A stretch of 63,770 bases of DNA, the filler included, from Hausera hauseri (taxonomy: Eukaryota): assembly GCA_046269625.1 (NCBI GenBank). It is 12 parts of 12 records of this genome, joined end to end, with 100 filler letters (N's around TTAATTAATTAA, not from the genome) between each part and the next. Parts side by side here need not be neighbours in the genome. Positions count along the whole stretch, not along the records: positions 1 to 6,888 come from JBJURY010054995.1; 11 more parts are not named here. One strand, written 5' to 3'. Position numbers and translations under genes: made by a program. How positions within the stretch are numbered: the stretch's first letter is position 1; each line of letters starts with the position of its first letter. Below are positions 1-63,770 of this stretch, one piece after another. The notes beneath the pieces were generated by a model, which was not told the DNA's origin, searched no databases, and saw only the letters and a list, made by a program, of their open reading frames with translations.

Positions 1-490
1 GAAGCATCTTTGTAGCCGCAAAAGAAAGTGATGTCAGGACTTCCAAACTTGAAACACAATACGTACGATTCCAAAGATACTTGAAAAACCAAGATGATTA
101 CTACAAAGCTGGAATAACCGAATTGTATCACAAAATGATAACGAGCGATTGTAAATTGGATATAATGATTATTAGAACTAAACTAACATTAATATACGCC
201 AAACCTGAGTTAGCATCACCAATAATTTCGATGAGAGAAAACATTTTTGGTCGAGTCACTGGTGAAGTTTATCACTTATGTATCCAAGAACTTCCCGTAT
301 ATACTAGAATACTCCAAGTTTGGCAATGCTACTTATTAGAGTTCTGATGGCAAACTTAACTCAACAGACAATCCAGACAATTTTAAAAGAATACAAAACA
401 ACTTTAGAAGAAATAAAGAAAAATCCAGAATATAAACGGTATGTAAACATATATACAAAAGTGAATTATCTTAGTATTAAGTTATGAAAC
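1..490 (+). pseudogene. Central fragment of chuvirus-like viral envelope glycoprotein (degraded)
   Basis: ORF 81-347 reads ..YHKMITSDCKLDIMIIRTKLTLIYAKPELASPIISMRENIFGRVTGEVYHLCIQELPV. The C..L....L.L...P...A, G+.GEV and C..ELPV pattern is typical of chuvirus-type glycoproteins. Ends at CATG 491. Confidence 0.6.
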
Positions 491-1632
491 CATGATTGTT
501 GATCACCTTAGCTATTGTCCGTGGCACTGATTTTATAAAATTTTCACACTTTTCCCTTGCGATTTCTTGGTCCATACCATTTTAAGTGCATCGATGAGTT
601 TATGATCAGTTCGAGGATGATGTTTGGCGACCTCAGCTTTCATTATCTTCCACAAATTTTCGATGGGGGAGAGGTCTGGAGAGTTTCTTGGCCATGGAAT
701 GGTGCAAATATTGTAGGTCTGGAACTGTTTTCACCATTTTTGAATAATAGCAAGGAGCTAAGTCTTGCTGGGAAATGTTCGTTTCGTAAATTTCCATTGC
801 CCTCTCCAAAGGTTCATTTAAAATTTCAATGTACTTCTCGGAGTTTATTGCTTGTACCTTTTTAATGAAAACTAAAAAACCTCTCCCATGGACCGACATG
901 GATCCCCAGACAATTATCCCTCCTGTATATTTCACTGCTGACCTAGTGTAACGATAATTATATCGGCAATTTGCATGGCGTCTTACAAAATTATTATAAT
1001 TACACTTGTTGATCAACTTAACCATCGACTCATCACTACATAGCACATGTTTCCACTGATTTAATGTCCAGGTTTTGTGCTCGTGGCATCAGCAGAGTCG
1101 TTTCTGACGAGCAGTTGGTGTTAACAACAATTTGTATGCTGGTCTCCTTGCTGGCAGGCTTAGTATCTTTGACACCAATATCTTATCATTCTCCTTTTCA
1201 ATGATGTTCCAACGTTATCTAATTCATCACACAACTTAACTGAACTGATTGATGGGTTAGATTTCACCAATACACTGAGTATACTTTTCAATCTAGAAGT
1301 TAATAAGCTTTTCCGTCCGACCTTCTTTTCAACTTGGATAGTCCTAGTTTCTTTAAAACGCATTACAAGTCGTCCTTTTTGGAACTCCAGTCTAATTCGC
1401 TGTCTCTCTTACCTTCAGTCCAAGTTTAAACAAAGTTTGAAGTTGCCCTTCATCTTTCTCTGATATCTCCTTACCCCGAGGCATAGTGCTGTTTTATAAT
1501 AAAATAAGAATAAACTTCAAACGTCAAAACTATAAAAACGTACGATAAACACGCAGCAAATCACAAAAACTAATTAATATTCATTCCTAGAATTTAAAAT
1601 AATTGCCATGTTACAACAAAATTTTGCCACTA
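491..1632 (-). mobile_element. Tc1/mariner DNA transposon, degraded transposase, 3'-truncated at CATG
   Basis: Start MPRGKE (~1484), HTH region (1160-1363), SDES..., GGIIVWG, QQDLAPCY and frameshifted WPRNSPDLSPIENLW motifs. Confidence 0.9.
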
Positions 1633-2489
1633 TATACATGCAGGAAAACATTTTCAAACAATATAATTTATCTTCCGGTTCAGAAACGAAACTCAGAAAT
1701 GTAAATATCAATTACCATTAATTTTTACAAAGCAATGTCAGCTGTTTCATTCCAAACAAGCAATTAACATAAAGCTGAAACTAATCTGTTTTAATGATTC
1801 CATAAGAGAAAATAATGCACCGTCAAAATATGAATAAAACACAACCTTCAGTAGCAGATGATATCTGAATGTCGCATACATTTAATGAATTCTCCGTCTC
1901 CATGACGAAAGATCAGAAATGAAATTTGTTGCTGTTATATAAACTGTCGCGGCATCATGATGGTTTTTTACAAGAAAATTTGCTAAATAACATTTTAAAT
2001 AATTACTAGTGATGTTTTAATGGACGCTGCAATGTCTCAATTTCACAGTTTTCTTTTTGTGGTCTACTTAAATCTGCTAATTAATGATCGAATTAATTTA
2101 GTGATTTGAATTTTACTTTTTTCAATTAGCCTAGTGAATGTTTGAACGGCTCGATGATTGAATTTGAAACATAGTAACATTTAAACACCGTACATTTTGA
2201 ATATTTACTAGAAAACGGAATATGTAATGCAGAATGTTATTCATGATTCTTTAGTGCATTTAACAGTCCATGGATGGTGCTTGTTGCATAATTATGTTTA
2301 TTTTATGTTGATTCATTATTGTTCTCCGTGCGGCTAATTGCATAATTGATGTTTGTTTTGTGTTGATTAATTTTTTTCTTTGTGGGTGATTGTGAAAGTG
2401 CTGAATATATTTTAACTAATGATTGTGTGTGAATGATTTTTTTTTCGGGTACAATTATTGGGTCACAGAACTGCAATTTAAGCATTCAT

Positions 2490-3433
2490 GTCAATGGCAT
2501 ATAAAAGCGACTTCTTAGCTTATACTTTTTTCTAAATAAAATGTACAGCTAAGCGTTATATTATCAAGTCAAAACCTATTATTTTTATTACTGAGTTGTA
2601 TTCCTCTGGTTACGTTAAATTTTACCTCTTTTACGAAGGCCAAATTACATTTGACTACCGGTGTAGTCCAAATGATAATGGAATAAATAGTTCTACAATA
2701 CTCGGTACCGTATTTACAATCTGTTTTAATCATTAATTGTTTTGATTGCATATTAAATGAAATATCCTTCTCCATAATAGTTAATGTATATAACGCCTGT
2801 ACAACAACTCTTGCAACACCATCCACTGTTTCCATAACAATCTCCGTTAGCCGTAATTGAGCCTTCCTCATTGATAGTGTGATAATTTATAGCGTTTACG
2901 GCCGCTGCTATTTCAACTTTGCTATTTATTTATAATTTTCCTTTTTTCGCCGCATCTCGGCATTCATCCATTGTTAGTTCATGTGGTTCGTTTGGTGTAG
3001 CCATTAAGATATTTGTTGAATGTCGATGTATTTTTCCACAATGCCATTTCTTTATTTGCTTAGTGAGCTTACATTCAAGCGCTTTCACTCGTATGAATCT
3101 ATTTTCTTGGTATATCCTATAATTTTAGTGCCTTCAAATATAAGTTTATCAGGCTCCGCATCTGGACATTTTTCTAGGTCTACTAAGAGAGTATGAGGTT
3201 CCAACAGCCGGATAATCACAATCATAGGCTCGAAACGCATGAGCTCCCCTACATAAAATTACAAGAAGTATAAATAGCCATGTTAAATTATTACTTCCTG
3301 GTCTAGGTAATGTATCACTAAATAACCTTTGTGCTCTAGTAAATAGTTCGCCAAGACTATTCGTTCTCTTTCCCCGTTCTGATATTTTACTTTCAGCTTT
3401 TTGAGGTTTATCAAAATTCAACAAATTGTTCAA
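2490..3433 (-). pseudogene. N-terminal half of chuvirus-like envelope glycoprotein preceded by an internal signal peptide (frameshifted)
   Basis: LTWLFILLVILCRGAHA|FRAYDCDYPAVGTSYSL..KC, then ECKLTKQIKKWHCG, LTMDECR..., CKYGTEYCRT..IIWT...C. The Cys pattern and 'AYDC' start match chuvirus-like G; homologous to 39653-39844. Confidence 0.7.
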
Positions 3434-4211
3434 TCCTCACTAATTACTTTGGGAAAGACTTTCACGTAAATGATTAATTAATGGGGAGAACAAATAACTT
3501 TAACTTGATTAGCCGCTGTGAGTGGTAGTGCAGAGAAATGTGGTGAAGACCTACCTAACTATTAGTAGGTAATATGTATGGGGCAAACTCTAGTTTAATA
3601 CTTTATTTACTACGGTTTACTTATGCTTTACTTAAATTTATACGGGTGGTCGTCAGGTAGCGTTAGACCTGGTCGACCAAATACCAAATTAGTTATCGGT
3701 TACTTAGTTATTTTCTTTACTTAGTAAGAAGACTTCAACACTAAAAGAAAATAATATAATTTTAAATAGACATGATATATAATTAGCAACCAAAACATAA
3801 AGTCAAACCGTAAACTTACAAGAACACATGGACATAAAGTATCTTAAGAACGTTTTACGGATAGAAAATGTCTGGTTACACTGCTAAAACGTACCGTTTA
3901 TATAGTACATACGAAATCATGCAAATGTCCATATTAGGACAAAATAATTTGAATTTAAATTACATAAATCACACAAATATCCAATTTAGGACAAGTACAA
4001 TTAAACCGTTCTTCTTACATATCAGTCTGTGTTTAAAATCACAATATAATATTTATAGCTTGTTAATATGTCACCACATATTTATAGACTTTTCTGTTTA
4101 TCATAATTGTCAAAAGTCAACAAAGGGTCAAAAGTCATCAAAGGGTTCGGGGGTTAAAGAAAATTGTCCCGAATTTTTATATCTGGAGAAAGTAAGAGAG
4201 TCACGAAATTG

Positions 4212-4469
4212 TCATTGGTCTAACGATAGTGGAACATGTATAAATTTATCCGAGGTTCTGCTTTTGTATATGATTGCCTGTGGTTCGTAAACTTCGTTAT
4301 CAATAGTCACTGTCTCGTCTGTCTGAAACTTTCTCTTTTTACCACCAGAGGTTGGTGTTATTCGCACCGGATCGGAGCCCGAGATCTGAGTGATTACTTC
4401 ATCAGTCCATTTAAGTTGCTTATAGATAGCCTGGTAGCATTGTACCAAAGCTGTGCTTTGGAGTGGCAT
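4212..4469 (-). CDS. Hypothetical protein, probable accessory ORF of the large retroelement
   Basis: 85-aa ORF co-oriented with the flanking element ORFs; contains KKRK; no recognisable domain. Confidence 0.3.
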   Translation of the reverse strand: MPLQSTALVQCYQAIYKQLKWTDEVITQISGSDPVRITPTSGGKKRKFQTDETVTIDNEVYEPQAIIYKSRTSDKFIHVPLSLDQ

Positions 4470-4600
4470 TCCACAAGTTTAGTGAGTTTGTTCTTTACCA
4501 GGTTATTAAAATAAAACGCGTGATAAAGAATGAACAAAATAAGAGACAAATAAAAGTCCGAACATTTATTTTGTGGAACAGTTATTTCGTCCGCCGAGGC

Positions 4601-5356
4601 CTACGAATCGTCGGTTGATGAGAGTGCCGGGTTGTTCCTGGCGACACGACATGGACGGGTAGGCGCGTCGTCCGAACTGTAGTCCGTCGGTGTTGATTCA
4701 AGTAGTATCGGATCCAACCGGATTCGACGGCGCGGTGCTGGAACCTCGTTTGGGCTGGAGCTCAGAGCCTTGGCCTGCGGTCTGTCAATTACTCGGTGAC
4801 CGGGAATCAACTGGCTCTCCGATGGAACCAGCGATTCATAGAGGCGATCAGTTGCCGCCATCAGTCTCAAGAAAACCGGCAAGAAAACCAACGAGTCGAA
4901 AAGACGCCGATTTTCCCCGTCCTCATAAAACCTCTGGAGCATTCCGCGGGGTAAAGAATACGGGTCGTTCCGCCCCAACTTGGTGAGGTGCCGTACAAAG
5001 CGGCTTCGTTGCAGCAACTCATGTGTCGTCAAGAAATCCGAATAGGACCAACATGGGGTTCTTTTCCTGGTGTTGCGACGTCGCCTTTCCCTGGAGACTG
5101 TATCCCGCCGGGTCAGACACGGCTGGTTAGTTTGGACAGTGGAGTTGGCAGTCCTGACGTTGTTGTTCTCCGTTCCGGCGTCTGTGGTTCTGTGTGCCTT
5201 TGGAATTCGGTATCCTGGCAGGACGCAGTTCTTTATGATGTTGAACGTGGCACCTGGTTGAACGGAAACGTCGGTTGGCCGGGTTCCAGTTTCGTCTCGG
5301 ACTATAGGTTCTCCTGGTTTGGTAGTAGCTTTGGTGATCTTTGTTCCCACTGGCAT
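4601..5356 (-). CDS. Hypothetical 251-aa basic protein, probable accessory ORF
   Basis: Intact ATG-started ORF, GC-richer than flanks, Arg-rich stretch (RERRRRNTRKR), AATAAA ~30 nt after the stop. Confidence 0.5.
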   Translation of the reverse strand: MPVGTKITKATTKPGEPIVRDETGTRPTDVSVQPGATFNIIKNCVLPGYRIPKAHRTTDAGTENNNVRTANSTVQTNQPCLTRRDTVSRERRRRNTRKRTPCWSYSDFLTTHELLQRSRFVRHLTKLGRNDPYSLPRGMLQRFYEDGENRRLFDSLVFLPVFLRLMAATDRLYESLVPSESQLIPGHRVIDRPQAKALSSSPNEVPAPRRRIRLDPILLESTPTDYSSDDAPTRPCRVARNNPALSSTDDS

Positions 5357-5702
5357 GTTGAATTATTTTTCTCTTTTTGATTTCGAAAATTCTTTTTTGG
5401 ATGTTTCTTCTTCTCCGTTTTGAGTCCAATGTTCTGGACCTGCTTCGCCCTTTCGCTTTTGAATGAAACTGCTCATTGTGATTTTTATTTGAATAGTAAT
5501 GTTCAATCCTTAATCTGTGGATTTAAACAAAAGGGATTAAATCCACAGATCTTGATTGTTTTTTGTAAAAAAAATTTGTTTGATGAATCCGTGAATTTTG
5601 AGAAATTTGTGAATTTTAAATTGTTATAAAATTTCACGGGGGAAAAAAAATTTTTAAGATTTATTTTCTGATTTTATTTTAATTTGAGAGATTTAAATTT
5701 TG

Positions 5703-6813
5703 TTATAATATTTTGTAAGGTAGAACCTTACAACAAGTATCGTAGAATTTCTTTGCCAACTCCTTGTAAATATTTGTGGTCAATTGATATTTACGGATAG
5801 CCTCTTCGTGATAAAGGATATCGCGAACTCCGATTATCCGTCTGACTGGGCATTTGCAATGGTTAATCACCATTTCGAGAATATCAGCTCCGATTATGAT
5901 TTTGTCCGTTAGAACCTCCATGATTTTTCGATAAAACTCATTGGTATCCATCATTATTTATGTGTGATTCCGCTAGACCCGTTAAATGGGTATCAAAATT
6001 ATTCATCCTTTGTCGGGGAGAGATGACGCTATAGAAGACAGTTTGACCATCTAGCGTTATGACCGACCATTCGATTGGCTGCATCTGATTCCATTGGTCA
6101 TACGCTAAGTTGACGGCAGCTATGATCATATTTGCGTTTGTGACGTTTTGTATTCTTCTGTAAGGGATTGTTTTGTAGCGAAGATAATCGGGTTCCGGAA
6201 GATGGAAATATCTTCCCTCTGTGATGCTTGGTTGAAAGGTCTCATGTTTGGTGATCTCAAATGCGATCATAATTCGATTTAAAAGGGAGCGAATCTTCAA
6301 TGTATTGTCCTTTATAAATTTGGATTCAAAGGCGAGAGCATGATCCGGGTCCATATTAATTAGCTCTCCCTGTGTTGAGGTTTTGCGACTTGTCGACTTA
6401 ATATGGAATTTGTCCGCGATGTTATAGATGTTCATGGAATGAAATCTTTCCGGCAGAATTATCAGATTCTGGGGATAAAAGGAAGTTGCTTTCATTAACT
6501 GAATTAAAGCTAAGGATCGATTGATCATACTGTATCCCTTGAGATTGTTTGGGATCTGGGGCGTCTGGGGATAATTCAGACTATATGTATAGTCGTTATG
6601 GCCCACGTAATATTGACTGGCTGGGGTGGCATTGATGAGGTGAGTTTTAACGTTACTTAACCAGTGTTTTGATTTGGTAATTGACTGAATCTGATGAGCG
6701 GTCGAAATTGATACTGTCAAAAGAAATGTCAATAGCAAGTCATTACAGATTTCTAAACACAACACAACGGTTATCAAACACACAATGGTAATTGTTGTAG
6801 TTATATATTTCAA
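5703..6813 (-). pseudogene. Retroelement accessory protein with DEDD/REX-type exonuclease-like domain (frameshift near 5945)
   Basis: QPIEWSVITLDGQTVFYSVISPRQRMNNFDTHLTGLAESHI / MDTNEFYRKIMEVLTDKIIIGADI..IIGVRDI matches the REX-like fold pattern; homologous to 13990-14341 and 61605-62100. Confidence 0.6.
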
Positions 6814-6888
6814 TTTATTTCTATAGGTAACCTGATGACATGTGGTTATCTCTATTGAAAGGGTTGCATAAATAGCAATCCCTAGACT

Positions 6889-6988
6889 NNNNNNNNNNNN
6901 NNNNNNNNNNNNNNNNNNNNNNNNNNNNNNNNTTAATTAATTAANNNNNNNNNNNNNNNNNNNNNNNNNNNNNNNNNNNNNNNNNNNN
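6889..6988. other. Artificial spacer (44N-TTAATTAATTAA-44N); identical spacers at 11093-11192, 16661-16760, 24847-24946, 29860-29959, 35424-35523, 39845-39944, 44699-44798, 49764-49863, 55079-55178, 59118-59217
   Basis: Identical 100-nt structure with a six-frame stop linker, present 11 times. Confidence 0.98.
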
Positions 6989-9237
6989 ACAGACCTGTTC
7001 GCCAACGAATGAGACCATTATTGCCGACGAAATGACGAGCGGCGGAAATGGAATTTAATGAACTTGAAAAACCGGCATAATCAGAAGGTCCAAATCCCCA
7101 TGGGTGTTACCGTTGCACATTGTCAACAAAAAAGAGGGAACAATTTGCCCGTGCGGCGATTACAGAATGTTGAACACGGAAATTGTCCCGGACGCGTACC
7201 CTTTACCACTAGTATTAGATATTTTTCAAAGATTATCAGGATCGAGATTTTTCTCAACAATAGACCTCAAAAAAGCTTATCATCAAATCCCAGTCGCCAG
7301 TAATGATATTCCCAAAACAGCAATGATTACACTCCTTCGGACTGTTTGAATATCTTTTCATGCCCTTTGACCTCAGAAACGCAGCACAAACGTTTCAGCG
7401 TCAGATTGATGTCGTTTTGTCTCGTCTTCAATTTGCATACCCATATATTGACGATATACCTATCGCGTCTCCTAACAAAAGTGACCACGAACAGCATTTA
7501 CAACTTGTCCTAAAACGTCTTAATGCCTACCATCTTCAAGTTAATTGGGAAAAATGTACAGTCTTCACATCCTCAGTGAGATTCCTAGGTCATTTAATTT
7601 CAGAAAAAGGTCATTCACCTCTTCCAGATCGCTTAACGCAAATTAGAAATGTTTTATTACCTACAACAACGACGGAACTCCGAAGATTTCTAGGAGCACT
7701 TCATTTTGTACACAGATACATCCCGAATTGTTCAGCATTAACCGCTAATCTGTCGATTTTAAGTTCGGGAAAGAAACAAGCAAAACTAAAATGGACTGAG
7801 GCAGTAAGAGCAGAATTTCAAGAGCTCAAAGAAAAATTACAGGCATAGAACTACTGGCTTTTCAGTTCCAAGCGCAAAATTATTGCTTATTACTGATACA
7901 TCAATAGTCGCAGCGGGCACCGTACTTCACCAAGAAGTTAATGGTCGAAACGAACCTTTAGAATTCTTCTCCAAAAAGTTTTCTGAAGTCGAACGTAGGT
8001 ACTCTACGTTTGATCGAGAATTATTAGCAGTAGTTATGGCGGTTAAACATTTTAAGCATATTTTGCAGGCTCGAACATTCACTTTGCAGACTGATCATAA
8101 ATCTCTCCTGTATATGATTAACATGAAGCAACCTTCACTCAGACAAGAACGCAAAATTTCTTATTTGTCCACTTTTCAATTCGATATAGTACAGATTCCG
8201 GGAATACAAAACATCTTCGCAGATTTCTTATCGCGTCCCCTAGCTTCACTGACTTTTTTTTCAATAATTGCGGCAGACGAACTTCGAGAAAAGCAGCCCT
8301 CAAAGGAAGATTTAAGCCATTTCAAGTCCGTCAATTTACTGGATGGCATACATTTCGATACCTCAATTCACGGTAGGAAAAGATCGATACCTCATAACTC
8401 GTTCCAAAAAAAGTCATTCGATTACATGCACCGACTGCATCATCCGGGAGCAAAAAACACCTAAAATCTCCTACACAATCAGGCTATATGGTTTTTTATG
8501 CGAAAGGATGTTCAGAATTGCGTTGATCAATGCGTACCGTGCCAAAAATTTAAAGTAAACAAAAATATTAAACCACCAAATTTTCATTTTCCTTCTACCT
8601 CGCGATTAGAAACCGTACACTTGGATTTAGTTGGCCCTTTACCACCAGCCCAAGGACATCAGTATTTACTTACTATGATGAATCGATCCACTCGATGGCC
8701 AGAAGCAGTTTCTATAAAACGTACAGACGCCGAAACAGTAGCCAACGCTTTTGTAAATACTTGGTTATCACGCTATGGCTCGCCTAAACATATCGTTACC
8801 GATCAAGGAGCCTAGCTTGAGTTAGCTTTCTTCAGATCTTTAGTAAACATGTTAGGAATCACACACGTTCATCCGTCACCTTACCACCCTCAATCAAACC
8901 GCTTAATCGAACGTTTTCACAGAACGCTGAAGGTGTCGTTAAAAATCTTCGTCGAAACCAATCCAAACTGGCTGTCAATTCTCCCATTAATTCTCTTAGG
9001 TTGGAAAAATACTCCATCAACATCAAATGACTGTTCCCCAGCACAAGCTTTTTGGAACATCTATCAGGGTACTTTTTGACGTTGCGGAAAGTGGAGGAAC
9101 ACCTACAGACTAGAATATTAACGCAGCAAGATAACATTTTATTGACCTGAATAATGACAAATTTTGCAGAGTGCTAAACCAGGAAAAGACATTTCTAACA
9201 AAGAAACTGTATGAAGCAAAGTTCGTTTGGGTGCATG
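6989..9237 (+). mobile_element. Ty3/Gypsy (CsRn1-like) pol remnant: RT, RNase H, integrase
   Basis: CGDYRMLN, DLKKAYHQIP, MPFDLRNAAQTFQR, YIDD, TDTS..G.VL.Q, YSTFDRELLA, TDHK, H...HPG/C..C, HLDLVGPLP, TDQG, IERFHRTLK; many stops and frameshifts; ends at CATG 9234. Confidence 0.95.
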
Positions 9238-10641
9238 TTAAATCCATTTAAATCGGGAGAAGATTAATTCGCAAATAGAAAAAAATAGCAACTAACGGAA
9301 TATAATAATTATCTTTTATTAAATCCATAAAAAATTCAATTTTTTTCAATATCTCTATAACAAAAAATGAATTGCAGGTACAAATTTCTGTCGTTCACTT
9401 ACAATATCGACAAGTATATATCAACAAAGAATGAGTTGTCAAGAATGGCAAAAGCATTTGTTACACGCTCCACCAAACATTATGGTTCACAAATAAATAC
9501 TCATCAGTTTTATAAAATCCGAAGATGTATGAAACGATTTAGAGTAAAGATAAATTGACGTTGTTGTCGTCTGACTGTAATTTAAATCTTTTTCTGTCAT
9601 ATGTTAAAAAATGAAATAATACAATGTTAATGTGTGTACAAATTATAACGAGAAAACATTGAAAGAATTTGATAAAAGTTGTCACAATTAAATATCCAAT
9701 TGCGTTATCTGTACTTGTAAATGGTGAAATTGAAAGAATTGATAAACGGCATCAACTGGCATCATGTAAATTCAATTCTAAAATACATCTCTTTGGGAAA
9801 TTTCATTTGTAAACTTGGTAATACGGTGTGTATGACATTCGAACTACATCAATTTCGGCTTTCATCTTTATTCTTTTGTTGAATCGATCTAAGTTACACA
9901 ATTCTTAATCGGCTTTGTTCCATTTATTAATCAGAAACATTGCCATGGAACATTGGGAATTTTGAAACAGATTGTTGTATTATTTTTCTTGACAAGTCAG
10001 CTCTTCTGGCCCGAGTCCGCGGCATCACAGTCAGCACCTCTGGTTGGGACGCAATCGTGCCCGCGGTAACACGCTATACCCCCGAAATTGCACATATTTT
10101 CTTCCCCATTTCTCTACCCTTACAAAATAAACATGTCTTTTCCACTATCTGTCTTTTCTTTAAAAACGTACATATACCCACACAACGCACATGCACCAAT
10201 TCTCAATTAAATGACCCTCAATCAATGAATCTCCAGTTTTGTCGAAATGCCGATAATAAATCATTGCAGCACAAAGCAAGGATCTCCCCGGTAAGGAAAA
10301 CAAGCTATTACAACTCTGATACTTTGGACACGCCCATCTTTTACACACCACACTACAAACCGGACTTCTCTGACAAATTCCTTCCACTATCATGGCTATT
10401 TGAAGACGGACATACCCAAACTTATTACATCTATAAATTAACAACAGTTGCCAAATTTTCGTACATACTACAGCTGCAAACATCTTTAACTAACTTCCGC
10501 CTCAGCTTTAAAGGACGCTTTCTTCAACAATCAGACACAATAACAAGTTTCATTCATTCATTCTCTACATCTATACTCACCCTACACTCCCGTCTGTTAG
10601 GCGGATCTAATCCAAAAACATCTAAGGAGCAACAAGATTTT

Positions 10642-11092
10642 ATGGACATTACCACCATAAGTGTGCCATTGAATCAGCCTTTAACACTGCCGTCGACTGT
10701 AAATCTACCTTGCGTATAATATTTCGTCGACAAACAGCACTCCGGCCGGACATGGTTAAATTTTCATGCGGTTCGGTTAAAATCAAATAATATAGTTGAT
10801 TCGTTCCTCAAAGCGAACAGTCTGCTCATACTTTTACATTCTAGCATTAAATCGCAGCTTCCCAGTTTATCGGAAATCTTCCAAAGTGGCTACGCATATA
10901 AAACTCTCATTAACGCTACTTTGAAAATTACTGAATCATCTCTGGACAACATAATACATAAATATTTCAATGACAACACAATAGGCACATTAAAACCATC
11001 TAAATTCCTACAAACGTCGTTAACTCAATTGAGTACCCTTGGCGTTAATCAGGCGAACAACGCAGACTTATTACGCAGGTATTTCCTGCAAT
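10642..11092 (+). pseudogene. Gypsy (CsRn1-like) gag N-terminal fragment
   Basis: WLNFH..LKSNNI.D...KA and LKPSKFL..L..LGV...NADLLRRYFL are shared with the gag copies at 34050-34900 and 45303-46100. Confidence 0.8.
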
Positions 11093-11192
11093 NNNNNNNN
11101 NNNNNNNNNNNNNNNNNNNNNNNNNNNNNNNNNNNNTTAATTAATTAANNNNNNNNNNNNNNNNNNNNNNNNNNNNNNNNNNNNNNNNNNNN

Positions 11193-12621
11193 GTCAGTAT
11201 TAAAATCTTCCACTGTGGTAAAAAACGGAGCAACTTTGATGCCAGGTTCTCAAGTCATCGTACTCACAGATTCCAAAGGTAATGTTTCAGTAATACCAGT
11301 TTCTGATCCTGTAAGTAAACACCCGGATGGGTCGTTTCATCGTCAAGATAAAAATGATAAAGCTCAAGGAGAGACAATGTCTGACGCGACATTTGAGTTT
11401 GAAAACAGAATAACCTCGAGTTGGGAAGGTCAGTTCGAGCAGGATCCACATCTTGGTAAACTGCACAGTAAACCCATGCCATCCTTACACAACAAGCAAC
11501 CAAATAATGCTAGTAACGATGAGTTGATGACAGAAAGCTCACATGAACGCCACACATCAATTCCTAGTAAAGACTTCACGGGCACCAGTATTAAGGAAAA
11601 TAAAGCGAGAATCCGGCACACCGAAATGGGAGAACGGAACTTTCCAGAATCGACTCTGGTTTCGCCTCAAGAATCAGAAACTGATGTTCAAACAATGGAC
11701 CAACAAACAAGTCAGCATCCCGTACCTTTCACTGGCACAGACTCAGTCAAAGAGCATAAATACACTAATAATCCACTATTTATGTATATTTTGTTGGGGC
11801 TTCAAAATAACACGATTCACCGCAACAACGATACGACGTCGGTTACCATGGATACTGGACGCTATCATGTTAATCCAGAAAAGTGGGACGCTAGTCATGA
11901 AGACACTAAAGAGCTATTTTGGCTTAGTCCTCATACTGTGCGACGCACGACCCCAAACATTCAGAAGACACAACAAGAAACACAAATCAGCCTAACAACG
12001 AAGACATTAAAGGAAAATGAGAATACTCGCAAGCGCCCATTGTGGTATTACAAAAGTCAATACCTTGGAATTCATTTACCGGTTGATGATAGCGAATCAA
12101 AACAACAAAACTGGGGAAGCAAGGATTTGGATTACTTTAAAAAAACAACAGATACCAGTGAAGGCACTCAAGATGTTTATGGGGGGAAAAGTGAAGATAA
12201 CTATATTAATAATTACGACAACCAACAATCCAATCTCCGAGAAGTTACAGAAGAGGATAAACATAAAACTCAAGATTATGAACAGAGTCAAAATTTACAA
12301 GGCATAAAAGCTTGGTCAAATAATGACAGTCATTTAAAACAAGCACAGTCAGATCAGACAACAGAAGATGATGAAAGGTCTCGGAGGCGAGAAGAGAGAA
12401 TCACAAACTATAGCCCCCATTTGCTTCGAAGCACAGCAGAAATAATGCCTGGACTGCCTCAAGGATATACAGATGTTCAAACACAGAAGGCTACTACCAC
12501 ATTTCCTGACGATTTGATTCAATTCTTGTGGTATATTTTGTTTGAATATATTGTTGTTGTAAAATCTTATATAGCTTTTTCGTCGCTCTTTAAGAGGGAC
12601 TTGAACCACATTAAGGTTTAA
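11193..12621 (+). CDS. Large exon/ORF of a hydrophilic, disordered (T/S/E/Q/D/K-rich) host protein
   Basis: 468-aa open frame running from the piece edge; no domain recognised; 3' end probably runs into an intron. Confidence 0.55.
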
Positions 12622-13989
12622 ATTCATTTAACGTCTCTAGATAGGACTAGAATTTGTAATTTGAAGCATTCACTGCACGCAGTACCCGCAAGCTAAAATC
12701 AAGTGCAAACTTCTAACGAGAACGTTAGAACTTATCTGCTTAAATTGAACTTGTTAAATTGATCTTATTGTTATAGTTGGGTGTTGGATAGGGCCCACCT
12801 TCAACTACTAACACTGGTATAAATAACCATATAATTGTTTTTATTATATTCTATGATACTTTTCTTGGGGTCATCCAATACAATTACTAACGTCCACTCT
12901 ACAATTGTCTGTTTGTCCAAATGTGGTATTCCTGTCATTTTGATTTGTTTCTTTAACTGTAAACAAACTTGAGTGTCTACTGAGCTATTTAGTCGTTTGA
13001 TTCCACTTTTGGATTGAAATATGGGGACTAGGTATTTGCCGATTTGCGTGTATTCTCGGGCATAGCCATCATTGCTTATGATTCTCCTAGGGACAGTTGA
13101 GACATAAAATATGGCTTCTTTAATATTGCCTTTGCAATAACATTCAGCCATGACAAGTATTTTTGTATATTCCTTAACTTGGCCAAATTCTATTACTACT
13201 ATGGGGACTAGTTCTTCCAACTTCTTTTTGAGAACATTCACTTAGTTCTCGGGAGTTTATAACGACAGATTTTCATTCACTTTTTGTGGGGTTCTTCGGC
13301 TTTTTGCAGATTCGGTTTAACCTAGAGGCTTATTGCTTCCTCTTGAACATTTAGTGCAAGACTGTTGCTAGATGGGTTGGTTTGATTGTTATTGGTTTTT
13401 TTCTTCCTGATTATATATTTAAAAGGAAAGTTTCGTCTTCGTAGGTTTGGCTTCCTCTGTTCCTTTCTGGTGCGAAACTTTATGTACGGTTTCAGACTGA
13501 TCACAATGCTTAGAGATTTGCGGTTTTGCGAAGGGATTTCGTCGTTCCACTTGATTTTAACAAGTCGATGGAATTTCTCGGACATTTCTGCATGATTTTA
13601 TCTGTCTCTGTTTGGACAACTCGACTGGATTAGTTTGTACGGTGATTTGAAAACTGTTGTGTCATTGTGGGTAAATTTGTCTATGTGCGGGGTACTCGCT
13701 GAATTCTTTTCGGAATTTCTGCATCAAAATTTTTGGGTTGCTGTCGGACATCACATTTTGCATGGGGTCTCTGGGCTTCCGTTCGTGTTCCCATAGTAGA
13801 GAAAAGTAAATATCTCTTACGAGTCCCGTTATCTGGCTTGCTGACATTAACCTGTGGAAATGGAAATATTCGCCATCCATGGCTTCTAACATCATCTTGA
13901 AATGGGATTCCCGTGACATTGGGGAAGCAAACACCCTCTCTTTTTCATTAGGATGCTTTCTGTTAGGCTCGCGACTGTCGAACTGCGGT

Positions 13990-14341
13990 TCAAGTGGAAG
14001 ATTCAGGCTATATATTCTTGTCGGATTCCTAGCCTTTCTAGCATCTTATGCACTCGAAATCCTGTTGCAATGTATCTATACAAACAATGGCTTACGTCCT
14101 CTTGTACTTCTAGGAAATCTTTACCCTTTTAGAATTGCAACTTTGTAATTTCTGTAACATCAGAAAAGGTATCCTTCACTTTAGTTCTGGGCCCTATTAT
14201 CTTGTTTATTAGCTCCTCTCCGTTTACACTTCTCATGGAGACTTCTATTGGTGAATACCACCCATCTTCTTTCTCTCCGTAGTTTACTGCTCTAACCCTG
14301 GTATTCCTGCCGTCTAAGACTAGTCTAAACACTCTGTCCAT
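13990..14341 (-). pseudogene. DEDD/REX-type exonuclease-like domain (second copy)
   Basis: SPIEVSMRSVNGEELINKIIGPRTKVKDTFSDVTEITKLQF*KGKDFLEVQEDVSHCLYRYIATGFRVHKMLERLGIRQEYIA* aligns with the 61605 ORF (GNDIFEVSKELIQWLLGTIVVGIDTHRMLQLFDIHTNYLAG). Confidence 0.65.
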
Positions 14342-16190
14342 TCTGCTCTATTTCATCTCCCGAGGGTTTTTGTAGATATAATATTGGTGGTAAGGGTTTC
14401 ATTATCTGTATATGTAAAGTCAATTCAAACATAATTTAGGTTGGAATTTCAGCAATTCTAAACTCTAAAGCATAATCCATGAGGCTGGAGCAGCATAGCA
14501 CATAAGTACTAAATTTCCATTGTTGACCCATTTAAATAATCTAGGGCTGTCCTACAATTCTGTAATGGATTTCACCATCAGCAGCACGTATGTACATTTG
14601 CTGATGTGTCGGTTCGTATAGAATTATGTCTCTCAAAAGGTATTATCGTGCATCCCTTGAGTTTCTCATTGCGTATAAACTAACTAATCGGCTTTCTTCT
14701 AAGCCCCATTTTAATCCATAGGGTATTCTACTTTCTTGGTCAATTTCTACATGGGTTTTATTTGTCAGATTTTCTCCAATTCGACAATATAGACTTTTTG
14801 ATGGGAGATTTAAGACTGTCACGTGCTGTTGTAAGAAATCATCTATCTCGTTTCTAGGACTGTGTGCTGAGATTTTCGCTTTTTCGGCATACATATACTT
14901 CTAAAGTAAAAATAAGGGTCAATCATAAAACAGGTCATCGTTTCGAAACAAAACATTTTCTCTGTCTGATGATAGGATAACCCGATCTCTAGTTATCAGA
15001 TTATGCTCTCATAAAGTTCGACTTGGTAACCTTTCAGCCGTTTATTTGCTCGCTGATTTTTGTAGCGCTTATTACAATTTTTGGAAACTAGAAAAATCTT
15101 CGCAGTTATAATGACAAAGTTATTATCGGTAAGTTATTCGGCTGGATAGAAATGTTTGTGGTAATTCAATTTTCTTTATATTGCATTGCTCGAATTTCGT
15201 TGTTAAGAGTTCGTACTGTGAAAGTTTTATGTTTTCTATCTTCTGCAGTAATTTGGATTATGTAGCTCTCTTGTGGTCATAGTAATTTGCATTCCGTTTC
15301 CTGACTATTCCTCCTTAAAATTATAATTTGGTTAGTATGCAAAGTACGGCACTCAGTTTTAATTTTGTAGTCCAATGTCTCCTCAACGTAAAATAAAATT
15401 TTATTACTACGTACCAAAAATGTAACAGGTTTATTTTCTAGTTCTCTTTGGGGCATTAAAATATGGCGCTTAAAATAATAGATGGTTTTCTCGTAGTTAT
15501 TGGAAGAGAAATTTTCCATAATCGAGCTTCTGCATAATACTTTCTTAGATAAGTACTTGGCTTGTTTGGGTAAGTGTTATACAGATCAAATTGTAATTTG
15601 TATCCGTGACCTAATAGTATCTCACAACACGGATTTGGCTGAATCTTTGCCATATAACAATACTTCACAAGGGGGCTGAGTTGTTTACAGGTACTAATTG
15701 AGTGGAATATTCTCTGACGTCTGGTAGTCCTACTTTGATTTTCATCTGGATGCATTGGTTTTTCTCGTCTTCTGATATACTAATTATGTTTTCATCTAAT
15801 ATCTTTTTCATCGCATCTATTGACTGAACAATATCTCTGAAATCGTTTATATTTATTTGCTCTTTAGTGGGTATCACTAGTTTTAATTGTGGCCTTATTG
15901 CCGCTTGTGTGCATCCATCGTTCTTGTAGAACATTCGTATTGTGAATGTGTAAGAGTTCCCATAGTTTATAGCACAACATTCTTCTTGAAGTCCATAGGG
16001 AAAATCACAATGGGTCATTACCTTCTTGTTCGCGTTCCACAGACCTACTTGGTATTTTACTGCTACTCTGACGGGTTTTCCTGTACAGAATTTTATACAG
16101 TTCCTCATAGGATCTATACTCCGAGCCTTGAAGTGGTCTAGAATACTTATGTTATTTCTCTTTATGCTTATTAATTCCTTTTCCATCCAT

Positions 16191-16655
16191 TTATTTTGTA
16201 CTCGAATCACATCCATTATTCCTATTTGGGCTTTTACATTTCGGACATGCGAAGCGATTAAGGATAGTGCTAAGATTATCTTTACTTATAATATCGGTCT
16301 GGTTACTATTGATGAATTTTTGATTTCTTCTTTGCTTCGACTCGGATTTTTTTGTTCTTATTGGCCTCCTTTCTGTTTTAACAATTCTTTGTATTGATAC
16401 GACTTCTTTGCCATTTTTGTCAATATAAACTGTAGTCGACGTGGTTCTGATAACTTCATAAGTCCGTCTTCCAGTTCTAGTGAGCTTCAGAGATTTGTCT
16501 TTCTTGGCTACCGGGTAATGTACATAAACCCAATTTCCCTGTTCTCGATCATGTGGTTTAGCCTTCTTGTCGTATTGCTTTTTAAATTGCTCTTGATACC
16601 CTTGGGATAATTCTTTTGCTACTTCCCAACACTTTTGTTGTTTTGCCCGTAACAC
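16191..16655 (-). pseudogene. Ty3/Gypsy integrase C-terminal (GPY/F-type) region
   Basis: Q..FKKQYDKKAKPH....GNWVYVHYP......KL.....YEVI....TTV.I.......VSIQRI. Confidence 0.8.
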
Positions 16656-16760
16656 AGATCNNNNNNNNNNNNNNNNNNNNNNNNNNNNNNNNNNNNNNNN
16701 NNNNTTAATTAATTAANNNNNNNNNNNNNNNNNNNNNNNNNNNNNNNNNNNNNNNNNNNN

Positions 16761-19354
16761 ACCCTTATATCGATGATATTCTAGTCCTTTCATCTTCGGC
16801 CAAAGAACACAAGGAACACCTTCGCGCAATATTCCAACGTCTTAACCACCATAATCTCCAAATCAATTTTGACAAATGTCATTTCTTCAAAAAGCGCATT
16901 AACTTTTAGGCCACGTTATTACACCAGACGGTCATTTTCCCCAATCAGATTGAATCGAAGCTCTAAAAAACATCCAGTTGTTACGTATAACCACCGAAAT
17001 GTGTAGCTCCCTTGGTACACTACACATTGTACATAAATACGTACCATATTTCTCCGAATTGACAGCACCATTCGCACACTTAAACGGTGGCAAAAAACAT
17101 CAGCTAATCCAGTGGACACCTGAATTGGTCAACAAATTCAATAAGCTACGCGAAGGAATCAAAACCGTCGATATTCTAGCTTTCCCCAAGCCTGATGCAG
17201 AACTTATCCTTACTACAGATGCGTCAACCATTGTTATAGGCACTGTACTCCACCAGATCTACAAGAGAAAAAACCAACCACTAGAATTTTTCTCTCGCAA
17301 GCTAACAGCACCTGAAACGAGATATTTCACGTTCGATCGAGAAGTATTGGCCATCGTTCTTGCTTTAAAGCATTTCTCCCACTTACTTGATGCTCGTCAT
17401 TTCACTCTACAAACCGCTCAATAGCTCTTACTTAACATCATGGCTATGAAACACCCTTTTACACGCCAAGAACGACAAATATCATACTTATCGACATTTA
17501 ACTTCGATATTAAACATATTAACGGGGTCAGCAATTTAGTTGCTGATTTTTTATCTAGGTCGGTTAGTTCGATTAACTTTTCACCAATCTTTACGCAAGA
17601 TCAACTTCAACAGAAGCAGCAATCTCCGGACATGCTTAATTCTTTCAAATCTTGCACAATCGTTGACGGCGTGGCTTTCCGTGGCCATTCCGTAATAATT
17701 CTAGCACCATCATTGCAAAGGCAAGCATTTCACAGCGTGCATTCACTACAACATCTTGGTGCTAAAGCCACTTTTCGTTTACTTCATCGACAAGTAATAT
17801 GGCCATCAATGCGTTCTGATGTGCAGGCATGGGTTAAAGAGTGTGTGGCTTGCCAAAAATACAAAACAGCTAAGCATTTAAAGCCACCACTGTTCCAATT
17901 TCCCTGCACATCGTGTTTCGAGTCCGTGCATGTCGACATAGTTGGCTCTCTTCCTCCAGACAACGGACATCAATTCATCCTCATCATGATGGACCGTTCC
18001 TCGCGATGGCCAGAAGCCATTACTCTGCGGAGCACAAACACCGACACCATAGCTGACGTTTTCATTCGCACATGGATTAGCAGGTTTGGATATCCTCGCT
18101 TCATCATCCCGGACCAGTGTACACAGTTTGAATCCAACCTGTTGAAATCCCTTGTTAACCGATTGGGGACCCACTACATACATACTACGCCTTATCGCCC
18201 CTAATCAAACGGACTTCTAGAACGTTTCAACCGAACATTAAAAACGTTACTACGAATCCTCGCAGAGTCCAACACTAGTTGGACTAATCTTCTTCCGTTC
18301 GTCCTCCTCGGCTGGCGGAACACTCCGTCCACTTCTACAAGATTCTCACCTACTGAAGCCTTATTCGGAGCTCCTGTCCGATCATTATTCGAACTAACCG
18401 CCCTAGGCGACACTCCCACGAATGAGACGATACGGGCGGCGCAAAATCACTTCGTCAGGGTCAGCAAAGATTTGTTCTGAAGACTACTTCACAAAGACAA
18501 AACATACTTACCCGAAGATTTGTATTCGTCAAAATTCGTATCGCTAAAGAATCAAGCGCCTTGGGGTTTCCAGCCACGGTACCTGGGCCCTACAAACTGA
18601 TACAGCTACACTCACATAATGCCATTATCTCTAAAGACGGCAAAGACCTTACAGTACACATTACCAATTTAAAGTCCGCTTTCTTTGTCGACTACACCGT
18701 ACCAACCGACACTTCAACCTCTTTTCATACTTCTCCACTCCCTGTTATCTCTATATATATTGCTATATCATTTCCACCTTCCTCTTCTGTGTCTAGCCCT
18801 GCTCCACCATTTTCTACACTTTCTACTTCTATTTCTACCTCTCCCTCCGTATCGTCTTCCTCTCCCACTCTGTCACTCAACACAATTCCAATCGCTACTC
18901 CAACTTTTTTTCATTTCCTTTAACCGCCACTACACCTTTCACCACTCCTTCGTCTTCTAACACTCTTTTCAATGCTTTTAACCATCCGTCTTCAACATTC
19001 CCTCTTCCTTCTTCGTCTTCTTCTTCTCTCTATTCCGACTCATCTTCACACGACACAACACCTACACCAAAATCTACCAATTTTTCCCCCAACATAAATC
19101 TCTGCAATCAGACACATTGCATAAAGACACAACACGCAGAGTCACATTCAGCAAGTATAGCAGGGTAAAATCAGCCGAAGGTATTCAACGTCTTATTCAC
19201 ACTAAGCTCAACTGACACAAGCACTTTTCGTTTTGAGATTTTTTCTCTCTATCCACTTACCCTTCATAGTTTTAACTTTGCCACGAGGGATGATGTGGCG
19301 CACACAGCGGCCGGCGCTCTCTGGCAGGCCCCGATCTCCCTCCAAAATTGCATG
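16761..19354 (+). mobile_element. Ty3/Gypsy (CsRn1-like) 3' half: RT end, RNase H, integrase, pyrimidine-rich tail, PPT and start of 3' LTR
   Basis: YIDD at ~16766, TDAS, FDREVLA, HVDIVGSLP, LERFNRTLK, GPY; purine tract GAGGGATGA (19285-19293) then TGTGGCGCACACAGCGGCCGG (19294), cut at CATG 19351. Confidence 0.93.
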
Positions 19355-19393
19355 GAAAAATGTGAAAGGCAATCAGAGCTTACTCGACAATAA

Positions 19394-19972
19394 TTGCGTA
19401 TCGGCAAAAAATCGAATAAGAATATTGTTTGGATTAACAAAACCGAAAGCGGAAAGCCATGTATTCCATGGATCCATGCAACAAATCAAAGTTTATTTAA
19501 GGCAAGTGATTTTCCGGATGATGATGATTTAGATGCTGACAATAATTTCTGTCGAAATCCGAAGAATTTGATGGATATGCCATTTTGTTTCGTTGATTAT
19601 GAACTGACTAGAAAAGAAATCTGTTCCATACCTACTTGTGTCCCTATTAAATTCCTTGGAAATTGGATACAGACTTCCACGAATTATTTAAATGTAACTT
19701 CGTGGGCATTAAACGGAACTATGGATACTACACATAGAGTTAATCATTCCTGCTCTGCTACAAATGTTGAAGAATCGTCTCCTTGGAAAATAACATTTCC
19801 AACTGATATTTATATTGCATACTTTGAATTTAAACTATCCAAACAAAATGAGGTGGTGATATTTTTCAAATCCAATTTGGAGTCAACGTTTGATGATCGT
19901 CCTTACACGGTGTTGGACAATGGACTATACGTTACTAATTGTTACGATTTTCCTTTTTATTCGTACTTGTAA
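19394..19972 (+). CDS. Kringle-domain protein fragment (possibly pseudogenic)
   Basis: NKTESGKPCIPW....NNFCRNP....PFCF......EICSIPTC is a canonical kringle pattern. Confidence 0.8.
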   Translation: MRIGKKSNKNIVWINKTESGKPCIPWIHATNQSLFKASDFPDDDDLDADNNFCRNPKNLMDMPFCFVDYELTRKEICSIPTCVPIKFLGNWIQTSTNYLNVTSWALNGTMDTTHRVNHSCSATNVEESSPWKITFPTDIYIAYFEFKLSKQNEVVIFFKSNLESTFDDRPYTVLDNGLYVTNCYDFPFYSYL

Positions 19973-22324
19973 TATTTTGTCCAAATATATGTTTTAATCA
20001 TAAACGAAAATTGGGGAAGCGAGTGGATATCTATTTTGATATATTTAATATGGGCTGATTATTGAAACATTCGAATAAAGGAACGAAGATATTCGTTGAC
20101 GAATAAGGATTATGACTGGAATAATATTAAATCATACTCCGAAGGACCTCGAGGATCCGGTAAATCAGACGGTACTTATGAGGTCTACGAAAATCAGTTC
20201 TTAGTCAACTAATAAAATCTTGGGTGCATTGTATTAATGAAATCTGTTAAATTTGACAACTAGTTCATATAGAATAATATTTGAATTACGAATTTATTGA
20301 TTTTTTAACTGTTTGCATTCTATTTGACGATTGTTAAGATTCCTCAGTGTTACCGTACGTTAGTAAACTATATGACTATTCTATAGTAAGAGATCTGTAC
20401 GTGTATATATTAACTCCGGAAGTAATGATCTAAATGAGCAGCCTTGGAACAGAGATAAAACGTTGGTTTCTGAGGTGTCCGATCGGATTGGGAATGATTG
20501 GAGGATGCAATGGATTATGGAATGATTTACTTAGAATTGGTGGGTGATGAAGTGCCCAACAAAGTGCCATCACGGAAAGTGAGATTAATTGGGGAGCATT
20601 CTCTGTGAAATAAAGTATAGATAAATTTTGAAAATATGTAGCACTTTATTTTTAGAAATAATAAAAGAAACTGAATGTAACAGTAGTTGATTTAGTCATC
20701 ATTGAATAGTGTTCAATTTATTTAAAGTCTTAAAAATTTGAGTGTATTGTTTCATTAGTAACGATTGAAGTTACGATAGTTAACTTCTGAATTTTCCACA
20801 TGACCCGATATTAGAATTATATTGTGAGAATATTCTATAATAATGGGAATAATAATTCAGGGTAACATTTGGCTGGGGGTTGATTCATATGGAACTGCTA
20901 TTTGTTGGAGTACTGCAAAGATTAACAGTATGATAAAGTTATTTGAGATTTGCGTTGTAAAGAATACTAAATTAACTATTTCGTCTAGTTATATACACAA
21001 AAGGAACAGTTGGTAATACCTGAAAGATCAATTATCGTTGTATGTCTCAATATTATAAATATAGCCCTTCCAATTGGAATGAAATTGAACCAGTGAACGA
21101 TGGCGGTTAAGAGTACAGTAATATTTTTAAAGAAGGTAACTGACCCCCCTATTGTAATAAAGTATAATTTTGTTTTAAGAAAATAGGGTTCATTTATGGA
21201 AAGAATTGAATGTAAAAATTTAGTTCAATTTCGTGGTAAGTTAACTGAGAAATTTAACTACAAAAATATAGATATAAATAAGGTCTGGAGATTTTTGGTA
21301 TAGTTTATATAGCATAAAAATACTAGTGATAGATTACCTTGTGGATGGATGAGACGTAAGCATACGAATATACTACCCCTAACAAAATGTGTTCTTTTAA
21401 AACCAATTCTCGTAGTTGGTTTTGTTATTATTATTAGATAGATGTATATTTACTCTACGTATGTGAAGTGAATAATGTTATACATTGCCGATGGTGAGGT
21501 TGAGTTCATGGTCGACGTGTAAAGATTGAGTGATACATATTCCATTATCTAAAGGGATCATGTTCGTGATATACATGGTCAGAGTAACCATAGTATACGA
21601 ATGTATGATTGAGAAATGGAGCAATGAATAGTAGAAATAAAGTAAGAAAAATTTTGATAGTAAAAGTATAAGAGTAGAACATATAAACATATTAAAGAGC
21701 AACGAAAATATAATTAGAAGTTCAATAGCAATAGGCGCTGGGTATAGTCATGTACCAGACCGCCAAACGAACCCCAATTATTAATAATAAAAATGTTTGT
21801 GTATCTCAACTAAAAGGAATGAGGAGAAGACAATTAAGAGTTGGTTGGGGTACATTAACAGACGTAGTTAGTTTCTAAGTTTCTAGCTTTGTCATAACGG
21901 AACACACAAGTACATGTTGGATTCCTACGTGTGGGGGTTTTAGTTTATGTGGCGCAATCGCATCAAAGTTCAACGTCTCAATGCTTTTGATACCGTTTCA
22001 CAGGATATCGTCATTTTTAGTCGCCTATGTAGCGTGTGTATTGCAGTAGTTTGATGTCAATTCCACTAGCGCAATGATAGGCTTATTTCACATTTTGGAC
22101 ATTGCATGTATTGCTGTAGATGTGACTCTAGATATAAAATTTCTATTTACAACAGTCGTCTATTACTTATAATATTAAATATTTTTGGCGATAAATTAAA
22201 AGAAAAGTACCCATATAAGAAAATCTTATTTTTAAAACCAAACTTAAGTTATTGCAGTAATTGAATATATTGGTCATCAGAAATCTTGTGTTATTCTTTT
22301 CAACGATCACAAAGACTACTGGAA

Positions 22325-24690
22325 ATGTGGGCTAACCCGGTTAACCCGGCTAAGCAAGTAAGGACTGATGAAAGTGCGGAGAAAACAGAAGCGGAAAAAT
22401 CATCATTTGTCCTAACCGACTGCTCCCAAAATGAACAGCATCCTGGGGTGCCTGTTTCAGTTGATTTGCGGTATCCTCGTGGCGATACGGTTTTGGTTTG
22501 ATCTTTGACAAACTCAATAATCCCGGCGAGGGATCAAAAATGCAGCCTTGTAATCTTCTTCAACTGTATGCCAGCCATGTGGACATGAAGCTGGAAGAAT
22601 ACGGGCACATGCTAAGCACAGAGAAGAAAGACTCACTATTGCAGTCTAGATCTTACCAGTGTTGGTTCCGTCCACAGCATACAAGTAAATTTCCCTGGGT
22701 TGCGTACTCCCACAAGTATAAGAGACTATTCTGTCGTGCATGTGTCCTGCTTGATTCTTCCTTCAGCGGAGTGTTTGTCACCAAACCTCTGCCAATTCAA
22801 CAAGTTGACAGGTGATTCAAAGAGGCGCGAAGGTCTACAATATCATGATGTATCACCTGATCATCTTCTTGTCTTTATCACAATGATTCCAGCTACCCGC
22901 CTTGTAGCAAGAAATTCGGAACGTTCGGTAGCTGGACAAATGAATACCGAATTCTCAAGATTGCAGTAGAAAAGCAGTGGTCTTTTACGACCAGTCATTG
23001 ATGTCATTCGACATTGCATCGTTAATGCTCTTCCACTGCGCGGCCATAGAGACGACAATGAACCTACATTGTTCACTGAATGCGGAAAACGCAACTTCAA
23101 GGAAACATTGGCCATGGTCTCTCGTTACTACCCTGACTTGGCATCACATATCACAAATGGACCAAAAAAATGACAAATACGACTCGAAGACAACACAAAA
23201 CAAACTAATTAATATTTGCGCTGACCTTGTGATAAAAGAAATTGTTGTCGAAGTGAAGAAAGCGACGTATTTCAGTATAATCGCTGACGAAACAGCAGCT
23301 GTAAATCAGCAGGAACAGCTTGCTGTTGTGTCAAATACTTGAGATTATTGGATTTCAAGTTGAGGAGGACCTTACTGGTGAAGGGCTGGCTGTATAGATC
23401 ATTGATATGGTTGTAGACAGTCTTGACCTAGATCGCAACTATTTGGTAGGACAGAGATATGACAGCGCAGCAGCAATGACCGGCGACCATAATCGAATGC
23501 AGTTCGTTATTCGAAGAATGGAAGGTTGCGAACTTGCCATATACGTTCACTGCACAGCCCATACACTCAGTCTCGTGCTAGCCGATGGTACCAAGGATCC
23601 GCTAATCCGAAGCGCAATAGGTTCCATCAAGGCGACCGTTAATTTTTTCAAGGACTCTCCAAAACGATTTCTTTTGCTCAAGAGTGAAATAGCAAAGTTG
23701 GACACCAAGCGTCGGCGTCTTATGTCATTTTGCGAAACTCGTTGGGTAGAACGGCACGACTGCATCATGTGTTTTCGGGAGCTACTTGGCGCCATAATTG
23801 CATCCCTTACTACTATTTAAATGTGACCTGATAAAGGAAACGGCACAGTTGCCTCATAGCTTTTACATCAGCTAAGTAATGATGTATTCGTAATTTCAAT
23901 GGTCATTCTAGATAAAACGCTAGCCGTCACCAGTCTTTCAGAAACCTTCCAAATGAAAGACTATAACTTGGTACAGTGCATGGAACTCGTAAAGCACGCA
24001 AGTTCAGTGCTGCAGAGCTATCGATACGATCATGAAGTGTTTAATAGATGGTTTACAGAAGCTGAAGAGCTGCTGGGCAATGACATTCACAAACCACACG
24101 TTGTTGGACGTCAAATCATACGAGCCAATCCAAATGCACAAGATGCCCGTACTTTCGAATTTCTTCCTCTCATTCCTACATTGATATTGTCTTCAGTCAG
24201 TTGGACGAAAGATTTCTTGGTCACCAGAAGCAAGCTCCCTGCATCTCTTCCATTCTCCGATCCGCTGCTGCTCAGTTACATTTGAATATAGTCGTCCAGC
24301 CGTCACATTTTATGAAAAATATTTGGATCGCCCATTGAAAGTTGAGTTGGAGTTTGGCCTATGGCAATCTAAATGGTCCAACTACAGCAATACTAATCCT
24401 CCTCCGTCAAAAGTAATCGAGGCTTTCCCCTGCTGTAGCAACCAACCCGCATTGACAAATATTCGCACACTGCTGCTTATCTTCGTAGCTATACCTGTCA
24501 CCAGTGTTTCAAGTGAAAGAGTATTTAGTCAGTTGCGCGTCATAAAGACATATCCGTGCTAACATGACCGAAGACAATCTCAGTAGTCTCTTAATTGGAC
24601 GAATTCATCGAGACCGTGTGATGCGGATTAATTTAAAATCTATAATTGACGTATTCAGTGAAAAGAATCGGCGACTTGACTTTAGTTGCT
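22325..24690 (+). mobile_element. hAT-superfamily transposase remnant (ZMYM1/P52rIPK-like, DUF4371 + hATC)
   Basis: FPWVAYS...LFCRAC, FSIIADET, GQRYDSAAAM, YVHCTAHTLSL, CETRWVER, PVTSVSSERVFSQLRVIKT; multiple stops and frameshifts. Confidence 0.9.
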
Positions 24691-24946
24691 GAGGATGAGG
24701 ACATCTAAATGGCAATGAAATCACGTGATCGCTTAATGTTAATGTATTGTTTTGTGTGTGTGTATATCGTACTAACCCGTTTTTGAAATTCTAAAGAATA
24801 TTAATTCAGTGGTTCCTAAAGGCATCTTCTTTATCTTTGTTCTTTANNNNNNNNNNNNNNNNNNNNNNNNNNNNNNNNNNNNNNNNNNNNTTAATTAATT
24901 AANNNNNNNNNNNNNNNNNNNNNNNNNNNNNNNNNNNNNNNNNNNN

Positions 24947-25888
24947 TTGTTCACTATCGGCTCTTACAGTTGTACATCGAGTTAGGTGCTGTAGTTGAGA
25001 AGGTACATCGGGCCGTTGAGTTTGACCAGGGTTATGCCTTTAAGGATTATATCAATCTAAACCCTGCAAAGAGGGCTGCACCAAATAATCCTTTCAAAAA
25101 GACTTTTTGAAGCTTAAGAAGAATAGCTTACACGGCAAAACAATTGAAAATCTGCTGAATAGGTCAAACTTGAGGCTATGCAATAATGCTAAAATGCTAG
25201 TTACATATGCTAGTAAGGCCCAGTTTAAGGAGAGCATTATAATAGCCGATGACCTGGTTGTTGTTCTCCTCGACATATTCATAATCACATTAGATAGGCC
25301 CTTATACATCAGTCAGGCAGTACTTGATTTATCCAAGTTACAGATGTATGAGCTGAATTATATCGAGTTGGAGACATATAGACACCAGTTTCAGTGTGAA
25401 CGTAATATTGTTGCTGGTGACACAGACAATTTTGTCATCGAATGTCGTGGTGTGGACTTAAAATCACAATTGTTACCAGCAATGATAGCTAATGAACAGC
25501 TAGATACGTCAAACTATGACAAGAGTGATCCGCTATACTCGACTCGCTTCGCAGCTGCAATTGGGAAATTTAAAGACGAAAGCAAGGGCTGCGTTCAGTA
25601 TCAGGAGGCGATTTTCCTACGGCCAAAATCTTATGCCCTCAAAACCCAAACCAGACCAGTTCTCAAATGCAAGGGCGTAAATCTCAAGCAGACAGATTTG
25701 CAATTCGACAGCTAGTTACAGGCTTATGAATCCGGTTGTAGGACCATAGTGGACCAGGCGCGAATCGGGACTAAAATTACCAACTTATGTCGATCAGCAC
25801 AAAAAAGAAAGCATTGGATCCATTCGACGACAAACGACAGTGGATTGAGGAAAACAGATCAGTTGCTTACGGATATTATTGTACTTAA
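24947..25888 (+). pseudogene. Polinton/Maverick protein-primed DNA polymerase B, C-terminal part
   Basis: KLKKNSLHGKTIEN, P.YI.QAVLDLSKLQMY, AGDTD, IGKFKDE, LRPKSY, KCKGV, FDDKR...AYG. Confidence 0.9.
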
Positions 25889-26139
25889 TTGTAAATATTT
25901 CGATTTATTTGTATATGTTGTTTTAATGAAAGCTTTCATATGTATTATGTTGTTTTTGTTAGTTAGGCCTTTTAGTAAATACGTCCAATTTCCGTTATTT
26001 TCCACACTAGACACATCGTTATGTTTGAACATACTACTACATAACCACACATTAAGAAAACAATACACATAAAGGTAATCGATGGAAAGGAAACATGAAT
26101 GCACCTATAAGCACTTGATTCGTAAGGTTGAAATAGGGA

Positions 26140-26395
26140 AACCCAAGCTACACTAAGCCAAATCAAGCCAAACAAAGTTAAGCACTAGCTACACCAAGCT
26201 AAACCAAGCCAAACAAAGCTAAACACTAACCACATGAAGTAAAAACAAATCAAACCAAGCTAAACCATAGCCACACCAAGCCAAAGCCTACCCACACAAA
26301 GCCAAACCAAGGCATACAAAGCCAAATCCTAGCCATACCAAGCCAAACCAAGGCACATCAAGTCAAAGCAAGGCACACCAAGAAAAAGCATCAGC
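26140..26395 (+). repeat. Degenerate 5/10-bp tandem repeat (CCAAG/CCAAA-like)
   Basis: Visible reiteration of caagc/caaac/tacac units just downstream of pPolB. Confidence 0.75.
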
Positions 26396-26419
26396 AAACT
26401 AATATCCTAAACTGGGGGT

Positions 26420-26539
26420 TGTGATGCCCACAGCGGCCGGTACCCTCTGGCCCATTCGGTTGGACACGGCCCGGCGTCCGCCGCCGCCGCGTCGGGCCCA
26501 TAGTCTATCCCAACTTTCCACCTCAAAATAGTATCCATG
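26420..26539 (+). repeat. 5' part of Gypsy LTR (second copy)
   Basis: TGTGATGCCCACAGCGGCCGGTACCCTCTGGCCC... homologous to 19294 and 47522; ends at CATG. Confidence 0.7.
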
Positions 26540-26888
26540 ATGCAAAGGCCTCATGTGAGTGTTTTACGAAATAAGTTCATAAAGACCGTTCAGTGACGTG
26601 ATTTGTAGTCTCTTGATTGATAGTGAGACGGGAGAGAAATTGTTCAAATAGCTACTAAAAATCGTTTGATCTGCCAACTGCACAAATATTTTACTTACAT
26701 CCTATTAGATAACATCTATACCGATTATTTGAAACTCGAATGACAACGATGAACATTTAGTATTGCCTTTCCTCTACCATAAACCGATTAGTCATTTTAT
26801 TCGATCAATATTTTATATCATTAAACGGTAACATTATGATCGTGTGCTTCCACAGACCTCTGATGGTTGATGAAAAATACATTTTAAA

Positions 26889-27547
26889 TTGATTTTTCAT
26901 TCTTTCCAAGCAAACTGTGCTATGTTGACATTTTATCAACAGGATTTTGAAGACGTGTTCAAAGGTTGCCCGTTTATAATGAAACTTGATCTATTCTTTC
27001 GAGCAGCTGTTTACCATCAAGATATGACGTATGCAAAACATAGTAGCCACTGTAGTCTAACAACATTTGACAAACAAGAAATTGGGGTCAAAGCTGAACT
27101 ACAGGCAATTAACCAAAACGGACGAATTACTGGCCCATTAAACTCCCATCATTCGACAAAACTAGATAGTATAAGAACATCAACAACGTTTTTAAATCGG
27201 GCAAACGCCGATAATTGCGACTTAACTATTTCCAAATCTGATTTCCATTCAATGACCGGCGATGACTGTAGCCAGAAATTTAAAAGACTAATAAATGATC
27301 TTAATCTTGGTCAACATTTTGTCACTACTACAACCACAACGACAAACCGAACAATTATGTCTAATGACAAATATAAAGAAACACCAATTATTGATATAGA
27401 TTATCAGTTGAACAATGGCAAAATAAATACCACAAGCGAGTGCCAGCTGAGAACTGATTTACTTGAAGCACAAAAAGAAATTTCAAATTTGAAAAATTCA
27501 ATGGTGAATCATGACAGTAGCTATTTGAAAAATGATTTCATACCATG
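26889..27547 (+). CDS. Fragment of unidentified host protein (T/N-rich, short coiled coil), cut at CATG
   Basis: 219-aa open frame; no domain recognised. Confidence 0.35.
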
Positions 27548-27995
27548 ATTTTTTTATTGTTTTGTGCGTTGTTCGCATATTTACGATTTTATTATCTGGC
27601 AATTGTTATCATTTTATTTTATCGAGGAAAATTTGACTTGCTTTACGTTGATCAAATCAGTTCTTCCATTCCGTTGTTAAATTTTTTTGGATTTAAAATT
27701 TTATTTTTTGCACACTTTCCGGATTTTTTTTGTTGTCGTCAAGAAGGGAAAAATTAAAACAATTGTATCGAGTACCAATTGATTTTGTGGAGAAGTTCTC
27801 GTTGAGTTATGCCGATAAAATTGTGTACAATAGTAATTTTACAAGTAGTGTTTTCAAAGAACATTTTCCAAATCTGAAAGATTCCGAGACCACTGTAATT
27901 TATCCCGTTCCCAATTTTGCCAATTTAAATGCACCGCCTGATGAGTTGCCATTGCCAGATTGGGTCACCAAACAGTCTATTGTTTTTCTGACTTG
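27548..27995 (+). pseudogene. ALG2: Alpha-1,3/1,6-mannosyltransferase ALG2 fragment (frameshift in T-run)
   Basis: FDLLYVDQISSSIPLL, KILFFAHFPD, KQLYRVPIDFVEKFSLSYADKIVYNSNFTSSVFKEHFP, VIYP; breaks off before the SINR motif. Confidence 0.85.
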
Positions 27996-28097
27996 TTTTA
28001 ATAAAATAAATAGTTAAAACATTTTGTCCAATTTGATTTTGAATTTTGATTCTCTGTTTTCCATTTTGAAAATTTTTGTAAAATATATTAGCTTTAA

Positions 28098-28356
28098 ATG
28101 TTTACTGCAAAAAATGGTATTCTACCGGACTATATTAAAAAAGATTTGGATATTTTCTTTGTTGGATGTAATCCAGGTATTCGTTCTTCAGAAGTTGGTC
28201 ACCATTATGCTGGAATAAATAATCATTTCTTTGAAAGTTCCAACTAATTTAGTTACCAAGATGAACTAAAACTTATGGCCTATGGAATTGGTCTTACGAA
28301 TTTATGCAGTCGCCAAACTAAGTCGCCTTCCGAATTAACTTCTTTCGAGCTACATG
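28098..28356 (+). pseudogene. TDG: G/T(U) mismatch DNA glycosylase (TDG/Mug family) fragment
   Basis: LPDYIKKDLDIFFVGCNPGIRSSEVGHHYAGINNHF, then in a shifted frame YGIGLTNLCSRQT; not in the supplied ORF track; ends at CATG 28353. Confidence 0.8.
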
Positions 28357-29716
28357 CTTCAAAATCAGTGCTAAGTAAAAAATTAGCAAATTCAAACCGA
28401 AAATTGCGGTTTTCAATGACGTATCTGAAACAATGTCCGGCAGAAAAATAAAGGAGTTAGGTGTGCAACCGGGTGTTCAAAGTATTCATAAATCCAAATG
28501 CAATAAGGCGGTTTTTACAGTGCGGCCTGAACTTATTCCTTTACATTTTACAGACGTGAATTTTGGTCAATAAATTTTGCTCATACCAGGTAAATTAAAT
28601 TAAATATTTTTAATCTTATATGACAAGTTAAGCAAAACCTTTTATAATGCATATTTTTATTCAGATTCCGGCGGTTTTGGGCGCATTTTAAGCAGCATTT
28701 AAAAGTGCAGGACTTCGGGCAAGTCTAATTCAAATATTGATCACTAGCGAAAATATTTTGAAATTTACCGTAAGAATATTGTTACAAATTTTGCGGCTTC
28801 AAAATAATGGCAAAATTGTATAATTGCCGCACGAAACTTACATGAAATTAGAAATTTTATTGTTATCATAATATTTTTGTTTTGCAAAATTGTCTAGTGT
28901 TTAAATTTTCATTTTTGAAGAAATTGTAGGAAGCACAGGAATTAATTTGCATTCATTCTGAATTTTAGTCTCAAATTGCAGTTTTTTAATTAAACTGATT
29001 TCGATGTAATAAGGAATGGCACTACATACACAGATGAAATTTAATATTTGGACATTTAAATTTTCTGAAATTTAAGTTTCAATTTAGATTGACAGATGCA
29101 TGTTTTCATTACTGGTCCACATTACTTTAGGAAGTCTATGTGTATGTTGGGAATTGGAAATATATGTATTATGCACTCAAAAATAATGCGTATAAAAATA
29201 ACTTTAAATAAATGAAGAATTTCACTCATCTCAAGAAGTCAAAGATTCAAAGCAAATCAATGTGAACTAGTTTCTTAAGCTCCGTGAAGATAGAATTGAA
29301 ACCGTGTCATTGATAATCTAGTATATCCACCTATTATTTATGTAAACGCCATTTCGTTATCTTGTGTGTATCGATGCTCCATCGAACTAATTCAATTCCA
29401 TACAATGTTTTGTGGATTGTGTCGCCGCTTATATACAAAAATTTCTTCGACCAATTATTAGCTGAAAATTATTTAGTTTGACTGAACAGCGATAGCGAAG
29501 ACATGGAAACAATTGCAAAGATTACGAAATTTTAAGAGGTAGTGAGGAAGTGTCAGTTTCGGATTTTATTATTTTGAATATTTTCTTACAAGGATAGACA
29601 CCTTACTGTTAGTATGATTTTTGGAAGTTGTACAGGTCCTACAAGTACAACATTTTATGTTGATTAATAATATGGAAAAAATTTTGCAAACAAAACTAAG
29701 ATTATACAATATAGGC

Positions 29717-29859
29717 AGTAGTTGGAAGGGAGAAGTTCTCCCCAAACCCCCCCCCAGGGAAGGAAGGAAGCCAATAGGAGGCGAACACGTCATCGAGGGG
29801 AAGTGAAACTGTCGAATGGGAAGAGGACACGTCATCGGGGGGAAGGAAGTAAGCCAATA
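29717..29859 (+). mobile_element. Probable Polinton terminal inverted repeat start
   Basis: Abrupt switch from AT-rich DNA to AGTAGT followed by G-rich sequence with repeated CACGTCATCG, GGAAGT and CCAAT boxes. Confidence 0.5.
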
Positions 29860-29959
29860 NNNNNNNNNNNNNNNNNNNNNNNNNNNNNNNNNNNNNNNNN
29901 NNNTTAATTAATTAANNNNNNNNNNNNNNNNNNNNNNNNNNNNNNNNNNNNNNNNNNNN

Positions 29960-31963
29960 CATTCGATAAACAGGAACGACTTGTACCTGATCACGACCAC
30001 TTTACCGGACGATACCTGGGAGCAGCATGCCATTCATGCACTTTAGTATGGCGCGTGCAGCGATTCCTGCCGGTGATATTTCATAACTTCAGGGGTTATG
30101 ATTGTCACCATATTCTGAAATAGGCAATTAATGAATTTCCACACAGGGAACTGTCCATAATCCCAACAACGATGGAGAAATATCTATCTCTGCCGGCACG
30201 CATAAATCGGTTTCAGGTGCGATTCCTTGACTCATTACAGTTCCTCAATGAGTCTCTAGCAAATCTGGTAAATGCTCTGACGGATGTTCCGTTAACATCA
30301 ATGCAGTTTCCGATGCATATTTCACGTAACAAAGGCATATTCCCGTATGACTTTGCAGTATCGTACGAGAGGCTGCAGACAACAGAAGAATTGCCGCCGC
30401 AGTGGCCCAGTGTAACAGAAGATGAACATATCAGAGCACAGGAATCTTGGTCAGAGCTCGGATGCAGAAGCATATTGGATTGTATGCTCCAGTATTTGAA
30501 ACTGGACGTGTTTCAGACATTCCGGACTAAGGCGTTGGCGGAAAATAGGCTGGAGCCGCTCAACTTTTACTCAATACAGGGAATGAGTTGGGCGTCGACT
30601 CTGACATCACTGGACCGGGACATTGAGCTGTTGCAAGACACAGAAATGTACCGACTGTTTGATTTTGGTATTCGTGGCGGCATGACGTTTGTCAACAAGC
30701 ACCACGTAAACAGTGATGATAATACCACTGCCCTTGCCGTACGGTTCATTTGAATGGTTAACAGACAAGCAAGATCTGGAGGCAATATTGGAAAATTTAG
30801 CAACAGCAAACACGGCAGAAAACAGCTCATTCAGCTACATGATGGAAGTTGATCTCGTGGTACCGGATGAGTTGCATGACGCTTTGGACCAATTGCCTGT
30901 CGCACCAATCAGCCAATGTCCTCTCGGCGGCTCAAAGGTAAAGAAACACCTCACGACGCATGAACCGAAGCTGAATTACGTGGTCCATTGGCATCTGCTA
31001 CAATTCTACATGCAGCTCGGTGTACTCATCACGCAGCTGCATTACGCAATAAAATTCAATGAGGAGCCGATATTCAAGGCATACATTGACGGAAATTTAG
31101 AGCCGCAGCTGGTACGAAGTTTGAAAAGAACTACTACAAGTTGAAAATAATTCTCTTTACGGCAAAACGGTAGAGAACCTCAAAAAGTGACTCAATTTGC
31201 GCCTATGTAACAACGAAAAGCAACTGGTTACGTACACCAACATGGCTCAGATCATGCGGTCAATGAACATTGCCGATAGATTGATCGCCGTGCTGTTAAA
31301 CAAGGAAAAGTCGTACTGGACCGACCAAGCTATATCGGACAAGTGGTATTGGACCTTAGCAAGTTGAGAATGTACGACCTCCAGTATCGCGACGTGGCAC
31401 GTTACCGGCAAATGTTCGACGGCTGTGAGATCAGTATCGTTGCCGGTGACACAGACAGCTTTTTCCCTGAGGTGAAAAACGTCAATCGCGACCAACTGCT
31501 CCGGCAAATGATGGGAGATGAATTACTGGACACGTCCAATTACCCACAGAATCATCCGCTGTATAGCAACGCCATCACAAACAAAATCGGCTGCTTCAAG
31601 GATGAAAGAGAAGGCCGTGTTTAGTACCAAGAATGGATATTCCTGCGCCCAAAGTGCTACAGTCTCCTGACGGACTGTGGACCAAAAATGAGGGCAAAAG
31701 GCGTTCAGCTGTCCCAGACGGAAATAAGCCACGGTGATTATCGCCGTATCTATGAAGCAGAGGCAGCAGAAGAAGAAAACGGAGGACGAAAAGGAGGAGA
31801 AGGAGGACAATCAGTGGCTGTGTGTCAAACGATTATACGATCGATTGAGCACCAGCTGTATACTATAACAAACACAAAAATCCATTTGTCATGTAATGAT
31901 GATAAGCGAAAATGGGTGGGGAGAAACAAGAGTTGGGCGTATGGGCATTGGCGTTTGAAATAA
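29960..31963 (+). pseudogene. Polinton/Maverick protein-primed DNA polymerase B (with endonuclease VII-like zinc module), degraded
   Basis: DHDHFTGRYLGAACHSC, FHNFRGYDCH, FLDSLQFLNESLANLV, KGIFPYD, YLKLDV, GIRGG, YGKT.EN, AGDTDS, IGCFKDE, LRPKCYS, AKGV, DDKR..AYGHW. Confidence 0.93.
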
Positions 31964-32286
31964 CACACACGCGATTCCTTATGTGCTCCGACGATTCGAG
32001 TAAGATAGTTACAGTAATTTGTACATTGTGACAATTACTACCATCTTGTGATTTTTATTGTTGTTATGTCACAGCAATGTCTTTTTGTTCACCGACTGTT
32101 TTCGTTCTGTTTTATATAGTTATTTAATTTTCTTCATATTAAATGATGACTAAGAAAACGTTAGTTATAATTCAATTTTAATACAGTATTAAAAAGTCAA
32201 TTTAACACTATAAATGCAAATAAGTTTATTAAGCATTAATCACAAATCACAAAATCACGTCAAATCAAACTGAATTTTGCTAGTTT

Positions 32287-32710
32287 TCATATTGGGGATT
32301 TCACGAACATCATCTCCGTGTAGTCTTTCAGCTTCAGAGTTAAGTAGCCTTTAGGTCCATCAGCTGGCAAAGCTGCTAGTGCTTCTCCATTTGAACGGAC
32401 AATTTTCCTCATATTGCCCTTGAGAAAAAATAAGCAGGTATCTCGGATATCTTTAGACAACTCCAAGTCATTGTCGGGTTTCTTCACTGTTTCCTCCATC
32501 GCGTTCAAATCACTATCGTTGATTTTCTTGGGCAGCAGATCATACTTCACCTGTTTGAGTTTTATCGGTTGTGCCAAAGTCAATTGAACAGGCGTTTGTA
32601 GGAAGTTCAACTTGTACTAATTGTACAACCGGGCAGGTCAAACCGAATATTCGTTGTATGTGGGCTGACTCGCAGCAGAACTGAAATTGTTTGCTTCATC
32701 GGAATTCATT
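32287..32710 (-). pseudogene. Small Polinton-associated gene convergent with pPolB
   Basis: 107-aa open frame extending through two stops to an ATG near 32710, with a TATATA element upstream; tail-to-tail with pPolB. Confidence 0.4.
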
Positions 32711-33099
32711 TTCGTAAAAAGAGAGAGACGGAGTGAAATGAAATTATACCGCTATATATACCTGTCTAACACGTTGTTTTGTTTATATTGCAAACGTGTC
32801 AACATTGGGTATTTACATATAGTCATTCTAGCAAATTGCCCCAATAAGCTCCACAAAACTGTTGAGTTACACATTATAAAAAATTTATTCATAATAAATT
32901 TGTACAATTTCCATTATAGCACATTTACATTCTGTACACTTGTGGGTTACTTTGGCGGAACACATTTGACAAACAACGAGATGGCCGCACATTAAGAATA
33001 CCGTATCCACATTCCTTATTTTACATAGTACACACAAACTGACAGTCTCGTACTTCGTCCATTATTTTCTGTTTTAAGTTTGTTAATTCACTGCGTACC

Positions 33100-35076
33100 T
33101 TTTCAACAGTTTTTAAACCTTCTCTTAGCTTTTCGAATTTGGTAACTAGTTCAGGAGTCTATTGAAATGGCTGGTGTTTTCTTTTCACTACTGAGGTGAT
33201 CAAATGGTGCTGTAAGTTCGGAGCAGTACGGCACGTACTTGTGAACAAAGTGAAAAGTGGTAACGCAATCACATTCATCGCCGTGCAATCCCAAATCGTC
33301 AGTAATATCGTTTTTTAATAATTTATAAAACAAATTGCCATGATTCTAAAAATGTTTTGTCCAACGGTCTTTTTAATATCGGTTTTCGACTTGAATTCAC
33401 CCGCACGACAGACGAAATGGTATCGACGTGATCGAAACGCTCCTTATTGAATCCACTTGTTAAGCAGCGTTATTTGCAGTCGACAAGGAGGTTATAGTGC
33501 GAAAGGAAATCGGATCCTAAAATGGCTATCTGGACGTTTGCAACAATAAACGTCCAGTGAAACATCGAAGTAAATTTCGGAAGGGTAAAAGAAAGCCTGC
33601 ATGTACCGGAAACGTGTAGCGGTTGTCCGGGAGCTGTAAAAAGAGGTTTATTGTTGAATGAGGTGTGTTGAGTTGGAAAGGTGAGTGGCAGTAAAGAAAT
33701 CGTTGCACCTGAATCGATGAGGAAATCCATGTGGCGAGTTGTTGGTAACGTAGTTACGGCTTTTACGGTAAATACGTCAAAAGGTTTTCGGCTGGTAGAA
33801 ACTGGAGAATGGCCTTCGCCAGGACTAGCCGTAAGCTACGGCGGCGGAACTAGTTTTTTGGAAGTGGTGAACTTGGACGACTTTTAGAAGGTAAGAGAGC
33901 ACGTCCGACGTTCTTATGTTGAGTGTTCCTTCTAAAAGTACAACCAGGGATACACTTATGTGCATCATGCTTAAACTTTGCGTGGTAAATGCAAATGGTA
34001 TTGTTAACGTGATACTTTTTGGTGTAAAAGCGACACCCGAGATGACATTTTTATGCTTTATGGGCGAACCTGTCATGGTAAAAACAGATCAGCGATTTCA
34101 CAAGAGAAGGTGACCGACCTCTGGATACAGAGTGTGTGTGATCGGAGGCGGAACTCTTTCGTTGAGCCATAGAGATTTCATTTAATCTATCATTGATATT
34201 GTTTATTGTATTATGTAGGGTTGCGTTTTCGGCCCGTAACTGTTGTATTTGATATTGTAATGTGCTGTCGTTTACTGTAAGCGCTGCAATGACAGGTTGT
34301 GTGTTTAGGTGCAAAATCTCGTACGTTTTGCCTGCAAGTTCAGTTAACTTATCTAGTGCCGTCGATTCCTCGACGACGGTAAGCAAGACCCTGATCTGAA
34401 TTGGTAATGCGTTTAGAAAGCAACGTTGTAAGAGATAAGAATTATTTTGTTTTGTAACGCCGAGTTTTTACAGTTGAGCGAGAGGTTCTGAAAAAATCGG
34501 ATGGTTTTTGCGTACCCATAGGGTTATCATTGAAGAATCTCTGGATGATGGAATCCATAGACGGTTCCGTAAGGTTTAAAACTGCATTATACAGATAGAT
34601 GTACGGGTCGGATTGTTGGAAGATGTCTAAAATATCGTGAAGTCTTTACTGTGTTTGGTAAGAGGCAAAATAAGCTGAGCTTTGGCTGAGGGATCGGTAA
34701 TACTGTTATACTGCAGCCAAAGTTTGTGAAAGTTAAGCCAGGCTTTTTTGGATTTTTCATGGTCACTAAAGTAATCTGTGCACTGAAAAGAAGTATGTTT
34801 GGCTGTAGGGAGGGTAGGGGTATAAGTGGTGAAAGTGGATAGTGTGGTGGTGGTCGTTGATTTTTCGAGAAAAGTAAAGGGTGTTGATTTAGCGTTATTT
34901 ATCAAAAAGGAAAACGAGAGGGGTCACAGGCCCTAGTGGGTGATGTGGTGACGGAACAGACCATGGCGTGGGACCCAATGACGTAGAACAGATGGCCGGG
35001 CGGTCGGTCACACTGTGATGTATCCGAAAATACAGGGGGGGCCGACTCCCCTCCGGTGGGTCCAGTCAGCAATACA
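33100..35076 (-). mobile_element. Ty3/Gypsy (CsRn1-like) 5' part: putative LTR, gag with CHCC-type knuckle, protease, internally deleted pol
   Basis: ICFYHDRFAHKA*KC..C gag motif; FLIDSGATISLLP...ILGSDFL protease; FVHKYVPYCSELTAP RT-linker piece; GC-rich TG-started segment at ~34930-35076. Confidence 0.85.
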
Positions 35077-35523
35077 AACCTCAATTTCAATGTGTATCTG
35101 TTGTCAGAAAATGTTCTGTAGAAAAAGGATAGCAATTCAATTCCAATGGGTTGTGTACGGTTACAAAACTGCGTAGCAGCCCAAATGGGAAAAGGTGAGA
35201 CAACACGTGGACAAAACATATCGGAATGTATCATAATTTCCCCGTCATCACCAAAGGTTTCAATGGTAATAAAATTCCAACATCGGTGAATGTCAACAAG
35301 TATGGTACAGAATGTTGTAAACTTGCAGTACTTTTCAATTTTTTCGAAAAAACGCCAAATATTAGTTTCAACTTCACGTACGAAGTATGTTGGTAGAGAA
35401 TTAAAAGTTGGCCCATAGTTTTANNNNNNNNNNNNNNNNNNNNNNNNNNNNNNNNNNNNNNNNNNNNTTAATTAATTAANNNNNNNNNNNNNNNNNNNNN
35501 NNNNNNNNNNNNNNNNNNNNNNN

Positions 35524-36000
35524 TGGCACTAGATAGATATGCCAAAGAGGGTGACAGATATGATCGAAATAATGATAGTGACAATCGAGATAGAAACCGA
35601 AACAATAAGAGATTTTATGATAATAATAAAGAACGAAGTTATGAGAATAAAACTCAAAATGTCCCTAATCGCAGATATGACAATAGGAACTTTGGTGAAA
35701 ATCGGAACACATACAATCCTTACAACCAAATAGGTTATAATCCGAATAAAAACCAGAATAATGACCGAAGTAATAAAAGCCGATATGTAGATAATCGTAA
35801 TTTTGAAAACAGAAATAACGGATTCGATAAACAAGCTCAAGGCAAAACAATGGGTAGACCCAAATCACCAGTAAATAAAGACAGATAACAAAGGATCGGT
35901 CGAGACGGAAATTTAATTTGTTACTCATTTGGTAAGGAAGGACATATAGCTAGATCATGCCCTAATCCACGGAGTGTATCATTTGCAAAGACTAGTAAAG
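35524..36000 (+). pseudogene. Retroelement Gag C-terminus: N/R/D/Y-rich tract plus CCHC zinc knuckle
   Basis: DRYDRNNDSDNRDRNRNNKRFY... then CYSFGKEGHIARSCP (35919-35963; second Cys mutated to Phe). Confidence 0.75.
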
Positions 36001-38818
36001 CTAGCACAATGAAAGATAATTTGGAAGGAATCTACGGGAAACAAGGTGACATAAGCATGATTATTGAGATACAAGACTTACGAAGGTATGTAAGAAATAT
36101 GGGCAAATCTAATAATCCACAAGTAATAAAGGCTAGGAAGGAATACGAAGAGAAGGTGCATTAAATGGAAGTTTATCATGGATTAAGAGAACCAACAACG
36201 GAATACGAAAAGGCTATAGCGCCTAAGAATACTAAAATGGCCAGAAAGAAAAACCTAAATCCAATGGCAAAGTCAACTACGCCTCCAAGTATAGATTTAG
36301 ATGCAGATACCGAGGTCGCGCCTAGGGATAAGTACAAAGTAACATTGGATGATGAGGTAACAACTCAAGATAAGGAGAAAGCAACAGATGAGGTTGAAAG
36401 TGAATTTATCGTCCAACTGATACTTAATATAACGAAAAAGAGGTAGAAGTCCCTCTCAGGAGAAGGTCGAGAACCCGTTCACGGTCACCTATCAAAAAGA
36501 ATATAGAAAAAGAGGAAGATTTCACGATCACTTTAAGAGATGAAAGAGTTAGACACTCCTGTTAAAATACAAGACGCTCCGGAAATAACGAACATTCCGA
36601 ATATGGAGGAAATAAATGAAATATGTTCATTACCATCTACTGAAGAGGAGTCAAGAGGAAAAGTCGATAAAATTTCCGAAGGTCAGAAAATCGTGGAAAA
36701 ATGCGAATGATCTAACAGAAATAAGAGACACTGAACTATCCCGGAAAACTAACTGAGCGCTTACAAAAACTGCAGCAAATGAACAAGCAGTTGTACATCT
36801 CAGGAAAAGAACAACAATCCATAGAAGTTATATAGGAAGTTGAAAGCCGACACCCAGAAAGAAGAGGACATACAGTATGAATTGCACGAAACGCCGCAAG
36901 AATTAATAAAAAGTTGGCAAAATAAATTAGAACTGTGGATAACGAATGATATCGATTTTACGAAAATATGGTGAATAAAATCGAACCGTTTCTCGATTAA
37001 ATTAATAAAGCGCAAGGATTGTTAAACACACTAACGGGTAACCCAAGACTAAAACGCGTAAGGCGTAATTTAGAAGAATTGATGCGTGAGATAGAAGAAG
37101 CGATAATTTCTTATCTTCATAATAAGCCAGTTTACGAACTAACGGATGCCGACCTAAAAATACTGAGTATAGACCAAACCAATATTTCCTTCCTATTAGA
37201 AATGTGCAGCTTAATAAAGGATAAACCCCAGAAATGTCCAGATTTAAAAATACATATCGGAAGAGAAAATGAAATACAAGTCAAAATTAACAACTTAAGG
37301 ATCGACGTAGTCCACTCTGAAAACATAGAAGTAAAGAGAATAATACGCGCTTGTCTTCTTGAGTTAGATGAATATAAGAAAGAATTCAACTATATGGAAC
37401 AAATCATAAAATTTGTACGAGGACCCGATCATAAACTAAAGGAAGCTTTTGAGGCTTTGGACGAAATTATATACGCTAAACCAGAAACATCTAGACAATA
37501 CAAAAGTGGATAGACTTGTTACCTTGTATAGCCAAAGTGATTAACGAACGACTAAGGGAGTTCGCTGTAGTTGAACCAATAATGAAACATCAATTGGAGG
37601 AGATGCTACTAAATATCGGCATGATGGAAGATGAAGCGAAGTTGAGAATCAAATTCGAATCATTTCGAGAACTTGAATTTATGAATCAGGATCAAGATCT
37701 GACAACACTAACCGAAATATATACTATGATAGAACAGAAGGACTTTTGCAAAAAAAGAAATAAACTAAGTAATCTCCAGCGGAGCTTAGTAAACATCCGT
37801 TGGGAAGGAATACAGAATCTAATACAGAAACTGTTAAAGGAAATCTCTGTACAGGAGATAGAAACCTTAGAAATATGTAATAACCACCGGATTGCTCTCG
37901 CGCAGACACTGCAATATATACAGAATCCAGTTGAATGGTCATCAGGTTTTGACCTACATTTTCACTCCGAATTAACGGAAATTAAAAATGATCTGCAACT
38001 GACAAGCGATGAAGCCAAGTTCGTAAGTAGGCTGATGGACGCAATAGATCCAGACGCCGAAGAGTTAAACCAAACGTACAGATTAATCTCACTAATAACA
38101 GAAATGGCGGAAATTGACGAAGTAGTGGCAAAAAGACTAACAAATTGGATACGTCTGATAAAAGAAAACCGGTTACGCTCTGAGAAAAAACAACGCGAAC
38201 TAAACGAATTACTAAAAAAAACAGAAATTTATAAGAATAAATATTCTCTTACGGAATCAGAATTAAATGATAAAATAGAATTTGTACAGAAATGGCAAAG
38301 AGATAGAATAGCCGAAGTGACTAATTATCAAGAAAAAGTTTTAATACAACCAGAGGAAATGTGTCGACTAATAAAACTGATATAACAAGCTTGCGGAAAC
38401 GGTGATGGATTTAGGGTATCTATCATGAAAACTTTACAGCCGCAATTCAGCAAATTAAGCGAAAGAATACTAGTCAAACATGCAGTACTAATAAACTACG
38501 ATTTGCCTGATGCAGATAACGAAGCCGAATGGGATGAATATTTCCATGGTCTAACCGAGCAAAATCAAGAAACTCCAATATATATTTATAAATCACCTAC
38601 TGGTACACAAAAGACGAAATTCGACGTCCAAATGCTGCTTGACCCCGCGTTAGCGGAGAAGAAATTGAGTATTGAAAAGAAATATAAGTGAAGAAAAGTT
38701 AAGGAAATTGATTCCAATCTTGACTAAGTTATCCAATGAAAACACTGCATACAGCGCCGTACCTAAGCTTCTAATAATGGAATACGCTAAACTATTGAAA
38801 AATAAACCAGAAGCGAAA

Positions 38819-39035
38819 ATTAAGGTGAAAGTATTATCTTAAATAATGGACGACGAAGAATTTCAATGTACCACCTATACTACAGTTGGGAATATAAAAC
38901 AACGGATAATGGATAAGGATAATAGAAAAAAAGTTAATTATTGACTGTATTTTAGAGGCAGAATATTAGATGAGCCAGAATTTCTAATAGATGTAGGAAT
39001 TATACTCCTCGAGGAAAATCGAGTAATAGCAATTA
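38819..39035 (+). pseudogene. Ubiquitin-like domain (two in-frame stops)
   Basis: IKVKVLS*..EEFQCTTYTTVGNIKQRIMDKDN...NY*LYFRGRILDEPEFLIDVGI aligns to ubiquitin IFVKTL...TIENVKAKIQDKEG...LIFAGKQLEDGRTLSDYNI. Confidence 0.7.
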
Positions 39036-39652
39036 TCATGAGTGAGCAGACTAAAGACAAAGCCATAAGAAAGGCACATACAGAACACTGTGTTGGGAAA
39101 ATTATGGGAATTTAGGATGCTGCAATGTACTTTAAATACTTACAGACGGATAAAGACAAACTGCAATATGATAAAAATTTCGTTCCACTAAGTGAAACCT
39201 TACCACCGATGAAACCAAAACGACCAGTCGGAAGACCAAGAAAAATAAAAGAAGTAAACTATAATGCAGATTTAATTAGGCAACTGAGACAACTATCAGT
39301 ACCTACTCCGAGCTCAGATAACGAAGAATTGATAAAACTAATGAGAGATTTAATTAGGATAGTAAACTATACCGGACTCTAAGGCGGCATACTGTCCGAA
39401 AAAGAAAGATTAATATATAATATAGCACGACCATGAAAACTTCGACATTTAAATTATCTAAAAGTACTTTCCCTGACGAAACAGTGACTGACATAATGAT
39501 GGTAGACAATACGACGGAATAATTAAGGAAAGTCTTGATATATTTGGCGGTAAGAACTAACCCTCACCGAGAAAACGAATTTGAAAAGACAATTGGATTG
39601 GCTAGGAAAGCTGCAGGAAGGATACCCAAAGAAATAAAGTGGGCTACATTGT

Positions 39653-39844
39653 TTGAAAAAAGAAAATGCAAAGGAGACTAATACGTTAGAAGATATGATA
39701 CGAAATATCTCTTTAAATAGAGGCAATGAATCCAAATGGTTAGTCAATCTGCTAACAATAATGATGCTAGTTAAACAGCTAGGAGCAGTCACTATATACG
39801 ACTGTGATAAATTCAAGATGGGTCAAAGATATTCTCTAATGGAT
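39653..39844 (+). CDS. Internal signal peptide and N-terminus of chuvirus-like glycoprotein (truncated by spacer)
   Basis: TNTLEDMI...KWLVNLLTIMMLVKQLGA|VTIYDCDKFKMGQRYSL versus TNSLGELF...WLFILLVILCRGAHA|FRAYDCDYPAVGTSYSL at 3149-3433. Confidence 0.7.
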
Positions 39845-41942
39845 NNNNNNNNNNNNNNNNNNNNNNNNNNNNNNNNNNNNNNNNNNNNTTAATTAATTAA
39901 NNNNNNNNNNNNNNNNNNNNNNNNNNNNNNNNNNNNNNNNNNNNTATACTATTGCTTTTTCGTAGAGTTCGTAAGATTGTAATGACAATAAATCAGTTTT
40001 GACAATTTTGCTAATGAACAGTGTTTCACATATGCAGCAAAACTTTTATATAATTATTAAAATTGTTATATATTGAGGTGGCCCTTACACAACTCCCACT
40101 ACATAACAATAAACTGAATTAAAAATTTCTTTACTTCTGCAGATAAGGATTACGCCTTTTCGAGTAACCAGAATGTGCCTTATAGACTTTAAGAAAATTT
40201 ACACCATTAATGCATGTACTGCTTGCTACTGTGTGTAGAAAGGTTATCAAAATTTAGTCTTAACTATTTAACTTTAAAGTGATTTTGAATCCTAGTGACG
40301 TCTAATTACCCTTAAGGGGCAATTAAAACTATAACAAATTCAGATCTAAAAACTTCATTAAACTCAAATAAAACAAATAACGAAGAATCTTACAGAGATT
40401 CAACAACCGAATGATATCAATTATCCTTTTCGATAACAATAGTAACGTCGACGGTCCACCAATAATCGTTGTTCGCAATGTCTGGCAACTTCGAATATAA
40501 GGTTCTTTCTGCATAGTTCGCCACAGAACTGAAATCGTGTTTCAGAGTTTCTCCACTTCGAGCCAATCGTTTCACTTTAGTTCACATGGAACTGTTCGTT
40601 AGTGTCTAGTCACTTCTCTATTTATACCGAACTTTATCTCGTCGGTTTACAAATTATATAGGTTTTTCAACGTTCGTTTTCAACGGATTATACATTGGAC
40701 GTTTACTTCTATATAGTGTGCTATTTTCTCTGGTTAAATGTTTCAAAATATTCCTAACACCGTTTAACTGATTATTCCCATTTACTATACTGATATACTG
40801 ATATTAATATTTACGATTATTTTACAATGTCTTTTTCACATTTAGATCTCAACATTCTTTGTGATTCATAATAATATTAATACATATTTATACAATTGAA
40901 GATACATTAAAATTTAATGATGTTTGTAAATGATTAGTCGTTTTTGAAAATAATGGAATAAGATTGAATGGCCTCTTTTTATTGTAATTTTATCCATTAG
41001 TGCACAGTTTATAGAATATCAGTGTATAAATGAATGTATGCACATATGATTGATCTTGTTACGCAGTTTCTTGTTTCAAAGATTTCATTTCATTTGAAAA
41101 AATATAATGTTCTAACGACTAACTCGAAAAGCACAAAAACTGCATTGTAAACGCACTCAAAACCTATTTTTATGATGACGACATTTTATATGACAAAAAT
41201 ATAACAGAAACCATTGAAGAGTTCCATAAAACTGAGATTTATTTACAACAATGCAAATTACTAAGTTAGATATTTATGCCGATACTATTAATGATGAGAC
41301 GTTGGCCAAATTAAAGCTTGACACAGGATGATGAAAATTTTCAAGTTCAAATAAATACTTTTCATTTTTTGCACCTAAGGGACTAATTCGGAATATTGAT
41401 ACCAGAAATAATCATGGTAGAAATCCATCTACAAATATCTTTAACGATACATCTTTTTCCTTATTGATTTGTACTGTTCAATACACAAACTTCTACCAGA
41501 AGCTTAAAGTATGAGTACAATAAGAAAAACCGAACGTACAGAAAGTCAAAACCAACATGTAAAGTTGAAATACAGACTACTCATGGGGTCATCATTGGGC
41601 TGCAGTATTTAGAGCGCATCACAGATTAATAGGTGAACTTTTGAGACAAATAAATGGAAACCGAAGTTTTTGAATAAATATGTGTAAAAAGCGACTTGTT
41701 CAATTGAAAAGTTTTTTAATATTTAAATAATTTCAAAGCCATCATAAAAATTTGCTCCCTATCACATTCGCCACGTTTTACTCAGTTAATCAAAAGCGTG
41801 AGAAGAATTTATTTTTACGCAACAATTACTATTGGCCAGAAGCGTTGATTTTCTGAGAACAAAACGTCTTTTATACACTAGTTAGAAAAATTAAAATTTG
41901 ACAAAATAGTTTGTCGTACACTTCAAACTGTGAAGCTGTATA

Positions 41943-42750
41943 ATTAGTGACAAAATGTGCTTTCGGTCCCACCTCCCCAGGGGAGGAGGTAATCGATAAA
42001 TCGATTTTGCACATGTGCCGATGGATAGTGCACCCGGAGCACTATCGATCCAAAATGTGCCTGGCAATGGCGCCGCTAGGCCCCTTGCTAAGGGCACTTT
42101 TGCACTTTTCACAAATCGATCGCTTTACAGTGCACTATTGATCGAATCGATCGGGACAAAGTGCTAATCGATAGAGCACATCGAGATTCATCGATTGGTG
42201 CACAGTGCAAGTGTGCAGCACATGTACAAGTGTGCAAAAATCAATAACAACGGATTTCCGATAATTTCAATATTGATGATTAACACATGGCTACTTGTGA
42301 AATCGAAAGCACATGTGACGTATTATGTGAATTTGCACTTATAATTTAAATTTATTGATTGGTTTTTGATAAAACGTCAACTGATGGAGAAGGTACATAG
42401 GCCTTCCCGCTATAAATTTTAAACCAATAATATCAATATGGCGCCTATACTGGCAGGTGAAGCACTTGATGTAGTATCGTTCAGTGCAAAACTTGAGTGT
42501 GGTGTGCACTTGGATACGGTTGCCAGGGCACTTTTTCACTTTGCACACTTCTGCAATTGTGCAGCGTAGGATTGATGGAATTGATCGGGGTCAAGTGCAG
42601 GTGGATAGAGCACATCGAGATGAACCTTGATATGTGGTGTGCAGTGCAAAAACATGTGTGAAAGTGTGCAAAAATCAATAATATCAAATTTCCGATATTT
42701 CCAATATAGATGATTAGCACTCGACACCGGGTGCATTCTAACACAAACAC
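41943..42750 (+). mobile_element. Polinton-like terminal/subterminal region with internal duplications
   Basis: 41943-42100 is homologous to the reverse complement of 59218-59370, which ends in the AGTAGT terminus; blocks at ~42170-42300 and ~42605-42725 are duplicated; rich in ATCGAT/GTGCA. Confidence 0.6.
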
Positions 42751-43420
42751 GGTGTAGTATATGAATGCTCAGTTAGAATTTAAATTTGTCGGTTAGTTAT
42801 CGATTAATGTCGATCCAAAGTGCAAATTGGCCAAATTTTCTAAAGGTTTTTTAGGCCGTAGGAAGCAAAATTCGATATAATATTGAGCGGGGTCAGATAG
42901 GAAATCGACTATTGCAAACTTGAATCTGTAGTCGAAAATTCGAAATTTGAATTTTTTTGAGTTCGAATGTCGAAGTTCGAATTATTCGAAAAATCGAAGA
43001 ACGGAAATCGATTTCTCGTATATGAAAACACCCTCGTACATAAAAATTATTCCATAAAAATGTACTACATGTGCATAAAATCAATATTTCGAAATAAGCA
43101 AAATGTGCATTTGAATAGTAATGAAGCGGAAATCCATAAATCTAATTGCGGGGCTGGATAGGAAAGCATATATGCCGAATTGGAATATGGCATCAGGTAT
43201 TCGAATTCGAGCTTACAAGTCGAATAATTAGCTATTCGAACACGAATACTTGATCAAGCGTAAATTATTTGAAAAATCTAGTGACGTCATTTGATTCCCC
43301 GCATATGAAAACCTATATGTAGATTGAATTTGGCGACGATTTATATATTTAGTGCATTAAAACAAAGTGTCTTTCACGGTGTGTATAAACAAATGTTAAT
43401 TATAGAATATGTCTTGCATA

Positions 43421-43646
43421 ATGGACTTTATTAATAATCTAGTAACTGATATGAACAAAGAATATGATGCGTCCTATGAAGATGTTTCAGAATATTCATG
43501 TGTTCAGTGCGATCTTGGTGGAGAAAATGAATACGTGGATGCAGCTAATCAAACTGAAGATACTGAATTATTTGAAGAATGACGATGATGAAACTGAAAT
43601 CGCTATTAATGCAGAAGAGGAAGAAGAAGAGGAGAGTGATATTTAG
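43421..43646 (+). pseudogene. Small acidic protein remnant
   Basis: MDFINNLVTDMNKEYDASYEDVSEYSC..., frameshift into DDDETEIAINAEEEEEESDI*; AATAAA at ~43698. Confidence 0.4.
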
Positions 43647-43695
43647 GATTGATCATGTAGAGGTGGTATAATGACAGATTATTATTGTTGTCATG

Positions 43696-44242
43696 TTAAT
43701 AAAGTTGTTGTATACACATATGTTGCTTTTTGAAAACAGACATAAGTCGATAATAATATATTGCCTAAAACACAACTAACAAAATCAATATAATTCAAAT
43801 TTTTCAAACCGGTAATAACAATTTTCCCCGTATGAATCACATTTACACATAGAAGATTATAGCAAGTTAATCTAAGTGCAAGAAATAATTCTGGTCCATA
43901 GAGACTTGGATTATTCCAATTTGTTTAGATGTATAAGTTCACCAAAATCACATGTCACTGTAAGTGACTGTATACCAACAATTGAAATATCTTAGGGCAA
44001 ACTGCATGGATAAATGGGCTTTTATATCTTATTATTAAGCATTTTCCACTGAGGAAGAATACGATCGTACATTCGGGGTATCGTAAAACACACTGTTTAG
44101 GTCTACATCCGAATTCGAAGTCATCTAAGGAAACTGTAGGGAAACCTCTGTAGTTAATGTTGCTCAGAATATTTGTAATAATGAAAGGTGATTTTTCCAA
44201 CTGACTTGTCACCTTCAAATTGGATAAATTTGATTGGTTCAT
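43696..44242 (-). pseudogene. Divergent, intronless TATA-binding-protein-like gene (both saddle repeats), frameshifted
   Basis: Repeat 1: LSNINYRG...RPKQCVLRYPECTIVFFLSGKCLI. Repeat 2: YGPELFLALRLTCYNLLCVNVIHTGKIVITGLK. Compare TBP YEPELFPGLIYR...LIFVSGKVVLTGAK. Confidence 0.7.
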
Positions 44243-45302
44243 TCAAATTGAATATATCTGATTGGTCGACACAAGACAGTGCACGTTGACATAGTTATAT
44301 TTGTAATTATTTCAAAAATCCATTCGGAGAATGGTGAGTTTTTTATTGGTGCTCCTGAATTAGATCTATTTTTAGAATTGCAACATTGAAAATACTGATG
44401 TGTCACTTGGTCAAGCTATTGATGAGGTGCTAAGCTTTCCAAACTGTAAACGAAAAACAGAATATCTGATCGAATACATGAAAAGCTGAAAGAGCAGTTG
44501 GATATTACATATCCTTATGGCGATAATGGGATCAGAATGGCAGGTTTGAAACCCATGACATCTAACCAATTGTTCAAAAGCCTAGAGTTGAAGATTGCTC
44601 AAATGAAGATGGCACAAATGGGAGCTCCAAGAAACTATATGGGATACCAGATGAGTTTCCTAAAATGTAAGAGAACAATTGAACTACAGGATCCAGTANN
44701 NNNNNNNNNNNNNNNNNNNNNNNNNNNNNNNNNNNNNNNNNNTTAATTAATTAANNNNNNNNNNNNNNNNNNNNNNNNNNNNNNNNNNNNNNNNNNNNTA
44801 CCCACCCATTGATGGCCTTTTACAATGCGTCATGGATTGGAAACCAGAGGATCTAAAACACTCGTCAAATTCTTTGTTTAATTCAATTAGTGGCGAGTTA
44901 AATGCACCATCTCGATTTATAGGAAAATCTTCATCTCCAAATTCTTAATTTCTTGTGTCAAAAGAATCCTATTTAACGCCAGTTTATTTTTCGAACTTTT
45001 TGATGACTGCAAAATCTCTTTAAATTACCGGTGACGTTACTCTGTATTTATGGAAAAGTAATAGTTTTGTACTACGATTTTGGATAAACATGATTAAAAA
45101 TACAAATTTCATTTTCTCTGTCAACAAATTGAAAATTATGGATGGTTGTTTAACAAGTATCGCGACATTTCTTATAAAATTGTGTTCAGTAGCATCGAGA
45201 ATTCCAACTGGTACGAATCTTCCAGTAATCAAACAGTTATTTCTCGAGGATGTGAAAGATAAATGTGCAAAATGGTGTAAGTTCTTTTTCGAATGTTCCA
45301 GA

Positions 45303-47521
45303 CATGTATCAGAAGAAAACTGGTTTAGCTTTTACAAACTTTGGTTGCAGTCTAACAACATCACTGATCCGCTAAGCAAAGCTCATAACCTACCTTGTCT
45401 TTTACCGACAACTGTAAAAACGTCCATTCATGATTTGCTCGACATCTTCTAGCAACTAGATCCATACACCCATCTTTACAATGCCGTTTTAAAGCTTACC
45501 GAACCATCTAAGGACTCTATAATTCATCGATTCTTCAACGACAATGCTATGAGGCCGCAAAAACCATTAGGTTTCCTCAGAACTTCACTCGTTCAACTTC
45601 AAACACTTGGCGTGAATAAACAACATAACGCTGATCTTTTGCGACGCTACTTTCTGAACGCATTGCCCATATAAATTAGAGCCTTACTGTCGTCGAAGAA
45701 CCAACGACGCTTGATTTATTGGCTAAACTGGCAGAAAAAACATACGAGGTTTTGAACGCACACACCCAACCAGTCATTTCTGCAGCCGTTACTACCAACA
45801 ACGTTACATTCGAACGGCAGTTAAATTAACTACGAACGGAAAATGCGGCCCTACAAACAACAATAAGTAGTATTAACAACAAAACTGAACGAGATTTTAC
45901 TGACTCGTCGGGGGGATGTTTCATACGTGACCATAACCGTTCAATATCTCGTGGTCGTTCACCTTCACCTGGACGATCACTGATCTGCTATTACCACGGC
46001 AAGTTTGACAATAATGCACAAAAATTCCACCTGGGGTGCAAATTTTACAACCAAAAATATCATACAGATAACGCCATTTGCATATGTCATACAAAATTCC
46101 GACAGTGCACGCAGATGAATTCCTGGCTGTACCTTTAAAAACAAATATCATCATGTAAATGACGGACACATAAACTCTCCTTCTAACAGCCGACCTGTTT
46201 CTCCTTTTTAAAAAACTAATTTCGACGCCAGTACTCACGGCAGAGTCTGGCAAAGGCAACTTCTCTAATACTACCTGCCGACATTCTTCTTTTGCAGTCT
46301 TTACACTAAAGCCTTCGATAACCAAGCCAACAACTCAATCCATAGATTTCTTTATCAACACAGGCGCTGCGGTTTTCCTGCTACCGCGCACTTTTCCTGT
46401 GCAAAATTCACCATTCAAAACCAAATCGTTATTTATGGCTTTAGTAGAACTGCTAGACATTTCCGGTACATATAAATTGTCGTTCACCTTACCAAACTTT
46501 CAGTCAAAGTTTCTTTAAACGTTTACCGTGGTTAACGTCCGCACAACAATCCTACGTTCGGATTTCTTATCACACTATAATCTTTTAGTTGACTGCGAAC
46601 AACAATGTCCGAAACGTAACACTACTGGATATCTTACCGAGCAAATAAATAGTATATCCGCTAAGGCACAAGCGATTTCCCCGCAGAAGTCTATACTCAA
46701 AAATCCTGTAAGTTATCCAAATCTCTGCAACAAGCATTTTTCATTTCGTAAACTTTTTAATGATAATATCGATATTCAGTCGAGATTTGGTTCTGACAAG
46801 TACGGTTCAATCCATTCGCTAGACAAAATTACTTCTTCGAACACTATTTTTAACACTACTATATTACAGCAAATTCCTCGTGATTGCAATAACTTGCAAA
46901 CCTCATTAGTAACTACACATATTGACTCAACACTTCAACCATCACACAATCTCTCGCAATTGTCTGAAAGTCTTCGAAATACATACACAATACATGCCCC
47001 CGCTTAATTCAGAAAGATCGAACCTTCACACCTACAAACAGTTCTTTTCATCACATTATAACGCAACATCAACGACCTATTCGTCAAAAGGTACGTCCAT
47101 TGTCACCTCGTCTTAGGCAAGCTGTCGAAGCGGAATTTCTAGACCTTAAACGCTCCGGAATCGTACGCAGATTTAAATTACCGTGGTCTTCGTTTTTACA
47201 TGTAGTTCAAAAAAGATGGATCTTTCCGACTATGCTGTGATTACCGTCAGCTAAACACTTTAACTGTTATGGACGCATATCTTTTATCGTTAATTAAGGA
47301 TATCCTGCATCAGCTCAATTTAACTACAGTATATTCAGCCAAAGACTTAGCCAAGGCATATCATCAAATTCCTGTAGCACCCAAGGATATCGAAAAAACT
47401 GCCGCTACGACACCTTTCCTCCTATGCGAAAACATTTATATGCCTTTTGGTTTACGCAACGCTGCACATACTTTCCAACGTCACATCGACTACATCCTTT
47501 TTGATTTCACTTTCGCGCATC
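45303..47521 (+). mobile_element. Ty3/Gypsy (CsRn1-like) gag-protease-RT remnant
   Basis: gag (WLQSNNITDP, LLRRYFL, ICYYHGKF), protease (FFINTGA, ILRSDFLSHYNLLVD), RT (CCDYRQLN, DLAKAYHQIP, MPFGLRNAAHTFQR); starts at CATG 45303. Confidence 0.9.
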
Positions 47522-47635
47522 TGTAGTGCCCACAGCGGCCGGCGCCCTCTGGCCCTTTTGGTTGGGCACGGCCGGGTGTCCGTTGCCGCCGCGTCGGATC
47601 TATAGGCGAGCCCGATCTTCCGCCTCAAAATCATG
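47522..47635 (+). repeat. 5' part of Gypsy LTR interrupting RT just before YxDD
   Basis: TGTAGTGCCCACAGCGGCCGGCGCCCTCTGGCCC..., homologous to 19294 and 26420; ends at CATG 47632. Confidence 0.75.
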
Positions 47636-48113
47636 ACATAAACTGGTACTGTCGAATTTTCACGATGTCAAGTCAATAAAAATTACCATTCCGGCAATGT
47701 CATCTAGTCATGAATTTGATCGAAAACTAACACGAATAAGATCATACAAGTAATCATTATGGAATTATAATTGTTAAACCGATGGTCAGACATATCCTTT
47801 GGCAACTACTTTACTCGCTCTGCCCCTCTATGTTTTCAGTCAATGTCCAGAGTTTTGTACACCTTTTTTGTAAAACAATCTCATGCAACAGAGAGGGTTT
47901 CACAGAACTACCCAACTACTTTAAAATGAAATATCAAAAACTTACGCTCCAATCCTAGAAATTCACGAACACAATATTGAGTGTGCATAATTTCACCGAA
48001 TTGAAACTTAAAAACTCACTCATCCATCAGAACAAGCAACATCATACGAATAGGGCGATATACATTTTCCAAACTGCAAAAATTGCAACAATTTGACAAA
48101 TGAAAATAGCTAA

Positions 48114-48515
48114 TTGAAAGACATTGACGAACATCAAAGCATTCTTTGGTCTGCACATTTCGTCGTTGAGCATTCAGAATTCGAATTTGTCATCATTACC
48201 AGGAGATCTAATCAAACCGATAAAATGCCGTCTGACATTAAAATTGTCCTCACAAATAACATAGATTTGAACGAATGTCCGATGGTTTATAACGTGTTGT
48301 TCAAACGTATTGAAAATGCTTTAAGTATGGTAAAAATCGGAAACGATTATTTCTACCCGGAAAGAAAAATCGTTCTTGATAGACGCAGAATGGAAATTTG
48401 GCCAGGATATGTAACAAGTATCCACAATTTCGATGGTTGGTTGCTGTTGCAATGCGATGTATTGCAAAAACTTGTTTGTAACGAAAATAATGTTGCAAAA
48501 ATGATTATATACATG
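48114..48515 (+). CDS. piwi: Piwi-clade Argonaute fragment (N-domain end/L1 linker)
   Basis: CPMVYNVLFKRI..LSMVKIGNDYFYP..I....RMEIWPGYVTSIHNFDG.LLLQCDV; cut at CATG 48512. Confidence 0.85.
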
Positions 48516-48551
48516 CAAAAAAAAAAACCACCCGGTTTTCTACGCCATTTT

Positions 48552-49379
48552 CTATAGCGATGTTAACCAGACGGAATGAATGTCCAACACGCTTTCCTTT
48601 GTCGCGTGCTCGTAAACGCTGCGCGATAGCAGCATCGCGTAAACCACCGCGCGCGTTACATAACCCAACGTTTTATCTGGTGGAATGAATTGTTTTCGTT
48701 CGCACAACACGTCTTGTGCAACGCTTTGTACCTTGCGCAAGTCTATACGATTTCGAGCTTTCCTGAGCCACGCTTCGTCGAAGTTTGTACTCGTACAAGA
48801 GTGGTCGGCTTCCCGGTCGGATCTTTCGCAGCAGCCGCGACTCGCCGTGTCGCTACACCACATTTTCTCCAGCACGTGCACCAGAACCAACTCCACCGCG
48901 GCTATCGTTTCGTTGCGATACCATTTCGCCATCGCCGGTAATCCCAACGCATCTAACTCGGGCGGATGTTCCGCGTATGCTTTTAATACAGCCGGGGTGT
49001 CCATTGTGTAATACTCACTCGCGTCAGCAAAACGGGTGTACAACTCGAACGACGCGGCAAAGGCTCGAAGGATCGTGCACATCGCAACGATCGTCTCGCT
49101 CCGCGATCTCGGTTGCCTAAGCGTGTATTCCGCTGCGTGTAGTAACCCGCCCATAGACAGATGATCGATGATGGTCTTTACGTTACCGACGTACCACGGC
49201 TCGGTGCAATGATATCGTACGGGGTGACACGCAATCTCCCGCTTTCTAATTTCCCTCCTCAGTATTTGAAAAACACTCCACGAAACGTCGGCCAAGCACC
49301 TTACATCGTCGTAACTCAATACGTGTATAACCGGTTGGCCTTCTTCGGCCAACTCGCGAAACCCTTGATGCGCGGCCAT
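48552..49379 (-). CDS. Intact intronless 275-aa virus/Polinton-like hypothetical protein
   Basis: CpG-rich ORF from MAAHQG, AT-rich promoter-like leader, C....GC.......H.C cluster reminiscent of Polinton accessory proteins. Confidence 0.6.
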   Translation of the reverse strand: MAAHQGFRELAEEGQPVIHVLSYDDVRCLADVSWSVFQILRREIRKREIACHPVRYHCTEPWYVGNVKTIIDHLSMGGLLHAAEYTLRQPRSRSETIVAMCTILRAFAASFELYTRFADASEYYTMDTPAVLKAYAEHPPELDALGLPAMAKWYRNETIAAVELVLVHVLEKMWCSDTASRGCCERSDREADHSCTSTNFDEAWLRKARNRIDLRKVQSVAQDVLCERKQFIPPDKTLGYVTRAVVYAMLLSRSVYEHATKESVLDIHSVWLTSL

Positions 49380-49523
49380 GCTAACGCGTACCTTGCGTAC
49401 GCTGACTTTCGTTAGTAATATATATAAAAAAATCGACAAGTCACACCGGTTAGGCTTTTTTTATTATGTACACAATAACAGCTTATGCGACCTTTATTAT
49501 ATAGGTCTCTTGATGATTCTTAA

Positions 49524-49725
49524 CATGTACGTCTCGATGGGTCTCGTCGACAAGACTTTGGGCTCGGTCGACGCGACCGTCCTCGCGCGGGTCTTCGTCG
49601 GCAACTTCGTCATGTACGTCTCGATGGGTCTCGTCGACAAGACTTTGGGTTCGGTCGACGCGACCGTCCTCGCGCGGGTCTTCGTCGGCAACTTCGTCAT
49701 GTACGTCTCGATGGGTCTCGTCGTC
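49524..49725. repeat. 87-bp GC-rich tandem repeat, ~2.3 copies
   Basis: CATGTACGTCTCGATGGGTCTCGTCGACAAGACTTTGGG(C/T)TCGGTCGACGCGACC... at 49524, 49611 and 49698. Confidence 0.9.
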
Positions 49726-49934
49726 AGCCGTTGACGATTTCTATACTTATTCCTGTGTCGCGTNNNNNNNNNNNNNNNNNNNNNNNNNNNNNNNNNNNNN
49801 NNNNNNNTTAATTAATTAANNNNNNNNNNNNNNNNNNNNNNNNNNNNNNNNNNNNNNNNNNNNTTTTTCAGTTTTTCAAAAATTTTTGGAAAATTTTCGA
49901 AAAATCGAAATTCGATAATCAATATTTGAAAAAT

Positions 49935-50245
49935 AGGGGGTGGGAATAGTGAAACCATGGCTGCGCCCAAATTTCCCATATAAAATATTGATTATCGATC
50001 CTGGGGAGTCTCAAGATAGGAAATTTATATGGGCTCAGTGTGCTTACATCCCTTGGGGGGTGGGATTAGTTAAACTCCGGTTTAGCCCAAATTTCCCATA
50101 TAAAATATTGATTTCCAAAATTTTCCCAAATAAAACTATTGATTATCGATCCTGGGGGGGTTTCGATATAGGAAATTTATATGGGCGCAGTGTGCTCATA
50201 TCCCCCTACTGCTTTGTTCCAGGGGATGGGAATAGTGAATCCATG
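49935..50245. repeat. ~120-145-bp imperfect tandem repeat
   Basis: GGGGGTGGGA.TAGT...CCCAAATTTCCCATATAAAATATTGATT.TCGATCCTGGGG...ATAGGAAATTTATATGGGC.CAGTGTGCT recurs 2-3 times. Confidence 0.75.
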
Positions 50246-50271
50246 ATGACATTATTAGAAAAATTGGCACA

Positions 50272-50535
50272 TTTTGTGCTGTAGCACAACAGGAGAAAGT
50301 CATGAAGTTGACTCATACACCATTCGACGCATAGTTAAATTCTGAACAACATGGCACTTTCAAAAATATTTAGCTACTAAGGATAAAAATTTTCTCGCGT
50401 AGAACTCAAAAAATATGCAACTTTTGCACATTTTTGTGCTATAGCACAACAGGGAAAAGTCCTATGAAGTTGCCTCATACACCATTCGACTCAGAATTAA
50501 ATTCTGCACAAGATAGAACTTTCAAGAAAAATTTT
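50272..50535. repeat. ~160-bp direct repeat (transposon-like subterminal sequence)
   Basis: TTTTGTGCT.TAGCACAACAGG.AAAGTC.ATGAAGTTG.CTCATACACCATTCGAC at ~50272 and ~50432. Confidence 0.75.
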
Positions 50536-50780
50536 CCCACGGTCAAAAAATTTTTTCACGCTCAATGCTTTCTTTCCCTGGGGGGTGTAATCTCATGTCC
50601 TCACTTCCTCCTACTAATATGCCATTTGAAAATGTCTCCATTTTTATGAAATTAATAATAATAAAATTAAATGCTCACATACCCAAACTGCCGATATTTC
50701 ATAACATACACACACAGATACACACATACGTATACACAGACATATATTTATAATTGACATTTACCTCTCATTTATTACAG

Positions 50781-52862
50781 CATGAACGAATTACCGATAA
50801 CAACAAAATCGGCAGCGGCAGCAGCACCACCGCCACCACAATTGGTATTGACAACAAAACCCATCCAATTACAACAACATTTACAATGCTCAACTCATCT
50901 ACTGCTACTCAACAAACATTGCCAATACAACAACAACAACAACCCTGTCTTACTGATTGTTACAGACAACTAGTAGACAGCACATGTTACCTCAGTAATG
51001 GTATTACTGTACACCGATCCTCACTTAACAAGGACCAGTCACCAAATGCTAATAGTTGTCAATTACTGCAGTCCTTTGTGCAAAGTGAAGATCAGCATTT
51101 GCAAAGAAAAGGAGCTGGAGAACATGTGTTGTATCCATCAATCGTAGGATCAAACAATACCAATGGAGTTGCTTTGTGTTATCGTGGAACAGCCAATAAC
51201 AATAATAAAGTTGGACATGATGAACAAACTACAACAGCAACAGCATCAGCATCAACACATATGGTCCACTATCCGGTGAGAAATAATGTAGGTGGTAATG
51301 GGGGTGGCAGTCAAATCCTTATGCTCATGAATAATCAACAGCAACGGAAAATACTCAATGAAAAGACAGATTGTTCATATCCCACAACAGATACAAGTCA
51401 ACAAATCCCATTCAGTTCTCTGCTCACTGTTAAACCACAAATTGTTGGCCAACAGCGGCTAGCAACTACACAACAAATCATATCGATATCACCTGCAGAT
51501 CTACAACGACTGACTACCGGTGATCACGCTGTTCTCCCTGCCACCGACTATGGCACTATTCGCAATTCAGATAAGTCATCAAACAACAGTGACAAAATCG
51601 GCCAACTTATCTACCAGATTACCCCAACTGTCGGGACGACTAGCCATTTCATTTCAACAAACTCCCTTCCAAAACCTGTGACAGTTCAGTCGTCATCACC
51701 AACTGGTGTAACACAGAAATTCCTCATTCTACCAGACGGTACAATATCAGCACTAACTCAGCAGCAGCAGCAACAACAGCAACAACAATCAGCAACAGCA
51801 ACCATCGGTCGTCCTGTGGTACAGCAACAGGGAACCGCTGTATTTGGATGTGTATCGGCTGGTAGCGGTGGTCATCAGTATTTCATCAATAACGACAAGA
51901 TATTCATCACAACAGCAGCGTCACATGGACAACAAACTAATGCCGGTGGTCAGTCTATCCTGATGCCACATATTATCAGTCAGCCTACAGATGTATCCAT
52001 ACAGCAGCCAACATGCGTCGCTCTTATTCAACAACAACAACAACAGCAGCAGCAGCAGCAGCAGTATGGCCAACATAAAACGAACAAATTGAAAACGACA
52101 AATGGTGGGCTCAAAGCGGATGCGCTAGATCAGAAAAATCAGCAATTTAAACTACCGCAAATGCAGACCGCAGGTGCTTTCCTCATAACGAGTTCGTCAA
52201 GTGGTGCAATGAAACAGCAGCAGCATCAGCAACAACAACAACAATACATTTTGTCAACGTCATCAGGTGACCAATTGCACAAGGTAGATATGACCAATAC
52301 AACACCATGTGGTGATGGTAGCAAGCCATTTGATAGTCAAATGCAGCATATGGACACAACAGATAACAGCAATGATATAATAATTCAATCACATCAGCCA
52401 ATGGTCATTCAACATCATCAGCAGCAACATCCGCATCAGACAACAGCCAGAATCCACAGGCGACAATTCTCAAAAATGACTACAAATAATTCCGATGAAT
52501 GTAATCAATCATCTACAACAACTATCGGCCCTAATCAACACATCCTTATCAATGGTTGTTTCACAGATCAATTTGGTCATGGATTGCCTCAATTAGCAGC
52601 CGCCACAAATTGCCCCTCATTCACAATCAGTCAAACTCACAGCTCATTGAAGGCAGGGCCTCCTCCACTCGTCATATCTCAGCAACTTCTACAAGGCCAA
52701 TCAGTTGGAGGGCAACTTAGCAATAAACAACCGTTCATTGATGGAAGTGCATATCATCAACATCAACATCATCAGTATCAGCACGGTAGTCATGGTCAAC
52801 CTACTCAATTCAGTCAGATGCATGGAACTGGTTCAGATGATACGCAATTGGCTGCTAGCGAG
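50781..52862 (+). CDS. Large exon of a Q/T/S/H-rich low-complexity host protein
   Basis: ~700-codon open frame with polyQ tracts; TTACAG acceptor before 50781 and GAG|GTAATT donor at 52862. Confidence 0.7.
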
Positions 52863-53406
52863 GTAATTGATAAATTTCATTTTATTTTGATGATCACGAT
52901 GTTTTGGGGTTTTTGTGGCGAATTGGTTAGAGGGGGCTTGGTTTACTGCATTCGACATTGATTATGTAACATAGAACTGTAATTTTTTTACATACTCTGC
53001 CTTCTTCAGGATATCTTGAAATTTCTTCAAGAATTCTACGGATAATAAGTATTAAATATGAGTTCATTGATTAGGACGAACTGATCACACATTTTATGAT
53101 TGAGAACTATGGAATAATGTCATACTTAAATTTACAAATGTTGTGTTTTATCCAATGATTTGAGGATTTTCAATTTTTGTACGGTCACCTTTATGATATG
53201 ACAAATTTAATTTAGTTGACAAACAGTTTGAATAGTTTCTGTCGAATAATAACTTTAGGATTATTTATATTTCGGATGAAATTTCTTTCGAAATTCTTCT
53301 TTTTAACGGTGAAGTGTTTCAGACATAGAAACATGTTCGTCAATGAAATACGGATTTGTTGTGTAATACATCGTAAAAGGCGAATTCATATAAAATTTTT
53401 GTGATA

Positions 53407-54920
53407 CGGTGCGGCCAAAAATCTATCATCTTTTAGTTTTTGCGCATATTTTCCTTCACTTATGCAATACATCATAGCTGTAGACAATGCTGTACAGAGC
53501 GTCATTAAAATTCTACAAGATATTTTCAGAATAGAATCGGTTTATTTATTTATTTATCAAATAAAGTACAATCAGCAGGTATAAGTTCAATATTACAAAA
53601 TGCTGAAAATGTGACATGAAATGTAACTTTGCACGCATAATGTATTGTGTGCATCTTGTCGTTTGTAGGATAGCCTCGAGCATCTATTACATCTTGGCAT
53701 TTTCGGGATATGGAATCGATTAGGTTTCAATGACACTCTGGGTGATTTTCCGCCACTCTTCAAGCTGGCGGAACTTCTTATCCACGTTTTTGGCTTAACA
53801 CTCTTTAGGCACTAGCTAAACACATTCCAGAGGTGTTCAATGGGATTGAAGTCCGGGGATTGGCTTCGTCACTCCTTAAACTTCACTCCAGGCCTGATGA
53901 ATGTTTAGAATTATTGCCCTGCTGGAAAATGAACCCACGTTCAAAGACATAACGTGTATGTGGCAGCATAACTTTATTGAGGATCTCCACATACTCCTCT
54001 TTTTTATGATGCCATTGATATGCTGCAGAGGACTAACTGCGCGAGCACTGAAGCAACCTCACACCATCACTGAACCTCCGTGCTTGACAGTAGGAATCTG
54101 GTACTTTGGGTCGAAGCGTTTGCCTTTAGGACAACGGACATGAGATACCATCACTCCTAAACAGCATGAACTTTGATGTATCGCTCTAGAGGACTTTGGC
54201 TATTGCTGAGGAGTCCAGGTGAGGTGGTCATGTACAAACGCCAGTCAAGCTCTTCTGTTCTTTAAAGAAACCAGCGTTTCCTTGGTGGGACGTCGGCCAT
54301 GGAGTCCAGCTGTTTATAGACGACGTCGAACAGTTCGGATGGACATCTTAGCTCCATTGTTCTCAGCTAGTTCTTTGGAGATGTCAACTGCTGTCAGCCG
54401 AAGCAGTCGGAGCAGTATTCTGTCTACCAATCTGTTGGTGATACGTGGTCTTCCAGAGTTCTTCTCAACTTCCTTTTATCTGTACTTTCTTCAGACACTG
54501 AATTGTTTGGCAAGCTCCTTGACGCTGTCCAATCAATATCGCCACCATTGCCTCAATCGACAGGTTATTGCTACCAGTTACGGACCGTACTTCCAAGAAT
54601 AACAAAAAAGTAATAAAATTATATCCAACCAAATCACAATAAAACTGTTTTAAATATCTATATTTGGTGACGCCAATAATATGTAATCTTTCTCAAATCT
54701 TTATGGCTTAATCAGTCTACTTAGATATCTGTTCTTTGCAGCCAATGAAAATAATCAAAATTATTCTACCACACCGGAAATTTATATAATAATAATAATA
54801 AGGTTGAAACTTTCTATTTTATGATTCAAATGAAATAAAATTAATTAAAGAGAATAAAATTGAGTTTAAAGGAAAATATTCGCAAAAAACTAAAAGGTGA
54901 CAGATTTTTGGCCTTTACTG
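53407..54920 (-). mobile_element. Full-length Tc1-like transposon with ~50-bp TIRs and TA target duplication; transposase degraded
   Basis: TA|CGGTGCGGCCAAAAATCTATCATCTTTTAGTTTTTGCG... matches the reverse complement of ...CGCAAAAAACTAAAAGGTGACAGATTTTTGGCCTTTACTG|TA; SQSPDFNPIEHLW and TVKHGGSVMV motifs. Confidence 0.93.
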
Positions 54921-55178
54921 TATGTAAATTGTTCATTGGACGGAAAATACATGTGTGTGTGTGCGTCGTGTGGTGTCTCATATCTTTACCAAATCTGCCA
55001 CCCTCAAGTCATCAGGAATGACATCATCCGTAGTCATTCTCTACTACATTCGACATTGTTTAGTTCGTCATAATGCAGNNNNNNNNNNNNNNNNNNNNNN
55101 NNNNNNNNNNNNNNNNNNNNNNTTAATTAATTAANNNNNNNNNNNNNNNNNNNNNNNNNNNNNNNNNNNNNNNNNNNN

Positions 55179-55335
55179 ATTGGGTTTCGAACTCGGCTTG
55201 TATACTCGCACTATTCTCTTTGGATTTTGTTTTGGCGTGGACGACTTGGATTCAGTTAGACTGATCGGACTTGACATACGGACAGTATTAGGACTTACCC
55301 GTTTGTGTTTTTGGTTTGTTCTTTCTTTTTTTTTA
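55179..55335 (+). repeat. Direct repeat copy 1 (copy 2 at 58931-59075, 3752 bp apart)
   Basis: ATTGGGTTTCGAACTC(G/A)GCTTGTATACT... near-identical, each followed by a T-run. Confidence 0.85.
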
Positions 55336-55389
55336 CATTGTTGACACCGAGTCACAATGTATGGGGACTCTATACATTTGGTCATCCCT

Positions 55390-56175
55390 ACATGGAAGAG
55401 GAGTGGCGTGGGAAATTACTTGAGTGTGAGAATCCTGAGATGAAGGGGCTTCGGCCCAGTAAAGCTGGCTTAGCAGTTCCCAACAGGCCTGTTTGAGGCA
55501 GTAAAGATTATAAGTATGAGGAACAGGCCTAATGCCTTCCGGAAGGTTGAATTCCTTAAAGTTTGGAAGCAACCGAATATAACAAACTAATGGAAGTCCT
55601 TGTCACGGACCTAAATCGCGCCAACGTCCTCATTGAAGAAGGTGGAACCATGAAGGTAACAGACTTCGGGTCAGGGAGTGAAGTGAAAGGGGAAGCGCTG
55701 AGAACTTACTGTGGCACTGAGTACATGGCGCCTGAGATCCTGCAGGGCCGAGGTCTTGATGGCAAAACAGTGGATACCTGGAGCCTAGGTGTAATATTAC
55801 ATGAGATGCTGACGGGGCTGCTGCCCTTTAGAGGTGAAGCAGTGAATGAAGTGAAGAAACACATCATGGCCGGGCAATTCACAATAGCGAGTTTTCTGTC
55901 AGAGGAATGTCAAGACTTATGAAAACATTTAGTGACTCACAACGCCAGCGAAAAGTCAGCCCTGAGTGACCCACTAAAGGACCCCTGGGTAAATGCGCAA
56001 AAAGAACACCTAAAGCCCTATGGCGAAGTGCCCCAGGGTACCTGGACCCTCAAATCATAGAGCAGATGAGCCACATCGGATTCCACCATCGTGAGATACA
56101 AAAGGTGCTGACCAAAAGACTTATAATCACGTCATGAGAACATATCTCCTGCTAGAATCCAGGAAGCAGAAGAGG
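55390..56175 (+). pseudogene. Intronless MARK/sperm-motility-kinase-like Ser/Thr kinase pseudogene with UBA remnant (mammal-like DNA)
   Basis: GFGPVKLA..TG..AVKII, PNITKLMEV, internal deletion, DL..NVL, DFG, TYCGTEYMAPE, VDTWSLGVILHEMLTGLLPF, then DPQIIEQMSHIGF...YLLL. Confidence 0.85.
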
Positions 56176-56319
56176 GGAAACTCCTTGTGCCCATAAGGCC
56201 CTACCCTCACTCTCTTCTCATCATACTGCCCTTGGCTCAGCTATCGGAGAAGGACTCAGCCAGTACCCAAGGAGGAGGTATGTGCGACTCAGAGTCATGG
56301 GTGAGCTCTCCTCTGTTCA

Positions 56320-57120
56320 ACCTAGTGTCCCAGGCCAGCACTCCCCCCTCCGGCGACAAGGCCAGGGCCAGAGCTCCACCATCCGGCCATGAGGCCAGAA
56401 GCCAGTGCCATACCATCCAGCCCAGCATCTCTAGCCGGCGCCCCACCACCCGGCCATGAGGCCGGGGCCAGCAGTCCACCACCCAGCCCCAAGTCCTGAC
56501 CCAGCACTCCACCACCTGGCCCAGCATCGCTGGACAGTGCACCACCACCCGGCCACGAGGCCAGGGCCAGCATTCCACCGTCATTTCCCAGGTACATTGC
56601 TCCACCATCTGGCCCAGCATCCTTGGCCAGCACTCCATCATCTGTCTAGGAGGCCAGGTCCAGCGCTCCATCATCTGTCAATGAGGCCAGGTCCAGCGCT
56701 CAACCAACCAGCCCCAGGTTCTGCCCCAGCATTCCGCCATCTGGACCAGCATCCCTGGTACGCGCTCCACCAAAAAACCAGGAGACCAGGGCCAGCACCC
56801 CACCATCCGGCCCAGCAACCCTAGCCAATGCTCCACCATCAAGTCTGAAGACCAGTGAACCCCTCTCTGGGCAAAGGGCCTGGGCCAGCACTCCAGCATC
56901 ATTTCGCAGGACCGCTGATCCACCATCCGGCCCAGCATCCTTCACCAGCGCTCCATAATCTGTCTATGAGGCTGAGGCCAGTGCTCCACAATTCGGGCCC
57001 AGGACCAGTGATCCACCATCCGACACCGGGACCAGGTCTCCATCATCAGACCATGAGGCCTCGGCCAGTCCTTCACCCACTCGGCCCCAGGATTAGTGCT
57101 CATCCACCCAGCACAGAACC
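56320..57120 (+). repeat. Pro/His/Ala-coding degenerate tandem repeat (CCAGCACTCCACCA.C units) downstream of the kinase
   Basis: PGPALHHL/PAQHP reiterations; many overlapping ORFs on both strands. Confidence 0.8.
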
Positions 57121-59217
57121 CATCATCACCACCTGCAGCCCAGCCCTCCAGCCTGACCCCTCCCCCACAGAAGCAGGATAAAAAGCCAGAAAAGGGTGTC
57201 TGAGTTGCCTGAGGGTGGAACCTCAGCCTCTCCTGACCACCAGCGAGGCTGGCGCAGGGCAACCAGGAGTCTCATAGGAACATTTTAAAAGTTTTCGTTG
57301 CACCCAGAAGAGATTGATCAGACAAACAGACGTAAGTCAAAATCTGAATGACAAAGTTGTTGAGAGCTAAGGCAAGATGTGAGTAAGTAAAGCATTTTAA
57401 ATGCTGATGTGGGACGTGCAGTATTCCAGGGAGGTGCACCCATGACACAATGGGGGAGCCAGAGACTTGAGGCCACCAGCTGCGGGCCGAGAGCGGTACC
57501 AGAAGTGCATGCCGTGTGTGCCAGGTGAGGTCTTGGTCCTCTATACATCTTCTGAGGATCCTGCATCTCCATAGCGGTCAGGAGCAGGTGCCCCAGAATC
57601 CCTACTGTGTCTAGATGACAGCCTGGAGCCCCCTGTGCATCAAGAAGAGAGTCTGCCCTCACAGTGGGTCCACCCCTTGGCCCTGTGTGAATTCGCACTG
57701 GATGTTTATTTCTGGGGCCCTTCTTCCTTCCCTCCCCTGTTCGCGGGGTTCTTAAAATCTTTTGTCCTCTCTTCTCAAAACTTGTAATAAGCTTGATGCT
57801 CCAGAGAGATGTGTTGGCTACCCTGTTCTTCATCGCCTCCACAGAGAATTGGGGTCTGCCTCCTGTAGTCGGAGAAGCGTGGAGTGATGCAGTACTTGGG
57901 TTTAGGTACGAGAACGCCCCCCAGTCGTGACTGCAGTTTTGAAGGGAAAAGGCCAGCGCCCGGCACGCCGGGCCGGTTCCAGACACCGGGGCACAGCAGT
58001 GGGTGAAGCAGGCAGCGTCTCCACTGCCGTGGAGCTGATGGCCTGGGTGCTCTGTGACGTCAGCTGGTGTCCTCTCTCTTGCCCCTTGGCTGTGCCCACT
58101 TCCCCCTGTGCTGGTGCCCCTCTCAGCAGGCTTTCCCTTTATGTAAGTCAGGCTCTTAAAGACTCTTCTTCCTCAGAAGTGTGCTCCGTGCAGAGGAACA
58201 GCTGAGTGAGACTTCTTCTGAATTAGTTAAAGAAACGGTTGGCCGTGTTTTCTCCTCTTCCCCCAAACTCTTCTCTGAATCTTGTGGACAAATATTTATT
58301 CAGTCCTTACTGTGCTGCCACACACTGTGCCCGACACAGGGAACACGACAGCACGAACTCATCGCTCCGCTGCTTTGTGTCATTGACTGCCCTGACCTAG
58401 GCCTGAACCAGTGCCGCAGGGTGAGAACTGGCGACCTCGTGATGGACGATTCCAAGCTTGAACTGGCAGCCCCACATTGGAACTGATGTCCTTGGGCTGG
58501 AACAGCTGTCCTCACTGCCCCAAAGGCGAGGACCAGACTTTTCACTTTTATTTATTTTATTTAACTTTTTTACCTCTTCCCCTTTTATTTTTAAAAAAGT
58601 CAGCATCATTCTTTAGTATCCCACATAAACAGAGAGCTCTTTGGGGTCCTTTCTGTTCTTGAGGGTCATGGGATGCCAAAGGGAGAAAACCACTGTGGTT
58701 TATCCTGAGCCGCGCTGGTCCATGATCGTCCCTGAGCCACATATCGTCATTGTGCTGGACTGATTTACTACCTATGGAAGGCCCTGGCTGGGCTGAGGGT
58801 TTTGTCTGTTAAGGCTCAAGGAGCATTATTGTGACCTGAGGTTTAGGATGTGGTTGCATTGCTTTGAGACTTGGACTCTGACTTGGACTCTTCTCTATGG
58901 TTTTTAGATTTTGGACTTTGACTTGGTTACATTGGGTTTCGAACTCAGCTTGTATACTTGCATTATTCTCTTTGGATTTTGTTTTGGCGTGGACGACTTG
59001 GATTCAGTTAGACTGATTGGACTTGACATACGGACAGTATTAGGACTTACCCGTTTGTGTTTTTGGTTTGTTTTTTTTTTTTTTTTTTTTTTTTTTCCCC
59101 TTTTTGCCCCCCAGCCCNNNNNNNNNNNNNNNNNNNNNNNNNNNNNNNNNNNNNNNNNNNNTTAATTAATTAANNNNNNNNNNNNNNNNNNNNNNNNNNN
59201 NNNNNNNNNNNNNNNNN

Positions 59218-59370
59218 GTGCTTAGCAATGGTGCCTAACGGCACCGTTGCTACGCACTTTTTGGATCGATAGTACACAGTGTGCACTATCGATCGGCACA
59301 TGTGCAAAATCGATTTATAGGTTACCCCCCCCCCGGAGGGGTGGTGCAGAACCGCCATTTTCTCACTACT
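59218..59370 (-). mobile_element. Polinton-type terminal inverted repeat end
   Basis: Ends ...TTTTCTCACTACT (5'-AGTAGTGAGAAAA on minus), then AT-rich flank; homologous to 41943-42100. Confidence 0.65.
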
Positions 59371-60638
59371 CGTAAGTATAATAAGGATTTTTTATTGTAC
59401 GATCACTTGACTGTCAGGGTCAGAGATTTAAACTTGGAAAAAATGATTTTTTATGTTTACTTTGTGTATACTGTACTTTTTCTCTCACCCTTAAAAGTTG
59501 GTAAGATTTTAAAACAAAGACAAGTTAAACGTCAGTAGAACTATGCTCACTAATAACAAATTTCGTGATAAGAACAATACTGCCTGTGGCAGAACAAGAC
59601 TCAATAAAGGCTTTAAAAGTTGAATAATTAGAAAAGGACATACGTGAACTGTGAACTTTAGCACAAAAACAGATAGATTTAAATCGTTTTTCAAAAAAAC
59701 GCAAGATACGCTGAAACATAAAAATTTATATTCGGGAGACAAATGTTATGTTTTGTGCTTTTTGCTTTCTCTATAGCTTTCACAAAATTAAATCTGAGAG
59801 TTAAACTCTTTTATTTAATTGATCAAATTGCTCACGTTTTATTGCTTCTGTAGAGAAATAGAATTCTAATCTTTCTTCAATACAAAATTTGATGTAAGAA
59901 AAAGTAATTAAAATGTATTCAGCGTATTTTTGAAATTTTATAAACAATTAATCAACAGTTTTAAATATATTAGAAGCCAAGGAATGATTTATAATCAAAT
60001 GTTATTTAATTGTATATCAAACTTTAGTGATGATTGCAAAGAAATGAGGAAAATGTTTACTTATCTTAGACTTTCTGTGAGTCTAGATTATGTCTTGTTT
60101 TATTTAGAACAAATAACAAAAATGTAACACAAAAATGTATTAATGTTTCAACAAATAAAAATAAATACACTCACTATTGTGAAATATGTGAACAAAAATA
60201 CTCAAAGGTAATCAAACAAATTGGAGTTTAAATCGAAAAATCATCAAGATTTGAATTGTAAACAAAATTTTCAGTTCATTTTGTTCCACTTTGCCTCAGT
60301 AATTATATGGTTCAAATGTCTGATTTTAGATACAAAATCGGGTGAGAGAATTTTTCTCTCTATAAGCCCGATGACCTATATTTAGATATTGATTATTAAG
60401 TAGCGGTCTACGACAGTAGTCTACAGCTGGTGGCTGTGCTATTCTACAACATTCCCCTACCCTTAAAACTGAACTTACAAAGGTAACAAAGAAAACTAAG
60501 CAATTGAGTAATATTTACACTAATCAAAAGAATACACAGATTACAAAATAAAAGAAATATACAACATAAAATTAAAGATGAAATGATGAATATACAATAT
60601 ACAGAAGGAAAGTATATAATGAAAGTCAGATCAACATG

Positions 60639-62473
60639 CAAATAACGTCACTGTCCAAAAGTTTATACTGTAATTATTTTCGAATTGTCTGATTTCCCGC
60701 TTATCCGTCCAAATCCACGCTTTCTTGATTAATTCTGTTGTTAATAACGTCTTCGTCATCTGGCTTGTGTCCTGATGGAATACGTTCAATAAGTATGAGG
60801 ACTGGTTGCGAATGCTTGATCAACAATAAATATTTTAGTTGTCCATTGAAGAATGTTCCGGTCACCGACTCGATACTATTAGAAGTAATCAACTTGACTC
60901 TTAATTTTGTACTGAACTGAACTCCGTAATTTACGGGTAGTTTCAGTACTACTGTCGATTTTTGATAAGGTACTAAAAATACTGGCTTTCTGGCCGCTGA
61001 TATATAGCACCAATAAATACATTTCGTTCGGAATTCCATTTGGAGAGCCTTTTGACAGAAATAGTTTTTCCCAGATAGTAAGGACGGACAATTTGGTGAA
61101 TTGGTACTGGTAAGTTGAGATAATCCTTCTTTATTAACATACCAAAATTGAATGTCACTTTTTCTGTATTAACCAAACAACGATCAATTTGTTGTGATAA
61201 TTTGTCAGAATTCCATAGTACTGTTTGAATTGCAACATCTTTATTTTGAGGTGGATGAGTTCATCTTCCAATTTCAATATCTTCTTCATTATCGGTTTTT
61301 GGAGCCAAAATTTGTTGAATGTCCATGTTATTTATTATATTTTCTGAGCATTCCGATTCTGGATCCTCTAGTGATATATTTTCTGGGGTGTTGAGTTCCA
61401 TATCTGCTTCTATGGGATCATCTATATTGTTTCTGTTATTAGGGTTAACAACACAAGCTTCTATTTTGTGCACCTAGGCGAAATTCTCTAAATATTTGTC
61501 TCGTCTGTAAAACAGTTTACCTATGTCTATCACATTCTCTAGTGCATTGTCTGGCATCCAATTTACTTGTGTCAATTCTCTGATTGTTTGAATTATGTCC
61601 ATTGTCATGTCCAACTTCCCGTCACTATGTTACTCATAGATTTGTCGGACCTAAATTTTGGCAACTTCAATTCTTTGGCCACATTAGTAATGCCTATTGT
61701 ATTGAAAGTAACACCTGTAACTTCAGGATGTTTTAGAATGTCTATAACTCCCGCTAAATAATTTGTGTGGATATCGAATAATTGTAACATCCTATGCGTA
61801 TCTATTCCTACTACAATGGTTCCCAATAGCCATTGTATTAACTCTTTTGATACTTCGAAGATATCATTTCCATGCGATTGTAAAGTTTGAAAATCAATTC
61901 CGTGCCTGCCCGTATTACAATTGTGAATCCTTTCTCTGTTAACGACGAGTGTAATATATAAAATTTTTCTTTTCACGTCAGATACGATGACTTCTAGTGG
62001 TATCGGGGTTCTGTCAGCCATGTAACCTAACGACAGGGTTAATATTCTAATAATGTTTGATTGGCTGGTATGTAAGTAATTCAGTCGTGAGTCCTTCATG
62101 ATGTCTCGTGGTGTCTGTGCCAATATCATGGGACGGGGCATTGATAAATGCTTCTTTGGTAGTAACCACTCGATCATGAGGATTGATGGTAGCCTATTTG
62201 GACAAAATTGTGTAAGGTTGACGCTGATGGGCGTATTTATGGCCAACGTTTCCTCCTCAAATAGTATAGCAATGTTAGACATTACATATTGTAGATTTTT
62301 CGATGTTTTAAGGACACCAGTGCCTCTTGCCACATGTATTATCAATCCGTCTATAGAAGGACATTTGGTGATGAATTCTTTAAACGATATTTGATGTGAT
62401 TCAGTGAAAGTAACAATTTTAACGTGACGGTTGACTGTCGGTCTGTATTTCAATTGATTTGGTATTTGCGTAA
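60639..62473 (-). mobile_element. Accessory region of giant retroelement, collinear with 12801-14700
   Basis: Bounded by CATG on both sides; contains the 282-aa ORF and downstream ORF pieces 61261-61473, 60973-61176, 60701-61039. Confidence 0.6.
61605..62453 (-). CDS. Protein with C-terminal DEDD/REX-type exonuclease-like domain (third copy)
   Basis: IPLEVIVSDVKRKILYITLVVNRERIHNCNTGRHGIDFQTL...FEVSKELIQWLLGTIVVG; upstream LPSILMIEWLLP..MPRPMILAQTP matches IPT*IMFELTL..KPLPPILYLQKP at ~14360-14450. Confidence 0.65.
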   Translation of the reverse strand: MKYRPTVNRHVKIVTFTESHQISFKEFITKCPSIDGLIIHVARGTGVLKTSKNLQYVMSNIAILFEEETLAINTPISVNLTQFCPNRLPSILMIEWLLPKKHLSMPRPMILAQTPRDIMKDSRLNYLHTSQSNIIRILTLSLGYMADRTPIPLEVIVSDVKRKILYITLVVNRERIHNCNTGRHGIDFQTLQSHGNDIFEVSKELIQWLLGTIVVGIDTHRMLQLFDIHTNYLAGVIDILKHPEVTGVTFNTIGITNVAKELKLPKFRSDKSMSNIVTGSWT

Positions 62474-62608
62474 CATGGTAGAAAAACTGTTCTGTGCAGA
62501 CTTAAACAGGGGGAGGCACAACATACAGCAGGCCCCCTCCATCATGGGAGTCTGTTGAAAAGTGAACTTCATCCCAAGCAAGTCTTCTTCTCACATCAGG
62601 GTTTGACA

Positions 62609-63034
62609 ATGTCTTCTTCACTCATGCAGACCTTTGGTTTTCTTTTCATATGGTTTTTATGTAAGATCTCAAACCTTATTGTGAACTTTCCGAATGTTTA
62701 AAACAAACTTTGACTTTGTTTTCTGTTTTTTCCACAGGTAAGGTGAGCGCTGTTACATTTCACCCAACTTCTCCTCAAATAGTGGCAGAGAACAGTGAGG
62801 TCCAGATTACCTGCCACCATGATGATAGTGCTCTTCTAGTGATGCTTTGGTATCAGCATAAAAAGAATACTAACACAATGACTCTCATTGGGTATGGATA
62901 TGAAAACTCCCAGAACTATGAGGGTGAATTTGAAAAGGATTACAAACTGAGCAGACAAAGCATACTTGAAGGATCTCTTACTATATTCAAAGCCAATTTC
63001 TCCCACTCAGCTGTATATTACTGCGCTGCCAGTA
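62609..63034 (+). CDS. TRBV: Teleost T-cell receptor beta variable gene segment (leader 62609-62660, V-exon 62738-63034)
   Basis: Leader, GT-AG intron, ITCHHDD..MLWYQ..LIGYGY..SAVYYCAAS. Confidence 0.9.
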
Positions 63035-63073
63035 CACAGTGATGTGGTTTAATGCTGTTCACTAACTAAAAAC
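63035..63073 (+). promoter_or_regulatory. 23-bp-spacer recombination signal sequence
   Basis: CACAGTG + 23 nt + ACTAAAAAC. Confidence 0.85.
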
Positions 63074-63155
63074 CCTCATCATTTTCCTGTACAGCAGATT
63101 TGGTTGTTTTTTTGTTTTACAGGTACTGATTGCAGCAGCACCACAAACTTGCAAC

Positions 63156-63623
63156 ATGTCACCAGCCATGATTTTATTGTTTCTTATCTTGCCTTCATGT
63201 AAGTTATGATGCATTCATATCAACAACTATAAAAAGCTATATACATTATCTTGTGTTATTTTCTAACCAACGTGATGTAAAAAAGCTCCTGTTTGAGAGG
63301 TTTTTTTTTATCTGCTTTGCCCACAGATCAAGCCAAGACTGTGACATTCCAGCCAACACATCCAAAGATAGCTAACATCATGGACAATGTGATGTTTGAC
63401 TGCAGCCACAATGATAATGGTCTAAATGTAATGCTCTGGTACCAACAAACAGAGAGTGGCCTTATGAATCTAATTGGATACAGCTATATTGGTAGTGACC
63501 CAGTCATTGGGAATGACTTTAAAACTCAGTTCCAGATTACAAGAAAAGACATTCAAACGGGAGGTCTGAATGTGAACTCTGTGAGCGTGTCAGATTCTGC
63601 TGTGTATTTCTGCGCTGCCAGCA
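63156..63623 (+). CDS. TRBV: Second teleost TCR beta variable gene segment (leader 63156-63198, V-exon 63327-63623)
   Basis: Leader, GT-AG intron, [29 protein letters not shown]. Confidence 0.9.
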
Positions 63624-63662
63624 CACAGTGATGTGGTTTAATGAAACCCCATTACTAAAATC
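63624..63662 (+). promoter_or_regulatory. 23-bp-spacer recombination signal sequence
   Basis: CACAGTG + 23 nt + ACTAAAATC. Confidence 0.85.
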
Positions 63663-63770
63663 CTCAGGATAGGTTGCCTTAGTGTGTCAGCAGCTTTTGA
63701 TACACTGAATTCTTCATAAAGCCATACATGTTACCCACAGCTGGACCAAAATACAGACCTTTATTCAGTC

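Follow-up and report, generated by a model that had tools for sequence, protein, structure and literature searches.

A broken class III envelope gene in the Hausera hauseri assembly, probably from an abundant Burro-like Ty3/gypsy retroelement family

The minus strand of positions 3436-2590 codes a leader, a signal-like segment and the beginning of a Monjiviricetes-type fusion glycoprotein. These positions lie in the window, by which we mean the whole stretch of 63,770 nucleotides (filler included) analysed here from Hausera hauseri (assembly GCA_046269625.1). The window consists of 12 separate contigs of 3.9-8.1 kb each, with N spacers between them; positions 1-6888 are JBJURY010054995.1, which carries the following features.

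3..344, plus strand: central Env ectodomain fragment (PF24664, E 6.1e-7, 28.2 bits; tblastn to 11 relatives)
536..1470, minus strand: Tc1/mariner-like transposase remnant between the two env pieces (weak HTH_Tnp_Tc3_2 match, E 0.082; motif by eye)
2590..3235, minus strand: Env ectodomain of class III (chuvirus G / herpes gB-like), N-terminal third (PF24664; 48-51% to P0004)
3236..3283, minus strand: signal-like hydrophobic segment, TWLFILLVILCRGAHA (best 11-residue Kyte-Doolittle mean 3.0)
3284..3436, minus strand: hydrophilic leader of 51 aa in frame with the signal, with no in-frame ATG and two stops immediately upstream
3437..4214, minus strand: AT-rich spacer of about 780 bases without a long ORF, between accessory ORF and env
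4215..4478, minus strand: 3' end of the accessory ORF (P0003 360-442 matches 4478-4230; stop at P0003's end)
4479..5732, minus strand: secondary insertion of 1,254 bp that splits the accessory ORF (6-bp flanking duplication; own ORF of ~295 aa with one stop)
5733..6888, minus strand: 5' part of the accessory ORF (hydrophobic N-terminus, conserved IPN domain, ISG20/REXO-like exonuclease domain; one frameshift)

A sequence-only reading of this DNA had placed a chuvirus-like fusion glycoprotein behind a signal peptide, and the profile search bears this out: PF24664 (Monjiviricetes fusion glycoprotein) matches the N-terminal env part with E 1.4e-16 and 60.1 bits, against a cut-off of 27. The signal-like segment ends in A-H-A directly before FRAYDC, a predicted signal-peptidase site as judged by eye, and the same layout of leader, signal and FRAYDC-type start is found in relatives. 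TNSLGELF occupies 3364-3341 within the leader. The motif series proposed for the ectodomain stands in part, since FRAYDC (3235-3218) and YSL (3193-3185) are in place on the minus strand but the KC lies in another frame. Similarly, the Cys-patterned ectodomain proposed for 2490..3433 is borne out as homology over 3235-2590 but is not one ORF, and env homology stops near 2590. Aligned with its closest relative, P0004, the ectodomain falls into four in-frame pieces, with three frameshifts between them and one stop; the piece at 2886-2425 is 51% alike to P0004 and has no Pfam match alone. Several of the breaks coincide with differences in related contigs, so the breaks look copy-specific. Judged from its frames, the env copy at 2590-3436 is a fossil that cannot make protein.

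A central env fragment had been suggested at 1-490, and PF24664 indeed matches 3-344, with GEVYHLCIQELPV at 261-299; a YRIYQE...EC stretch is present in the window Env. The orientation of this fragment is opposite to that of the main env piece, and it is either a second copy or an inverted part of the same copy. No gag lies upstream of env on contig 1-6888, and Bcl-2-like and ubiquitin-like domains are absent before env there. Within the window, no pol is joined to either env piece; fragments of pol do occur, on other contigs, from which no linkage to these pieces can be drawn. Neither LTRs nor a primer site or target duplication belonging to the element were seen in the window, and the contigs of 4-7 kb end inside the element.

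The accessory ORF is 57% alike to P0003. Its exonuclease-like domain has profile matches to ISG20L2 (E 4.3e-7) and SDN1 (E 5.5e-5), and the first acidic motif is replaced, which predicts an inactive enzyme. The fold model of P0003 has a mean pLDDT of 32.8, so the exonuclease assignment rests on sequence profiles. The family comprises three window copies, P0003 and a homologue in the metagenome contig L001, where it is ORF2 (607 aa, L001:9958-11781; 22%, E 3e-6). The further window copies are at 14314-13991 (minus strand, E 3e-9) and 62501-61608 (minus strand); on contig 11193-16660 the former is preceded, as in L001, by the tail of an integrase and by an ORF with a signal peptide (16285-15668). 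The insertion at 4479-5732 is outside the retroelement proper, and contigs of sequencing run X1 skip it (joints 4473 to 5736). This insertion is abundant, has a perfect 8-bp hairpin at one end and a second hairpin before the ATG, and its ~295-aa ORF has no Pfam match.

A second env start had been reported at 39653-39844, on a different contig (35524-39844) from the start at 2490-3433. All features of this contig are on the plus strand.

35526..36161, plus strand: Gag C-terminal region with one degenerate zinc knuckle at 35919-35966 (zf-CCHC E 0.0049, below cut-off; tblastn to P0018)
37001..38688, plus strand: charged, helical stretch separating gag from the ubiquitin-like domain (no significant family match)
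38858..39001, plus strand: ubiquitin-like domain (Pfam ubiquitin E 0.0026, below cut-off)
39218-39244, plus strand: AT-hook-like motif after the ubiquitin-like domain (by eye)
39638..39844, plus strand: beginning of a paralogous Env (leader, signal-like segment and initial residues), truncated where the contig ends

The motifs of this start are where they were described (TNTLEDMI 39677-39700, signal-like segment 39734-39787, VTIYDC 39788-39805, YSL 39830-39838), and the two env starts are homologous overall, as none of 5000 shuffles reaches their score. The proposed likeness of the two leaders, TNSLGELF and TNTLEDMI, does not survive the same comparison: the score of the leaders alone is reached by 281 of 5000 shuffles and is not beyond chance. 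For a profile built from the pre-signal helices of three relatives, the corresponding counts are 383/1000 and 43/1000 shuffles. The Bcl-2-like stretch expected on this contig is not detectable above chance (99/1000 and 495/1000 shuffles). The contig preserves the gag-to-env order in broken frames, as in P0018 and L001, and ends before pol. We infer that the helical region at 37001-38688 holds the position of the Smc-like region of the planarian element Burro.

The window joins 12 unrelated contigs, so the three env pieces are not shown to be one element. Most of these contigs resemble an invertebrate genome, with a GC content of about 33-42% and slight or absent CpG depletion. Contig 55179-59118 looks vertebrate: it is CpG-poor, with a kinase fragment and a GC-rich repeat of 33-bp units, and bears 156-bp direct repeats (96%) at its two ends. 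In the last contig, two T-cell-receptor V-like segments with recombination signals were recognised by eye at 62665-63631, within a CpG-depleted part (62500-63770, observed/expected 0.14) that is joined directly to invertebrate-like DNA (0.85); this contig is probably chimeric. The CpG-poor kinase contig and the T-cell-receptor V-like segments indicate that the source of the window is mixed.

Other remains are scattered over the window. Decayed conventional gypsy gag/pol fragments occur at 7068-9088, 16766-18393, 33470-34467 and 45830-47526 and have no link to env. By eye, two decayed DNA polymerase B-like regions of Polinton/adintovirus type can be recognised on the plus strand (25089-26072 and 30124-31963), as can fragments resembling a divergent TATA-binding-protein fold on the minus strand (43694-44581), which could come from a DNA virus or a Polinton-like element. 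A kringle domain (19394-19972, E 2.6e-12) is accompanied by weak matches to a frameshifted glycosyltransferase-like fragment (27536-28014) and an Argonaute/PIWI-like fragment (48114-48557). An ATCGAT-rich dispersed repeat is common to two contigs (41874-42807 and 59218-59330), and a search with a frame from it found no homologue. The tRNA and Rfam searches gave no match.

Both env-bearing contigs clearly belong to large repeat families. From X1, the sole run used and possibly the window's own source, 4,795 contigs map to contig 1-6888 and 8,705 to contig 35524-39844, and these are mostly 80-95% alike. Their summed depth, which is not equivalent to copy number, ranges from the hundreds up to tens of thousands, whereas at 1841-2300 it is about 5.

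What an unbroken version of this env looks like can be seen in its relatives. An HMMER search with env against 1.84 billion representative proteins gave 41 matches; the best is P0004 (49%, a fragment), and among those that follow it, many are long chains in which the glycoprotein sits in the middle. The signal-like segment is internal in 14 of the 41, N-terminal in 15, and in the remaining 12 that part is missing. One match with an N-terminal signal, P0011, corresponds to the env of the locus L002, in which env follows a Bcl-2-like frame across a frameshift. The 25 matches scanned with Pfam are PF24664 proteins or short pieces, except P0037, a likely chance SRCR match, and P0033, which has a cellular domain in front. 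A Pfam-called retroviral protease follows Env in 6 of these 25, half of which (3) also have reverse transcriptase, RNase H and integrase, and a zinc knuckle precedes the glycoprotein in 2. P0045 (4,844 aa, a cluster mate of P0006) combines Env with several proteases, ankyrin repeats and a pol that also includes reverse transcriptase, RNase H and integrase. The pol order is gypsy-type (PR-RT-RH-IN) in L001, P0013, P0019, P0025 and P0045, and Env is in frame between gag and pol in L001, P0014 and P0019. The polyproteins P0045, P0014 and P0013 also contain C2H2 fingers, ankyrin repeats and several aspartic-protease-like domains in tandem, for which P0045 has as many as 7 matched stretches.

The search for intact copies succeeded among relatives. 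A metagenome scan with alignment A2 yielded two loci from 11 pattern matches, among them L001, a JGI metagenome contig that carries a Burro-like element in intact form at 403-9957. Its single 3,184-aa ORF runs from Gag with knuckles through ubiquitin-like and Bcl-2-like domains, signal and Env to protease, reverse transcriptase, RNase H and integrase; the Pfam families called along it are, in order, zf-CCHC, UBX-like, PF24664, protease, RVT_1, RNase H and integrase. L001 thus shows that intact frames exist among the relatives. After its integrase come a second predicted membrane protein part, also present in P0013, P0019, P0025 and P0045, and then ORF2. Directly before ORF1 of L001 is a TGG-starting stretch resembling a primer site, which we take to be a candidate tRNA-Trp-like one. 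The Bcl-2-like matches before the signal in relatives range from E 3.9e-5 (L002) to 0.2, and in P0005 (E 9.6e-4) the best PDB match is Bcl-xL. Querying longer proteins by word index with the env frame gave no match among 1,138 candidates, and no relative came from scanning IMG/VR with any of three queries (the env frame, alignment A2, P0003).

Structure prediction on the intact relative P0005 agrees with the profile assignment. The AlphaFold model (mean pLDDT 72.7) matches herpesvirus gB in the PDB with E 1e-13 at low TM-scores near 0.3, and chuvirus-like glycoproteins in BFVD with E 2.5e-39; a PDB sequence search with the Env alignment gave no match. For the Env tree, 32 proteins were picked by hand from the window, the 41 matches and L001; matches without the N-terminal part were left out and P0028 was dropped for want of the start motif, leaving 31 rows in a short alignment of 141 columns. 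The window Env and P0004 group at 100/100. Together they fall inside a 22-row group of polyprotein-borne or short Envs with support of 94/92, just below the tool's star threshold, and the stand-alone chuvirus-type rows fall apart from this group.

Based on these data, we propose, with a probability of roughly 0.88, that what lies here is a broken env copy belonging to an abundant Burro-like Ty3/gypsy LTR family, in whose intact relatives a gB-like glycoprotein is carried inside the Gag-Env-Pol polyprotein and is likely released by signal peptidase for a predicted role in membrane fusion. The earlier expectation that G is released from a longer precursor fits the internal signal in 14 of the matches, and the precursor in L001 is the whole Gag-Env-Pol polyprotein. 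The mechanism that we envisage draws on what is established for signal-anchor topology and for structural polyproteins of viruses. Translation would begin with the cytosolic part, Gag and the accessory domains, after which the internal hydrophobic segment would initiate translocation and bring the chain into the ER. The cut by signal peptidase would fall just ahead of the conserved YDC, and the C-terminal transmembrane helix of Env would stop transfer and return the chain to the cytosol. On that side protease, reverse transcriptase, RNase H and integrase would be synthesised, to be excised by the protease of the element itself. The signal would stay on the Gag-side product, where it could tether Gag to the membrane at which particles bud, and the route would give equal amounts of Gag, Env and Pol. 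The Bcl-2-like, ubiquitin-like and pseudo-exonuclease domains may act on host cell death, ubiquitin and RNA defences, respectively. The internal signal predicts a processing route that can be tested.

In the subfamily of contig 1-6888, env may instead have stood as an ORF of its own, on the 3' side of both pol and the pseudo-exonuclease ORF and with a short leader only, an arrangement that we regard as a tentative and on balance doubtful option. Whereas L001 and contig 11193-16660 have the homologous exonuclease-like ORF 3' of integrase, here it lies 5' of env, and a shift of env to a 3' place in this subfamily may account for this. The exonuclease-like ORF stops at the end of P0003, ~780 bases without a long ORF then precede env, and in P0004, the closest relative, the called protein begins with a Met at the signal. 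No purine tract of at least 11 occurs in the spacer (3437-4214). X1 contigs cover this spacer at depth 108-306 and bridge it stepwise, yet no single record spans it; its summed depth is as high as that of env in the env-adjacent part but about 10-20x lower in the distal part. The join may therefore reflect a minority rearrangement, or one copy may end where part of another begins. The polyproteins P0025 and P0027 also speak against a separate env, as exonuclease-like stretches lie upstream of Env inside them (by eye; P0027 E 0.037, P0025 no match), and so does the leader, since tblastn alignments of P0006 and P0045 reach into it and in these proteins pol follows Env. Alternatively, contig 1-6888 may record an amplified junction between parts of elements. 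Bolder and, in our estimation, unlikely is the proposal of a Burro-lineage endogenous virus amplified in an invertebrate outside planarians, with a separate env 3' behind a conserved membrane-anchored ISG20-like pseudo-exonuclease that would serve as a decoy against RNA defence. If a separate 3' env in a non-planarian Burro lineage were true, Burro-like elements would switch between GAG-ENV-POL and GAG-POL-ENV layouts.

Three further explanations were considered. One is a non-retroviral endogenous element, a genomic copy of a glycoprotein gene from a chu-like virus or another negative-strand RNA virus; in its favour, PF24664 is a family of Monjiviricetes, and chuvirus-like glycoproteins give the best structural matches. 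A chuvirus-like G match alone is not evidence of a chuvirus, however, and this origin is very improbable: the closest relatives are gypsy polyproteins, stand-alone G proteins match more weakly and branch apart, the leader is in frame, related contigs number in the thousands and are diverged, and the IMG/VR scans gave no relative. Cellular proteins are not the best matches among the 25 scanned, and neither contig has an N or L family match or a GDN motif. Together, L001 and the tree largely refute an endogenous RNA virus. The sequence-only reading of a retroelement env rather than a stand-alone viral gene holds. An Env of a BEL/Pao element of the Anakin kind is slightly less probable again; Anakin elements do carry chuvirus-like glycoproteins within LTRs (PMC7642597, as far as its available text describes them), but the pol of the relatives matches RVT_1, RT_RNaseH, Integrase_H2C2 and rve, with no BEL/Pao-specific family among those listed, and Env precedes pol in them. 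Solo glycoproteins have been proposed as domesticated in mosquitoes in the same source, and a domesticated host fusogen derived from such an env is scarcely credible here: nothing in this DNA was found in its favour, and the frame is truncated and broken four times, several of the breaks looking copy-specific. The broken frame refutes domestication for the window copy.

The Burro-like Ty3/gypsy reading finds its closest counterpart in planarians. Burro and GYPSM1 are giant Ty3/gypsy elements, for which PMC6431247 cites Grohme 2018 and Jurka 2007; in the available account there, Burro encodes Gag, Smc-like, MATH, ubiquitin/SUMO-like and BCL2-like domains, and an env in frame between gag and pol that matches mononegavirus fusion glycoproteins (Arkhipova and Yushenova 2019). 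The relatives here share with Burro, as described in that account, the Gag CCHC knuckles, ubiquitin/SUMO-like and BCL2-like domains, a mononegavirus-like fusion glycoprotein in frame between gag and pol, and ankyrin repeats (in P0045); a coiled-coil region, thousands of copies, and decayed copies in some species are further common points. In Schmidtea, BURRO1 RNA is reported to increase upon smedwi-2 RNAi (PMC8532177). In contrast, MATH, BIR and dUTPase were not seen here, section 7 of PMC6431247 does not mention an ISG20-like pseudo-exonuclease ORF, and the env of contig 1-6888 follows that ORF instead of gag. In the literature searched, which does not include Grohme 2018 (where an exonuclease-like ORF in Burro may be listed) or Sacco 2022, no Burro-like element is described as having an ISG20-like pseudo-exonuclease ORF.

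Elements of GAG-ENV-POL layout with a gB-type Env are reported from Nematoda, Bryozoa and Platyhelminthes (Chary and Hayashi, PMC13524379). According to the available part of that paper, errantivirus group Platyhelminthes C1a shares with the relatives here a gB-like class III ectodomain after a signal/transmembrane segment and an ENV before POL. By eye, six Schmidtea rows resemble the window Env in their YQE...EC start and later cysteine pattern; YQE occurs at 11 places in the gB sequence file, and at the position of the window's motif only in these six rows. The nematode rows examined look quite different from the window Env. The paper catalogues intact elements, and none of the terms Bcl-2, ubiquitin, polyprotein and exonuclease occurs in its main text as available. 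Nematode non-canonical ERVs (Sacco et al. 2022, via PMC13524379) likewise have ENV before POL in a metavirus, as in the relatives. Troyka was considered as a match and rejected, being without an envelope in the available text of PMC12440569.

Anakin carries the same glycoprotein superfamily in an LTR element (PMC7642597, in its available part), but on a BEL/Pao backbone and in mosquitoes, whereas the relatives here have gypsy-type pol. For the accessory ORF, the nearest likeness is to the bdelloid LTR elements Juno and Vesta, in which a DEDD-family exonuclease ORF lies downstream of pol (PMC5408684). In the available description, their ORF3 is RNase D-like DEDDy with intact residues and without a transmembrane segment, whereas the ORF here is ISG20/REXO-like, with its first motif replaced and a hydrophobic N-terminus. 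An Env within Gag-Env-Pol is an already published layout, and the pseudo-exonuclease ORF upstream of env is mildly new; its family offers a lead on how such elements handle host RNA defences. Placing Env inside Gag-Env-Pol is an unusual design, and this locus and its relatives show that the lineage using it is diverse and abundant in unannotated assemblies. Among these known systems, the window env works like, and most likely belongs to, the Burro-like / GAG-ENV-POL lineage.

What the first reader, a model, noticed from the sequence alone, without database searches (positions are those of the whole stretch)
5703..6813. Exonuclease-fold accessory domain seen three times, apparently lacking the ExoI DxE catalytic motif
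Seen: three divergent copies (5703-6130, 13990-14341, 61605-62100) share P(I/L)E.s.....g......(I/V).p.....n..T..G(I/L)......G.D..E......L......G. That is the REX4/ISG20-like DEDDh scaffold. Where ALDCE is expected they read AAVNLAY, VRAVNYG and LTLSLGY. Inference: a conserved pseudo-nuclease, possibly binding RNA or countering RNAi/piRNA defence, loosely analogous to the arenavirus NP exonuclease domain.
Basis: partly seen in the sequence, partly recalled or inferred. Interest (0 to 1): 0.72.

Follow-up and report, generated by a model that had tools for sequence, protein, structure and literature searches.

The report
Dead exonuclease carried by giant retroelements
Three families of giant, envelope-bearing Gypsy retroelements in this animal assembly carry a conserved domain predicted to fold like the ISG20 RNA exonuclease but lacking its catalytic residues, which likely serves as a non-cutting RNA-binding or decoy module against host RNA defences.

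Summary
Observation confirmed and extended. The three copies lie on three unrelated contigs and belong to three families (A, B, C) of Gag-Env(gB-like)-Pol Ty3/Gypsy elements with thousands of candidate copies. The domain has the ISG20/REX4 DEDDh fold (profile E 4e-7; structural Z 14.9 and 17.9). None of 170 sampled copies has the ExoI Asp or Glu, none of 164 the ExoII Asp, yet dN/dS is 0.06-0.16. New: it always follows a predicted double-stranded beta-helix (cupin/2OG-oxygenase-like) domain. Among 32 public proteins with the same two-domain module, 14 keep all five catalytic positions and 18 keep at most one, so the wider family is not inactive; these lineages are. The module is fused to Pol in A. 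In B and C it follows a conserved UGA in readthrough context and also a conserved splice-acceptor-like site; no RNA data could separate the two. Function is inferred: most likely a non-catalytic RNA-end-binding or decoy protein. Accessory DEDD domains are known in rotifer LTR elements (DEDDy, residues intact); this module was not found in eight literature searches. New variant of a known kind; interest 0.6.

The parts
5733..6165 (-). Copy 1 (family B) pseudo-exonuclease domain, ExoI to just before ExoIII; frameshift near 5950
   Evidence: ExoI strand at 6123-6100
6169..6699 (-). Copy 1 upstream domain ('IPN.LK' domain; predicted double-stranded beta-helix in its family A homologue)
6714..6732 (-). 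Splice-acceptor-like site (branch-like pentamer, pyrimidine run, AG) where coding constraint begins in family B
6733..6888 (-). In-frame linker with a predicted hairpin (6861-6882); the family's conserved UGA lies just beyond the contig end
4480..5735 (.). Unrelated multicopy repeat inserted into copy 1
   Evidence: 1093 candidates, 40 scored
4215..4478 (-). Rest of copy 1 ORF2 (ExoIII helix and tail), displaced by the insertion
   Evidence: 64% identity to residues 388-477 of a family B ORF2
13830..14329 (-). Copy 2 (family C) pseudo-exonuclease domain, with stops
14343..14852 (-). Copy 2 upstream beta-helix-like domain
14880..14998 (-). Copy 2 junction: UGA at 14998-14996 (next codon decayed to a stop in this copy) and downstream acceptor-like site
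12849..13208 (-). Copy 2 C-terminal domain shared by families A and C (followed by a RING finger in other C copies)
15480..16625 (-). Copy 2 upstream: end of integrase and the post-integrase membrane-protein region
61605..62087 (-). Copy 3 (family A) pseudo-exonuclease domain
62100..62504 (-). Copy 3 upstream beta-helix-like domain, cut at a probable chimeric join
60707..61317 (-). Copy 3 C-terminal domain

Best explanation
The domain is a catalytically degenerate ISG20/REX4-type exonuclease fold that, with a predicted cupin/2OG-oxygenase-like partner domain, forms an accessory protein of three related families of Gag-Env-Pol Gypsy retroelements, and it likely acts as a non-cutting RNA-end-binding or decoy module that helps the element's RNA escape host decay or silencing. 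Shown: fold, loss of catalytic residues, purifying selection, carrier element, position after integrase and a membrane-protein region, fusion to Pol in family A. Inferred: capture from a cellular REX-type gene once, before A, B and C split; expression in B and C by a spliced subgenomic RNA (about 0.75) and also by UGA readthrough (about 0.55; the two do not exclude each other); release from the polyprotein or membrane tail; binding of RNA 3' ends or of host silencing factors; in family C the RING finger would ubiquitinate what is bound.
For: Fold: ISG20L2 E 4e-7, SDN1 1.5e-5, ISG20 1.7e-4 by profile; ISG20 Z 14.9, rmsd 3.4, 150 aligned for family B and Z 17.9, rmsd 2.3, 149 aligned for family A. 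Residues: ExoI Asp 0 of 170, ExoI Glu 0 of 170, ExoII Asp 0 of 164 (one Glu), family B ExoIII His 0 of 51 and Asp 0 of 48; each single loss strongly impairs ISG20 (PMC10085690, one passage). Selection: median dN/dS 0.06-0.16 for pairs with dS above 0.3. Carrier: one 4293-codon frame with zinc knuckle, Monjiviricetes-type fusion protein, protease, RT, RNase H, integrase and a terminal direct repeat (259 nt, 94%); A, B, C RTs form one clade, 100/100. All-or-none state in 32 public relatives (14 with five of five, 18 with at most one) shows the fold is kept without chemistry. R52, R54 and a basic residue at 136 are commonest in all three families. Inactive DEDD proteins that keep RNA binding act in piRNA pathways (PMC5408684, passage).
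Against: No binding, expression or phenotype data. The role against host defence rests on analogy. ExoIII register in A and C is not fixed; A keeps an Asp (40 of 41) and an Asp/Glu (36 of 41) in its last helix. The beta-helix match is middling (Z about 10) and has no sequence support. Hydrophobic segments precede the module, and its side of the membrane was not determined. Whether the active public relatives sit in retroelements is unknown.
Confidence: 0.5

Rival explanations
1. The dead exonuclease has no role against the host. It is a structural or RNA-chaperone part of the element's own cycle (particle assembly, holding genomic RNA, tRNA primer or cDNA ends), or a scaffold for the neighbouring beta-helix domain.
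For: Fusion to Pol in family A and readthrough-type stops in B and C would set a fixed ratio to Gag-Pol and bring it into particles. The two domains always occur together here.
Against: Most Gypsy elements lack it: no hit in 120 RT-related polyproteins. A RING finger in family C points to host proteins. Splice-acceptor conservation points to a free protein.
Confidence: 0.3
2. It is still an enzyme with a rebuilt active site, or the partner domain is the enzyme.
For: 14 of 32 relatives keep the full site. Family A keeps acidic residues in its last helix. An active AlkB-type domain is known in orchid Gypsy elements (PMC9289625, abstract).
Against: ExoI and ExoII acids are gone in all three families; no acidic residue at a catalytic position is shared. 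No HxD/E lies in the predicted beta-helix core of any family.
Confidence: 0.1
3. It benefits the host: a domesticated or antiviral function spread by the elements.
For: Proposed in general for retroelement accessory domains (PMC6338049, passages). ISG20 is antiviral in vertebrates.
Against: Constraint lies between divergent element subfamilies; close pairs have higher dN/dS (0.15-0.38) and many copies carry stops, as expected for selection during element replication and decay after insertion.
Confidence: 0.07
4. It is a neutral relic of a once active exonuclease.
For: All three window copies are broken.
Against: dN/dS 0.06-0.16 across subfamilies with dS up to about 2; long open frames in many copies; dead homologues in other data sets (P0121-P0123).
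Confidence: 0.03

Closest known systems
ISG20 / ISG20L2 / REX4 / SDN1 / Pan2 DEDDh exoribonucleases (PF00929)
   Same: Best profile and structural matches.
   Different: Catalytic Asp/Glu/His absent; no PF00929 hit for the element copies; retroelement-borne; joined to a beta-helix-like domain.
DEDDy ORF3 of bdelloid rotifer Vesta/Juno LTR elements (PMC5408684; passages read)
   Same: DnaQ-like accessory ORF downstream of pol in LTR retrotransposons.
   Different: RNase D-like DEDDy type with invariant residues reported intact; those elements lack a true env; no partner domain reported in the passages read.
GAG-ENV-POL errantiviruses of Platyhelminthes, Nematoda, Bryozoa (PMC13524379; outline, first fifth of Results, passages)
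   Same: Ty3/Gypsy with gB-type env between gag and pol.
   Different: Main text has no 'exonuclease', 'DEDD' or 'readthrough'; supplements not seen, so these elements may be listed there unannotated.
Burro/GYPSM1 giant planarian Gypsy elements (PMC6431247; passages)
   Same: Polyprotein over 4000 aa, env in frame between gag and pol, many accessory domains tied to ubiquitination.
   Different: Burro extras (MATH, BIR, BCL2, dUTPase) lie before Pol; here the extras follow integrase and none of those families was hit.
Inactive DEDD proteins Maelstrom, EXD1, Exuperantia
   Same: DEDD fold kept without catalysis; Exuperantia is a structural match, Z 11.1.
   Different: Host genes of other DEDD subfamilies; they serve host RNA pathways.
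AlkB-type domain in orchid Gypsy elements (PMC9289625; abstract) and vaccinia C16 N-terminal domain (8ag3, Foldseek E 1.7e-4)
   Same: 2OG-oxygenase-like fold carried by a mobile element or virus.
   Different: The orchid domain is an active demethylase in its own ORF; here the iron motif was not found. The C16 link is one structural hit; its biology is recalled, not checked (one search found no paper).

Membership tests
DEDDh exonuclease, ISG20/REX4 type | DnaQ-like fold with ISG20/REX as nearest structures | tested here: met
DEDDh exonuclease, ISG20/REX4 type | ExoI Asp and Glu | tested here: not met
   0 of 170 at each position; register
DEDDh exonuclease, ISG20/REX4 type | ExoII Asp | tested here: not met
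   0 of 164 Asp, one Glu
DEDDh exonuclease, ISG20/REX4 type | ExoIII His and Asp, family B | tested here: not met
   0 of 51 and 0 of 48
DEDDh exonuclease, ISG20/REX4 type | ExoIII His and Asp, families A and C | tested here: inconclusive
   No HxxxxD, but register uncertain and C rows cut short
DEDDh exonuclease, ISG20/REX4 type | 3'-5' exonuclease activity | not testable with these tools
   needs assay
Ty3/Gypsy LTR retrotransposon (Metaviridae) | Order PR-RT-RH-IN and Gypsy-type RT | tested here: met
Ty3/Gypsy LTR retrotransposon (Metaviridae) | Long terminal repeats | tested here: met
   259-nt repeat at both ends of one family A contig, 94%; not shown for B and C
Ty3/Gypsy LTR retrotransposon (Metaviridae) | tRNA primer site and target-site duplication | not tested
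   contigs mostly end within the LTRs
GAG-ENV-POL errantivirus (operational sense of PMC13524379) | gB-type env between gag and pol | tested here: met
   PF24664 E 6e-75 before protease in A; same order in B, 25-33% cross-matches and frames; C only from fragments
2OG-Fe(II) oxygenase / cupin (partner domain) | Double-stranded beta-helix fold | tested here: inconclusive
   Z 10.3 (rmsd 2.9, 127 aligned) to a prolyl hydroxylase, 10.3 to ALKBH6, many cupins 9-10; one model, no sequence hit
2OG-Fe(II) oxygenase / cupin (partner domain) | HxD/E...H iron motif in the core | tested here: not met
   conserved His residues in the core are not followed by D/E at +2; no residue-level structural alignment
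Programmed stop-codon readthrough | Conserved leaky stop context with in-frame extension | tested here: met
   B: TGA 51 of 56, then CGG/CGA 48 of 55; C: TGA 44 of 50, CAR 43 of 50, YTA 47 of 50; terminal stops mixed
Programmed stop-codon readthrough | Extended product or ribosomes past the stop | not testable with these tools
   no RNA or protein data

The most novel reading that the evidence does not exclude
An undescribed two-domain accessory protein (cupin/2OG-oxygenase-like plus ISG20-type DEDDh) is widespread in animal retroviruslike Gypsy elements, exists as an active exonuclease in some lineages and has been switched repeatedly to a pure binder in others; the dead form is a transposon-encoded suppressor of piRNA/RNA-decay defence, made both as a readthrough extension and from a spliced RNA, with a RING ligase added in one family to destroy the host factor.
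Probability: 0.2. Interest if true: 0.85.

Novelty: new variant of a known kind. Interest (0 to 1): 0.6.

Why it matters
Transposon-encoded counter-defence proteins in animals are much sought and few are established (own knowledge). Here a very abundant element clade keeps a dead nuclease fold under strong selection, and natural active and dead versions of the same module exist side by side, which gives a ready comparison for asking what the fold does without chemistry. It also adds an unannotated post-integrase region, and a possible dual expression route, to the GAG-ENV-POL elements recently catalogued.

Tried and rejected
Single-sequence searches missed the family: Pfam, word-indexed protein search, PDB by single copy or family A profile; family B and C profiles alone gave ISG20L2 only at E 0.003 and 0.04. 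Viral and metagenome contig scans found no relative. PF00929 in the own assembly gave 2 matches of 17 candidates, a bacterial DnaQ and a fish ERI-like exon, so no high-copy family with an intact site was seen; the first look is loose. Profile comparison with that DnaQ was not significant. No RNA holder listed. No earlier finding matched. My first reading, readthrough alone, was weakened. The predicted hairpins show little covariation (3 of 22 and 4 of 26 pairs with any double change), and the B stop sits in a CAGCTGA word that also occurs out of frame in family A, so a DNA-level element could explain part of its conservation. The C-terminal domain of A and C has no PDB match and was not folded. 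The feature search of the partner domain gave only unnamed clusters. A fish host was rejected (depth step). The careful 74-row tree did not finish; branching among A, B and C is unresolved.

Full report
Setting. The window is 12 short contigs joined by N spacers, from an 869-Mb assembly of 909,086 contigs. The assembly is a mixture: six near-complete COX1 genes of different animals (labels such as fish, snail-like, spider-like are my reading of the sequences) plus fragments of a lineage that reads ATA as Ile and AAA as Asn. That code fits flatworms or echinoderms (own knowledge); a flatworm host is likely but the link to the elements is not shown. In run X1 the element part of the last contig has summed depth of 33 or more per bin, with long pieces at 18-32, while the adjoining fish T-cell-receptor V segments have 1-7, so the elements belong to the dominant organism and that join is probably chimeric.

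Observation. The three stretches are real and homologous. Each window copy pulls at least 150 matches from 3363, 3001 and 1931 candidates (3001 for copy 1, 3363 for copy 3, 1931 for copy 2). I call them family B (copy 1), C (copy 2) and A (copy 3). Family profiles of 14-15 natural copies match each other at 93-97%. All counts below come from loci I fetched among the best matches, so they cover close subfamilies, not every copy.

Carrier. One family A contig holds a single frame of 4293 codons: zinc knuckle, Monjiviricetes-type fusion glycoprotein (E 6e-75), protease, RT, RNase H, integrase, then hydrophobic segments, the module, and a C-terminal domain, with a 259-nt repeat at both ends. Family B has the same order with the module in a 477-codon second frame; family C shows it in fragments, ending in a RING finger. 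RTs of the families are only 33-42% identical to A yet form one clade: SH-aLRT 92 in a quick 74-row tree and 100/100 in a 34-row tree of 9 element RTs and 25 public proteins that I chose from 120. None of those 120 polyproteins has the domain. GAG-ENV-POL elements are reported from flatworms, nematodes and bryozoans (PMC13524379), and Burro has env in frame between gag and pol (PMC6431247).

Fold and active site. A 43-copy profile finds ISG20L2, SDN1 and ISG20 in the PDB. Two models, one led by a B copy (pLDDT 68) and one by an A copy (73), both rank ISG20 or ISG20L2 first. ISG20 needs D11, E13, D94, H149, D154 (PMC10085690). Here ExoI Asp is A/T/V (0 of 170 Asp), ExoI Glu is N/S (0 of 170), ExoII Asp is mostly M/A (0 of 164; one Glu); in B ExoIII His and Asp are Leu (0 of 51, 0 of 48). 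An alignment anchored on six intact REX-type proteins confirms the register for B; for A and C ExoIII stays uncertain. Median dN/dS is 0.12, 0.12, 0.16 (A, B, C) at dS 0.3-0.8 and 0.09, 0.06, 0.07 above 0.8; saturated pairs were dropped and pairs are not independent.

Partner domain. The 175-190 residues before the nuclease fold are homologous between A and C (96%), weakly A and B (50%, E 2e-4), and not significant B and C. The model gives a double-stranded beta-helix, Z about 10 to prolyl hydroxylases, ALKBH6 and cupins; no HxD/E lies in its core. This is one model with middling scores.

Relatives elsewhere. The profile found 463 proteins at E up to 0.001 among 1.84 billion representatives; I examined the best 150. 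32 of 150 also hit a profile of the partner domain. Three are close homologues of B or C, one with the RING finger. Of the 32, 14 keep all five positions (ExoII Asp or Glu), 17 keep none and one keeps one, on strict scoring; three rows are cut short, and six have Glu at the last position. Their organisms and DNA context are unknown. The module is thus wider than this genome, and inactivity is lineage-specific and all-or-none.

Expression. In A the module is fused. In B the junction codon is TGA in 51 of 56 copies, followed by CGG/CGA in 48 of 55; in C TGA in 44 of 50, then CAR in 43 and YTA in 47. These match the viral type II and type I readthrough contexts (PMC2754532). True terminal stops are mixed: TGA 13 of 33 in B, 9 of 23 in A. 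The B linker comes in four main lengths, all multiples of three (52 of 56 copies in frame), has fewer stops than its flanks (4 in 3389 codons), and the first conserved ATG is at codon +125 although constraint is strong from about +63. Against readthrough alone: third positions are more fixed up to +62 (0.81) than after (0.55), an AG spans codons +62/+63 in 55 of 62 copies after a pyrimidine run, with A in 42 of 42 four-fold codons against 238 of 520 in the control; C has a similar site in 34 of 48 copies before a conserved ATG. Splicing is therefore at least as likely, and both may operate. No RNA run was listed.

Mechanism. A fold kept under strong selection after losing its metal ligands, absent from ordinary Gypsy elements and joined in one family to a RING finger, most likely binds RNA ends or host RNA-surveillance proteins for the element's benefit (0.5). 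A role inside the element's own particle is the main rival (0.3). Nothing here shows binding.

Novelty. DEDDy accessory ORFs with intact residues are known in rotifer LTR elements (PMC5408684) and an active AlkB domain in orchid Gypsy elements (PMC9289625, abstract). Eight full-text searches returned no description of an ISG20-type pseudo-exonuclease or of this two-domain module in retroelements; subscription papers, Repbase entries and supplements were not seen. Verdict: new variant of a known kind, interest 0.6.

Noticed in passing
window 62500-63640: Two fish T-cell-receptor beta V segments with recombination-signal-like ends joined to the element fragment; depth drops about tenfold at the join, so probably an assembly chimera.
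   Followed up: partly
G000, loci L136 and L138-L149: The assembly mixes at least six animal mitochondrial genomes, a table-9-like lineage in fragments, and an AT-rich bacterial contig with dnaQ and carbamoyl-phosphate synthase genes.
   Followed up: partly
window 4480-5735: Multicopy repeat with a 253-codon frame and no Pfam hit, inserted in copy 1.
   Followed up: partly
L021 2700-3800 (-); L210 1551-2900 (-): A second membrane-protein-like region (signal-like segment, about 350 aa, transmembrane segment) follows integrase in all three families; no Pfam hit.
   Followed up: no
family A, upstream of the module (rows): CpG-rich conserved words (CACGTG, CAGCTG, TGAYGTCA-like) in an AT-rich element, suggesting an internal promoter or enhancer.
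   Followed up: no
L024 5625-6955, L088 2594-3403, L071 7092-7965: Elements stand head to tail with about 0.8-1.3 kb between one element's end and the next gag.
   Followed up: no
L021 493-1110 (-); L120 1075-1740 (-): C-terminal domain of about 200 aa shared by A and C, with no PDB match, followed by a RING finger in C.
   Followed up: partly
window 25089-25712 and 30124-31960: Decayed protein-primed-type DNA polymerase B fragments, Polinton-like.
   Followed up: no
window 48114-48554 and 48555-49460: A fragment resembling a PIWI N-terminal region (recalled motif, not tested) beside an unrelated 302-codon frame with no Pfam hit.
   Followed up: no
window 6989-11092, 16761-18400, 22465-24560: Ordinary Gypsy pol fragments, a kringle-domain exon at 19394-19969, and hAT-like transposase fragments (the last by recalled motifs).
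   Followed up: no
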